The notes under the pieces are model-generated. The model was not told where the DNA came from. It searched no databases and saw nothing but the letters and a program-made list of their open reading frames with translations. A program made the translations under genes and the position numbers. A stretch of 49,915 nt of DNA from Desulfobulbus sp. (GTDB lineage Bacteria; Desulfobacterota; Desulfobulbia; Desulfobulbales; Desulfobulbaceae), in assembly GCA_041738515.1 (NCBI GenBank), contig JBGSPP010000299.1, positions 1-49,915 of the forward strand, read 5' to 3'. Below are positions 1 to 49,915 of this stretch, one piece after another (position 1 is the first letter of the stretch; the number at the start of each line of letters is the position of its first letter).

Positions 1-1
1 C

Positions 2-1045
2 CGCGCCGAACGCCCCAGCCTGCGTCGGGACAATCCCTACGCAATGGCGCAGCAGGCCCAAAACCGGCCCGTGTTCGCCCCGCCACCGGTCGAGCGTTCC
101 CAGCCAGGCGAAGACATCCAGAACGAACTGGCCGAACTGCGCAACATGGTCAAGGGGTTGTCCAACCGCATCACCGGTTTGGACCCCTCGGCCCTGCGCA
201 AGCCCTATGTCGAGCCGGAATTCGCTGCCGCCGCGACCGGCGGCGGGGCCGATCCGGTAATCGGTTATCTCACCGGTTTTGGCATCAACCAGGAGACCGC
301 CCAGGTGGTGGCCCGATTCACCCGCGATGCCATCGATCAGTCCGCCGGCATGGACAATTCGGACCTGGCCGCCGTGTTCAAGGCTGCTATTTCCCGCCTG
401 TTCACCACCGAGCAGCTGTTTCTCGAGTCACCACCCATGCGCCAGCGACGGATCAGCCTGATCGGCCCCACCGGCGTCGGCAAGACCACAACACTCGCCA
501 AGATCGCAGCCCAGCATCTCGGTCGCTTCGGCAGCCGGATCGCGCTGATCACCATCGACACCTACCGCATCGCCGCGGTCGAACAGCTCAAGGTCTACGG
601 TGAAATCATGCGCCTGCCGGTGGAGGTGGTGATCAAGCCGCAGGATCTGGACCTGGCCCTGGAAAAGTTCCGTGAATATGACCTGATCCTCATCGACACC
701 GCCGGCCGCAGTCCCCGGAACAGCGTTGACCTGGAGGAGATGGCCACCTTCCTCCGGCCGGAACTGGGCATTGAAAACCACCTTCTCCTGCCGGCCACGG
801 CCAGGGAGCGGGAGATCGAGGAGATCATCCGCCGGTTTGGCATCCTGCCGATCAGCAACTTCATCTTCAGCAAGATCGACGAGTGCGGCCAGTTGGGCGT
901 GCTGCTCAACGTCCACTACAAGAACGACACCCCGATCTCCTTTCTCACCAATGGTCAGCGGGTTCCGGAGGACCTGATCATGCCCTCGCCATCCGTTATC
1001 GCCGATCTCATCATGAACGACCAAGGAAGTGCGTACCATGGCTGA
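2..1045 (+). CDS. flhF: Flagellar SRP-type GTPase FlhF (5' end lies outside the window)
   Basis: GPTGVGKTT, DTYRIAA, DTAGRS, SKIDE and GQRVPEDL motifs; frame open back to base 2; followed by flhG and fliA. Confidence 0.95.
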   Translation, partial: RAERPSLRRDNPYAMAQQAQNRPVFAPPPVERSQPGEDIQNELAELRNMVKGLSNRITGLDPSALRKPYVEPEFAAAATGGGADPVIGYLTGFGINQETAQVVARFTRDAIDQSAGMDNSDLAAVFKAAISRLFTTEQLFLESPPMRQRRISLIGPTGVGKTTTLAKIAAQHLGRFGSRIALITIDTYRIAAVEQLKVYGEIMRLPVEVVIKPQDLDLALEKFREYDLILIDTAGRSPRNSVDLEEMATFLRPELGIENHLLLPATAREREIEEIIRRFGILPISNFIFSKIDECGQLGVLLNVHYKNDTPISFLTNGQRVPEDLIMPSPSVIADLIMNDQGSAYHG

Positions 1046-1931
1046 ACGCACAACGCGTCCCAACGATCAAGCGCTCACCTTGCGGGCCATGAACCGGCCG
1101 GCAGCGGGTGACGGCCCTGGCCACGCCACCCGGGTCTTTTCCATCACCAGCGGCAAGGGCGGCGTCGGCAAGACGGCGGTGGTGGCCAATCTTGCTGTCC
1201 TGCTCGCCCGCATGGGCAAGCGGGTGCTGATCCTCGATGCCGATCTCGGCCTGGCCAATATCGACGTTGTCTTCGGGCTGGCGCCAAGCCACAACCTCAA
1301 CCACTTTTTCACCGGTGAACAGGAACTGGCCTCAATCCTCGCCGACGGGCCGGAAGGGATCAAGATCCTGCCGGCCGGGTCCGGGGTGCAGCGATTCACC
1401 CGGCTGGACACCGGGCAGAAAATGCGCTTGCTCGAATCGCTGGACGCCATGCATAACGATTTCGACTTCGTCCTCATCGACACTGAGGCCGGCATCTCGG
1501 AGAACGTCACCTACTTCAATACCGCGGCCCAGGAGATCCTGGTGGTGACCACGCCGGAGCCCACCGCCATCACCGATGCCTACGCCCTGATGAAACTGCT
1601 CTCCAACCAGTACCATGAGAAGCATTTCAGCCTTATCGTCAATTTTATCCGGCACGAGGAAGAGGCCCTGGACGTCTACCGCAAACTGACCATGGTGGCC
1701 AACCGCTACCTGGATATCTCCATCGATTATATCGGTTCGATTCCACGGGATAAACTGATGGTCGACGCCATCCGCAAGCAGCAGGTGCTGGTGCAGCTCT
1801 TCCCCGACTCGAAGACCAGTTTCGCCTTCGAGGCTCTTGCCAGGACCATCATGCAGGAGCCGCAGACCATCGAGCCCAAGGGGTCGATTCAGTTTTTCTG
1901 GAAACGACTGCTGGAGTTCGGCGCCAAATGA
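1038..1931 (+). CDS. flhG: MinD-like flagellar number regulator FlhG/FleN
   Basis: Deviant Walker A SGKGGVGKT, DADLGLANID, TPEPTAITDAY, C-terminal amphipathic FFWKRLLEF; directly after flhF. Confidence 0.93.
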   Translation: MAERTTRPNDQALTLRAMNRPAAGDGPGHATRVFSITSGKGGVGKTAVVANLAVLLARMGKRVLILDADLGLANIDVVFGLAPSHNLNHFFTGEQELASILADGPEGIKILPAGSGVQRFTRLDTGQKMRLLESLDAMHNDFDFVLIDTEAGISENVTYFNTAAQEILVVTTPEPTAITDAYALMKLLSNQYHEKHFSLIVNFIRHEEEALDVYRKLTMVANRYLDISIDYIGSIPRDKLMVDAIRKQQVLVQLFPDSKTSFAFEALARTIMQEPQTIEPKGSIQFFWKRLLEFGAK

Positions 1932-1978
1932 ACACTCCCGGCGCCGCATATTGCTGTCCAGCCAACGGATGATGCCCA

Positions 1979-2713
1979 ATGTATCCCCCGGTACCGCCCC
2001 TTGATGACCGCTCCCAGCTGATCCGGGAAAACATGCCCCTAGTCGAGCTGGTGGTGCAGCGCATGGTCCCTCAGGTGCCGAGTTTCATGACCAAGGAGGA
2101 CATGATCAGCGCCGCCATGGTCGGTCTGGTCGATGCGGCCAACAAATTTGATCCGACCAAGGGCGTCAAGTTCAGGACCTTTGCCGAGCACCGGGTCCGC
2201 GGCGCCATCCTCGACGAGATGCGCAAACTCGACTGGTTCTCTCGCTCCATGCGCGACAAGCAAAACCAGCTCACCCAGACCATGCTCCGCCTCGAACGCC
2301 AGCTGGGCAGGTCGCCCGAGGATCCCGAAATGGCGCGAGCCTTGAACATCAGCCTGGACGAGTACCACGACCTATTGGCCGAAGTCAGCCATCTGGGCTG
2401 CGTCAGCCTGCACGAGACGCTGGATCACTCCGAGGAGGGCCGCAGCTTCCTCGACAATCTCGAGGACGCCGCCGGCCCGGACATGACCGATCTCATCGAG
2501 AAGCAGGAAATGACCCGGATCATGGCCGACATCCTCGAGGAACTCTCGGAAAAGGAACGGCTGGTCGTGGCCCTCTACTATTACGAGGAACTGAGTCAGA
2601 AAGAGATCGCCGAGGTAATGAGCCTCTCCGAAGGGCGGGTGTCGCAGCTGCACAGCCAGGCCCTGCTCAAGCTGCGGGTCAAGCTGATCAACTCCGAGCT
2701 CTACGAGCCCTGA
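1979..2713 (+). CDS. fliA: Flagellar sigma-28 factor FliA
   Basis: FRTFAEHRVRGAILDEMRKLDW and region 4 LYYYEELSQKEIAEVMSLSEGRVSQLH. Confidence 0.95.
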   Translation: MYPPVPPLDDRSQLIRENMPLVELVVQRMVPQVPSFMTKEDMISAAMVGLVDAANKFDPTKGVKFRTFAEHRVRGAILDEMRKLDWFSRSMRDKQNQLTQTMLRLERQLGRSPEDPEMARALNISLDEYHDLLAEVSHLGCVSLHETLDHSEEGRSFLDNLEDAAGPDMTDLIEKQEMTRIMADILEELSEKERLVVALYYYEELSQKEIAEVMSLSEGRVSQLHSQALLKLRVKLINSELYEP

Positions 2714-2739
2714 CCACCCCGCCAACACAAGGAGCCCCC

Positions 2740-3171
2740 ATGTCGACATTGACCGCCACCCTGCTCGCCAGCCTGCCGGCCGTCGCCCTCTGCCTCGCCT
2801 TCTCGCTAATCTTGGTCAAACGCCGGCGCGAGACGGACCGGCTTGCGGCCCAGCGGATAGCGACCCTGCAGGAGAAGATCGGCGCCGCGCTCCAGGACGG
2901 GTTTGACCAGGCCTCGCCGGAGAGCTTCACCACCATGCTGCGCACCGCCAGCCTGACCACCGGCCTGCAGGCCCCACGACTGCAGACCATGGCCGGAATG
3001 GACAAGCAGGCCCCGGAGAAATACCGCATCCTCGCCAGGCTCGCCTCCCAGGGTCTGGGTGCAGACGAGATCGCGGCGGCGCTGGGCATTTCGCGCGATG
3101 AGGCCGGGCAGTTGCTCAGCCTGAACCGGATAGCGGGCACGGGCCGTAGCCAGGTGGCGTTCACTGCTTAA
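2740..3171 (+). CDS. Single-pass membrane protein with C-terminal DUF2802-like (SwrB/FipA-like) helical domain
   Basis: N-terminal hydrophobic helix followed by KRRR; C-terminal LASQGLGADEIAAALGISRDEAGQLLSL; AAGGAG RBS upstream. Confidence 0.6.
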   Translation: MSTLTATLLASLPAVALCLAFSLILVKRRRETDRLAAQRIATLQEKIGAALQDGFDQASPESFTTMLRTASLTTGLQAPRLQTMAGMDKQAPEKYRILARLASQGLGADEIAAALGISRDEAGQLLSLNRIAGTGRSQVAFTA

Positions 3172-3195
3172 GAAATCAAGGCTGCCAACCGACAA
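3168..3195 (+). promoter_or_regulatory. Weak candidate sigma28 promoter upstream of flgF
   Basis: TTAA(G)-N15/16-ACCGACAA; poorer match than the other sites. Confidence 0.3.
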
Positions 3196-3237
3196 GAGAA
3201 ACACAGTCTACCCATCCAGACAGCGAGGCAAACCAGC

Positions 3238-3978
3238 ATGGGTTCCGGCAAATACAGCGCGCTCAGCGGCGCGGTGGCTCGGGAGCAGGCGATGAGCAAT
3301 ATCGCCGGCAACCTGGCCAACGTCAACTCCACCGGGTTCAAGAAGAACCGCATCAGCTTCGCCGCCATTCTTCGCGGCGCGCAGCAGGTGACCGCCGACA
3401 CCCGGGGCATCAACTTCACCCGCATCCGCAAGATCGGCACCGACTTCAGCCAGGGCGGCATGCAGGACACCGGCCGGCCGCTGGATGTGGCCATTGACGG
3501 TGAAGGGTTCTTCAAGGTGCGCCGGGGCAACGACGTGTTTTTTACCCGCACCGGCCATCTGATGATCGATGAAAACGGCATGGTCAAGACCGAGGACGGC
3601 CTCAATGTGATCGATGCCGGCGAAGAACCGCTGCAACTCCAGACCGCAGCCGGTCAGAATGTCTCCATCGACGAAAGCGGTGGCATATCCATCGGCGGAG
3701 AGCCTTCGGGCAGCCAGATTCAGGTGTTCTCGGTCAACGACCAGGACAAGTTGGTCAAGGTCGGCGGCTCGCTCTACAAACTCGATGAGGGAGGAACCTC
3801 GCAACCTGCCGAAACCTTCCGGGTGGTGCAGGGCAGCCTGGAGTCCTCCAATGTCAATATGGTCGAGGAAATGACCAGCATGATTGCCACCCAGCGCTCG
3901 TTCGAAGCCCACCACAAGGTGCTGGAAAGCTACTCCAAACTCGGCGAGAAACAGGACGAGTTGGGCACGGTGGGTTAA
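3238..3978 (+). CDS. flgF: Flagellar basal-body rod protein FlgF
   Basis: NLANVNSTGFK, TGRPLDVAIDGEGFF, LESSNVN; precedes flgG. Confidence 0.9.
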   Translation: MGSGKYSALSGAVAREQAMSNIAGNLANVNSTGFKKNRISFAAILRGAQQVTADTRGINFTRIRKIGTDFSQGGMQDTGRPLDVAIDGEGFFKVRRGNDVFFTRTGHLMIDENGMVKTEDGLNVIDAGEEPLQLQTAAGQNVSIDESGGISIGGEPSGSQIQVFSVNDQDKLVKVGGSLYKLDEGGTSQPAETFRVVQGSLESSNVNMVEEMTSMIATQRSFEAHHKVLESYSKLGEKQDELGTVG

Positions 3979-4033
3979 CAGCCCAAAACATGACGGACTG
4001 ATTTTTTTCCTATAACCACGAGGCACGCGACCT

Positions 4034-4816
4034 ATGCGATCACTCTGGACAGCGACCACCGGCATGTCGGCGCAAAACCTGAATATAGACGTCATTGCCA
4101 ACAACCTGGCCAACGTCTCCACCTCCGGCTTCAAGAAGAGTCGGGCCGATTTTCAGGATCTGCTCTACCAGATCATGAAGGTGCCAGGCAGCCCCACCTC
4201 GGCCGACACCCGCTCACCCACCGGCATTCAGGTCGGCCTGGGCGTCAAGCCGGCAGCGGTGACCAAGGTCTTCACCGAGGGCGACATCGTCCAGACCGAG
4301 AATCCGCTTGATGTGGCCATCGAAGGTGCGGGCTTCATCCAGGTGGTCATGCCCGACGGCAACGCCGCCTACACCAGGGCCGGCAACCTCAAGCTTGACG
4401 GCGAAGGCCGGCTGACCACCTCGGACGGCTACACCATCGAGCCGGAGATCGTCATCCCCGAGGATGCGCGCGAGATCACCATCAGCGAGTCCGGCGTGGT
4501 CAGTGCCATTGTCGGCGACGACACCACCTCCACCGAGCTGGGCAACCTGGATCTGGCTGACTTTGTCAACGAGGCCGGGCTGATGGCCATCGGTAAAAAT
4601 CTGTTCCGCGAGACCGAGGCCTCGGGCGCTGCGGCCACAGGCACGCCGGGCAGCGAGGGCTACGGTCGGCTGCTGCAGGGGTATGTTGAAAACTCCAACG
4701 TCAACCTGGTGGCGGAGATGGCACACATGATCACCACCCAGCGGGCCTTTGAGATCAACTCCAAGGTGGTCACCACTTCGGATGAAATGATGCAGACCAC
4801 CACCAATATGGTGTAA
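4034..4816 (+). CDS. flgG: Flagellar distal rod protein FlgG
   Basis: 260 aa; IANNLANVSTSGFKKSRADFQDLLYQ, GIQVGLGV, QRAFEINSKV. Confidence 0.96.
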   Translation: MRSLWTATTGMSAQNLNIDVIANNLANVSTSGFKKSRADFQDLLYQIMKVPGSPTSADTRSPTGIQVGLGVKPAAVTKVFTEGDIVQTENPLDVAIEGAGFIQVVMPDGNAAYTRAGNLKLDGEGRLTTSDGYTIEPEIVIPEDAREITISESGVVSAIVGDDTTSTELGNLDLADFVNEAGLMAIGKNLFRETEASGAAATGTPGSEGYGRLLQGYVENSNVNLVAEMAHMITTQRAFEINSKVVTTSDEMMQTTTNMV

Positions 4817-4820
4817 TGCG

Positions 4821-5768
4821 TTGAAGTATCTGCTGCCGCTCCTCCTGGTCCTGCTGGCCTTTGCCCCCGAGACCCGGGCCCAGGTGGCGGTGCACTTCCA
4901 GGCCAAGGCCAGCGTCGTCGGCCCCAGGATCACGCTTGCGGATATCGCCAAGATCACGCCCGCTGGCACTCAGGCTGAGGCCGTGGGTAAGCTGCCGGTG
5001 GCTACCTCACCCCCTCCCGGGAAAACTAAGGAACTGTACGTGGTCACGGTCATCACCTCCCTGCGCAACCGACCGGAGGCGGCCGAGGTCGACTGGCAGG
5101 GCAGCGAGACCATCCTGGTTGAGCGCAAGGGCGCCAGCATCGGCCAGGAGCAGCTGCGGAAGATCATCGAAGACTATTTGAAGGAGAACGCGGCCAAAAT
5201 GCCCAGGGCAGAGGTCCGCCTCGCCTCGTTCAAGGCGCCGGAACAGCTGGTCCTGCCTGCGGGCGAACTGGGCTGGAAGGTCATTCCTTCTCGACCGGAC
5301 ATCCTCAGCAGTTCGAGTTTCACCATCCAGTTTTTGGTGGACGGCAGGCCCGCCGGCAACTGCATTGTTCGCGGCAAGCTGGAGGCCATGGCCGAGGTCG
5401 CCACCGCCGTCGCCACCCTGCACAAGGGCGACACCATCACCGAGGAGATGGTAACCCTGGAGCGACAGCGGGTCGACAATCTGACCAAACCGTTCCTGGC
5501 CAAGGAAGAACTGATCGGCATGCAGGTGGCCCGCACCGTCAATGCCGGCAAGCCGATCGAGCAGGAGCACATCGCCTCGCCGCCGGTGATCAAGGAAGGC
5601 GACCTGGTCAGTATCTTCGCCCGCAAAGGGGCCTTGAACCTCTCCACCAAAGGGCTGGCCAAAACCGACGGCAGGCTAGGGGAAACCATCCAGGTGAAAA
5701 ATATCGGTTCCAATAAATTGATCCATTGCCGGGTCGATGGCCCAGGCATCGTTTCCGTGGAGTTCTGA
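4821..5768 (+). CDS. flgA: P-ring formation chaperone FlgA
   Basis: Signal peptide, SAF-like region, C-terminal GLAKTDGRLGETIQVKN; between flgG and flgH. Confidence 0.88.
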   Translation: MKYLLPLLLVLLAFAPETRAQVAVHFQAKASVVGPRITLADIAKITPAGTQAEAVGKLPVATSPPPGKTKELYVVTVITSLRNRPEAAEVDWQGSETILVERKGASIGQEQLRKIIEDYLKENAAKMPRAEVRLASFKAPEQLVLPAGELGWKVIPSRPDILSSSSFTIQFLVDGRPAGNCIVRGKLEAMAEVATAVATLHKGDTITEEMVTLERQRVDNLTKPFLAKEELIGMQVARTVNAGKPIEQEHIASPPVIKEGDLVSIFARKGALNLSTKGLAKTDGRLGETIQVKNIGSNKLIHCRVDGPGIVSVEF

Positions 5769-5770
5769 CC

Positions 5771-6514
5771 ATGCGCCGAGCAACCGTTGCACCCCATGCC
5801 GTCTGTGCCGCCTCGCGGCAGACCATGCCCAGGATTCTGATGGCCATGGTCCTGCTTGTCAGCCTGACCGCGGCCGGTTGCAGCAACAAATCCAATGAGG
5901 TAAGCGTGGCTCCCGAACCGCTGCTGGAGCCGGTGGCCGCGGACCCCAAACCGCAATCTCCGGGCACCCTGTGGAACGGAGACGAAGGCAGCTGGCTGGC
6001 CGATGTCAAGGCCCGACGAGTCGGCGACATCGTCACCGTGATTATCCAGGAGAAGGCCAGCGCCTCCAAGCAGGCCACCACCGACACCGACCGTTCCTCC
6101 TCGATGACCGCCGGCATTTCCAGCCTGTTCGGCTACGAAAAGGTGATGGAGGAAAAGAATGCCAATCTCGATACAGCGGCCATGGTCGACGCCAACTTTG
6201 ACAATAAATTTTCCGGCACCGGCAAGACCACCCGCACGGAAAATCTGGTCGCCACCCTGACCACCCAGGTGATCGAGGTTTTTCCCAACGGCAACCTCAA
6301 GATTCGCGGCGGCAAATCGGTAACGGTGAACAACGAGAACCAGATCATCTACCTGACCGGCATTGTTCGCCAATATGACGTCACCGCAGACAACACCGTG
6401 GATTCGGGCAACATTCTCAACGCCCAGATCGCCTATACCGGCAAGGGAGCGATCTCCGACAAGCAGAAACCGGGCTGGCTGATGCGCATTTTCGACAACG
6501 CCTGGCCCTTCTGA
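5771..6514 (+). CDS. flgH: Flagellar L-ring lipoprotein FlgH (alternative start 5825)
   Basis: Lipobox TAAGC, KARRVGDIVTV, PNGNLKIRG, C-terminal KPGWLMRIFDNAWPF. Confidence 0.93.
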   Translation: MRRATVAPHAVCAASRQTMPRILMAMVLLVSLTAAGCSNKSNEVSVAPEPLLEPVAADPKPQSPGTLWNGDEGSWLADVKARRVGDIVTVIIQEKASASKQATTDTDRSSSMTAGISSLFGYEKVMEEKNANLDTAAMVDANFDNKFSGTGKTTRTENLVATLTTQVIEVFPNGNLKIRGGKSVTVNNENQIIYLTGIVRQYDVTADNTVDSGNILNAQIAYTGKGAISDKQKPGWLMRIFDNAWPF

Positions 6515-6537
6515 ACCCCTCAAGCACTTAGACGCCC

Positions 6538-7659
6538 ATGAACCACAACCGCTTTGCTCTCCTCGGATTCGTCCTCCTCGTCGCGCTCCTGGCCGCAGTA
6601 CCCCAGGCCGGCGCGACCCGCATCAAGGACCTGGCCGACATTGAGGGCGTGCGCGACAACCAGTTGATGGGCTATGGGCTGGTCATCGGCCTCAACGGCA
6701 CCGGCGACGACATCAAGAAATCGGTGTTCACCAAGCAGGCCATCATCAACATGATCAAACGGATGGGCATGGGCATTCCCCCCGACGTGTTCAGGCAGAT
6801 GAAAACCGACAACGTCGCCGCAGTCATGGTCACGGCCCAGTTGCCGGCCTTTGCCCGGCCTGGCTCGGCTATCGACATTCTCGTCAGTTCGATCGGCGAT
6901 GCCTCCAGCCTCTCTGGCGGCACCCTGCTGATGACGCCGCTCAAAGGACCGGACGGCAACACCTATGCCGTGGCCCAGGGGCCGCTGGCCGTGGGCAGCA
7001 TCGCCTTTGGCGGCAAGGCGGCCAAGGTGCAGAAGAATTTCCCCACTTCGGGGCGGGTCACCGGCGGGGCCATTGTCGAGCGGGCCGTCAACTACAGCCT
7101 GCCGGACTCCGGCGAACTGCTCTTTCAGCTGCGCGCCACCGACTTCACCACCGCGGCCCGGATGGCCGAGGCCATCAACGGCCATTTTGGTGACGGCACC
7201 GCCCAGTCGTTAGACTCGCGCTCGGTCAAAGTACATAAACCGACAGAATACACGGGCGAGATGGTGACCTTCATTTCGGATCTGGAGGCCATCGACATCG
7301 AACCCGACACCCCGGCGCGAATCGTGGTCAACGAGCGCACCGGGACCATCGTCATGGGGCAGGACGTGCGCATCTCCACCGTGGCGGTGTCGCATGGCAA
7401 CCTCAACCTGATCATTTCCGAATCGATCCAGGTCTCCCAACCCAACCCCCTGGCCGCAGGCACCACCGTGGCCACGCAGACCACCACCATCAACGCGGTG
7501 GAAGAAGAAGGCAACCTGGTGGTCATGCAGATGGGGGTCAACATCGGCGAGGTCGCCAAGGCGCTCAACGCCATCGGCGCGACCCCTCGCGACCTGATCG
7601 CCATCTTCCAGGCCATAAAGGCTGCAGGGGCATTGCAGGGTGAGTTGGTCATTCTCTGA
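6538..7659 (+). CDS. flgI: Flagellar P-ring protein FlgI
   Basis: RIKDLADIEGVRDNQLMGYGLVIGLNGTGD, VNERTGTIV, AIKAAGALQGEL. Confidence 0.97.
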   Translation: MNHNRFALLGFVLLVALLAAVPQAGATRIKDLADIEGVRDNQLMGYGLVIGLNGTGDDIKKSVFTKQAIINMIKRMGMGIPPDVFRQMKTDNVAAVMVTAQLPAFARPGSAIDILVSSIGDASSLSGGTLLMTPLKGPDGNTYAVAQGPLAVGSIAFGGKAAKVQKNFPTSGRVTGGAIVERAVNYSLPDSGELLFQLRATDFTTAARMAEAINGHFGDGTAQSLDSRSVKVHKPTEYTGEMVTFISDLEAIDIEPDTPARIVVNERTGTIVMGQDVRISTVAVSHGNLNLIISESIQVSQPNPLAAGTTVATQTTTINAVEEEGNLVVMQMGVNIGEVAKALNAIGATPRDLIAIFQAIKAAGALQGELVIL

Positions 7660-7723
7660 TTGCTCATGTTCCCACTGCATATTTTAACGCAAACCGGTCA
7701 AACAGCACCTCAAGGCACAGCGC

Positions 7724-8038
7724 ATGAAATCCACCATCGATCCCAAGGCAGCCGTGGCAGCCGCGCAGCAGACCCCGGACGTACGCAAGGCGCAGCGGGA
7801 CAGAACATCGCTGAAAAAATCCTGTCAGGAATTCGAGGCCATTTTCCTCCAGTCCATGTTCAAGGCCATGCGCAAGACCGTCCCCGATGGTGGCCTATTC
7901 GAGGAAAACACCGCCTCCGAGATATACCGGGACATGCTCGACCAGGAAGTCGCCAGCAAAATATCGCGCCAGCAGAGCCTCGGTCTGGCTGATCAGATGT
8001 ACCGTCAGATGAATAAAAAACTGCCCCCGGAAAAATAA
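7724..8038 (+). CDS. flgJ: Short FlgJ (rod-binding domain only, no muramidase)
   Basis: CQEFEAIFLQSMFKAMRKTV, LGLADQMYRQM; follows flgI. Confidence 0.85.
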   Translation: MKSTIDPKAAVAAAQQTPDVRKAQRDRTSLKKSCQEFEAIFLQSMFKAMRKTVPDGGLFEENTASEIYRDMLDQEVASKISRQQSLGLADQMYRQMNKKLPPEK

Positions 8039-8086
8039 CCCCGCCTTCCCCCTTCTTTCCTGATGAAAAAAAATTCGTTTTTTTTA

Positions 8087-8114
8087 TAAAGTTTCTTCCG
8101 GAGGCTTCCGATAA
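8087..8114 (+). promoter_or_regulatory. Sigma28 promoter for the unknown ORF-flgM-flgN unit
   Basis: TAAA(GTTT)-N16-TCCGATAA preceded by A/T tracts (UP-element-like). Confidence 0.8.
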
Positions 8115-8119
8115 AGAGC

Positions 8120-8187
8120 TAACAGGAAGAAAAATTTCCTGTTACCGGAGGGCCAGGATGGCCCGGAAACGCTGCAGGGAGGCAGGA
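8120..8187 (+). promoter_or_regulatory. Leader with six GGA motifs including a CsrA-type hairpin
   Basis: GGGCC-AGGAT-GGCCC at 8150-8164; TAACAGGAA/TTCCTGTTA stem at 8120-8144. Confidence 0.65.
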
Positions 8188-8192
8188 ATACC

Positions 8193-8759
8193 ATGGTAAC
8201 GAGCGTACATCACAGCCAGACTCTTCATTCGCTTTCCACCACCCAAAGCAAAAGCCTGGACCTGACCGTTTCATCCAGTGGCAATAAACACGGTGCGCAG
8301 ACAAGCACTACCGACACTATCAGTCTGCGAAGCGAATCATCCCTTTCCGTCACCTACTCCGGCAGCCTGCAGATGGACGACGGAGGTTCGGCACGGTATG
8401 GGATGTTGCAGAAACTGGTGGCCAACTTACTGAAAGAACAAGGCATTGACACCAAGATCGCGATCGGCGAAACCGAAATCGACATCGCCGCCATCACCCC
8501 TGAGGAAGCCCAGGAACTGGTCAGCGACGACGGCTATTTTGGTGTCAAACAGACATCCGAGCGGATTTTCCAGTTTGCGGTAGGCATCGCAGGCGGCGAT
8601 CCAACCCGGATCGAGGCGATCAAGGAAGGAATCGACAAGGGCTTTGCCGAGGCCAAGGAAGCCTTTGGCGGCTGGTTGCCGGACATCTCCTACGAGACCT
8701 ACGATGCGGTGATGAAGAAGCTCGATGACTGGGTGGCCGAGCCTGGGGCAGTGGCCTGA
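8193..8759 (+). CDS. Uncharacterised sigma28-associated protein
   Basis: 188 aa; Ser/Thr-rich N-terminus; C-terminal PEEAQELVSDDGYFGVKQTSERIFQFA...KGFAEAKEAFGGWLPDISYETYD; promoter and RBS upstream. Confidence 0.75.
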   Translation: MVTSVHHSQTLHSLSTTQSKSLDLTVSSSGNKHGAQTSTTDTISLRSESSLSVTYSGSLQMDDGGSARYGMLQKLVANLLKEQGIDTKIAIGETEIDIAAITPEEAQELVSDDGYFGVKQTSERIFQFAVGIAGGDPTRIEAIKEGIDKGFAEAKEAFGGWLPDISYETYDAVMKKLDDWVAEPGAVA

Positions 8760-8785
8760 ACCCATATTGAAAGCAGGTGAATGAC

Positions 8786-9073
8786 ATGACTGTAGAATTT
8801 TTTGGAGTACGAGGCATGGGGCAGATTGGTGGCATAGGAAAAACCAGCCGCCCGGGCGAGGCCCAGAAATCGGGCAAGACCGAAGGCAAGGAAAGCGCCT
8901 CCTTCTCATCGGCGCTGCAGGGGGCAACCGCGGCCCAGGCTGCCGGCAAGACCGAGGACGCCGAGCGCGCCGCCCGTGTGCAGGAATTGAAAGCGCAGGT
9001 TTCCAGCGGCCAGTACCAGCCGGATCTGGACAAGGTCGCCGCCAGCCTGCTCAAATTCCTGGCCAACGGTTGA
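8786..9073 (+). CDS. flgM: Anti-sigma28 factor FlgM
   Basis: RAARVQELKAQVSSGQYQPDLDKVAASLL; precedes flgN. Confidence 0.88.
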   Translation: MTVEFFGVRGMGQIGGIGKTSRPGEAQKSGKTEGKESASFSSALQGATAAQAAGKTEDAERAARVQELKAQVSSGQYQPDLDKVAASLLKFLANG

Positions 9074-9100
9074 GACAACCAATCCGCACGGAGGCAAGCC

Positions 9101-9454
9101 ATGGACCGCAAGACCGTCCGCGAACTGCTGATTCAATTGCGCGACACCATCCGCGACGAGCGCGAGCACGCCAAGGCCCTCGATATGGAGGCCATGCTTG
9201 CCGACGTCAAGCGCAAGGAGGCCCTCATCCGGGCGCTCGGCGCCGTGGATCAGCTGCACCCGGACGAACGCGAGTATGCCCGCGAGGTACAGCGGGAAAA
9301 CCGCCGCAACGCCTTCCTGTTCCGCGAGACCCTCAACTGGATACAGGACACCATGGTGTTCTTTGGCCGGAAAACCGTGCCTTCCACCTACAGCCAGCGC
9401 GGCACCGCCCAAAATAATACCATCAACGGCCGTCTGCTCTCCGGCCGAATCTAA
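9101..9454 (+). CDS. flgN: Export chaperone FlgN-like
   Basis: Helical protein with VQRENRRNAFL and C-terminal TYSQRG; between flgM and flgK; GGAGG RBS. Confidence 0.75.
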   Translation: MDRKTVRELLIQLRDTIRDEREHAKALDMEAMLADVKRKEALIRALGAVDQLHPDEREYAREVQRENRRNAFLFRETLNWIQDTMVFFGRKTVPSTYSQRGTAQNNTINGRLLSGRI

Positions 9455-9561
9455 ACCACCGCCCCCACCGCCTGCAGGGTTCGTTCCCGTTGCCCCGGCC
9501 GTCGCTTGCGTCCGCCGGGTGTTCGTTGCTCCACTCCCCCGAGTTAATCCGTCGTTCGCTC

Positions 9562-9589
9562 TAAACTCCTGCCTTTGTTCTGCCGATAC
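9562..9589 (+). promoter_or_regulatory. Sigma28 promoter upstream of flgK
   Basis: TAAA-N16-GCCGATAC. Confidence 0.75.
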
Positions 9590-9705
9590 TCTCTATAACC
9601 CGAGACGTATTTTCCGTGGAATCGTTGTTCCACAACCACACCGAACCACCCCTCCCCGGCCTGGAATCACTTGATGGCTAGGTGGGGAAGCGCGCGACGG
9701 ATATT

Positions 9706-11103
9706 ATGACCAGCCTTCTCAATGCCCTCAATGCCGGCAAAACCAGCCTGCTGACCAATCAGAAATCCATCGAGATCGTCGGCAACAATATCGCCAACGT
9801 CAACACCGAGGGATATTCGCGGCAGCGGGCCGAGTTGATGCAGATCCCGGCGGTGAATTTCAACGATTTCTTCATCGGCCAGGGTGTCACAGTCTCCAAT
9901 GTCAGCCGCGATTACAGTTCTTTCATCACCCGCCAACTCCAATCTAAGACCATCGATTACGGCGAAGAGAGCGGTCGGTCCGGACCGTTAACCGAACTGG
10001 AGCGGATCTTCAATGTCACCGAGAACAACCTCGCCTCGCAGATCAACGACTTCTTTGACGCCTGGCAGGAGTTGACCGCCAACCCGAGCGGCCAGGTCGA
10101 GCGCGACATGGTCATCCAGCGGGGACAGCTGCTGGGCGACGCCTTCGCCAACATCTCCAACGAATTGGACACCCTGACCCAGAACATGAACACCGAAATC
10201 ACCGGCGAGGTCGAGTATCTCAACGAAAAGATTTCGGAGATCGCCAAACTCAACGACCGCATCCGACTGGTGGAGGTCACCGGCCAGACCGCCAATGCGG
10301 CCCGCGACCAGCGGGACCTGATCGTGCAGGAACTCTCCGAAACCCTGGGCGTAAAAACCTATACCGACAACCAGGGGATGCTTGCCGTGCAACTGCCCGG
10401 CGGCATGCCGCTGGTTCAGGGCAATATGGCAGCCACCATCTCCACCGTACTCACTGGCGGCAACGTCAATCTTCAAGTCAACATTGCCGGCAGCGCCCTG
10501 AACGTGACCAGTGCCAACCTGGGCGGCAAGATGAAGGGCATGTTCGAGATGCGCGACACCTTTATCGCCGGTTTACGCGCCGATCTGGATACCCTGGCCG
10601 TGGATCTGACCAGCGCGGTCAATGCCGAGCATGTCAACGGCTACGGTTCGGACGGTCTCACCGGACGTGTCTTTTTCGACGATATCAGCGCATTGCCTCC
10701 AGGCTCCGTGCCAAGTCGCAATATTCGCGTACACCTCACCGACTCCTCCCAGGTAGCTGCCGCCGGCAATCCGGCTGCAGCTCCCGGAGACAACGAGAAT
10801 GCCCTTACCATCGCCAGCCTGGAGGTCACCCACAAGGTCGGCACAACCAACGACACCTTCGACAACTTTTTCAGCCAGATCGTGGCCACGGTCGGCATCG
10901 AGGCGGCCCGTAACGAACTGGCCCTCGGCGGCGCCCAGGACGCCACCGTCCAGCTGCAGAATCTGCGCGACGGCTACTCCGGGGTTTCGCTGGAAGAAGA
11001 AATGATCGACCTCATCCAGTATCAGCGAGGGTTTGAGAGTTCGGCGAAATTCCTCGCCACGGTCGACGAAATGATGAACGCGCTGCTGCAACTCAAGGGA
11101 TAA
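9706..11103 (+). CDS. flgK: Hook-associated protein FlgK
   Basis: GNNIANVNTEGYSRQR, SGVSLEEEMIDLIQYQRGFESSAK. Confidence 0.95.
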   Translation: MTSLLNALNAGKTSLLTNQKSIEIVGNNIANVNTEGYSRQRAELMQIPAVNFNDFFIGQGVTVSNVSRDYSSFITRQLQSKTIDYGEESGRSGPLTELERIFNVTENNLASQINDFFDAWQELTANPSGQVERDMVIQRGQLLGDAFANISNELDTLTQNMNTEITGEVEYLNEKISEIAKLNDRIRLVEVTGQTANAARDQRDLIVQELSETLGVKTYTDNQGMLAVQLPGGMPLVQGNMAATISTVLTGGNVNLQVNIAGSALNVTSANLGGKMKGMFEMRDTFIAGLRADLDTLAVDLTSAVNAEHVNGYGSDGLTGRVFFDDISALPPGSVPSRNIRVHLTDSSQVAAAGNPAAAPGDNENALTIASLEVTHKVGTTNDTFDNFFSQIVATVGIEAARNELALGGAQDATVQLQNLRDGYSGVSLEEEMIDLIQYQRGFESSAKFLATVDEMMNALLQLKG

Positions 11104-11106
11104 GCC

Positions 11107-12075
11107 ATGAAAGCCACACAGGGAACCACCTATCGGATGCTGGGCACGCGCCTCAATGACATCTCGCTGCAACTCGAGGAACTGCGCAAGATCGGCGCCA
11201 CCGGCAAACGGCTGAACGTCCCCTCGGACGACCCGGCGGCCATCCGGCCGGTGCTCAACACCCGCAAGCAGCTCAGCAACATCGACCGCTACCTGGAGAC
11301 CATGGGCAAGTCCAGCGACGTCATGCAGGCCACCGACGGCCATCTCGGTCATGTGGAAAGCATCATGCAGCGGGCCAAGGAGATCGTCACCAACGCCGCC
11401 AACGACACCTTGAGCAGCGAAGATCGGACCACGCTCGCGGAAGAACTTTCCCTGCTGCGAGCAGAGTTGCTCGACGCTGCCAACGGCTCGGTGGACGGCA
11501 AGTACCTGTTCGCCGGGTACGAGGAGGACAGCAAACCGTTTTCCGTCAATCCAGCCTACACCGCAGCCGGCTACAACCCGGCCGATTCCGCCACCTGGCC
11601 GGTGTCCTACCAGGGCGACGGCAACCCCACCTCGCTGGAAATTTCCGCCGGCGAGATCGTCCAGGTCAACCTGACCGGCAATGATCTTTTTCTCGGCGCC
11701 TCCACCTGGAACACGCCCGGCCCCAACAGCATCGACCCGGGCCGCTACGACCTGTTCGCCGAACTGACTCAGGCTGAGGAAGCGGTGCGCGCCAACGACC
11801 AGGCGGGCATGCAGCAGAGCCTGACCGATCTCGAAGGTGCGGCCGAGCAGAACCGACGGCTGCGCTCTCAGCTGGGCAACCGTGCTGACAGGGTCGAATC
11901 AGCGATGGAGTACCAGGCAGGAGTGCGTATCGATCTGGAGCAGATCCTGTCCCGTTACGAGGACGCCGACGCCATCGAGGCCTTCAACGACATCGTCAAG
12001 CAGGAGACTGCCCTGCAGGCGGCGCTGAGTGTGACCTCGAAGGTTTCGCAACTTTCCATTCTCGACTACCTGTAA
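11107..12075 (+). CDS. flgL: Hook-associated protein FlgL
   Basis: TGKRLNVPSDDPAA, GKYLFAG, terminal LSILDYL. Confidence 0.93.
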   Translation: MKATQGTTYRMLGTRLNDISLQLEELRKIGATGKRLNVPSDDPAAIRPVLNTRKQLSNIDRYLETMGKSSDVMQATDGHLGHVESIMQRAKEIVTNAANDTLSSEDRTTLAEELSLLRAELLDAANGSVDGKYLFAGYEEDSKPFSVNPAYTAAGYNPADSATWPVSYQGDGNPTSLEISAGEIVQVNLTGNDLFLGASTWNTPGPNSIDPGRYDLFAELTQAEEAVRANDQAGMQQSLTDLEGAAEQNRRLRSQLGNRADRVESAMEYQAGVRIDLEQILSRYEDADAIEAFNDIVKQETALQAALSVTSKVSQLSILDYL

Positions 12076-12098
12076 ACGAGCCAACCGATTCAAAACGC

Positions 12099-12145
12099 TT
12101 GCCTTTTCGTCGCCTTTGCTGAATACTGATTCAAGAGGCGACGAA
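12099..12145 (+). promoter_or_regulatory. Candidate sigma70 promoter for csrA overlapped by an inverted repeat
   Basis: TTGCCT-N17-AATACT (12099-12127); TTCGTCGCCT (12106-12115) pairs with AGGCGACGAA (12136-12145). Confidence 0.4.
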
Positions 12146-12255
12146 GTAGACCCATCACGTCCGGTGCGGCCCTCCGGGGTATCCGGCTGTCTCGGTCATT
12201 CCCGTCCTTTTCCTTTTTTCAGGGCGCTTCGCCCGCAAGACCCCAAGGTGGCCCC

Positions 12256-12498
12256 ATGCTGGTACTGACCAGGAAACCCGGTGAAGGAATCATCATCGGG
12301 GACAACATCACCATCAAGATCATCGAGATGAAAAGTGGCGGCATCCGCATTGGCATCGACGCCCCTGCGGAAACCAAGATCTACAGACAGGAGGTCTATG
12401 ACCGCATCAAGGACGAAAACATCGGCGCTGCGAACTGGAACCTGGACGATCTGGAATCGATCAGTGATACGATTGTCACAAGGAAGGTGAAAAAATGA
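12256..12498 (+). CDS. csrA: Carbon storage regulator CsrA with C-terminal extension
   Basis: MLVLTRKPGEGIIIGDNI, RIGIDAP, IYRQEVYDRIKDENIGA. Confidence 0.96.
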   Translation: MLVLTRKPGEGIIIGDNITIKIIEMKSGGIRIGIDAPAETKIYRQEVYDRIKDENIGAANWNLDDLESISDTIVTRKVKK

Positions 12499-12917
12499 AA
12501 ACACTTCGCTCTCGGTTCGGCGAGATAGAGTACGACCCGACCAACTGCATTCACTTTCCCGAGGGCCTGATCGGGTTCGAGCAGCTCCGCGACTTCATTG
12601 TCATCCCCAACGCCAAGGAAGGTCCGCTGTTTTGGATCCAGAGCGTGGAAGACGCCGACATCGCCTTTGTTGTCACCGACCCGACCAACTTCTTTCTCGA
12701 TTATCTGGTGATCCCGGAAAAGGCCGAGATGGGCAAGCTGAACATCCAGGGTCCCGAAGATTGCCTCACCCTCAGCATCGTCACCGTGACCCAGGAAAAG
12801 GAAATCACCCTCAATCTGGCCGCACCGCTGCTCTTCTCGCCCAAGACCAACCGCGCCGTGCAGATCATCCTGGAAGATTCCGGCTATGAAGTGAAGACGC
12901 CGCTGCCAAAGGTTTAA
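12495..12917 (+). CDS. fliW: Flagellar assembly factor FliW (CsrA antagonist)
   Basis: IHFPEGLIGFE, WIQS, FVVTDP, TLNLAAPL, AVQIIL; 4-nt overlap with csrA. Confidence 0.93.
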   Translation: MKTLRSRFGEIEYDPTNCIHFPEGLIGFEQLRDFIVIPNAKEGPLFWIQSVEDADIAFVVTDPTNFFLDYLVIPEKAEMGKLNIQGPEDCLTLSIVTVTQEKEITLNLAAPLLFSPKTNRAVQIILEDSGYEVKTPLPKV

Positions 12918-12967
12918 ACACCCCCCAACCCGCCGATGCCCATCAACCGGCCGCATGCAAGGAGACC

Positions 12968-15484
12968 ATGGAGATCCTCGCCGCTGATCATCACGACAGG
13001 GAAGTCTTTCTCACCAACAGCTTCGGCGACCGGTACCTCTTCAGCGTCAACCACAACACCCTGAACCAGCTGGGCGCGGCTCACGTCCACCAGGAGCGGT
13101 TCACCGACCATCTCGAGAAGAAAAACACCCTGTTCATCGTCCTCGGTACGGATTCGGGCACCCTGCTGCCCTTCCTGGTTGCCAACCCCGCCGCCCAGGG
13201 ATCGAGTTTTCTCCTGCTCGAGCCGAGCGGGGTTTTCGAGAACGTTCAACGGCAGTACGCCGCCCTCGATCTTCCCGGCAACATTCTGTACGGCCCGGCG
13301 GAAGATTTCGAGCAGCTGGCTGAAAAAGCCGGCATCGACAAATACTTCTATGCCGGCGAGGTGCTGGTGGTCAAATCCCTGGCCGCCGAATACGGCTTCC
13401 TGGGTGAGTACCACGACCTCTCCTTTGACATCCAGAACCGTTGCCAGCAAAGGAATTGGCGGGTAACGCTCAAAATCAAGACCCAGCCGTTCACCCACGC
13501 CCAGTTGGACAATGTGGCGGACAATGTCGTCGCCTCGACCTTTCTCGCCGGCGCCTTCCAGGGCCGGACCGCCCTGTTGCTGGCCGGCGGGCCTTCGCTG
13601 GACGCGGTACTCCCCTGGGCCAAAGCCCATCGCGACGACTTGGTCATCCTTGCCGTTTCCAGGATCTGCAGGCGTCTGCTTGAAGTTGATCTCGCCCCCG
13701 ACTTCATCTTCTCCATCGACCCCCACCGGGTCAGCTACGAAGTCAGCGTCGAGATGCTCCATTTCTGGCGTGATGCCGTCCTCATTCACAGCCACCATGC
13801 ATCCCCCCTGCTGCTGGGGCAATGGCGCGGCCGAAGCATCTATCTGGGCGACAGATTCCCCTGGAAGTCGGCCATGAACAAACCCAGCCTGCCCATGGCC
13901 GGGCCGACTGTGGCCAACACCGCCCTGTCGGTGGCCGTCGCCATGGGGTTTTCGCGCATCCTGCTTGCGGGCATGGATCTGTGCCGCAGCCGTGAAGGCT
14001 ACACCCACGCCGCGGGAAGCAACGAACGCCTGGCCGGACCGCAGCTGGCCGCAGCCTGTACACAGGTGGAAACCTATGGCGGCTGGATGGCGGAAACCAG
14101 CAGCGATTTTCTCTCCGCCATCGCAATTCTCGCCGTGCAGGCCGGACAGGCTCGTCAACATGATGTTGCCCTCTTCAACCTGGCTGAAAGTGCGGCCCGA
14201 GTCGAAGGCATTGCCCATATTTCGGTCGACGCAATCGATATACTAAAGACCCCGGGGAGCGCGAATGAGGTTGTGGGTGGAATCTTCCCAGACCTGTCTA
14301 GGGACGACAGGATCGCCGATCTCCACCAGGTGCTTGATGAGTTGGTCCAGGCCAAGGGACAGCTGCTGCACATCAAAAAACTGACCCGGGAAGCCCTGCA
14401 GTGCAACAAGGGGCTGTTTGGCCGGGACGGCAGGCGTGCTGATTTCAAGCACAAACTCCGCATGGACAAGATCGAGCGCAAGCTCAACGGCAAGCATGCA
14501 GACATGAGCACGTTTGTGAAGAGATATGCGGCCCACCAACTCCTGAAGATGACGATTCTGGGCAAGGATGAATCGGAATGGACGGACAGCGAGATCGAGC
14601 AGTCGGCCGAAACGTACTACAGCAACTATCACAAGAACGCCTCAGCCCTGCTCAAGCGGATCGACGCACTCAAGGAAGGAATCCAGTTCCGCCTCCGAGA
14701 GGAGGAGCCGGGACTTGCACTGTTGCCGACACTGATTCCGCAATGGATCAAGGACGAACAACCGGGCCGGGTATTCGTCTGGATGGACCGGCAGCAACTC
14801 TCTGAAGACGAGGTCGCATCGAACCTGGATGCCTTTGCCTCGATCCGCGAGCGCTATCAGCGCCAGTTCCACCTCGGGGCAAACTCGCTGCATCTCAAGC
14901 GCAGCCGGCTGTTTGCCTCGCTGCGTGGCCTGGTCGGCAAGTTGCTGCTCTATGCAAAGCGCCAGGACCTCATTTATCTGAAGCAACTCGCTTCCTCCCT
15001 GGAGGAACATCCGGATCCGGAGGCGGTCAAATATTTCCTGCTGTGCTCAGGCCTGGTGGCCGAGTTGGAAAACGACCCGGATCAGGCTCTGGAATTCTAC
15101 CAGCGGCTTTTCGACCATCAGGATGACGTCTTCCTGGAACACGCCCTGCAGCGCATCGCCTCGCTTTCGGTGGCCCGCCGCGACGACGACAACAGTCTGC
15201 TGGCCCTGGAACTGCTTGCTGGCCTTTCTCCCGCCTACCTTGTCCAATACGGAGATCTGCTGCGGCTGCTGGGACGTTCGCAGGATGCGCTCAACACCTA
15301 TCTGACCTATCTGGAGAAGGCGCCGGGCGACGCCGCCATGATGATGAAGACCGGCAACTACTTCAGGGAAATGAACATTCCCGAAGGGGCGCTGGAAATG
15401 TACCGGCACGTACTCCAGCTCGATCCGGAAAACCAGACCGCCCGGCAATTGCTCCGCAGCCTGGAAGAAGCGATACTGCATTAA
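12968..15484 (+). CDS. maf: Maf/DUF115-family flagellin glycosyltransferase with C-terminal TPR-like repeats
   Basis: LLAGGPSLD, PDFIFSIDP, GPTVANTALSVAVAMGFSRILLAGMDL; TPR-like tail; next to nonulosonate genes. Confidence 0.82.
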   Translation: MEILAADHHDREVFLTNSFGDRYLFSVNHNTLNQLGAAHVHQERFTDHLEKKNTLFIVLGTDSGTLLPFLVANPAAQGSSFLLLEPSGVFENVQRQYAALDLPGNILYGPAEDFEQLAEKAGIDKYFYAGEVLVVKSLAAEYGFLGEYHDLSFDIQNRCQQRNWRVTLKIKTQPFTHAQLDNVADNVVASTFLAGAFQGRTALLLAGGPSLDAVLPWAKAHRDDLVILAVSRICRRLLEVDLAPDFIFSIDPHRVSYEVSVEMLHFWRDAVLIHSHHASPLLLGQWRGRSIYLGDRFPWKSAMNKPSLPMAGPTVANTALSVAVAMGFSRILLAGMDLCRSREGYTHAAGSNERLAGPQLAAACTQVETYGGWMAETSSDFLSAIAILAVQAGQARQHDVALFNLAESAARVEGIAHISVDAIDILKTPGSANEVVGGIFPDLSRDDRIADLHQVLDELVQAKGQLLHIKKLTREALQCNKGLFGRDGRRADFKHKLRMDKIERKLNGKHADMSTFVKRYAAHQLLKMTILGKDESEWTDSEIEQSAETYYSNYHKNASALLKRIDALKEGIQFRLREEEPGLALLPTLIPQWIKDEQPGRVFVWMDRQQLSEDEVASNLDAFASIRERYQRQFHLGANSLHLKRSRLFASLRGLVGKLLLYAKRQDLIYLKQLASSLEEHPDPEAVKYFLLCSGLVAELENDPDQALEFYQRLFDHQDDVFLEHALQRIASLSVARRDDDNSLLALELLAGLSPAYLVQYGDLLRLLGRSQDALNTYLTYLEKAPGDAAMMMKTGNYFREMNIPEGALEMYRHVLQLDPENQTARQLLRSLEEAILH

Positions 15485-15503
15485 AATTATTCCCCGATCA
15501 ACC

Positions 15504-16547
15504 ATGGCAGCCCGCAACGATAACCAGGTGTTCATCATTGCCGAAGCCGGCGTCAATCACAACGGTGACCCGGGTCTGGCCGGGGAACTGATCGATGCCG
15601 CCGCAGAAGCTGGCGCCAATGCGGTCAAGTTCCAGACCTTCACCGCGGCAGACCTGGTGCGCGTTAACACGCCCAAGGCCGACTACCAGAAACAGACCAC
15701 CGCAGCCGAGGAGTCGCAGTTCGAGATGATAAGTCGGCTTGAACTGGACCGGGAAGCCCACCTCCAACTGATTGCACACTGCGGCCGACGCGGCATTCTC
15801 TTTCTCAGTTCACCCTTTGACCTTGCCAGTATCGACTTGCTGCAGGAACTCGACCTGCCGCTGTTCAAGATTCCTTCCGGCGAAATCACCAACCTGCCGT
15901 ATCTGCGCCGGATCGCTGCCCTCGACAAGGAGGTGATCCTCTCCACCGGCATGTCAAACCTCGCCGAGGTCGAGGCGGCGATCCAGGCCCTCCGGGCCGC
16001 CGGGGCCAAGAGGCGCATCACCCTCCTGCACTGCAACACCGAATACCCGACGCCCATGGAGGACGCCAACCTGCGGGCTATGACCACGCTGGCCAAGACC
16101 TTTCACCTCCCGGTGGGCTATTCCGACCATACGCTCGGGATCGAGGCCTGCATCGCCGCGGTCGCTCTTGGTGCCACGGTGATCGAAAAACATTTCACCC
16201 TCGACACCCGCATGGCCGGGCCGGATCATGCCGCCTCGCTTGATCCCGAGTCGCTGTGCCGCATGGTCAAGGCAATCCGGAGCATCTCCCTGGCGCTTGG
16301 CACCGGTATCAAGGCGCCTTCCCCCTCAGAGCGGAAAAACAAGGCCATTGCCCGCAAGAGCATCGTTGCCTCCCGGGATATCCAGCCTGGCGAAACTTTC
16401 AGCGAGGGGAACCTGACCACCAAACGGCCCGCCTGGGGGTTGAGTCCCATGCTCTGGGACAGTCTGATTGGCACGGTCGCCGACCGCCCCTACCGCAAGG
16501 ACGAGTTCATCGAACTGCGACCTCCCGCTTCCGTTGGGAAAGGTTGA
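15504..16547 (+). CDS. neuB: Nonulosonate synthase NeuB/LegI
   Basis: IIAEAGVNHNG, KFQTF, KIPSGEITN, GYSDHTLG, IEKHFTLD, C-terminal SAF domain. Confidence 0.93.
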   Translation: MAARNDNQVFIIAEAGVNHNGDPGLAGELIDAAAEAGANAVKFQTFTAADLVRVNTPKADYQKQTTAAEESQFEMISRLELDREAHLQLIAHCGRRGILFLSSPFDLASIDLLQELDLPLFKIPSGEITNLPYLRRIAALDKEVILSTGMSNLAEVEAAIQALRAAGAKRRITLLHCNTEYPTPMEDANLRAMTTLAKTFHLPVGYSDHTLGIEACIAAVALGATVIEKHFTLDTRMAGPDHAASLDPESLCRMVKAIRSISLALGTGIKAPSPSERKNKAIARKSIVASRDIQPGETFSEGNLTTKRPAWGLSPMLWDSLIGTVADRPYRKDEFIELRPPASVGKG

Positions 16548-16585
16548 GCTTACTCCTTGGACTCCATCGACCGCAGGCACTCCCG

Positions 16586-17761
16586 ATGAGAAAAATCCTC
16601 GCCCTGACCAGCATCCGCTCGGACTACGATCTCTTGAGCAGCCTGTACCGACTGCTGGCCGACTCGCCCTCCACTGAACTCAAACTGCTTGTCTCCGGCG
16701 CCCACCTCTCACCGACTTATGGCCGCAGTGTGGATCTCATCATCCGCGACGGGTTCGACATTCTCCTGACCATCGAAACCCTGCTCGACTCCGACTCCCG
16801 CCAGTCAAGGCTGAAGACCGCCAGCCTGTTTCTGCAAAACGCCATCGACCCGGTAGCCCAGTACCGCCCGGACCTCATTCTCCTGGCCGGTGACCGCGAA
16901 GACGTGATTGTCGGGGCGTTGCTCGGCGGCTATCTCGAGATTCCGACCATCCATTTTTACGGCGGAGACCATGTTCAGGATGGCCACATCGACAATCCAG
17001 TACGCCATGCCACTTCCAAACTGGTCACCGCCCATATGGTCAGCACTGAGGAACATGGGAAGCGCCTGATGCGTATGGGAGAGTCGGCAAAGCGGATTTT
17101 CACCGTTGGCAGCATCGCCTTGGACAGGTTTGTAGCCCACAACCCCATGGACAAGTCTGAATTGCTGCGACGCCTGGGCGTGGAAGGCGGTTTCAATGAA
17201 TTCGCCCTGTTGATCTTCCATCCGCTCAACGAAGAAAGGGAGTACTGCGATGTCATTTTCAGGAATATTCTCCAAGCTCTGACAAAGTCTAGGATGCACA
17301 CATTTATCAGTGCGCCGAACACCGATCCTGGGAACAGGAAAATCATTCAAGTCCTAAAGGAATACGAGAATAACCCGCTGTTTCTGCAATATAAAAATCT
17401 CGATCGCGATACTTTTCTCTCCGTTTTCAAGTTGAGCCGGTTCATCATTGGTAATTCCTCGGCCGGCATCCTCGAATCCGGTTCCATCCCCTTGCCAGCC
17501 ATTAACGTTGGCCAGCGCCAACTGGGGCGGTCAGCAAATGCCAATGTCCTGTTCTGTGACACGAGGGAAGAAGCGATCCTCAAGGCCATCCGCACCGCGA
17601 CCAGCAATGACTTTGCTGCCGGACTCACAGGGATGCGTAACATTTACGGTGACGGCGACAGTGCTCGCAAAGTGTTCTCCATCATCGAAACCGTCGATTT
17701 CAAGTCCATGTTGCGCAAGCGAGAGGATCCCCTGCACATGCATTCGGGAGGCAATTCATGA
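16586..17761 (+). CDS. neuC: Hydrolysing NDP-sugar 2-epimerase NeuC/LegG
   Basis: RSDY, GAHLSPTYG, GDRED, RHATSKL, IGNSSAG, YGDGDSA. Confidence 0.9.
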   Translation: MRKILALTSIRSDYDLLSSLYRLLADSPSTELKLLVSGAHLSPTYGRSVDLIIRDGFDILLTIETLLDSDSRQSRLKTASLFLQNAIDPVAQYRPDLILLAGDREDVIVGALLGGYLEIPTIHFYGGDHVQDGHIDNPVRHATSKLVTAHMVSTEEHGKRLMRMGESAKRIFTVGSIALDRFVAHNPMDKSELLRRLGVEGGFNEFALLIFHPLNEEREYCDVIFRNILQALTKSRMHTFISAPNTDPGNRKIIQVLKEYENNPLFLQYKNLDRDTFLSVFKLSRFIIGNSSAGILESGSIPLPAINVGQRQLGRSANANVLFCDTREEAILKAIRTATSNDFAAGLTGMRNIYGDGDSARKVFSIIETVDFKSMLRKREDPLHMHSGGNS

Positions 17762-18426
17762 AGCGAGCGCTGGTAATGGCCGTTCACCCCGACGACGAAA
17801 CAATTGGTTGCGGCGGCACCCTGCTCAAACTCCATGAACTCGGGTACGAACTGCACTGGATGATAGCTACCTCAGCAACAGAATCGGGAGGGTATTCCGA
17901 ACAGTTTGTCAAGGCAAGAGAAGTCCAGATAGAACGAGTTGCCCAAGCCTATGCCTTTGCGGGCATCCACAAGCTTGAGTTCCCCGCAGCCCGGGTCGAA
18001 ACTGTGCCCTTGGGGAGTATCATCGGCCAGTTGGCCGGCCTGTTCAAGCAGATCGCGCCGGACACCATGTTTCTTCCTTTTTACTGCGATGTCCACAGCG
18101 ATCACCGAATTCTCTTTGACGCCTGCTTCAGTTGCACCAAATCCTTCCGGCTCCCTTCACTCAAACGCATCTACATGATGGAAACCCTGAGCGAGACCGA
18201 GTTTGCTCCCTCGATACCGGGCCGGACCTTCGTTCCCAACACCTTTGTTGACATCAGCTCTTACTTTGACAAAAAACTCGAAATCCTGAACCTGTATGAA
18301 AGCGAAGTGGCCGAACACCCCTTTCCGCGGTCACTGCTCAACGTCACCTCGCTGGCCAGCCACCGGGGAGCGACGGCTGGATGCAGCCATGCGGAAAGTT
18401 TCATGCTGCTGAAGGAAATTTGGTAA
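17758..18426 (+). CDS. PIG-L/LmbE-family N-deacetylase
   Basis: AVHPDDETIGCGGTL, DVHSDH, EHPFPRS, AESF; ATGA overlap with neuC. Confidence 0.88.
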   Translation: MKRALVMAVHPDDETIGCGGTLLKLHELGYELHWMIATSATESGGYSEQFVKAREVQIERVAQAYAFAGIHKLEFPAARVETVPLGSIIGQLAGLFKQIAPDTMFLPFYCDVHSDHRILFDACFSCTKSFRLPSLKRIYMMETLSETEFAPSIPGRTFVPNTFVDISSYFDKKLEILNLYESEVAEHPFPRSLLNVTSLASHRGATAGCSHAESFMLLKEIW

Positions 18427-18469
18427 CCCCCCGTGCAACAGAGCATGAGCCAGACAGGGAGGAACAATC

Positions 18470-19522
18470 ATGCGTAAGGCCAGAAATATTACCATCTCCC
18501 CTGGGACCACTATCCGACAGGCCCTGGAAGCGATCGACCGGGGCGCCATGCAGATCGCTCTGGTGGTTGATGAGATCGACCGGCTCCTCGGCACAATCAC
18601 TGATGGCGACATCCGCCGGGCCATTCTCAAGGGCGCCGGGCTCGACGACCCAATTGCAGGAATCTACAACACCAACCCCACCAAGGGATACATCAATCAG
18701 CCCAAGGAAGACATCCTCCAACTGGCGATCATCAACGGCATCAAGCAGGTGCCTATGGTGGACGACGCGGGCTGCCTGGTCGGCGTTGAAATTATTGACG
18801 ATTACCTGCGCAAGTCGGAAAAGCCCAACCATGTTGTGCTCATGGCCGGAGGGCTTGGCACCCGTCTGCGCCCCTTGACCGAAAACGTCCCCAAACCCAT
18901 GCTCAAGGTCGGCACCAAGCCCATCCTGGAGACGATCATCGATAATTTCAGCAGCTATGGGTTTCGCCATTTTCACCTCTGCGTCAATTACAAGTCGGAA
19001 GTAATCCTCAACCACTTCGAGGACGGTTCACGGTTCGGGGTCAGCATCAGCTATATCCAGGAGCCCAAACGCCTCGGCACCGCCGGCGCACTCAGCCTTC
19101 TGCCCGAACTATCACCCGAACCGATCCTCGTCATGAACGGCGACCTGCTCACCAACATCAACTTCGAACACCTGCTCAATTACCACCTGACCGCCCACGC
19201 CCAAGCCACCATGTGCGTACGCGAGTACGATTTTCAGGTGCCCTACGGAGTGGTGGAAATGAAAGGGGCAACCATCCAGGCCATCGTGGAAAAGCCGGTC
19301 CACAACTTTTTCGTCAACGCAGGAATTTATGTGCTCAGTCCCGAGGCGGTGGCCCGCATTCCCAAGGACACCTTCTTCGACATGCCGGATCTATTTCAGC
19401 AACTGATACAGGAAGAGAAGAAAATCTGCTCTTTCCCGATCAAGGGATACTGGCTCGACATCGGTCGTTCCGATGATTTTGCCAAGGCCAATACCGATTA
19501 CGAAGAAATCTTCGATGTATAA
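18470..19522 (+). CDS. CBS-domain sugar-phosphate nucleotidyltransferase (PtmE-like)
   Basis: CBS pair (GTITDGDIRR), MAGGLGTRLRPLTENVPKPML, LGTAGAL, YWLDIG. Confidence 0.9.
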   Translation: MRKARNITISPGTTIRQALEAIDRGAMQIALVVDEIDRLLGTITDGDIRRAILKGAGLDDPIAGIYNTNPTKGYINQPKEDILQLAIINGIKQVPMVDDAGCLVGVEIIDDYLRKSEKPNHVVLMAGGLGTRLRPLTENVPKPMLKVGTKPILETIIDNFSSYGFRHFHLCVNYKSEVILNHFEDGSRFGVSISYIQEPKRLGTAGALSLLPELSPEPILVMNGDLLTNINFEHLLNYHLTAHAQATMCVREYDFQVPYGVVEMKGATIQAIVEKPVHNFFVNAGIYVLSPEAVARIPKDTFFDMPDLFQQLIQEEKKICSFPIKGYWLDIGRSDDFAKANTDYEEIFDV

Positions 19523-20282
19523 CGGACGCGACATCCTCGCCGTCATCCCGGCCAGAGGCGGCAGCAAAGGGTTGCCCGGCAAAAATATCCGCATGCTTGC
19601 GGGCAAACCGCTCATCGCTTGGAGCATCGAGGCAGCCAAGGCCTCGAGGTATGTCGATCGGTTGATTGTTTCAACCGATAGCGTAGAAATCGCCGATACG
19701 GCGAAACAGTGGGGCGCCGAAGCGCCTTTTCTCAGGCCAGCGAATCTGGCCACGGACGAGGCCAAAGGAATGGATGTGGTTCTGCACGCTCTGGAACAGT
19801 TGGGGCCGACTTCGAGTTCTTCTTCGCTTGTTCTGTTGCTTCAGCCGACTTCGCCACTGAGGACAACTGATGACATTGACAAGGCATTGGAAATGCTCGA
19901 GCAAAAGGAAGCGCAGGCTATCGTTTCCGTCTGCCAAGTGGAGCATCACCCTTGGTGGTCCAACACCCTACCACTAGACGGCAGCCTGGCCGATTTCATT
20001 CGACCCGAATTGCGCACCACCAACCGGCAATCCCTGCCTATCTATTTCCGGCTCAATGGCGCTATCTATTTGGCCAACATAGGGTTTATCAAGGAAACAC
20101 AGTCATTCTTGGGGCAGGGATGCTACGCCTACGTTATGCCCCAAGAGCGTTCTGTGGATATCGATAGTTTGCTTGATTTCCGATTGGTTGAGACGTTGCT
20201 CGGGCAAGCTACTTTGAGGGAAGGCACACTTGATGGTCTGGCACAGGCTCTAAATCCAACCGGGGGAGAAAGACGACATTAA
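19515..20282 (+). CDS. neuA: CMP-nonulosonate synthetase NeuA/LegF
   Basis: IPARGGSKGLPGKNI, VSTDS, LQPTSPLR, NGAIY, SVDID. Confidence 0.93.
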   Translation: MYNGRDILAVIPARGGSKGLPGKNIRMLAGKPLIAWSIEAAKASRYVDRLIVSTDSVEIADTAKQWGAEAPFLRPANLATDEAKGMDVVLHALEQLGPTSSSSSLVLLLQPTSPLRTTDDIDKALEMLEQKEAQAIVSVCQVEHHPWWSNTLPLDGSLADFIRPELRTTNRQSLPIYFRLNGAIYLANIGFIKETQSFLGQGCYAYVMPQERSVDIDSLLDFRLVETLLGQATLREGTLDGLAQALNPTGGERRH

Positions 20283-21235
20283 TACACATCCGAGTCGCCC
20301 ATGGAAAAATACCATTTTTTTTCCTCTTCCATGCAATGGGCGCGTTCATCCAGCACCTTGGCGCCAAAATAGGTGACCGGCTGGGAAAGGATAAAACCTA
20401 TTTTCTCGGTCGCCAAATGTCGTTCGTCATTGAGCGGCATCCAACAATTTATATAGCTCAAATTGAACTGTGAAAAATGCTGAATAATAGCGTTAAACAG
20501 ATCTAACAAGAGATGTGTATCCTGGGGAAAGCACAACTCAACAATATCTATCTCGAAATATCCTTTATTATCAATAGAATGGAAGAGTTTTGCAACGGCA
20601 AACCATTCAAGCTCCGAGGATTCTGTAAACGAAAAAAGCGTATACTCGTTACTCGGATTGATTAAATATCTCCACGAAAGATACTTCTCCGTTTTCATGA
20701 CCCGAATGTGAAATTTCGAGGCAATCTTCCTGTATGCCTCGACATGCCCCGCAGTGAACTCTTTGCAGGGCAAAGTCTGAAACGTTTCTACTTTTCTCAC
20801 TTTTTTTGCTTCTATTCTGAAACTTGGTATGGCGGCAATGTTTCTCCATTGGATATTCTTTATAAAGCCATAATGTGAATTGGCATTAGGGAAACCCCAT
20901 ACCGCAACCATCTGATTTTCTCTGTGTTGGGCATCGTACAGAGCCTTTGCAAGTGCGGGAAATATACCCTTCCCGAAGTACTTCGGGTGGGTCATAGTTG
21001 TCATAGACAGACCAGATAAAACCAAATCATCTCCAATGAGTAATCGTACGGGGAAAAGGGCATAATGTCCGGCAAGCAGATCACCATCCCACATCAGTTT
21101 TATCATCGTCATTCGTTCCGGATTATCGGAAAATCTCCATTTCCAATAGTCCAGAGACATCTCCTTTTTAAAAACAAGAGTAAAGAGTTCAAGGATCTTG
21201 TACTCATCTCCTGTCGAATAATCTCTTATTTCCAT
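20279..21235 (-). CDS. GNAT-family N-acyltransferase, low GC
   Basis: YWKWRF, TMTHPKYFGKGIF (GNAT motif A), VWGFPN, YLSWRY, GDSDVY. Confidence 0.78.
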   Translation of the reverse strand: MEIRDYSTGDEYKILELFTLVFKKEMSLDYWKWRFSDNPERMTMIKLMWDGDLLAGHYALFPVRLLIGDDLVLSGLSMTTMTHPKYFGKGIFPALAKALYDAQHRENQMVAVWGFPNANSHYGFIKNIQWRNIAAIPSFRIEAKKVRKVETFQTLPCKEFTAGHVEAYRKIASKFHIRVMKTEKYLSWRYLINPSNEYTLFSFTESSELEWFAVAKLFHSIDNKGYFEIDIVELCFPQDTHLLLDLFNAIIQHFSQFNLSYINCWMPLNDERHLATEKIGFILSQPVTYFGAKVLDERAHCMEEEKKWYFSMGDSDVY

Positions 21236-21257
21236 AGAAAAAGCCTCTCAGCGGATG

Positions 21258-21866
21258 CTATTTCACCGTACGTCCCTGACCGATATCATCCAGCAACTTT
21301 TCATGACATCCAATCACAGATCCCCGACCAATACGTATCCCCTCCCTGACCACCGCACCACTGCCCACGAAGCATTCATCTTCCACGATAACGCCGCCGT
21401 TGAGCAAAGCGCCTGTGGAAATGTGACAATGATTACCCACCACAGCGTCATGCTCGACCAGGGCTTTGGTGTTGACAATGCAATTCTCTCCCACGCTCGC
21501 GCAGGAGTTGATCAGGGCATGGTGCATGACGATCGTGCCCTGACCTATCCTCGCATGCGGCGAAACATAGGCGAGAGGCGAGACAATCACCGGCAGCTCC
21601 CCTCCTCCGTCGCGAATGGCTTCATATAACTGCTTACGTGGCGCGTAGCGTTTAATCTGGCCGATGGTGACCAGAAAATATCGGTACTGACGCAGGAGCG
21701 CCGGCAGATCAGCATCGTCGGCGAAGACAGGATAGCCGAGAACAGACTGCCCCCGATGCTCGGGCAGATCGACAATGCCGGCAATGCGGAATTCGCCCTG
21801 CTGCTCGATGACGTCGATGCAGGAACGGCAGTGGCCGCCGCCGCCGAGCATCACCAGTTCCTTCAT
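21258..21866 (-). CDS. NeuD/PglD-like sugar acetyltransferase (hexapeptide repeats)
   Basis: LGGGGHCRSCIDV, IGQI, VEHDAVVGNHCHISTGA. Confidence 0.9.
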   Translation of the reverse strand: MKELVMLGGGGHCRSCIDVIEQQGEFRIAGIVDLPEHRGQSVLGYPVFADDADLPALLRQYRYFLVTIGQIKRYAPRKQLYEAIRDGGGELPVIVSPLAYVSPHARIGQGTIVMHHALINSCASVGENCIVNTKALVEHDAVVGNHCHISTGALLNGGVIVEDECFVGSGAVVREGIRIGRGSVIGCHEKLLDDIGQGRTVK

Positions 21867-23014
21867 GCCGGCACGCTGCTGGGGAGGTTGACAATTCGGT
21901 CCGCCAGGTCATCGGCGACAGCGCCGCCATGGGTTTGGCACTGGGCGAACATCGGCAGCCGATTGAGCGGGGTCCAGACCGGCCGGGTCATGACGCCGAC
22001 AGCGTTGGTCGCTGCCAGCAGTTGGTCTCTGGCCTCCAGATTTTTGGCTAGAACAGTGTTCAGCCAGTAATTGGAGCGCGCTCCAGGCGGTTCGGTGACA
22101 AAGGTCAGGGTGCTGTCCCGGAAAAAGGTCTGGTACGCCGCCGCTATGCCACGCTTCTCTTCCAAAAACCGGTCAAGCTGTTCCAACTGACCGCAGCTTA
22201 GCGCCGCATTGATGTTGGGCATGCGGTAATTGTAGCCCACCTCGGTGTGTTCATAGAGATAGGGGTGCGGTTTCTTTGCCGTGGTGGTGAGGTGTCGCGC
22301 GTGGGCCGCAAAACGTTCGTCGTCGGTGACGATCATCCCTCCTCCGCCGCTGGTCACGATCTTGTTGCCGTTGAAGCTGAGCACGCCGGCCAAGCCAAAG
22401 GTTCCGCAATGCCTGTTGAGCTGTGTGCTGCCCAGAGCCTCGGCGGCGTCTTCAATCACCGGCACGCCATGCATGGCGCAGATATCGACAATGGACTGAA
22501 TTCGGCACGGATGCCCGAAGGTGTGCATGGGCACGCAGGCAGCGATCCTTCGACCGGATTGCCGATTGTAGCAGGCGCCGCTGCCCATTCGGGTCTGGGA
22601 GGCAAAGAAATCCTCCAAGGCTGCCGGGTCAAGGCCCATGCTCGCCGGCTCGACGTCGATGAATACCGGCCGGGCGCTGCAGTAGGCGATGGCGTTGGCC
22701 GTGGCTACAAAGGAGATCGGCTGGGTGAGCACCTCATCCCCTGGCCGAACACCAACCGTGAGCAGGGCCGCGTGAAGGGCGGCTGTACCGCAATTGGTCG
22801 CAACAGCGTAGGCCGCGCCGGTCAGGTCTTGAATCATCTCCTCAAGCCTGGTCACATAGGGACCAACCGAGGACACGAAGGTGGAATCGAGACAATCGGC
22901 AACATAACGCCGCTCATTGCCCCGGAACACCGGGGCGTGCAGGGGCACCTTGTCGCAGCCAGGATAGAGCGAGCGGATGAACTCGATGATGGCCTGGGGG
23001 GAGAGTGTGGTCAT
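21863..23014 (-). CDS. legC: LegC-family PLP aminotransferase
   Basis: PLHAPVF, STFVSSVG, EDAAEALGS, SFNGNKIVTSGGGG, GYNYRMPNINAAL, NLPSS. Confidence 0.88.
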   Translation of the reverse strand: MTTLSPQAIIEFIRSLYPGCDKVPLHAPVFRGNERRYVADCLDSTFVSSVGPYVTRLEEMIQDLTGAAYAVATNCGTAALHAALLTVGVRPGDEVLTQPISFVATANAIAYCSARPVFIDVEPASMGLDPAALEDFFASQTRMGSGACYNRQSGRRIAACVPMHTFGHPCRIQSIVDICAMHGVPVIEDAAEALGSTQLNRHCGTFGLAGVLSFNGNKIVTSGGGGMIVTDDERFAAHARHLTTTAKKPHPYLYEHTEVGYNYRMPNINAALSCGQLEQLDRFLEEKRGIAAAYQTFFRDSTLTFVTEPPGARSNYWLNTVLAKNLEARDQLLAATNAVGVMTRPVWTPLNRLPMFAQCQTHGGAVADDLADRIVNLPSSVPA

Positions 23015-23031
23015 GGGTTTTCGCTGCCGGC

Positions 23032-24039
23032 TCAGATGTTGTACAGGTGCGCCTTGTAGCCGCGCAGGTTGTCCGGGTCGGCAAACCAGGTCACCGTTTC
23101 CTTCAATCCCCTCGCCAGGCCATCGCGGCCGCCATACTCGGGTTCCCAGCCAATGAGTCGCCTGGCCTTGGCGTTGTCGGCCCAGAGCCGCTCGACCTCG
23201 CTCTTCTCCGGCCGCAGCCGCTGGTTGTCGGTGGTGATTTCGACTTCCACCCCCATAACCTCGGCGATGATTGATACCAGTTCGCCGATGGACACCTCAA
23301 AATTGCTGCCGATGTTGATCACCTCGCCCACCGATTGTTCCGCCTCCATGACCCGTATGAACCCACGCACCGTGTCGCGAACATAATTGAAGTCGCGGGT
23401 CGGATGCAGGGCGCCAAGGTGCAGTCTGCGCTGCCCGTTCAGGATCTGGGTGATGACCGTGGGAATGACGGCCCGGGCCGACTGCCGCGGCCCGTAGGTG
23501 TTGAACGGCCGGATAACTGCCACCGGCACGTTGAAGGAGGCATGGTAGGACAGGGCAATCTGGTCCGCACCAATCTTGCTGGCCGAGTAGGGCGACTGGC
23601 CCTGCAGGGGATGCTCCTCGGTGATGGGCACAAACCGGGCCGTGCCATACACCTCGCTGGTGCTGGTGTGGACGACCTTGCTCACCCCGAGTTCGCGCGC
23701 TGCCTGGACAACATTCAGGGTTCCCTGAATGTTGGTCGAAACATAGGTGGCCGGCGAGTGATAGGAGTAGGGGATGGCGATGAGCGCGGCCAGATGATAG
23801 ACGCCCTCGCAGCCCTCCATGGCCTTTTTAACCCCGAACGGGTCGCGGATGTCGCCGCTGAACACCTCAATCGCCGACCGGATCTCTTTGGGGGCCTGAT
23901 CGAGCCAGCCCCAGGAATTGAATGAATTATAGAGGACAAAGGCCCGCACGGATTGACCGCTACGGACCAACGTTTCCACCAGATGGGAACCGATGAAGCC
24001 ATCGGCCCCGGTCACCAATACTTTTCCGGTCATCATCAT
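23032..24039 (-). CDS. legB: NAD-dependent 4,6-dehydratase LegB
   Basis: TGADGFIGSHL, YNSFNSWGWLD, LAALIAIPYSY, YSASK, RLRPEKSEVERL, terminal YNI. Confidence 0.9.
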   Translation of the reverse strand: MMMTGKVLVTGADGFIGSHLVETLVRSGQSVRAFVLYNSFNSWGWLDQAPKEIRSAIEVFSGDIRDPFGVKKAMEGCEGVYHLAALIAIPYSYHSPATYVSTNIQGTLNVVQAARELGVSKVVHTSTSEVYGTARFVPITEEHPLQGQSPYSASKIGADQIALSYHASFNVPVAVIRPFNTYGPRQSARAVIPTVITQILNGQRRLHLGALHPTRDFNYVRDTVRGFIRVMEAEQSVGEVINIGSNFEVSIGELVSIIAEVMGVEVEITTDNQRLRPEKSEVERLWADNAKARRLIGWEPEYGGRDGLARGLKETVTWFADPDNLRGYKAHLYNI

Positions 24040-24201
24040 TGCTCTCCTTTTCAGTGGCTGGTTGCAGTGTAGCTGTGAACGGAGGGGAAGTCAAATCATG
24101 GCCGCCGCTGAAATCACTGCGCGCGCCAACGCTCTTCGGCTGTTGGTGCATTCTTGCCGCCGCCCTTGATGAAGAAAATTCATGATAACCCTCGTTTTTC
24201 A

Positions 24202-24229
24202 TAAACTCCCTGCCCCTGGCTACCGATAC
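24202..24229 (+). promoter_or_regulatory. Sigma28 promoter of flagellin 1
   Basis: TAAA-N16-ACCGATAC. Confidence 0.75.
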
Positions 24230-24274
24230 ATGCATAGTTGAGAAGCGTATGAGCAGTGAAGCGAATTGGTAGAA

Positions 24275-24304
24275 CAGGATCTTTATCATCAGGGAGGATA
24301 CCCT
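24275..24304 (+). promoter_or_regulatory. Candidate CsrA sites overlapping the flagellin-1 RBS
   Basis: CAGGAT (24275-24280) and hairpin AGGG-AGGATA-CCCT (24291-24304). Confidence 0.55.
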
Positions 24305-24305
24305 C

Positions 24306-25148
24306 ATGGCTCTTGTCATCAATACCAATATCGCATCACTCAATGCCCAGCGGAATCTGAATAGAAGCCAGGGCGATTTAAACAAGGCAATGCAGAAACT
24401 GTCGTCCGGCCTGCGCATCAACAGCGCCCGGGACGACGCCGCCGGACTTGCCATCTCCGACCGGATGACCTCCCAGATCAGGGGCCTGAACCAGGCAGCG
24501 CGCAATGCCAACGACGGCATCTCGCTGGCCCAGACCGCTGAGGGTGCGCTGCAGGAAACCACCAATATGCTGCAGCGGATGCGGGAATTGGCGGTCCAGT
24601 CGGCCAACGACACCAACACCGTCGAAGACCGCAGCTCGCTCGATTCCGAATTCCAGAGTCTGATTGAGGAGATCAACCGGATCGCCACCACCACGGCCTT
24701 CAACGGCAAGACCATGCTCACCGGCTCCTATGCGACCAATGGCTTTATCTTCCACGTGGGAGCCAATGCCGACCAGGTCATCAGCGTACAAATTGCCGGC
24801 GCGTCCATCGGCGCCCTTGGCAGCGGTACCGCTGTTATCTCTGGCACCACCATTTCCACCCAGTCAGGAGCCAATTCAGCGCTGGGCATCATCGATGCAG
24901 CCATCTCCGATATCGACGTCATGCGCGGCGATCTGGGCGCGGCCCAGAACCGGATGGAATCGACCATCGCCAACCTGAACAATGTTTCCGAAAACCTGTC
25001 TGCAGCCCGGTCGCGGATTCTGGATGCCGACGTCGCCCAGGAAACAGCCCACATGACTAAGAACAATATCCTCCAGCAGGCGGGAGTGGCTATCCTGGCC
25101 CAGGCCAACCAGACCCCGCAACTGGCCCTGCAGCTGCTCCAGGGTTAA
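24306..25148 (+). CDS. fliC: Flagellin 1 (280 aa)
   Basis: [55 protein letters not shown]. Confidence 0.97.
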   Translation: MALVINTNIASLNAQRNLNRSQGDLNKAMQKLSSGLRINSARDDAAGLAISDRMTSQIRGLNQAARNANDGISLAQTAEGALQETTNMLQRMRELAVQSANDTNTVEDRSSLDSEFQSLIEEINRIATTTAFNGKTMLTGSYATNGFIFHVGANADQVISVQIAGASIGALGSGTAVISGTTISTQSGANSALGIIDAAISDIDVMRGDLGAAQNRMESTIANLNNVSENLSAARSRILDADVAQETAHMTKNNILQQAGVAILAQANQTPQLALQLLQG

Positions 25149-25158
25149 AAATGATGTC

Positions 25159-25188
25159 TGGGCAGGCTGTTAACCAGCAGCCTGCCCA
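25159..25188 (+). terminator. Stem-loop after flagellin 1
   Basis: TGGGCAGGCTG...CAGCCTGCCCA, 11-bp stem; no U-tract on + strand. Confidence 0.55.
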
Positions 25189-25214
25189 CCCCCAAAAAAA
25201 TAGCAAGAAAAAGC

Positions 25215-25242
25215 TAAAGAACGCCTGTCGCAGAACCGAAAA
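25215..25242 (+). promoter_or_regulatory. Sigma28 promoter of flagellin 2
   Basis: TAAA-N16-ACCGAAAA with A-tracts upstream. Confidence 0.65.
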
Positions 25243-25245
25243 GAG

Positions 25246-25429
25246 GGATAACAAGGAATAAGGGATCAAACACCACACAACCTAATACAAGGAGGAGACC
25301 AGTACCTAAAACGAAAATCGACACCAAGGCAGTCTCATCTGAACAAAGGCTACACAACCCAGGCTGAACAATTAACGAAGTACCAAGGGCAAGGATGCCC
25401 GGAAATACATCTTTCACGGAGGAAAGACC
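25246..25429 (+). promoter_or_regulatory. Long A-rich flagellin-2 leader with nine GGA motifs (CsrA-type)
   Basis: GGA at 25246, 25255, 25263, 25291, 25294, 25393, 25401, 25418, 25421; hairpin GGGC-AAGGAT-GCCC at 25387-25400. Confidence 0.65.
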
Positions 25430-26254
25430 ATGGCAATCGCAATCAACACCAATATCGCTTCACTCAACGCTCAACGCAATCTTAGTACCTCTCAACTCGG
25501 ACTGAATAAGTCTATGCAGCGCCTCTCTTCGGGCCTGCGCATTAACAGTGCCAAGGACGATGCAGCTGGTCTGGCGATCTCTGATCGCATGACCTCGCAG
25601 ATTCGCGGCTTAAACCAAGCGGCCCGCAACGCCCAGGATGGCATCTCCCTGGCGCAGACGGCGGAAGGCGCCTTGGGCGAAACCACCAACCTGCTGCAAC
25701 GGATGCGTGAGTTGGCCGTCCAGTCAGCGAACGACACTAACACTCAGGATGATCGGGACTCTCTGCAGGCCGAATTTAATCAGCTTCAGGCGGAAATTCA
25801 GCGCATTGCAGATAACACCCAATTCAACAATCGCGGTGTGCTCAACGGCAGTGCCGATGGGGCGATCTTCCATATAGGAGCGAATGCCGATCAGGTCATC
25901 TCGTTGACTATTAACTCCATGGGCGTTACTGGCCTCACGGTTGATTCAGGTGATGCTTCAATCGGTGCTCAGTCTACCGCCAATGCTGCTATTTCGACCA
26001 TTGATGCAGCTATCGGCACCGTCGATACGGAGCGCGGCAAGCTCGGCGCGGTCATGAACAGGTTGGAGTCGACCATCGCCAACCTGAGCAACGTCTCGGA
26101 GAACATCTCGGCCTCCCGGTCGCGGATCATCGACGCAGACATCGCCCAGGAGACCTCGGCCATGACCAAAAACAACATCCTGCAGCAGGCCGGCGTTTCG
26201 GTCCTGGCCCAGGCCAACCAGACCCCGCAGCTGGCCCTGAGCCTGCTCCAGTAA
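25430..26254 (+). CDS. fliC: Flagellin 2 (274 aa)
   Basis: Same conserved termini as flagellin 1; GGAGGA RBS. Confidence 0.97.
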
Positions 26255-26266
26255 GTAAACCTCAGC

Positions 26267-26294
26267 CGGACAAGGGGGGACGCCCCCTTGTCCG
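26267..26294 (+). terminator. Stem-loop between flagellin 2 and flaG (attenuator or mRNA stabiliser)
   Basis: CGGACAAGGGGG-GACG-CCCCCTTGTCCG, perfect 12-bp stem, no U-tract. Confidence 0.6.
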
Positions 26295-26342
26295 CATCTG
26301 CCTTGCCCCACCCACGTCGACGACACTTCCATGGAGGGAACA

Positions 26343-26714
26343 ATGAACATCGAAGCCATCACAACCGGATCAACCGGTTTCTTCAGAGCTTCAGCACCAG
26401 GCGCCGGAGCCGATCAGGTGCAGCGGAACAGGGATCTGGCAAAAAAAGATCCCACTGCTGAAGCCCAACCCGAGGCAACGTCCAGGGCCAATCAGGTCCA
26501 GCCCGAAGAGTTGCTGCAAAGCATCAAATCGCTCACCGATAACGGCGCCTACAGCGTTCGTTTTGAAATGCACAAAGAGACCAACGAAATGGTCATCAAC
26601 CTGATCGAGCAGGAAACCGGCGAGACCATCCGTCAAATTCCGCCCGAGGAGATCCTTGGCCTGCACAAGGCCCTGGCCGATCTGCGCGGCAACCTGTTGC
26701 AAGCGGAAAGTTGA
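26343..26714 (+). CDS. flaG: Flagellar protein FlaG
   Basis: VRFEMHKET, ETGETIRQIPPEEIL; between flagellin and fliD. Confidence 0.9.
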   Translation: MNIEAITTGSTGFFRASAPGAGADQVQRNRDLAKKDPTAEAQPEATSRANQVQPEELLQSIKSLTDNGAYSVRFEMHKETNEMVINLIEQETGETIRQIPPEEILGLHKALADLRGNLLQAES

Positions 26715-26738
26715 ACGGAAGCAAGGAAGGAGGCGGGC

Positions 26739-28074
26739 ATGGCATCTATCACATTTGGCGGACTGGCCAGCGGACTGGACACGGACTCCATCATCACGGC
26801 AATAATGAATGTCGAGAAGAGGCCGCTGACCAAACTGGAGAACGACAAATCATTTTTCAACACCAGACTGAAAGCCTTTGCCGACTTCAACACCAAGCTT
26901 AAATCCCTGGAAACTGCCTTCAAGGATCTGAGCAGTGCAGACAAATTCCGTTCGTTCACCGCCAAGGCGGCCAGCGAGGAGTTCTTCTCGCTCAAGGCCA
27001 GCAGCACTGCCAAGGCGGGCACCTTTAACATCGAAGTGGTGAACCTGGCCCAGGTCCAGAAGACCGCAGGCGTGGGCTATGCCAGCACCACTTCGGCCTT
27101 CAGCGCCGGCACGATCGATATCAACGGCACCAGCATCGCGGTGACGGCGGACGACACTCTGGGCAGCATTGTCGATAAAATTAATGCTGCCAACACAGGC
27201 GATACGGCCACCGGCGTAGCCGCCTCTCTCATCAACGACGGCACGACCAACGGCTACAGGATGGTCCTGACCGGCAAGGATGCCTCGACAACGTTTACCG
27301 CCACTGCCTCCGGCGTGGCTGCCGACGGTCAGAGCCTGACCTTCACCACCCCCCAGATGGCGCAACAGGCAACAGTCTTGATTGATGGCATCACCATCGT
27401 CAGCAACAACAACACCCCTGAAAAACGCCATCCCTGGCGTTGATCTCACCCTGCTCAAGACCAACACCGCCGGCGTATCCACCCAAATGTCAGTTGCTGT
27501 GGACAACGAGGGGGTCAAGAAAAAATTGGACGCTTTTGTCAGCGCCTACAACGATATCATTAAATTTGTCTCGGACCAGAAGGGCAGCAGTTGGGCCAAC
27601 GACTCGAGCATGCAGTCCGCCAAACGGCGAATGATGGGCATGCTGACCGAGGCCGTAGGCGGGGACAACCCGCTGCAACGGTTGGTGGATATCGGCATCA
27701 AAACCAACAAGGACGACGGCACTATCTCGCTTGACAGCACCAAGATCGAAAAACTGATCAGCGAGGATTTTGAAAGCTTGGAGAATTTGTTTCTCGGCAA
27801 GGATGGCGCCGACGGAATCAATGATAAATTCCTAAATTATCTGTCCGGATTAACCGATTCAAACCAAGGCCTGTACGCCTCGAAGAAAAAAAGCACCGAA
27901 AGCGCTGTCAAGGGAATAGAGCGAAACATCGACAGCATGAATCTCCGGCTGGAAAAAAGAGAAGCGTCGCTACGCGCCCAATTTCAATCACTCGAACTGC
28001 TCATGAGCTCGATGAACGCGACCAGCAACTATCTCACCCAGCAGATCAGCAGCATGAACGCCAGCAAGGGATAA
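26739..28074 (+). pseudogene. fliD: Filament cap FliD split by a single-base +1 frameshift (real indel or sequencing error)
   Basis: N-part GLASGLDTDSII (26739-27443) and C-part LKNAIPGVDLTL...LRAQFQSLE (27382-28074); deleting one C of CCCC at 27415-27418 gives SNNNTLKNAIPGV and one 444-aa ORF. Confidence 0.88.
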
Positions 28075-28078
28075 CACT

Positions 28079-28519
28079 ATGAACATGTACAGCAACGACT
28101 ACCTGCGCAACCAGATTGCGATGGCCTCGAAGGAACAGTTACTGCTCATGTTCTACGACGGCGCCATCCGGTTCACCGCCCGGGCGAGAATGGCCGTCGA
28201 GCGCGGCGACATCGAGGACAGGAATTACTGCATCAAAAAGGCCAACGCGGTCATTTCCGAACTGCAGGCCACCCTGGACCATGAGATCGGGGGGCAAATC
28301 GCAGACAACCTGGATGCGCTCTATGTCTACATGCTCAACGAGTTGAACGCCGCCACCTTCAAGAACGCCGCCGAACCACTCGTACGGGTGGAAGAAATGC
28401 TCTCCGGCCTGCGCGAAACCTGGAAACAGGCCATCGACAAGGTACGCAAGGAGAAGATGGGCGCTTCGATGAGCGCGGCCCGTCCCATGGCCCGCGCCTC
28501 TCTTTCCATCGCCATGTGA
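28079..28519 (+). CDS. fliS: Flagellin chaperone FliS
   Basis: ASKEQLLLMFYDGAIRF, GGQIADNLDALYVYM, LRETW. Confidence 0.95.
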   Translation: MNMYSNDYLRNQIAMASKEQLLLMFYDGAIRFTARARMAVERGDIEDRNYCIKKANAVISELQATLDHEIGGQIADNLDALYVYMLNELNAATFKNAAEPLVRVEEMLSGLRETWKQAIDKVRKEKMGASMSAARPMARASLSIAM

Positions 28520-28541
28520 CCGGCCGACTGCGGAAAGAACG

Positions 28542-28913
28542 ATGACCAACGACCGGACCCAGGGCAACAATCCGAGTGCCTACGGGCAGATGCTTGCCAA
28601 ACTCGACGAAATCGAGCGGACCCTGGACCTTCAGGATGCCGAGTTGATAGGGCAACTTTCCAGTGAAGTTGAGCAATGCCTTGAGCAGATCAAGCAATTC
28701 GATCGGCAAGCAGGTCAGCCGGCAACCGTTAAACGCCGGGCACAGATGGAGGAACTCCTGGCAAGAAACCAGGTCTTGACAGCGCGCATCCGGGAGATCA
28801 CCGCCCTGCAGCGAAACGAACTCAACCAGCTCAAAGTCGGTCTGGAAACCGCCAAGGGGTATGCTTCGCACCATGCCAAGCGGACCGGTTCCATTATCAA
28901 CAGTTCCAACTAG
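28542..28913 (+). CDS. FliT-like helical chaperone
   Basis: 123-aa helical protein after fliS with C-terminal AKGY; call rests mainly on position. Confidence 0.55.
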   Translation: MTNDRTQGNNPSAYGQMLAKLDEIERTLDLQDAELIGQLSSEVEQCLEQIKQFDRQAGQPATVKRRAQMEELLARNQVLTARIREITALQRNELNQLKVGLETAKGYASHHAKRTGSIINSSN

Positions 28914-29086
28914 GGAAGCAACTTCCCCGCCACGGCGAACAGCCGTTGGCTTTTCCAGGCCGCCCTCTCCACCCTCGCGAAATTTCCGCATTATTCCAGC
29001 GCTACCAAAAAATTTCTTTCCATCTCCGGCCTGTTGTGGCAAGCTACAAGATATTTCTTTCTTTCTTCTCTTGAACAGGTAACACC

Positions 29087-29788
29087 TTGCCATCACAGAA
29101 CAGTTTCTCATTTAACATCAAGGAAGGAAAAGCTGTGCGGGCCGCCATACCACTCATCGGCGCAGCGGAACGTGAACGGTTCGACTGCACCTACGGGAGA
29201 GCGGAACCCCCGACGTTCTTCCTCTCCTTTCCCCTGGGCATCCTGGCTGTCGAGCAGATCGACCCAACCAGAACCTGCCTGGTGATCGTTGATTCCGAAG
29301 AGCAGGCTCTTGCCATTTCCGCCGACATCCTGGGGAGCAGGGATGCAAACACCTTGGAATTGCGAGCCAGGGACGTGGCCAACCACTCCCAGTCCCGCAA
29401 CTTTTTCCGGGTCGACGCCTCCACCAGGGTGGCGGCCTCCTCGGTGATTCCCGAGGAACTGGCCCGGAAAGGGGAAAACTGGCGCCTGCTTGGCGATACG
29501 CTGGATTTGAGCGGCAGCGGCCTCCTGTGCTCCTTCGGCGCCCCAATAGAAGAGGGAAAAAAGGTAAAGATTGACCTGACGCTGCCCACCAGCAGTCTGG
29601 AGACGATCACTGCCATAGGCCATGTGGTGCGTTGCAAAAGGATAGGGGAAGAACTGTATCACGTCGGTTTGCAGTTTGATTCCATCGATTCGGAAAGCCA
29701 GGACAAGATCATGGCCTGCTGTTTTGAGATTCAGCGCCAGGGATTGCGGATGCGGGTGAAGGTACGGAAGGAACGAGAGTACTTTTAG
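29087..29788 (+). CDS. PilZ-domain protein (start uncertain)
   Basis: RNFFR (RxxxR) and DLSGSG (DxSxxG), GHVVR, VGLQF. Confidence 0.85.
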   Translation: MPSQNSFSFNIKEGKAVRAAIPLIGAAERERFDCTYGRAEPPTFFLSFPLGILAVEQIDPTRTCLVIVDSEEQALAISADILGSRDANTLELRARDVANHSQSRNFFRVDASTRVAASSVIPEELARKGENWRLLGDTLDLSGSGLLCSFGAPIEEGKKVKIDLTLPTSSLETITAIGHVVRCKRIGEELYHVGLQFDSIDSESQDKIMACCFEIQRQGLRMRVKVRKEREYF

Positions 29789-29913
29789 GAATCCGCAGGC
29801 ATGCAGGGTACAAGCACCCTGGCTGTGGACTATTCTCCGGGCAGCATTGCATGAAAAACAACGGTCATCGCTCCGACTGAACCGTCACGTTACCTTGAAC
29901 GAGAACGCGCACC

Positions 29914-30588
29914 GTGTCCAGAATCGATGAAATCCTAGAAAAAATGAACGACAAGGCCGCCACCGTTGTCGATCTTCCCGGGAACAAGGAAGAGGTATTC
30001 CGCTGCAAGGCCTTGCTGATCAAGCAAGAGTCCCCGCAACTGGAACTGCTGTTCCCGCCCAATTCCTGGATAGCAGAGGATCTCCGTTTAGGCGCGAACT
30101 GCAACCTGTCCATTGATCAAAACGGGAAACAGATCAGCCTGATAGCCAAACTCGATTCGGTGGTCGATGCCCGGCGATTGCAGTTCACCGCACGGGAGCC
30201 GATCACGCCCGAGTCGATGCGGGATTATTTCCGCGTCACCATCAGCACCGCGATCCAGGCAAGCTATGTCGCCGAACCCAGAGAAACGAAGGTGCAATCC
30301 TGGAAAATGGTCGGCACCACCATCGATTTGAGCGGCAGCGGCGTCCTGGCCATGTTTGCCACCAAGCCACCCAGCAACCACAGAATTTTGCTGGAAATCA
30401 CTCCTCCCGAGGACAACGAGCAGATATTCTGCCTCGCTGACGTAGTTCGCACCTATAGAATCCGAAACAACCGTTACCAGGTCGCATTTCATTTTATCGA
30501 AGTGACCGCCAAGGTCAGGGATCAGATCATATCCTGCTGCCTGAAGGAACAGCGGCGCCAGTTGCGTGAAAATGTCCGCACCGAATGA
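29914..30588 (+). CDS. PilZ-domain protein, paralogue of the upstream gene
   Basis: RDYFR and DLSGSG, ADVVR, VAFHF. Confidence 0.85.
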   Translation: MSRIDEILEKMNDKAATVVDLPGNKEEVFRCKALLIKQESPQLELLFPPNSWIAEDLRLGANCNLSIDQNGKQISLIAKLDSVVDARRLQFTAREPITPESMRDYFRVTISTAIQASYVAEPRETKVQSWKMVGTTIDLSGSGVLAMFATKPPSNHRILLEITPPEDNEQIFCLADVVRTYRIRNNRYQVAFHFIEVTAKVRDQIISCCLKEQRRQLRENVRTE

Positions 30589-30729
30589 CAGTAGTGTTCC
30601 ACGCCTCGGGCCGGCTTCCTTCCCATAACCCTTTGCCCGCATGCCCCACGTCAAGCGCATCCGGCGCGACGTACATCCAGAATTCCACGACGGCTGACGA
30701 TCCCCGTTCCAGCCAGGACGCCCCAGGTA

Positions 30730-32232
30730 ATGGAAGCCACTGCCGCCACCATCCCGATCCTGCGCATCCAGCAACTCCCGGCCTACAACCAGGGCGGAGG
30801 ACAGCACCAGACTCCCTTTGCCCAGGGACAGCTGCTGCAGGGGATTATTAGCGCCAGGAACGGGACTAACCTCTTTACCATCGATATTGGCGGCCAGCAG
30901 GTCCAGGCCGAATCCACGACGCAGCTGCAGGTCGGCCAGAAACTTGACCTGCAGGTTGCGACCCTGTCACCGCGGGTGGAGTTGCAGATTGTCTCCAATC
31001 CGGCCAACCGGTTGATCGGCAACTCCATTCACCTGATCGGCCAGCAGGCCCTGCTTTTGCCCGAGTTGGCCCAGTTAAGCGAGAAATCCGGCTTTCTGCC
31101 GAACATCAGCAACGATGCGCGGGGCACCCTGCAACTGTATGCCAGCGCCCTGGCAACCGGGGGAACCATTGCCGCGCCACGATCCGAACAGCTCAGCGGT
31201 TTGCTCGGACAGCTTGCCGGCACTTCGCTGCAGACGCTCCTGTCGCCGCAGCAGACCACCGCGTCCGCGTTCAATGAAACAATAACCAGCCTGCTGCAGC
31301 AACTGTCGCAAACAGCCGCACTGCCCGCGCAAAGCGCGGAACGGGCCGTCCAGCTGGCCACCATGTTTGCCAATGCGTCGGCTCCGCAGGCATCCACGGC
31401 CGGCCAGACTCCGGCCCAGGCGCAACAGCCTGTGCTGCTGACAAACCAGGAGGTGGTACTGCTGCTCAACCTGGCCGGCAAGCAGGGTCCCTCCCAGGCC
31501 AATAATCTGATCGCCAGCCTCCTGCCAGCACTGCAGAACGGCGAGAATCTGCCCGTACTGCCGGCCATGCAGACGCTGGTTCGGTTTCTCGCCGACCTGG
31601 ATGCAGAACTTTCCTCGCTCAGGCAACCCGCTCTCGATGGCGGCCAGGTACAGCAACTCGTAGAGCGACTGGGCATGAACATGGAACAACTCCTGGCCGA
31701 AGGCAGGCGGCAGGAGGCGGTGCAGACACTGAAATACGCTCTACTGGATCTGAGCCAGCAGCTGCCGGCCGAGGATAAAGCCGCGGCACAGGCCGATCAG
31801 ATTGTCAAATCCATCGAACTCTACCAGCTCCTGCAGATCCGGCTGGCAAGCGAGTCGCTTCTTTTTCTTCCCCTGCCCTTCTCTTTTCTCAATCAAGGTT
31901 ATCTTGTGGTTGATGCCGAGCAACACAAGAACGACCAGAAGGAGACCAACAGCCAGCGCACGCCTGCCTATGAACTGCACCTGCAACTGGAGGGTCTGGG
32001 CAACATCCAGATAAATCTGCGCAAGGAAAATGACCGACTGGTTTTAACCTTTTACGCGCAGGATGCCGAACGAGTCAGGTTTCTCGCTGGATTTCGCGAT
32101 GAACTTGAACGCTGGCTGACCAGCGCCGATCTGGAATCGGTCCAGTTCCTGGTCGGCGCCAAGGAACCGGTGAAATCGCTCCTGGAACGGATAGTCCAAG
32201 GCGTCACTGGCATGGTGGACACCAGGGCCTGA
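30730..32232 (+). CDS. FliK-like protein (Gln/Leu-rich, C-terminal hook-length-control-like domain)
   Basis: C-terminal LHLQLEGLGNIQINL...GMVDTRA; adjacent to a FlhB-C-like gene. Confidence 0.6.
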   Translation: MEATAATIPILRIQQLPAYNQGGGQHQTPFAQGQLLQGIISARNGTNLFTIDIGGQQVQAESTTQLQVGQKLDLQVATLSPRVELQIVSNPANRLIGNSIHLIGQQALLLPELAQLSEKSGFLPNISNDARGTLQLYASALATGGTIAAPRSEQLSGLLGQLAGTSLQTLLSPQQTTASAFNETITSLLQQLSQTAALPAQSAERAVQLATMFANASAPQASTAGQTPAQAQQPVLLTNQEVVLLLNLAGKQGPSQANNLIASLLPALQNGENLPVLPAMQTLVRFLADLDAELSSLRQPALDGGQVQQLVERLGMNMEQLLAEGRRQEAVQTLKYALLDLSQQLPAEDKAAAQADQIVKSIELYQLLQIRLASESLLFLPLPFSFLNQGYLVVDAEQHKNDQKETNSQRTPAYELHLQLEGLGNIQINLRKENDRLVLTFYAQDAERVRFLAGFRDELERWLTSADLESVQFLVGAKEPVKSLLERIVQGVTGMVDTRA

Positions 32233-32253
32233 ACGCCGTGGCGGGAAGCATCA

Positions 32254-32562
32254 ATGGCAGAAAACGAAAACAAGGCACGAAAGGCTGTCGCCCTGCTCTA
32301 CGACAAGTCCAGGGGAACAGCGCCCAAGGTGGTTGCCAGCGGCGCCAACTTGACGGCGGAACGCATTATCGCCACTGCGCTTGAGGCCGGCGTCCACATC
32401 AAGGAAGACCCGGATCTGGTCGAGTTGCTGGCAAAAATTCCGGTCGGCGAAGAGATCCCGGCTGAACTCTACCAGACCATTGCCGAACTCCTGGCCTTTG
32501 TGTATTCAGTGAACGCCAAATTCAAGGAAAAACTGGGGAATCCGGGACAGGAACAGCGATGA
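32254..32562 (+). CDS. Stand-alone FlhB C-terminal-like protein (FlhX/YlqH-like)
   Basis: KAVALLYD...APKVVASG...AERII...GEEIPAELYQTIAELLAFVY; no transmembrane part and no NPTH. Confidence 0.88.
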   Translation: MAENENKARKAVALLYDKSRGTAPKVVASGANLTAERIIATALEAGVHIKEDPDLVELLAKIPVGEEIPAELYQTIAELLAFVYSVNAKFKEKLGNPGQEQR

Positions 32563-32635
32563 TGATCCAGGCGCCCGTATCCGGTTCGCCATCGGCTCGC
32601 AGAGCAACCGAGGCGTTTTCTGCCTCAACCGCCCC

Positions 32636-32729
32636 TTGACCGGCGCGTAATGCGTTGGAGATAATATTACTAAAAAACCGCTTCATATATACTATTTTCT
32701 GGCGTATACTTCTGACATCTGAATATAAT
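32636..32729 (+). promoter_or_regulatory. AT-rich candidate sigma70 promoter region for mglBA
   Basis: TTGACC-N18-GATAAT (32636-32665) and TATAAT (32724-32729). Confidence 0.4.
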
Positions 32730-32868
32730 TATACAAATCGTTCTTTGTTCCACCCGTGTTTCCGAAGCTTTTGAGCAGTCAAAATCCATGTTCGCTGGCG
32801 CCGGATCTGTATCCAATTTCTGCAGACGCATTCTCAACAACCTTTTCTGATCGTGCATGAGGTAGCAT

Positions 32869-33267
32869 ATGAACTATGGAGTTGTCAGCCAGGAACAACT
32901 TGAAAAAATTGACGAGATCCTCACCGATAAACTCATCAAAATAGGTGTGGATTGCGTCATCATCATCGATATGGCTGGAAATATTATCACAGCCAAGGAT
33001 AACGGCACGTCGAAATACGATGTCTATTCGTTCGCCGCACTGGCAGCAGGCAACTTTGCCACCGTTGACGCCATGGCCAAACTCGTCGGTGAACAGGAAT
33101 TTTCGCTGCTGTTCCACAAGGGCACGGAATGCAACATCCACTTCTCGAAAATCGACGACGAATTGCTGCTGATCACCATGTTCGGCAAGAGCATATCGCT
33201 TGGTTTCCTGCGTCTCAATGTGGTGGAAACCATCGAGCGCATCAAGAAGATCTGGCACCGCAAGTGA
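32869..33267 (+). CDS. mglB: Roadblock/LC7 protein MglB
   Basis: IIIDMAGNII, FAALAAGNFAT, LVGEQEFSLLFHKG, SLGFLRL; directly upstream of mglA. Confidence 0.9.
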   Translation: MNYGVVSQEQLEKIDEILTDKLIKIGVDCVIIIDMAGNIITAKDNGTSKYDVYSFAALAAGNFATVDAMAKLVGEQEFSLLFHKGTECNIHFSKIDDELLLITMFGKSISLGFLRLNVVETIERIKKIWHRK

Positions 33268-33349
33268 TCCGGCCCAACCGGTCTCGGCCCGAGATGAAAG
33301 GGAACACGTTCCTTCCTTGCGATCAGTGCAGGAGAGCAGGAGAACTACG

Positions 33350-33955
33350 TTGAGCTTTATTAATCTGAGAGAAAAAATCGTTCAGGTCAAGATTGTCTAC
33401 TACGGTCCTGGCCGCGGCGGCAAGACAACCAATCTTGAATACATTAACCGTAAATTCTCCAAGCAGATCCAGTCTGAGATGGTCAGTCTGAAGACGCATG
33501 GAGACCGCACCCTCTTCTTTGATTTCCTTCCGTTCAACATGGGGCAGATCAAAGGGTACGATCTGAAGATTCAACTGTATACCGTACCTGGCCAGGTGAA
33601 ATACAACGCCACCAGAAAACTGGTGCTCAAGGGCGTCGATGGTCTCGTCTTTGTCGCCGACGCCCAGGAGCAGATGCGGGAGAAAAACATCCGCTCGCTC
33701 AATCAGCTGCACGAAAACCTCCTGAGCTACAAGGAATCCATTTTTCGGATACCGCTGGTGTTGCAGTACAACAAGGTTGATCTGCGCAATCAGGGCATCC
33801 CGATTTTGCCCACCTCGGTTCTGGAGAAGGACCTGAACGGCAAACTGAAGGTTCCCGCCTTTGAGGCCAGCGCGCTTACTGGATATAACGTACCGGAAAC
33901 GTTGAAGAAAATTATATCATCCACGGTAATTTCCATTCAGAAAAAGTTGATGTGA
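33350..33955 (+). CDS. mglA: Ras-like small GTPase MglA (TTG start, AGGAG RBS)
   Basis: KIVYYGPGRGGKTTNL, DRTLFFDFLP, YTVPGQVKYNATRKLVLKGVDG, QYNKVD, EASA. Confidence 0.93.
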   Translation: MSFINLREKIVQVKIVYYGPGRGGKTTNLEYINRKFSKQIQSEMVSLKTHGDRTLFFDFLPFNMGQIKGYDLKIQLYTVPGQVKYNATRKLVLKGVDGLVFVADAQEQMREKNIRSLNQLHENLLSYKESIFRIPLVLQYNKVDLRNQGIPILPTSVLEKDLNGKLKVPAFEASALTGYNVPETLKKIISSTVISIQKKLM

Positions 33956-33991
33956 ATCCATGATCTTGGCAGCTGAATCCAGAACTGTGAT

Positions 33992-36900
33992 ATGAAAAAA
34001 ACGAAGCAGGAACAGATTTACAACATTGACGAAATCGAAGATCTTACCCTCTTCGCAAACGAATCCTTCGACACGCAAGAAGTCGATTTGTTTGAATTTT
34101 CCAGTGAGGAATCCTCGCCCCTGACGCGACTGAAGTCTATTATTCTCTCGCTGGACTGGGAAATTAACGACGAGACCCTCCAGGAACTGGCCGACGAACT
34201 GCAAAACATGCAGGCCACATGGCAGGGCGACAAGGTGGCCGAGGTCTACCTGCAGGGGCTGGAGAAAATTGGCCGCTACCTTCGCAGTAAAGGGGCCTAC
34301 GCCCATCCCAACTCAATCAAGCTGCTCCTCACTTTCTTTTATAATTTCGAAAAGATTACCTCGTCACCGAATCTGAGTGGTGAGGACATCACCAAAATTC
34401 TGAAGAGTGACATTCGCAAATTTAAAATTCTCCAATACCAGATCAATCAGAGCGAAGAGATTGAGCGCGCTCCGGCAACCCCATCCACTGAACAACAGGG
34501 AACACCTGTCGTCCCGGTCGGTATGGATGCGTCGTCTTCCGAGCCCAATCCCCTCAAATTGCTGAAGGCCGCCATCCTCAGCCTGGACTGGGAAGTGACC
34601 GATGAAAGCCTCCGGCAGTTCAATGTCCGCCTCGATCAGTACCAGGAAACGGTTTCGGAAAACAGGCTGGTGATGGTGATGGTTCAGGGCCTGCGTGCCT
34701 TGGGCGACTACATCGGCGAAGAACGCGCCGAAGCGCACCCGGAAGCCTTCCCCCTGCTCCATTCCTTCAGCGATGCCTTGGATCAGGTTGCCCAGGTCGA
34801 CGAATCAGCCACCGATCAGAGCAAGGTCCAGGATATCCTTGTTGAACAGATCAGCCGGCTCAACAATCTGAAACTGCTCATTGCCGCACCGCAAGAAGCG
34901 CGGATTGATGAACAGCTGATTAACGAAGTCGTGGGAGAAATAAGTGCGCCGGTGGCGATGGAAGACATCGCCGAGGAACCGTTCGCCCAGACCGAGGCAG
35001 AAAAGAGGGCTTCCCACGCCTTTGACCTCCCGACTGATTCCCCGGCTGTCATGCCGGCTACGGCAGCCAGTGGCGGGCAGGAGGCAGACATCTCCCTGGA
35101 GTCGGAGCTGGATATTCTGTTTGGAACGGAAGCCAAGCCGGCCATGGAATCCGCTGACACCCAATATCCCGACGAGATACTGCCCCCCGAGGCTATCACC
35201 CCCGTCGAGGACGAACTGGCCGACGACCTCATCGAGGCGAGTCTGCACACCAAACGCGGGCTGATGCCTGCTCTCTCCGGCGTCGAGGATACCTCTGCCT
35301 TCCGGGACGACGTCGATCAGGCGGACACCAAAGGTCAGGCTGATCTCAACCAGCAACTGGACGACCTCTTTGCCGAGGCGGAAAATGCATCGTCCATCCC
35401 TCCCTCGCCCTCGCTTGATTTCGAGGAAAGTCTCCCGGGTGGTGATGCAGCCCATGCAGGCCCGGTCACTGCAACGGTCGCCATAGATGAAGAAGATGAC
35501 GACCAACCAGCCCTGGGTTCGCTGAATCTGGAAGACAGCGACGGCATGACCGTCGCTGCGCTCAGCGATGTGGAAGCACCTGAGGACCGGTTCGAACCAG
35601 AGTCGCCCGTCGCCGAAATCGATGGGGGCATGTCTGACCTGGATGCCAAACTAGACAGCTTTTTTGGGGAGGAGCCCTTGGAAGTCGTTGCTCCGAGCCT
35701 CTCCCTGTCCGACGAATCAGAAGTGGCCCCGGCACTCGAAGATGACGAACCAATCCAGGCTGAACTGACCGTCGCCGCGCTCAGCGATTCGGACATTGAA
35801 CTCGCTGACGTGACGATACTTCAGCCGGAAGATGTGAAACCGGAATCTCTTGATATTGAAAGCGAACTGGACGGTTTTTTCTCCGACGATACAGTCGTGG
35901 CCGTGGAAGATGTCATGCAAACGACCTCCACCGGCCCCTCGGTTGAGGAGGTCGAACAATCCCTGTATTTCGGCGCGGAAAGCCCGGTGGAAGCAGCCCT
36001 GGCAGACAGCGACGAAGACAAGGGGTTCTCGGAAGAAGAGGCGCTTGCCGCTCTGGAATACACGCCTCTGGAGGAAATCGAGGAGAATTTCGATGCCTTC
36101 TTTGGCTCGGAAACAGCAGAAGAACTCTTGCCCGAAGCCGATCAAATCGATGCAGCGGCTGGACAACTCGTTCCTGCCGAAGGGTTGACATTTGAGGAAG
36201 AGACGCCCGCGCTCGGCTCCGATCTGTTCGCCGGATTTGAAACAGAGCAAGAAGAAATTGTCCCGGCGCTTGCCTCCTTTGACCAAGACATGCCCGCGGC
36301 TGAGGAATTGGTCGCGGCCGTGGCTGGAAGAAAGGACGAAGCAGACAGGGATCTGGACGAGAAACTTGATTTCTTCTTCGACGAGGAAGCGGCGGAACCC
36401 GCTCCCGCCGTCGCCAATGCACCCGAATCGCCTGCCCGGCAACCGGAGATCGAGGATTTGCTGACACTCGAGAATGAGGTTCCGGCGCTGTCTTCTGACC
36501 TGTTGAGCGAAATTTTGGAAGAAGATGCAGATGTCGTCCCGGCACTCGCCGCAGCATTTGACGAGGGTGCCGAAGAACTGACGCCTGCCGCCGGCATTCC
36601 TGGCGAGGAAGTGCCCGACAGAGATCTCGATGACCAACTGGACTATTTCTTCGCCGCTGAGGAGAACGTCGCGGCGGAATCCGTCACCGAGACGGTCAGC
36701 GAACTGACCCAGGCCCTTGAAGCAGCAACCCTTGATGGCAGAGCGCCTGCGGCTGCCGCCTTCCCAGGCCTCTTGCCTGGCACTGGATCGGAGGGGGAGG
36801 GAATGGAAGTGGTTCTGGCCTCCCTCGGAGCATTGCTTCCTGGCGTTGTCCGTGCACCTGGCCGTGGACCTGTCACTGAATCCATGCGCCTGCTTGACCG

Positions 36901-37270
36901 GTTGCAGCAGCAGGCTGCCTCACCCGAGCACCGCTCCCTGGCCCAACTGCTCAACTCCACGGTCAGCCTGCTTGGTCGCACGGCCGGAAAAGACAAAACC
37001 GAGACGGAAAAGCTGGTTAATTTCCTGTATGAGCAACTTCTGCACAAGGAAATCAACGCCAATGCCGTGACCGAGGCAGTCAGCCGTTTCGCCGGCTGGA
37101 TGCAGAACCTGTGCGCCACCATGCCGCTGGTGCCGGAGAAAACCGGCGAGGAACGGGAACCCCGCTTCGAGTACACGGCCAAGGAATTGTATTTCGAACT
37201 CTCCGAAATGCGGGCCAGCTTTCGCGAAGAACTCGCCAAGCTGCGCCACGAGATGCACCACAGGCACTGA
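33992..37270 (+). CDS. 1092-aa acidic protein: two LSLDWE domains, disordered region with repeated LDxFF motifs, helical C-terminus
   Basis: Long ORF 36 nt after mglA; internal repeats visible in protein and DNA. Confidence 0.85.
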   Translation: MKKTKQEQIYNIDEIEDLTLFANESFDTQEVDLFEFSSEESSPLTRLKSIILSLDWEINDETLQELADELQNMQATWQGDKVAEVYLQGLEKIGRYLRSKGAYAHPNSIKLLLTFFYNFEKITSSPNLSGEDITKILKSDIRKFKILQYQINQSEEIERAPATPSTEQQGTPVVPVGMDASSSEPNPLKLLKAAILSLDWEVTDESLRQFNVRLDQYQETVSENRLVMVMVQGLRALGDYIGEERAEAHPEAFPLLHSFSDALDQVAQVDESATDQSKVQDILVEQISRLNNLKLLIAAPQEARIDEQLINEVVGEISAPVAMEDIAEEPFAQTEAEKRASHAFDLPTDSPAVMPATAASGGQEADISLESELDILFGTEAKPAMESADTQYPDEILPPEAITPVEDELADDLIEASLHTKRGLMPALSGVEDTSAFRDDVDQADTKGQADLNQQLDDLFAEAENASSIPPSPSLDFEESLPGGDAAHAGPVTATVAIDEEDDDQPALGSLNLEDSDGMTVAALSDVEAPEDRFEPESPVAEIDGGMSDLDAKLDSFFGEEPLEVVAPSLSLSDESEVAPALEDDEPIQAELTVAALSDSDIELADVTILQPEDVKPESLDIESELDGFFSDDTVVAVEDVMQTTSTGPSVEEVEQSLYFGAESPVEAALADSDEDKGFSEEEALAALEYTPLEEIEENFDAFFGSETAEELLPEADQIDAAAGQLVPAEGLTFEEETPALGSDLFAGFETEQEEIVPALASFDQDMPAAEELVAAVAGRKDEADRDLDEKLDFFFDEEAAEPAPAVANAPESPARQPEIEDLLTLENEVPALSSDLLSEILEEDADVVPALAAAFDEGAEELTPAAGIPGEEVPDRDLDDQLDYFFAAEENVAAESVTETVSELTQALEAATLDGRAPAAAAFPGLLPGTGSEGEGMEVVLASLGALLPGVVRAPGRGPVTESMRLLDRLQQQAASPEHRSLAQLLNSTVSLLGRTAGKDKTETEKLVNFLYEQLLHKEINANAVTEAVSRFAGWMQNLCATMPLVPEKTGEEREPRFEYTAKELYFELSEMRASFREELAKLRHEMHHRH
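35096..36658 (+). repeat. Seven copies of an acidic amphipathic motif (D/E)-(L/I)-x-x-x-(L/F)-D-x-(L/F)-F inside the acidic ORF
   Basis: LESELDILFG, DLNQQLDDLFAE, DLDAKLDSFFGE, DIESELDGFFSD, EIEENFDAFFGS, DLDEKLDFFFDE, DLDDQLDYFFAA. Confidence 0.8.
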
Positions 37271-37300
37271 TCCTCTTCCCCCCTTGTTTGGCGCGGCAAA

Positions 37301-37678
37301 TCACTCAGCCGGACAAGGGGTCAGGGCAACTGTCGTCTCCTCAGGCAGTCCGGGCAGCCAGGCCGGCAAGGTCCGACACATACCGTTCCCGCACACCGTA
37401 TACGGCGTCACGTAAGGCGAATGGCGCAGCAACACCTGCGGCAGGACTTGCAGATCAGGCCGGTATCGCCAGACTCCATCCTCCAGCACCGCCCCGGCCG
37501 GTGGCTCCATACCAGCGCCAGTACCTTGCACCCGCGCCTCGATCAGGCGCAGCCCCTCCCCTTCCCGTCGAAAATCTTCTTCCCAGACACTCCGCTGAAT
37601 TGAATGGGTCCAGCGCAGGGTAATATCGTCGCCAAACCCGGCAATGAGTATACCTGCGACCAGACAAATCCCAGTCAT
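37301..37678 (-). CDS. DUF1850-family protein
   Basis: TLRWTHSIQRSVWEEDF, ARVQGTGAGMEPP; ATGA overlap with the TRAP permease. Confidence 0.8.
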   Translation of the reverse strand: MTGICLVAGILIAGFGDDITLRWTHSIQRSVWEEDFRREGEGLRLIEARVQGTGAGMEPPAGAVLEDGVWRYRPDLQVLPQVLLRHSPYVTPYTVCGNGMCRTLPAWLPGLPEETTVALTPCPAE

Positions 37679-39738
37679 TGCGGCCGACGTGTGCGCCACC
37701 AATGCCAACTGAGAAAAAGCAGACAGATGGCAAAACCAATCTCATCTGTCAGCGGCAGGGCGGCCACCAGCAGAAATGCGCCGGCAGCAGCGACCGGTCG
37801 CTCCCATATGGCCAACGGCCCACGCAAATAGCCAATGGCTGCCGCTCCCCACAGGGTAATCGCCAGGAGCGCCTTACCCACAATATAACCGATGGCCAGT
37901 AGGCTGGGAGAACCCTGCAACATCAGCGCCGGATCGTAGACGGCCATGAAGGGAACGACAAAGCCGGCAATGGCAATGATCACCGCCTTGAAGCCGATTT
38001 TCATCGGCGATTCCTTGGCGATTGAACTGGCCGCGAAGGCGGCCAGCGCCACTGGTGGCGTCAAATCAGCCATAATGCCGAAATAAAAGACAAACATATG
38101 ACTGACAATGAGCGGCACGCCGAGCTTGAGCAGTGCAGGCGCGGCTATCGAACTGGTGATGATGTAGTTGGGAATGGTTGGGATACCCATGCCGAGCAGC
38201 AGGCAGACCAGCATGGTCAGGACCAGGGAGAGAAACAGGTTCTGCTCTCCGACTTTGAGGATATAGCCGGCGAAGCTGGAAGCTGCTCCAGTCAGGGTCA
38301 AAACACCGATAATGACGCCGACGATGGCACAGGCAACACCCACCGGGAGGGCCTGACGCGCCCCATCGATCAGGCTGTCGCGCAGCAGGCGCAGGGTATC
38401 ACGCCCACCGCGAACCATCAGACAGACGGCGGCCAGCGTGATGATCACCGTCAATACCGGATAGACGCCCCATTTCACCAGGGTTGCGCAGGCAAGCCCC
38501 ACCGCCAGCCAGAACACATAGCGGAAGGCCAGCGCCGACAGGCCAGCCGCCACAGTGGCGCCGAGGATCAGAATCGCGGTCAGGGCCAGGCCGACCATGC
38601 CGGAATACATCGGTGTGAAACCATTGAACAACATCCACACCAGCGCCGCCAAGGGTAGAATCAGATGCCATTGCCGGCGCATCGCCTGCCAGGGGTTGGG
38701 GCATTCCTCTTTGGGCAGGCCGAGCAGCTGCTTGCGGCCGGCCTCCAGATGTACCATCCAGAAGACGGTGGCATAATAGAGCATTGCGGGCACTGTCGCA
38801 GCCTTGACGATTTCTCCGTAAGAGACATTGAGGTTTTCCGCCATGATGAAGGCCACCGCGCCCATTACCGGCGGCATGATCTGGCCGCCCATGGAGGAGG
38901 TGGCCTCGACAGCTCCAGCAAAAATGCCGGAGTAGCCGAAGCGTTTCATCAGTGGGATGGTGAACTGGCCGGTGGTCAGTACATTAGCAACGCCAGATCC
39001 GGAAATCGTGCCCATCAGTCCGGAAGACAGCACCGACACCTTGGCCGCACCGCCCTTGGTGTGACCGACAAAACCGAGTGCAATCGAATTGAACAGGTTG
39101 ATCATCCCGGCATGCTCGAGAAAGGTGCCAAAGAGGATAAACAGAAAGATATAGGTAGCCGAGACCAGCGTCGGAATACCGAAAATGCCCTCGGTGCCGA
39201 ATCCAAGCTGATCGACGATCTGCTCAAAGGCGAACCCGCGATGGGCCAGATCACCGGGCAGATGCTGACCGAACAGGCCGTAGAGCAAAAAAATGCCGGA
39301 CACAAGCGGCAAGGCCAGGCCCATGATGCGCCGGGCCGCCTCAAACACCAGCAGCACCATGATCGTGCCGACCCACAAGTCGGGCGTTGTGGGTTCGCCG
39401 GCGCGCTGGATCAGATCGCCCTCGTAGATCCACTGATAGGTAGAGAGGAGAAAGCCGAGCCCGGCAAACAACCAGTCGACAGGCGCAACCTTGTCAGGTC
39501 GCCCACCCTTGCCATACGGATAGAGGACAAAGGTCAGCGCCAGCAGAAAGCCGACATGCAGCGAGCGGGTCACCAGGCTGGAGAGGGGGTGAAAGGCGGC
39601 AACCACCAACTGGTAGCTGGAAAAAGCCAGCGCCAGAGCGGAGAGCAGGAACAACGCCAAGCCGGTCAACCGCCGTTGCACGCCATGTTCAGAGAATGCT
39701 TGCGGGTCGTGATCTGAGTGTTGGCTGTGATCAGACAT
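37675..39738 (-). CDS. TRAP transporter fused 4TM/12TM permease
   Basis: GTISGSGVANV, EATSSMGGQIMPPVMG, GMGIPT, HMFVFYFG, DLTPPVALAAF. Confidence 0.93.
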   Translation of the reverse strand: MSDHSQHSDHDPQAFSEHGVQRRLTGLALFLLSALALAFSSYQLVVAAFHPLSSLVTRSLHVGFLLALTFVLYPYGKGGRPDKVAPVDWLFAGLGFLLSTYQWIYEGDLIQRAGEPTTPDLWVGTIMVLLVFEAARRIMGLALPLVSGIFLLYGLFGQHLPGDLAHRGFAFEQIVDQLGFGTEGIFGIPTLVSATYIFLFILFGTFLEHAGMINLFNSIALGFVGHTKGGAAKVSVLSSGLMGTISGSGVANVLTTGQFTIPLMKRFGYSGIFAGAVEATSSMGGQIMPPVMGAVAFIMAENLNVSYGEIVKAATVPAMLYYATVFWMVHLEAGRKQLLGLPKEECPNPWQAMRRQWHLILPLAALVWMLFNGFTPMYSGMVGLALTAILILGATVAAGLSALAFRYVFWLAVGLACATLVKWGVYPVLTVIITLAAVCLMVRGGRDTLRLLRDSLIDGARQALPVGVACAIVGVIIGVLTLTGAASSFAGYILKVGEQNLFLSLVLTMLVCLLLGMGIPTIPNYIITSSIAAPALLKLGVPLIVSHMFVFYFGIMADLTPPVALAAFAASSIAKESPMKIGFKAVIIAIAGFVVPFMAVYDPALMLQGSPSLLAIGYIVGKALLAITLWGAAAIGYLRGPLAIWERPVAAAGAFLLVAALPLTDEIGFAICLLFLSWHWWRTRRPQ

Positions 39739-39776
39739 CGGCTGGTAAGAAAATGCAGGGAATGATGACTATCCGG

Positions 39777-39802
39777 CCGGCGACAGGTTTCCCTGTCGCC
39801 GG
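39777..39802 (-). other. Intergenic stem-loop after the TAXI binding-protein gene
   Basis: CCGGCGACAGG-GAAA-CCTGTCGCCGG on the minus strand (11-bp stem, GNRA loop). Confidence 0.6.
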
Positions 39803-39822
39803 GAGACAGCGCAACAGAATTC

Positions 39823-40764
39823 TTACAGCAGACCGGCTTCGCGGTAATACTTCTCGGCGCCGGGATGCAGCGGCGCCGGCGGGTTTTTGCCTGCGGTGGC
39901 CTTGTTGATCGCCTTGGCGGCGGCGTGGGCGGCGGTCATCGCCTCAAGGTTCTCAAACATCGATTTGGTCATCAGATAGACGGTCTCGGCGGGCACACCC
40001 TCGTGGGTGACCAGATAGTTTTGCACCGCCACTGTCGGCACGTCCGTGGTTTGGCCGGTGTAGGTGTTGGCGGGAATGATGCCGGGTGAGTAGGAACTGT
40101 CGCCGATTTTCGCCACCACCTCGGCCGGGATGGGAACCACCACCGTTTTCACGGCAGTGGCCAGGTCACGCACCGCGGCAACACCCAGACCCGAAGAGAG
40201 CAGAGTGGCATCCAGTTGCCGGTTTTTAATCAACTCCACCGATTCGGCGTAGCCAAGGTATTCGATCTTGCCGAGATCCTTGTAACTCATGCCCGCGGCT
40301 TTCAGGATGTAGCGGCTGTTCAGCTCGGTGCCGCTTTTCGGGGCTCCGACGGAAACACGCTTGCCCTTGAGGTCGGCCAGGCTGGTGATGCCGGAGTCGG
40401 CACTGGCAAGGAAGTGGATGTAATTCGGGTAGATGGCGGCCACGGTGCGCAGCTTGGAGAGCGGTGTCTTGAAGCCGGCCTCCTCGTTGCCTTTATAGGC
40501 CTCGCTGAAGGTGTCGCCCAGGGTAAAGGCTACTTCGCCGCGTCCGTTCTGCAGCAGATTGAGGTTTTCCGCCGAAGCCTTGGTCGCCTGTACCGAAGTC
40601 TTCACGTCCGGCATCACCTTGCTGTAGATCTGTGTCAGCGATACGCCCAGCGGATAATAGACGCCGCTGGTACCGCCGGTCAGCACGTTGATGAACTCCG
40701 CTGCATGGCCAGCCGATACGGTCAACAGGAAGAGAAAAACGGAGAATAGAATGCGTGTATTCAT
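39823..40764 (-). CDS. TAXI-family TRAP solute-binding protein
   Basis: Signal peptide, TGGTSGVYYPLG, ASAENL, GAPKSGTE, PLHPGAEKYYRE. Confidence 0.93.
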   Translation of the reverse strand: MNTRILFSVFLFLLTVSAGHAAEFINVLTGGTSGVYYPLGVSLTQIYSKVMPDVKTSVQATKASAENLNLLQNGRGEVAFTLGDTFSEAYKGNEEAGFKTPLSKLRTVAAIYPNYIHFLASADSGITSLADLKGKRVSVGAPKSGTELNSRYILKAAGMSYKDLGKIEYLGYAESVELIKNRQLDATLLSSGLGVAAVRDLATAVKTVVVPIPAEVVAKIGDSSYSPGIIPANTYTGQTTDVPTVAVQNYLVTHEGVPAETVYLMTKSMFENLEAMTAAHAAAKAINKATAGKNPPAPLHPGAEKYYREAGLL

Positions 40765-40847
40765 GGTGGCTCCTCATGGTGGAAAGATGCCGCGTCGGGC
40801 GGCGTGGTGAAAGGCCAGGACGGGCAAGTGTAGCGCCCATCTCAACT

Positions 40848-40876
40848 TTTCTACATAACCCATCCTCTGTCGTCAA
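40848..40876 (-). promoter_or_regulatory. Candidate sigma70 promoter for the TAXI-TRAP operon
   Basis: Minus strand TTGACG-N17-TAGAAA. Confidence 0.45.
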
Positions 40877-41046
40877 CAGGGATAACCAGGTAATCTCAAT
40901 TCTCATTCCAGATGAGGATGGGCGCATTGTTTTTAGGGATATGGGGGGTTTCGAACGAACGCCTCCACACGGCCCCTTGTCGGGGTGGCTTTCAGACTTG
41001 AGGCAGAGGATGGCTGGCGAAGAGGCCTGCCGGGATACGTCGGGAC

Positions 41047-42081
41047 TTATTTCCTCGGATCAAAGGCCTCGCGCAGGGCCTCGCCGATGAAAATCAACAG
41101 CACCAAGGTGCCGACCAGCACCAGGAAGGTGGACAGCGACAGCCACCAGGCCTCGATGTTGGCCTTGCCCTGGGCAAGCAGTTCGCCCAGGCTCGGGGTC
41201 GATGGCGGCACCCCGAGGCCGAGGAAATCGAGGCTGGTCAGGGCCAGGATCGAGCCTGACATCCGAAACGGCAGGAAGGTGATCACCGGCGTCATCGAGT
41301 TGGGCAGCAGGTGCCGGCGCATGATGGTGAAATTGCCCACGCCCAGGGCCTTGGCCGCTTTGACGTACTCCATGTTCCGCCCCTTGAGGAACTCGGCCCG
41401 GACATAATCCGAGAGCCCCATCCAGCCGAACAGGGAAAGCAGCACGAGCAGCAGCAGCATGCTGGGCTTGAAGATCGAGGCAAAGATGATCAGCAGGTAG
41501 AGTTCAGGCATGGAGCCCCATATCTCAATGAACCGCTGCATGATCAGGTCCAGCCGGCCGCCGAAATACCCCTGCAGCGCGCCGGCCGCAATCCCAAGCA
41601 GGGTGCCGACCGCAGTCAGGGCCGCTCCGAACAGGACGCTGATGCGAAAGCCGTAGATCAGCCGGGCGAATACATCGCGGCCGCGGTCATCGGTGCCGAG
41701 CAGGTTCTCCCTGGTTGGCGGCGACGGCACCGGCCGATCCAGGGTCAGGTTGATGGAGGTGTAGCTGTGCGGGTTGGGAGGAAAGATGATCCAGTTGCCG
41801 GCAGAGGTCAGGCGTTCGCGGATGTAGGGGTCGCGGTAGTCGGTCTCGGTCTCGAAGTCGCCGCCAAACACAGTTTCCGGATAGGCTTGCCACAGCGGCA
41901 GGTAAAGGCCGCCCTCGTAGCTTATCAGCAGCGGCTTGTCGTTGCTGAGCACCTCGGCGAACAGGCTGAGGCCGAACAGGACAAGAAAAAGCACCAGTGA
42001 ATAGAATCCGCGCCGGTTCTGCCGAAAGATCGCCCAGCGCCGGCGCCAGGGGCTGTGACTGCGCATCCGTCCGCTGGCCAT
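41047..42081 (-). CDS. yejE: Peptide ABC transporter permease, YejE-like
   Basis: NRRGFYSL, YPETVFGGDFETE, LGTDDRGRDV, VRAEFLKGR, LDFLGLG, GEALREAFDPRK. Confidence 0.88.
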   Translation of the reverse strand: MASGRMRSHSPWRRRWAIFRQNRRGFYSLVLFLVLFGLSLFAEVLSNDKPLLISYEGGLYLPLWQAYPETVFGGDFETETDYRDPYIRERLTSAGNWIIFPPNPHSYTSINLTLDRPVPSPPTRENLLGTDDRGRDVFARLIYGFRISVLFGAALTAVGTLLGIAAGALQGYFGGRLDLIMQRFIEIWGSMPELYLLIIFASIFKPSMLLLLVLLSLFGWMGLSDYVRAEFLKGRNMEYVKAAKALGVGNFTIMRRHLLPNSMTPVITFLPFRMSGSILALTSLDFLGLGVPPSTPSLGELLAQGKANIEAWWLSLSTFLVLVGTLVLLIFIGEALREAFDPRK

Positions 42082-42082
42082 G

Positions 42083-43126
42083 CTACTCACGCGCCTCAAA
42101 GCTGATCCGCGGATCGACCAGGACATAGGAGAGATCGGAAAGCAGCCGGGAAATGAGCCCGATGATGGTGAAAAAGTAGAGGGTGCCAAGCACCACCGGG
42201 TAATCCCGGTTCAATACCGACTCGTAGGCCAGCAGCCCCATGCCGTCGAGGGAGAAGATCGTCTCGATGAGCAGGCTGCCGGTGAAGAAGGCGGTGATGA
42301 AGCTGCCGGGAAAACCGGTGATGATGGGAATGATGGCGTTGCGGAACACATGCCGGTACAGCACCTGTCCTTCCTCCAGCCCTTTGGCCCGGGCAGTGAC
42401 CACGTACTGCTTGCGGATTTCCTCAAGGAAGGAATTCTTGGTCAGCAGGGTCATCACCGCCAGGCTGCCCACGGTGGAGGCGATGATCGGCAGCACCATG
42501 TGCCAGAGATAATCAAGCACCTTGGCCGCCAAACCGAGTTCCCGCCAGTTGTCCGAAACCAGCCCCCGCAGCGGGAAGATGTTCCAGAAACTGCCGCCGC
42601 CAAAGAGCACGATGAGGACAATGCCAAGGACAAAGCCGGGAATGGCGTAGCCGATGAGAATGACCGTGCTGGTGAGGACATCGAAGGTGGATCCGTCGCG
42701 CACCGCCTTGGCGATGCCGAGCGGGATGCAGACGCTGTAGACAATGAGAAAACTCCACAGGCCCAGCGACATCGACACCGGCAGCTTGGAGATGACCAGG
42801 TCGGCGACGCTCATGTGGTGGTAGTAGGAACGGCCGAAATCAAAGACCAGGTAGTGCCGCATCATGTCGATGAACCGGGTCAGGGCCGGCTTGTCGAAAC
42901 CGTAGAGCTTCTTCAGTTGCTCCACCCGTTCCTGGTCCAGCCCCTTGTTGCCCTGGTAGAGCCCGACGCCGGCGGTGTCGCCGCCCGTGCCGTAGCCGCT
43001 CAACTGCGCCATCATTCGCTCCACCGGGCCGCCGGGCACGAACTGGGTGACCACAAAGGTGATCAGCATGACCCCGATCAGGGTCGGGATCATCAGCAGC
43101 ACCCGCTTGAGGATGTAGGCTCCCAT
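42083..43126 (-). CDS. yejB: Peptide ABC transporter permease, YejB-like
   Basis: YILKRVLLMIPTL, QFVPGGPVE, YGFDKP, KNSFLEEIRKQYVVTARAKGL, VDPRISF. Confidence 0.88.
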   Translation of the reverse strand: MGAYILKRVLLMIPTLIGVMLITFVVTQFVPGGPVERMMAQLSGYGTGGDTAGVGLYQGNKGLDQERVEQLKKLYGFDKPALTRFIDMMRHYLVFDFGRSYYHHMSVADLVISKLPVSMSLGLWSFLIVYSVCIPLGIAKAVRDGSTFDVLTSTVILIGYAIPGFVLGIVLIVLFGGGSFWNIFPLRGLVSDNWRELGLAAKVLDYLWHMVLPIIASTVGSLAVMTLLTKNSFLEEIRKQYVVTARAKGLEEGQVLYRHVFRNAIIPIITGFPGSFITAFFTGSLLIETIFSLDGMGLLAYESVLNRDYPVVLGTLYFFTIIGLISRLLSDLSYVLVDPRISFEARE

Positions 43127-43250
43127 GCGCCTCCGCCTTCCTTATGCCGCCACGGGTTCAGCGCACCGGCGCGACCGGGGGCCGGATGGCCGCATCGCGC
43201 CAAATCTCCGGGTTGAGGCCTGCCGTTGTCGGCCGGCGGGGGAGCACATT

Positions 43251-43673
43251 TCAGGAGATGCGGATGTCATCGAAATAGTCCGGTTCCTGCTTGTTCAAGG
43301 CGTCCTGCCGCTGCCGTCCCGGATTGAAAAGATGTTCGCGCTCTTCGGCCTGGATCTCCCCGGCGCCGATCGGCCGGCGTTCGGTGATCTTGTGCGACTG
43401 GCGGATCGGCGGGGCCATGGCCTGCTCCTCATCCGCTTCCTCTGCTTCATCTGCCTCGGGTTCCCCGCGCATTAGCCGCGCCCTCGCCCCGAACCCCATC
43501 TTGAGAAAGGCCAGGAGGCCGTCCTGAAGCAGAACCACGTTGACCAGTTCCCAGCCCTGGGCGCCCAGCTCGTTGAGGGTCTTTTCCACCTCTTCGTCAT
43601 CGACGTATTTATCGCCCAGCAGGCCATCCTTGGTGAATTCAAAAAGAATGGTCCGGTATTGCCACGCCATCAT
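43251..43673 (-). CDS. DUF4177-like small domain with acidic tail
   Basis: WQYRTI...LNELGAQGWELV...AFLK; GAGGA RBS. Confidence 0.7.
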   Translation of the reverse strand: MMAWQYRTILFEFTKDGLLGDKYVDDEEVEKTLNELGAQGWELVNVVLLQDGLLAFLKMGFGARARLMRGEPEADEAEEADEEQAMAPPIRQSHKITERRPIGAGEIQAEEREHLFNPGRQRQDALNKQEPDYFDDIRIS

Positions 43674-43750
43674 CCGTTCCTCACACTGGTTCACTGAGAC
43701 GGAGGCCAGCCAATGCCTGCCCCCAGAAGTTTTCGCATCGAGCCATCCGC

Positions 43751-45718
43751 TCACGGCCGCAGCTGGTCATCCTTGAATGTGCCTTCGGCCACACGGCCGT
43801 CCGGGTAGGTGATCCTGCCATGGCCGTTGCGCCGACCATGCTTGAAGGCGCCCACGTAGACGCTGCCGTCCGGCGAAGTCAGCCGCCCCTCCCCGTCCGG
43901 AAGGTCATTTGCAAACGAGCCGGTGTACTCCTTGCCGTCTGCGTAGACCAGTTTGCCCTTGCCCGAGAACAGACCCTTGCCGAAATCGCCCTCATACCGA
44001 CTGCCATCGGCGAACCGGTACAGGCCGCGGCCGTGGAACCGGTTGTCTCTGAAGGCGCCCTTGTAGCCCGACCCATCCGGGTAGGTGTATACGCCTTCAC
44101 CGTGTTTCACCCCTCTGCTGAACTCGCCCTCGTAGGTGCGCCCGTCCCGGTAGCTGTATTCGCCCCTGCCCTGCATCCGGCCTTTGCTGAATCCGCCCTG
44201 GTAGCGGTCGCCGCCAGCCAGGGTCAACTGACCCTGACCGTCCATGAGCCCGTTGACATAGGTGCCCCGATACACGCTGCCATCCTCCAGGGTGTTGAGC
44301 GCCTGGCCGGAGAAGGGCTTGTTTGCCTTGGCATCGCGGTAAAGGATGCCGTTCCTGGTGAACAAACCGCCACCGGTTCGCTGCCCCTCTTTAGACCGCT
44401 GCTTGAAACCGATCTGTTCCCCGGCCGCGCCCCGGGTTGTCGCCGCGACCCGCTCCGTTTGTACGGCAGGCTTGGCCGATTCTGCCTGCACGGAGGGCTC
44501 GACCGTCGAGGCCGCCGGTTCTGGAAGGGTCTCTCTGGGAGCGATATCCGGTATTGGGGCAACCGCCTTACTGACCGATTGCACCGGTTGAGCCACCATC
44601 ACCTTTTCCCCGGCCGACGAAGTACCGGTCGTTGGCGGCAGCCGTTCTTCCACCGGTGGCGGGGCGGCTTTGGCCACGGCCGGCAACGGTTCGATTGGCG
44701 GCTCGACCGGAAGCTTTTCTTGCGGCGGCGCAACTGGGTTGCCGCCGGCAAACTGGCCGGAGAACACCGAGCCGTCACTCTTCTTCCACCGCCCCTTGCC
44801 TTCCTTGAGGTCACCGGCAAATTCTCCCTCATACCGGCTGCCGTCCGCGCCGGTCAGCACTCCCTTGCCCTGGCGCTTGCCGGCCACCCAGTCGCCCTCG
44901 TACCGCGATCCATCGCCATATTGCATGGTTCCCCTGCCATGCGGAAGGCCTTGCGCTAACAAACCGGTGTAGGTCTGGCCGCCTGGCCAGGCCTGGCTGC
45001 CTTCGCCGTGCAGCACGCCCTCGACAAAGGCGCCGCTCATCACCATGCCGTTGGCTGCGGTCAATTTGCCCTGACCATTGTAGCGGTCGTTTTGAAATTC
45101 GCCCTCATATCGGGAACGGTCGGCCAACTCAAGGACACCCTGGCCTTCGCGGCGGCTGTCGATGTAGGTTCCGGTGTAGCGGGAGCCGTCGAGGTAACGG
45201 CGTACCCCCTGGCCCGAAGGCTTGCCATTCATGAACTCGCCTTCAAAGGAGGAACCGTCGGCGTAGGTCAGCTTGCCCTTGCCCTGGATGGCGTTGTCGC
45301 GAAAGTCTCCCATATACTCGCGGCCATCGGGATAAAACAGGTGGCCGCGACCGCTGAACCGTCCGAGATCGAAATCGCCGTTATACTCCATGCCGTCCGG
45401 AGTGGTGAGAATGCCTTTGCCCTGGATAACGCCTTCCCGGAAAGCGCCCGCATACTTGCGGCCGTCCTTGCTCACCAGTACGCCCTCGCCATGGTATTTG
45501 CCCTGGGCGAACTGGCCCTTGTATATCGAGCCGTCTGGCAGGGTCAGGGTTCCGGTCCCCCAGAGCAGGCCGTTGCGGAATTCGCCCTCGTAGAGACGGC
45601 CGTCCGCGCCCCGCAGCCGGCCGCGGCCGTTTTTGCAGTCGCCCTGTTCGCAGGCTGCCTGGGCCAATCCCTGGAGCAGCAGAATGGTCAGCAGAATACT
45701 GGTCAGTTGTCGCACCAT
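43751..45718 (-). CDS. Exported MORN-repeat protein with two repeat blocks
   Basis: Signal peptide, CEQGDC, about 12 + 7 units of YxGxFxxGxxxGxG separated by a Pro/Ala/Glu linker. Confidence 0.9.
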   Translation of the reverse strand: MVRQLTSILLTILLLQGLAQAACEQGDCKNGRGRLRGADGRLYEGEFRNGLLWGTGTLTLPDGSIYKGQFAQGKYHGEGVLVSKDGRKYAGAFREGVIQGKGILTTPDGMEYNGDFDLGRFSGRGHLFYPDGREYMGDFRDNAIQGKGKLTYADGSSFEGEFMNGKPSGQGVRRYLDGSRYTGTYIDSRREGQGVLELADRSRYEGEFQNDRYNGQGKLTAANGMVMSGAFVEGVLHGEGSQAWPGGQTYTGLLAQGLPHGRGTMQYGDGSRYEGDWVAGKRQGKGVLTGADGSRYEGEFAGDLKEGKGRWKKSDGSVFSGQFAGGNPVAPPQEKLPVEPPIEPLPAVAKAAPPPVEERLPPTTGTSSAGEKVMVAQPVQSVSKAVAPIPDIAPRETLPEPAASTVEPSVQAESAKPAVQTERVAATTRGAAGEQIGFKQRSKEGQRTGGGLFTRNGILYRDAKANKPFSGQALNTLEDGSVYRGTYVNGLMDGQGQLTLAGGDRYQGGFSKGRMQGRGEYSYRDGRTYEGEFSRGVKHGEGVYTYPDGSGYKGAFRDNRFHGRGLYRFADGSRYEGDFGKGLFSGKGKLVYADGKEYTGSFANDLPDGEGRLTSPDGSVYVGAFKHGRRNGHGRITYPDGRVAEGTFKDDQLRP

Positions 45719-45725
45719 GGCTGCC

Positions 45726-46985
45726 TTATTGCGGAGTTTGATCGAAAACCCGACGAATCTCGTCGGCAATGATACCGATGCCCTGGCGCACCTCGGCCTC
45801 GTCCTGGGAATAGGTCAGGCGGAGGCATTCGCCGGTATGTTCCCAGCCGGGGGGCAGCCCCGGGAAGAAGTAATCGCCGGACACCACCACCACACCCCGG
45901 GCCTTGAGTCGTTCGTAGACCACCCGGCTCGGGACCGGCAGGCCGGGAAACCACATCCAGAGGAAGAAGGCGCCCTCGGCCACATGCACCCGGTACGGCA
46001 GGCCGGCAAAAGCCTCGGTCACCGCAGCCAGGGCCAGGTCCCGCTTGCGTTCGTAGAACGGCCGGACCACCTCGCGGCTCAGGCGGAGGATCTCGCCGCT
46101 GTGGACGATGTTGGTGACCAGCATGGCCCCGAAGCTGGACGGTGCCAGGTTGACCACCGCGTTGACCCCGGACAGCAGGCCAATGATACGGCGGTCTGCG
46201 ATGACGATGCCGGTGCGCACCGCCGGCAAACCAAACTTGGACAACGACAGACAAAGGATGAGATGCTTGTTCCACACCGGGGCCGCCTGGGTATAGATCA
46301 TACCCGGAAAGGGCAGGCCATAGGCCCCGTCAATGATCAGGGGGATGTCGTGCTGCTCGGCCAGTCGGGCCAGGCCGTCAATCTCGGCGTCGGTGAGCAC
46401 GTTGCCGGTGGGGTTGGTCGGCCGTGACACGCAAATGGCGCCGATCTCCTCGGTGATGGCGATGCGGTCGAAATCGACCCGGTACTTGAACGAGTGGGCG
46501 CCGATGGTCTCGATCCGCGGCCGCACTGAGGTGAACAGATCCGCCTCCATGCCCAGGTCGGCGTAGCCGATGTATTCCGGCGCCATGGGCAGGAGGATCT
46601 TCCGCCGGCTGCCATCGGCGCACCGGCCGGCCAGGATGTTGAAGAGCAGAAAAAAGGCCCCCTGGCTGCCGTGGGTCAGGCAGAGGTTCTCCTCGCTCAG
46701 ATCCCAGCCGTACTCGCGCCGCAGGAGCGTTGCCATGGCCTGGAGGAACTCGCCGTCGCCCCGGGGCGGATCGTAAACGCCGATCAGCCGGCGCAGGGAT
46801 GCCTCGTCGTCGATGATCTCCCGCAACCGGGCGCGCATCACCGCCTGGATCTCCGGGATCAGGCCGGGGTTGCCGCCGCCCATCATGATCTTGCCGCCTT
46901 CGGCCAGGGCAAGACCCAGGTCTTCCATCAGCGACAGGATGCCGGCGCCGGCGGACAATTTTTCACCGAATGCTGAAAGCCGCAT
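45726..46985 (-). CDS. avtA: Valine-pyruvate aminotransferase AvtA
   Basis: MRLSAFGEK, MGGGNPG, PEYIGY, SRPTNPTGNV, IDGAYG, SLSKFGLP; AAGGAG RBS. Confidence 0.9.
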   Translation of the reverse strand: MRLSAFGEKLSAGAGILSLMEDLGLALAEGGKIMMGGGNPGLIPEIQAVMRARLREIIDDEASLRRLIGVYDPPRGDGEFLQAMATLLRREYGWDLSEENLCLTHGSQGAFFLLFNILAGRCADGSRRKILLPMAPEYIGYADLGMEADLFTSVRPRIETIGAHSFKYRVDFDRIAITEEIGAICVSRPTNPTGNVLTDAEIDGLARLAEQHDIPLIIDGAYGLPFPGMIYTQAAPVWNKHLILCLSLSKFGLPAVRTGIVIADRRIIGLLSGVNAVVNLAPSSFGAMLVTNIVHSGEILRLSREVVRPFYERKRDLALAAVTEAFAGLPYRVHVAEGAFFLWMWFPGLPVPSRVVYERLKARGVVVVSGDYFFPGLPPGWEHTGECLRLTYSQDEAEVRQGIGIIADEIRRVFDQTPQ

Positions 46986-47194
46986 GCGGATACACTCCTT
47001 TCGTACGTGACTGCACAACGCACCCTCGGGCGCGCCGCCAAAAAACATCGTCCCAACGGTATGTTGGCCCGATCCCCTCCCCTGCCGGCAAGCGGCAGCG
47101 ACACGGGGATAATCAATAATACTACCAGCTTCGGAAGAAAAAGCCAGTCTGATATGCAACCGGGCGGAGGGGCGGCGGGAACAGCGGACAGGCC

Positions 47195-47380
47195 TCAGCG
47201 GGCGGTGAACAAGAGGCAGGGCTTGCCCGAGACCGATCGCACCACCAGCGCGGGCAGGTCGCGGCTCTTGAAGCCGTAGGCCTTGCAGCCCCGAGGCTGC
47301 CTTGGGTCGTGGGTGACGTAGTAATGCCTGCAGATCAGGCAGTTGGGCTGCCGCTGGTCGGTCTGCCGCTCGGCGCTCAT
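47195..47380 (-). CDS. Small Cys-rich putative metal-binding protein (61 aa)
   Basis: CLICRHYYVTHD...GCKAYGFKS..LP...V...SG.PC..F pattern; AAGGG RBS. Confidence 0.7.
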   Translation of the reverse strand: MSAERQTDQRQPNCLICRHYYVTHDPRQPRGCKAYGFKSRDLPALVVRSVSGKPCLLFTAR

Positions 47381-47440
47381 GTTCGCAGCACCCTTCCAGG
47401 TGTTGGCGCGCGACATCCAGAAATCCAGGCAGGGAGAAAT

Positions 47441-47968
47441 TCAGTCCACATGCTTGGGAAAATCGAAAAACAGCAGCTGGCCGGCGCCCGGGGCCAACTC
47501 GGCCCAGGAGGCGACGGCGAATTCCAGGGCGACGACGCCGCCCGTGGGCAGATTGTCGATGGCCACATTGCTGCCCAGCAGGTTGGCCAGGGCGGTGAAC
47601 TCGGGGTTGTGGCCAACGATCATCACCTGGACAAGCCCGGAATCCAACTGCTGCAGGAGGGTCAGCAGGGCCCTGGTCGTGGCAGCGTACAGGGCCGGCT
47701 CAATGCGAACCAGCTCTTGCGGATAGCCCAGCTGTTCCGCGTACAGGCCGGCGGTGGTCCTGGCCCGGACCGCGTGGCTGGCGATGATCAGCTCGAGGTG
47801 AAGGCCGCGCTGGTGCAGCCGGCGGCCCATCTCCGGGGCGTCGCGCTGGCCGCGCTTGTTGAGGGGGCGATCGACGTCGCCAAGGGTATGGTCCTGCCAG
47901 CTCGACTTGGCGTGGCGGCAGATCAACAGCAGTTTGCCTTCAGGCGGCGAGATGGGCGCGGATTTCAT
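47441..47968 (-). CDS. sixA: SixA-type phosphohistidine phosphatase
   Basis: RHAKSSW, DRPLNKRG, ASHAVRARTTA, VGHNP. Confidence 0.85.
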   Translation of the reverse strand: MKSAPISPPEGKLLLICRHAKSSWQDHTLGDVDRPLNKRGQRDAPEMGRRLHQRGLHLELIIASHAVRARTTAGLYAEQLGYPQELVRIEPALYAATTRALLTLLQQLDSGLVQVMIVGHNPEFTALANLLGSNVAIDNLPTGGVVALEFAVASWAELAPGAGQLLFFDFPKHVD

Positions 47969-48683
47969 GCCAGAGGCCCTCGTAGGCGGCGGTAGCCGGC
48001 GAATTGGGCAGGGCCGCAGCCACAGGCTGCCGGTAGACGCCCATCCGTTCGACATCCGCCGAATAGGGGATAGTGGTGCGCAGGACGCCCGGCTGGCCCT
48101 GCATGGACTGCATCAGCTCCAGGTGCAACTTCTTGCGCTTTTCGGCCATGGAAAAGAAGATCAGCACCTTGTCGCGGCCCAGCTCGATCTTGTCGAGAAA
48201 GGCGAACAGCTGCTTGAGCGAGAGCAGGGACAGGGTGGTCGGGATCACCGGCACCAGGATATGGTCGGCGGCGTGGAAGATGTTCTCCGACAGCAGGGTG
48301 ATATTGGGCGGGCAGTCGAGGAAGATGCGGTTGTACTCCTCTTCCAGGGGGTGTAGCACCTTGCGCAGCCGCTGGTTCGACTTCTTGAACTCATCGAGCG
48401 CGATGTCGATGTTGCGGTAGGAAAAATCGGACGGCAGCATGTCGAGCCCGGCAAAATCGGTGCCCTTGATGTTCTCTTCCACATGCCGGCCGCCTTTGAG
48501 CAGCTTCTTGGTGTTGAATTTCTTTTCCGGCCGGATGCGGAAGTAGTAGGAGGCAGAGCCCTGCGGGTCCATGTCGCAAAGCAGGGTCCTGCCGCCCTGT
48601 TTCGACGACAGGTAGGCCAGATTGACCGAGGTGGCGGTTTTACCCACCCCGCCCTTGATGTTGTACACCGCGATGATGCTCAT
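47940..48683 (-). CDS. Orphan ParA-family ATPase
   Basis: YNIKGGVGKT deviant Walker A, DMDPQG, LDCPP, VPVIPTTLS; no parB adjacent within the window. Confidence 0.9.
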   Translation of the reverse strand: MSIIAVYNIKGGVGKTATSVNLAYLSSKQGGRTLLCDMDPQGSASYYFRIRPEKKFNTKKLLKGGRHVEENIKGTDFAGLDMLPSDFSYRNIDIALDEFKKSNQRLRKVLHPLEEEYNRIFLDCPPNITLLSENIFHAADHILVPVIPTTLSLLSLKQLFAFLDKIELGRDKVLIFFSMAEKRKKLHLELMQSMQGQPGVLRTTIPYSADVERMGVYRQPVAAALPNSPATAAYEGLWHEIRAHLAA

Positions 48684-49915
48684 GCCGCCTCCTGGGAACT
48701 GCGGAACAGCTCCCGATACAGGGCCGTGTTTTCGGGGTCGCTGAAGAGGACAAAGGCCTCGGTGAAATGGCCGCGCAATTCCTGCTGTTCAGCAAACAGG
48801 CTCTGCATCAGGCCGCCCAGGGCGGCGGCGATCTCTATGCCCTGCTGCCCCTGGTCGGATTGCAGTTTCGTGAGGGCATTCTGGAGCATCTGCTGCTGCA
48901 CGGAAAAATCGTTGAAATCGCCGAGGATATCCTGCAGCCCCTTGAGCTGCTTGACCAGTTGGGCAACCTTGTCCGCCGGATAGAGCGAGCCGAAGAACTC
49001 GATGGCGTAGCGCAGCTTCTTGCACTGGATGCGCAGGCGGTGCACGACCTCGTCCGGAGTGGTTGCGTCAAGGGCCTGGCCGTCCCGCATCACCCGCTTG
49101 AACCGCCGGTGGATGATCCGGCCGGCCAGGTCGGCGACCATCAGGTCGGCATCGACACCCCGCTTGCGCTTGTTGGCGGCAAGATACCGCTGCCAACCGT
49201 GCAGCAAAGCCCTGATCTTGCGTGACTGCAGGGCCTTGGCCAGCCGTTTCTGCTCTGTCCGCCTTTGTATGGCCAGACTGTCGAAAAAGGCAGCCAGCCC
49301 TGGCTGCAGCGCTACCGGCAGTCGGGCCAGGTAGGCCTCGCGGCTCTGCAGATAGACGTCCAAGTCGCGGGTGGGGCCAGTGACCGTGCCCAGGGCTCCG
49401 AACCTGCCCTTGAAACCCTCTACCACCTCGGCTGGAAACACCTTTTTCACCAGGCTCAGGCCCGAACGGGTCCGGCGGACGGCAACGCGGAGATCATGGA
49501 GGAACTCGGCATCCAGGTCCTGGACCGTGCCGGGGATATTACGCTCAATGGCAACCAGCAGCTGCAGATAGATCTGCGCCATGGCCTGGCGGGCGGTGAG
49601 CGATCGGTCGAGGTGGAGGGTAAATTTGGAGGTGTAATCCAGGGGTTGCCGGCCAGCGGCCAGACAGCCCTCCTCGAAGCCGATCAGGGGCGAGGTTGGC
49701 TGGTTGACGTCGTGATCGTCGAGAATACGCTGGACCGCGGCCAATTCCCGGTCATAGCCGCGGATGGCGAACAGCCGCACCAGACTGAACCGCTGGCCGG
49801 ACCCGGGAAGACGCTGCCGTTCGAATACCAGCCGGGCAACGGTCTTCTCGTCCCGATTGAGCAGTCGCACCTGACGGCCGGCCAACCGCACCGTGGCCAG
49901 CGGCAGCAGGGCGCG
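48680..49915 (-). CDS. CHAD-domain (polyphosphate-binding) protein; 5' end lies outside the window
   Basis: EFLHDLRVAVRRTRS, GPTRDLDV, VHRLRIQCKKLRYAIEFF, LQDILGDFND. Confidence 0.9.
   Translation of the reverse strand, partial: RALLPLATVRLAGRQVRLLNRDEKTVARLVFERQRLPGSGQRFSLVRLFAIRGYDRELAAVQRILDDHDVNQPTSPLIGFEEGCLAAGRQPLDYTSKFTLHLDRSLTARQAMAQIYLQLLVAIERNIPGTVQDLDAEFLHDLRVAVRRTRSGLSLVKKVFPAEVVEGFKGRFGALGTVTGPTRDLDVYLQSREAYLARLPVALQPGLAAFFDSLAIQRRTEQKRLAKALQSRKIRALLHGWQRYLAANKRKRGVDADLMVADLAGRIIHRRFKRVMRDGQALDATTPDEVVHRLRIQCKKLRYAIEFFGSLYPADKVAQLVKQLKGLQDILGDFNDFSVQQQMLQNALTKLQSDQGQQGIEIAAALGGLMQSLFAEQQELRGHFTEAFVLFSDPENTALYRELFRSSQEAA

What the first reader, a model, noticed from the sequence alone, without database searches (positions are those of the whole stretch)
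32869..37270. Tail-less MglB, MglA and a giant acidic protein carrying about 7 copies of an MglB-tail-like helix
Seen: MglB (132 aa) ends at IKKIWHRK right after the roadblock fold. MglA keeps the catalytic Arg (DRTLFF) and Gln (PGQ). The next gene has a long acidic low-complexity region with seven motifs such as DLNQQLDDLFAE, DIESELDGFFSD and DLDDQLDYFFAA (starting near 35096, 35342, 35636, 35852, 36074, 36350, 36623). Established (sequence recalled from memory): Myxococcus xanthus MglB has a C-terminal extension ending roughly DDDIDNLFSE whose helix binds MglA and promotes nucleotide exchange. Inference: GAP and exchange/docking functions are split here, with the helix supplied in trans and multiplied on a scaffold. 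This would be a three-gene polarity switch attached to a flagellar rather than gliding locus. Alternative: the motifs resemble CheZ C-terminal or FliM N-terminal CheY-binding peptides.
Basis: partly seen in the sequence, partly recalled or inferred. Interest (0 to 1): 0.85.

Follow-up and report, generated by a model that had tools for sequence, protein, structure and literature searches.

The report
MglA partner carrying MglB's missing helix
In one large branch of sulfate-reducing bacteria and cable bacteria, the polarity GTPase genes mglB and mglA are followed by an undescribed third gene, and its short acidic helices likely dock the GTPase in place of the tail that this MglB lacks; binding itself is untested.

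Summary
Observation confirmed: MglB ends three residues after the roadblock fold, MglA keeps Arg53/Gln82, and the 1092-aa protein has seven acidic helical motifs (shuffles give 0.008). The gene is a conserved third member of the mglB-mglA operon across Desulfobacterota: directly after mglA in 159 of 161 loci; 0 of 165 linked MglBs have the tail, and 0 of 18 tailed-MglB loci have the gene (one evolutionary split). Distant members carry one such helix at the N-terminus (46 of 51; 0.34 by chance), a His-less CheA-P1-like bundle and often a CheW-like domain; here there are three bundles and seven helices; cable bacteria have 1900-2800-aa forms. Best reading: the MglA-docking helix is supplied in trans (about 0.55). 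Against: a profile of real MglB tails does not pick these repeats, the Asp triad and pocket Lys185 are missing, two MglA-less genomes keep the motifs, and no complex could be modelled. The flagellar link is not supported (18 of 148 loci; 27 of 56 family genomes lack FliM). Exchange activity is untested. The scan noted this family before on three other genomes.

The parts
32869..33267 (+). mglB, 132 aa roadblock/LC7 protein without the C-terminal helix; Ala at the Mx Asn37 position, Glu at the Mx Arg98 position
33350..33955 (+). mglA, 201 aa Group 1 small GTPase (Arg53, TVPGQ, NKxD); allosteric-pocket positions M64, I67, K at 181, S at 185 (Mx numbering); only MglA/roadblock pair found in this 85%-complete genome
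33992..37270 (+). third gene, 1092 aa, no Pfam or NCBIfam match; three helical bundles, acidic linker with seven helices, C-terminal helix
34118..34468 (+). five-helix bundle 1 (aa 43-159), CheA P1/Hpt-like fold, no His in helix B
34550..34885 (+). five-helix bundle 2 (aa 187-298), same family
35096..35122 (+). acidic amphipathic helix motif 1 (aa 369)
35345..35371 (+). motif 2 (aa 452), best-modelled repeat
35639..35665 (+). motif 3 (aa 550)
35855..35881 (+). motif 4 (aa 622)
36077..36103 (+). motif 5 (aa 696)
36353..36379 (+). motif 6 (aa 788)
36626..36652 (+). motif 7 (aa 879)
36794..37120 (+). five-helix bundle 3 (aa 935-1043), degenerate copy of bundles 1-2
   Evidence: (hhalign E 1e-4, probability 56%)
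37178..37264 (+). C-terminal amphipathic helix (aa 1063-1091), candidate oligomerisation helix (inferred)

Best explanation
The gene after mglB-mglA encodes a conserved third component of a branch of MglA/MglB switches whose MglB has no tail, and its acidic helices likely dock on MglA's allosteric pocket in place of that tail. Shown: linkage, tail loss, motif conservation, domain layout. Inferred: (1) each helix binds the alpha5/beta2-beta3 groove of MglA; (2) tail-less MglB would act as GAP only on MglA-GTP, through a co-changed interface (MglB Arg98 to Glu/Asp while MglA Glu50 became Lys/Arg/His); (3) holding or reloading of MglA, the job of the tail in M. xanthus, would then happen wherever the third protein sits; (4) the His-less Hpt-like bundles and, in deep members, a CheW-like domain would anchor it, likely at chemoreceptor arrays or a pole; (5) Desulfobulbia multiplied bundles and helices into a multivalent scaffold. 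The output is more likely type IV pili or surface motility than the flagellum (weak inference).
For: Third gene directly after mglA in 159 of 161 loci holding all three genes; 0 of 165 roadblock proteins in these loci carry a tail motif. In 80 loci chosen by MglA similarity alone, all 54 MglBs are short and 48 of 49 with enough downstream DNA have the third gene, 43 of 48 with the motif before the bundle. All 18 tailed MglBs (ending about ITDDDIDNLF) lack the gene within about 4 kb. In 46 of 51 non-Desulfobulbia third proteins the motif lies before the first bundle, mostly within the first 40 residues; shuffles give 0.34; its core there is I/V-D-x-L-F, as in the tail, and a profile of these motifs ranks the window's seven repeats in the top eight positions and picks the tail as best site in 16 of 18 tailed MglBs. 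Deep members keep K/R181 (96%), K185 (96%), L/I/V64 and I/V67, the residues that PMC6785124 (passages read) links to tail binding, although their MglB has no tail. Precedent: the RomR Glu-rich helix replaced the tail in a chimera (PMC6785124), and a tail probably acted in trans in linked constructs (10.1101/2023.03.05.531159). Two sister genomes without detectable MglA/MglB have a shortened third protein with no intact motif, and three motif-less paralogues have no mglA in the fetched stretch.
Against: A profile of 18 real tails scores the seven repeats at -7.4 to 0.5 bits, below shuffled linker: the Asp150-152 triad and the I-T N-cap are absent. In the window's subclade Lys185 is Ser (90%). 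Five MglAs with neither MglB nor third gene also keep K181 (80%) and K185 (60%), so pocket retention is not specific. Tail loss and third-gene presence map to one branch, and pocket-motif covariation is one event, so neither is a statistical test. Two 99-100% complete genomes (G457, G418) keep two intact motifs with no MglA/MglB found, and G027 likewise (its contig breaks inside the gene). Whether the tail's effect is a true GEF activity is itself nuanced (PMC13408092, Discussion read).
Confidence: 0.55

Rival explanations
1. The third protein is a dedicated MglA/MglB partner, but it binds through the bundle (conserved LSLDWE surface), as a RomY-like GAP co-activator or effector; the acidic helices bind something else, such as MglB (as RomR binds MglB/MglC) or a polar landmark.
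For: The LSLDWE segment is the most conserved part of 274 bundles (Trp 90%). MglB of this branch lacks Asn37 and Arg98 (0 of 152 with Arg), which support GAP activity in M. xanthus, so a co-GAP is plausible (RomY: PMC9481161 passages). Motifs persist in G457/G418 without MglA. RomR's C-terminal helix binds MglC and MglB-MglC (PMC12719032 passages).
Against: G457/G418 lack MglB too; no second roadblock (MglC) was found in the window's genome; the MglB change is mirrored by a charge change in MglA switch I, which can keep GAP function without a cofactor. This rival and the best explanation can both hold.
Confidence: 0.25
2. The helices are LD-like motifs that bind the protein's own bundles or C-terminal helix, building a self-assembling PopZ-like acidic mesh that hosts MglA/MglB.
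For: Layout of short amphipathic helices in an acidic disordered linker with a C-terminal helix; helix number and linker length expand together in Desulfobulbia; helical bundles such as FAT bind LD helices (established knowledge).
Against: In the full-length AlphaFold2 model six of seven repeats stay at pLDDT about 50-65 and the chain pTM is 0.34, with no sign of confident intramolecular packing (coordinates not inspectable). Minimal members have one helix and one bundle. It does not explain the complementarity with MglB's tail.
Confidence: 0.12
3. The helices mimic the CheZ C-terminal or FliM N-terminal peptide and, with the Hpt-like bundles, capture CheY-like regulators, making the protein a chemotaxis adapter only loosely tied to MglA.
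For: Bundles have a CheA-P1-like fold; 55 of 172 complete members carry a CheW-like domain; upstream genes here are flagellar.
Against: Linkage is to mglA, not to che or fli genes (159 of 161 against 18 of 148); 27 of 56 family genomes with the domain have no FliM match; no CheZ in 5 of 5 genomes tested; no His in helix B. I had no CheZ/FliM peptide set to score against.
Confidence: 0.08

Closest known systems
C-terminal helix (Ct-helix) of Myxococcus xanthus MglB, PDB 6IZW (PMC6785124)
   Same: Short acidic amphipathic helix ending [IL]D-x-[LF]F; cognate MglA of Group 1 with pocket residues largely kept
   Different: Sits on a separate protein, at its N-terminus or in up to nine copies; lacks the Asp150-152 triad and I-T cap; has an extra hydrophobic at -4; binding untested
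RomR (with RomX) of M. xanthus (PMC3441718, PMC12719032, PMC13408092)
   Same: Folded domain, long disordered linker, C-terminal helix; its Glu-rich helix can replace the MglB tail in a chimera
   Different: No receiver domain; His-less Hpt-like bundles instead; encoded in the mglBA operon; many helices; no sequence match found
RomY of M. xanthus (PMC9481161)
   Same: Third partner acting with MglB on MglA
   Different: RomY is 188 aa and unlinked; no comparison of folds was possible
CheA P1 (Hpt) domain, PDB 1I5N; non-phosphorylated Xpt domains of ChpA (PMC12632253) and FimL (recalled)
   Same: Five-helix bundle, VIA Z 12.1 over 111 residues; CheW-like domain in deep members suggests a kinase-less CheA remnant
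   Different: No conserved His in helix B, no Pfam Hpt match, no kinase core; tied to mglBA
FimV/HubP and PopZ polar scaffolds (recalled)
   Same: Highly acidic repeats or linkers with short helices; some database entries of homologues are labelled FimV
   Different: No LysM, FimV or PopZ family match; the label likely reflects composition

Membership tests
Group 1 MglA | Intrinsic arginine finger next to G2 Thr and TVPGQ G3 motif | tested here: met
Group 1 MglA | Coupled mglB gene | tested here: met
M. xanthus-type MglB (GAP plus Ct-helix) | Roadblock/LC7 fold | tested here: met
   PF03259 above cut-off; E 1e-15 to 6IZW chain B
M. xanthus-type MglB (GAP plus Ct-helix) | D/E-rich C-terminal helix more than 15 residues beyond the fold | tested here: not met
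M. xanthus-type MglB (GAP plus Ct-helix) | Asn37 and Arg98 contacting MglA switch I | tested here: not met
   Ala and Glu here; Arg in 0 of 152 tail-less MglBs, 18 of 18 tailed
M. xanthus-type MglB (GAP plus Ct-helix) | GAP activity on cognate MglA | not testable with these tools
   needs biochemistry
MglB Ct-helix motif (for the repeats) | [IL]D-x-[LF]F amphipathic core in a helix | tested here: met
MglB Ct-helix motif (for the repeats) | Asp150-Asp151-Asp152 triad and full-motif similarity | tested here: not met
   tail profile scores repeats below shuffled linker
MglB Ct-helix motif (for the repeats) | Binds the MglA alpha5/beta2-beta3 pocket and speeds exchange | not testable with these tools
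Hpt / CheA P1 domain (for the bundles) | Five-helix P1 fold | tested here: inconclusive
   best natural match 1I5N, Z 12.1, rmsd 2.8, 111 aligned, Foldseek probability 0.99 but E 0.21; Z is under the 13 advised for helical bundles
Hpt / CheA P1 domain (for the bundles) | Conserved phospho-accepting His in helix B | tested here: not met
   at most 5% His in any helix-B column of 274 bundles; the only frequent His (62%) is in the C-D loop; His position in CheA is recalled
RomR | N-terminal receiver domain | tested here: not met
   no Pfam match; all-helical model
RomR | RomR-C homology | not tested
   no RomR sequence was available from a tool
FimV/HubP | LysM or FimV family domains with a membrane anchor | tested here: not met
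   no Pfam or NCBIfam family; no dedicated membrane-helix predictor was run
CheZ | CheZ phosphatase domain | tested here: not met
   no match in the protein or in 5 genomes

The most novel reading that the evidence does not exclude
A kinase-less, His-less CheA remnant (Hpt-like bundle plus CheW) captured the MglB tail helix and so wires the MglA switch directly to chemoreceptor arrays, separating GAP and reloading sites by gene split; in Desulfobulbia it grew into a multivalent acidic scaffold, up to 2800 residues in cable bacteria, where it would set the polarity behind filament gliding reversals.
Probability: 0.3. Interest if true: 0.88.

Novelty: new variant of a known kind. Interest (0 to 1): 0.7.

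Why it matters
How MglB's GAP and exchange-promoting activities are separated in space is an open question in the M. xanthus literature. Here evolution appears to have split them onto two genes in a whole branch, which gives a natural, purifiable test system. The family is large (1014 clusters at 50% identity), has no Pfam or NCBIfam model, and offers the first concrete candidate for polarity control in cable bacteria: none of the 15 listed cable-bacteria papers contains the word MglA.

Tried and rejected
Self-BLAST found no internal repeats. Pfam, NCBIfam and PDB sequence searches found nothing for the protein or the bundle profile. Foldseek on the full-length model gave no match at E 0.001. 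Search for longer homologues with the window query found none, although 1900-2800-aa members exist, so that search was insensitive. Tail-derived profile did not recognise the repeats. Pocket-motif covariation gave one or two independent pairs, no test possible. The careful tree did not finish; the quick tree is used. Promoter-like sites at 32636 and 32682 are only consensus matches (5 found, 1.7 expected). Atlas search with a CheW-bearing homologue gave unnamed CheW clusters and, as leads only (0.79, 0.76), Hpt-CheW clusters. Supplements of PMC6785124 gave no hit for six Desulfobacterota genus stems; the Wuichet 2014 supplement was not read and may list these neighbourhoods. Rejected: flagellum-specific role; phosphorelay through the bundles; FimV membership; chance or frameshift artefact. 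Expression was not examined. Range outside Desulfobacterota was not established.
Full report
Observation. MglB (132 aa) aligns to M. xanthus MglB residues 7-129 and stops three residues later. MglA (201 aa from a TTG at 33350) keeps Arg53 and TVPGQ. The 1092-aa protein holds seven motifs of the form hydrophobic-x3-[LF]D-x-[LF]F at aa 369-879; linker shuffles give 0.008 on average. No paralogue of the three genes and no second roadblock protein was found in this 85%-complete genome.

Anatomy of the third protein. It has no Pfam or NCBIfam match. AlphaFold2 with an 88-row alignment gives three five-helix bundles (aa 43-159, 187-298, 935-1043, pLDDT mostly above 90), a C-terminal helix (1063-1091) and the seven motifs as isolated helices in a disordered linker. 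Bundle 3 is a weak profile match to bundles 1-2 (E 1e-4). The bundle alone (pLDDT 94.9) best matches, among natural proteins, the CheA P1 domain (1I5N Z 12.1, rmsd 2.8, 111 aligned; three more CheA P1 entries in the top seven; Foldseek probability 0.99, E 0.21). That is suggestive, not decisive, for a helical bundle. No helix-B column has more than 5% His in 274 bundles, so phosphotransfer at the canonical site is unlikely.

Distribution and linkage. The bundle profile matches 166 of 200 high-quality genomes of the class, 65 of 283 of the phylum (this profile misses distant members that an iterated one finds) and 1014 protein clusters at 50% identity. Named relatives are Desulfobulbus and Desulfogranum, Ca. 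Electrothrix and Ca. Electronema, and Syntrophobacteraceae, Desulfomonilaceae, Desulfobacterales and others. In 161 fetched loci holding all three genes, the third gene follows mglA directly in 159. Nine loci of two flagellum-less genera carry 1920-2784-aa forms; close homologues of one of them are the cable-bacteria proteins. Outside Desulfobulbia the protein is 200-900 aa: one to four motifs near the N-terminus, one bundle, and either a CheW-like domain (55 of 172 complete members by an iterated profile seeded on five Pfam-positive cases; one also matches CheA models weakly) or a C-terminal amphipathic helix. The motif lies before the first bundle in 46 of 51 such proteins against 0.34 expected (the pattern derives from the window's repeats).

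Complementarity with the MglB tail. None of 165 roadblock proteins in third-gene loci has a tail motif; the longest extension is 20 residues, apart from one PilZ-fused paralogue. In 80 loci chosen by MglA similarity alone, all 54 MglBs are short, 48 of 49 testable loci have the third gene (5 more end at contig edges), and 26 loci have no mglB in the stretch, most belonging to a separate paralogue. I fetched 20 hand-picked loci of the roughly 50%-identity MglA class listed: 18 have a tailed MglB and none has the third gene within about 4 kb; two have no MglB in the stretch. On the quick MglA tree the 18 tailed systems are one side of a 99%-supported branch: the pattern is one event, with no statistical weight beyond that.

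How like the tail are the repeats? From PMC6785124 (abstract, section 13 and passages read) the tail has Ile148, Asp150-152, Asp154, Leu156 and Phe157 and contacts MglA Leu64, Ile67, Lys181 and Lys185. The repeats share only the last part. A profile of the 18 tails scores them below shuffled linker. A profile from the 61 distant third-protein motifs (core I/V-D-x-L-F) ranks the seven repeats in the top eight positions of the protein (only two exceed the shuffle 95th percentile singly) and picks the tail as best site in 16 of 18 tailed MglBs, each weakly. So the link is transitive and modest. Deep tail-less systems keep K/R181, K185, L/I/V64 and I/V67; the window's subclade has K181, a new K182, Ser185 and Met64, and its motif shifts in step, once. 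Five MglAs with neither partner also mostly keep the lysines.

MglB itself is remodelled. Asn37 and Arg98, which support GAP activity in M. xanthus (10.1101/2023.03.05.531159, passages), are N/D and R in 18 of 18 tailed MglBs, but A/S/T in 152 of 152 and never R in tail-less ones (130 of 152 E/D). MglA Glu50 (18 of 18 tailed) is K/R in 93% of deep and His in 91% of shallow tail-less systems. I infer a charge swap that preserves the contact; a need for a co-GAP is the alternative.

Natural losses. Five 99-100% complete genomes have the third gene but no MglA or MglB match (which held no positive control; the single-protein search found MglA in 166 of 301 genomes and not in four of these five; G027 was not in it). 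In G031 and G063 the protein is cut to about 610 aa with no intact motif; in G457 and G418 two motifs remain; in G027 the contig breaks inside the gene. One event for, one against.

Not a flagellar module. flhB-like or fliK-like neighbours occur in 18 of 148 loci with at least 2.5 kb upstream, all in the window's family (BLAST with window proteins may miss distant flagellar genes). In the family, 56 of 56 genomes have the bundle and 29 of 56 have FliM. PilT-family matches above cut-off occur in 5 of 5 genomes tested, three of them without FliM; CheZ in 0 of 5. That T4P are the output is an inference from M. xanthus and from PMC3441718 (passages).

Mechanism and odds. Most likely the helices dock MglA at the allosteric pocket in trans (0.55); whether that speeds exchange or only tethers MglA is open, and PMC13408092 (abstract and Discussion) shows the GAP/GEF picture is not simple. 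Rivals: bundle as the MglA/MglB-binding part with helices binding elsewhere (0.25), self-assembly (0.12), CheY capture (0.08). No complex model could be obtained.

Novelty. Eight literature searches listed no paper on this gene or on MglA in Desulfobulbaceae or cable bacteria; Wuichet and Sogaard-Andersen (PMC4316618, passages) report variable Group 1 neighbourhoods and do not mention CheW in the main text. The library omits most subscription papers. PMC9481161, PMC12719032 and PMC12632253 were read as passages. Three earlier notes of this scan describe the same family on other genomes; I saw them after my own analysis and they are not independent evidence. I class it as a new variant of the MglA/MglB switch with an undescribed third protein family; interest 0.7.

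Noticed in passing
window 26739-28074: Two overlapping ORFs (234 and 230 aa) between flagellin and fliS; the second reads like the C-terminal half of FliD (recalled), so fliD may be split by a frameshift or assembly error.
   Followed up: no
window 12968-24039: Flagellin glycosylation-type island (MptE/TPR protein, NeuB, epimerase, nucleotidyl- and cytidylyltransferases, aminotransferase, dehydratase) inside the flagellar cluster, before two flagellins.
   Followed up: no
window 29087-32562: Two PilZ proteins, a FliK-like and a short FlhB-like gene precede mglB; this block is next to the cassette only in part of the family.
   Followed up: partly
L162 (G000:C325:2281-5823): The genome's FliM scores far lower on PF02154 than FliM of other families in the class and did not match a recalled pattern for the CheY-binding N-terminal peptide: possibly a divergent flagellar type.
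   Followed up: partly
L123-L127, L205, L207, L210-L243 (many): A sister MglA paralogue with no mglB in the stretch, followed by a conserved ~390-aa gene whose start resembles the DUF4388 proteins; not scanned against Pfam.
   Followed up: no
L249:2747-9500: Operon mglB, mglA, a degenerate third-gene copy, three DUF4388 genes, a Cache/HAMP membrane protein without output domain, a c3-type cytochrome and an intact third gene; same order in L250 and L251 as far as seen.
   Followed up: partly
L097-L099, L135: One family has two cassettes per genome (G287), one with a 278-aa MglB bearing an N-terminal extension and a third protein with three or four motifs.
   Followed up: no
L035, L036, L116: Paralogues with bundle and CheW-like domain but no motif and no mglA in the fetched stretch.
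   Followed up: partly
L082:4388-5458, L100:3390-4001, L091:2254-3231: Domain variants: third protein with a hydrophobic stretch and HAMP; bundle fused to an HTH-like domain; roadblock fused to PilZ.
   Followed up: no
L041:2776-11130: A 2784-aa member whose linker holds dozens of near-identical ~50-residue units with GLDDFF and ESLF cores: ongoing tandem expansion in a flagellum-less genus.
   Followed up: no
window 37301-40764: TRAP-TAXI transporter (DUF1850, DctM fusion, TAXI receptor) on the opposite strand; not linked to the cassette in relatives.
   Followed up: partly
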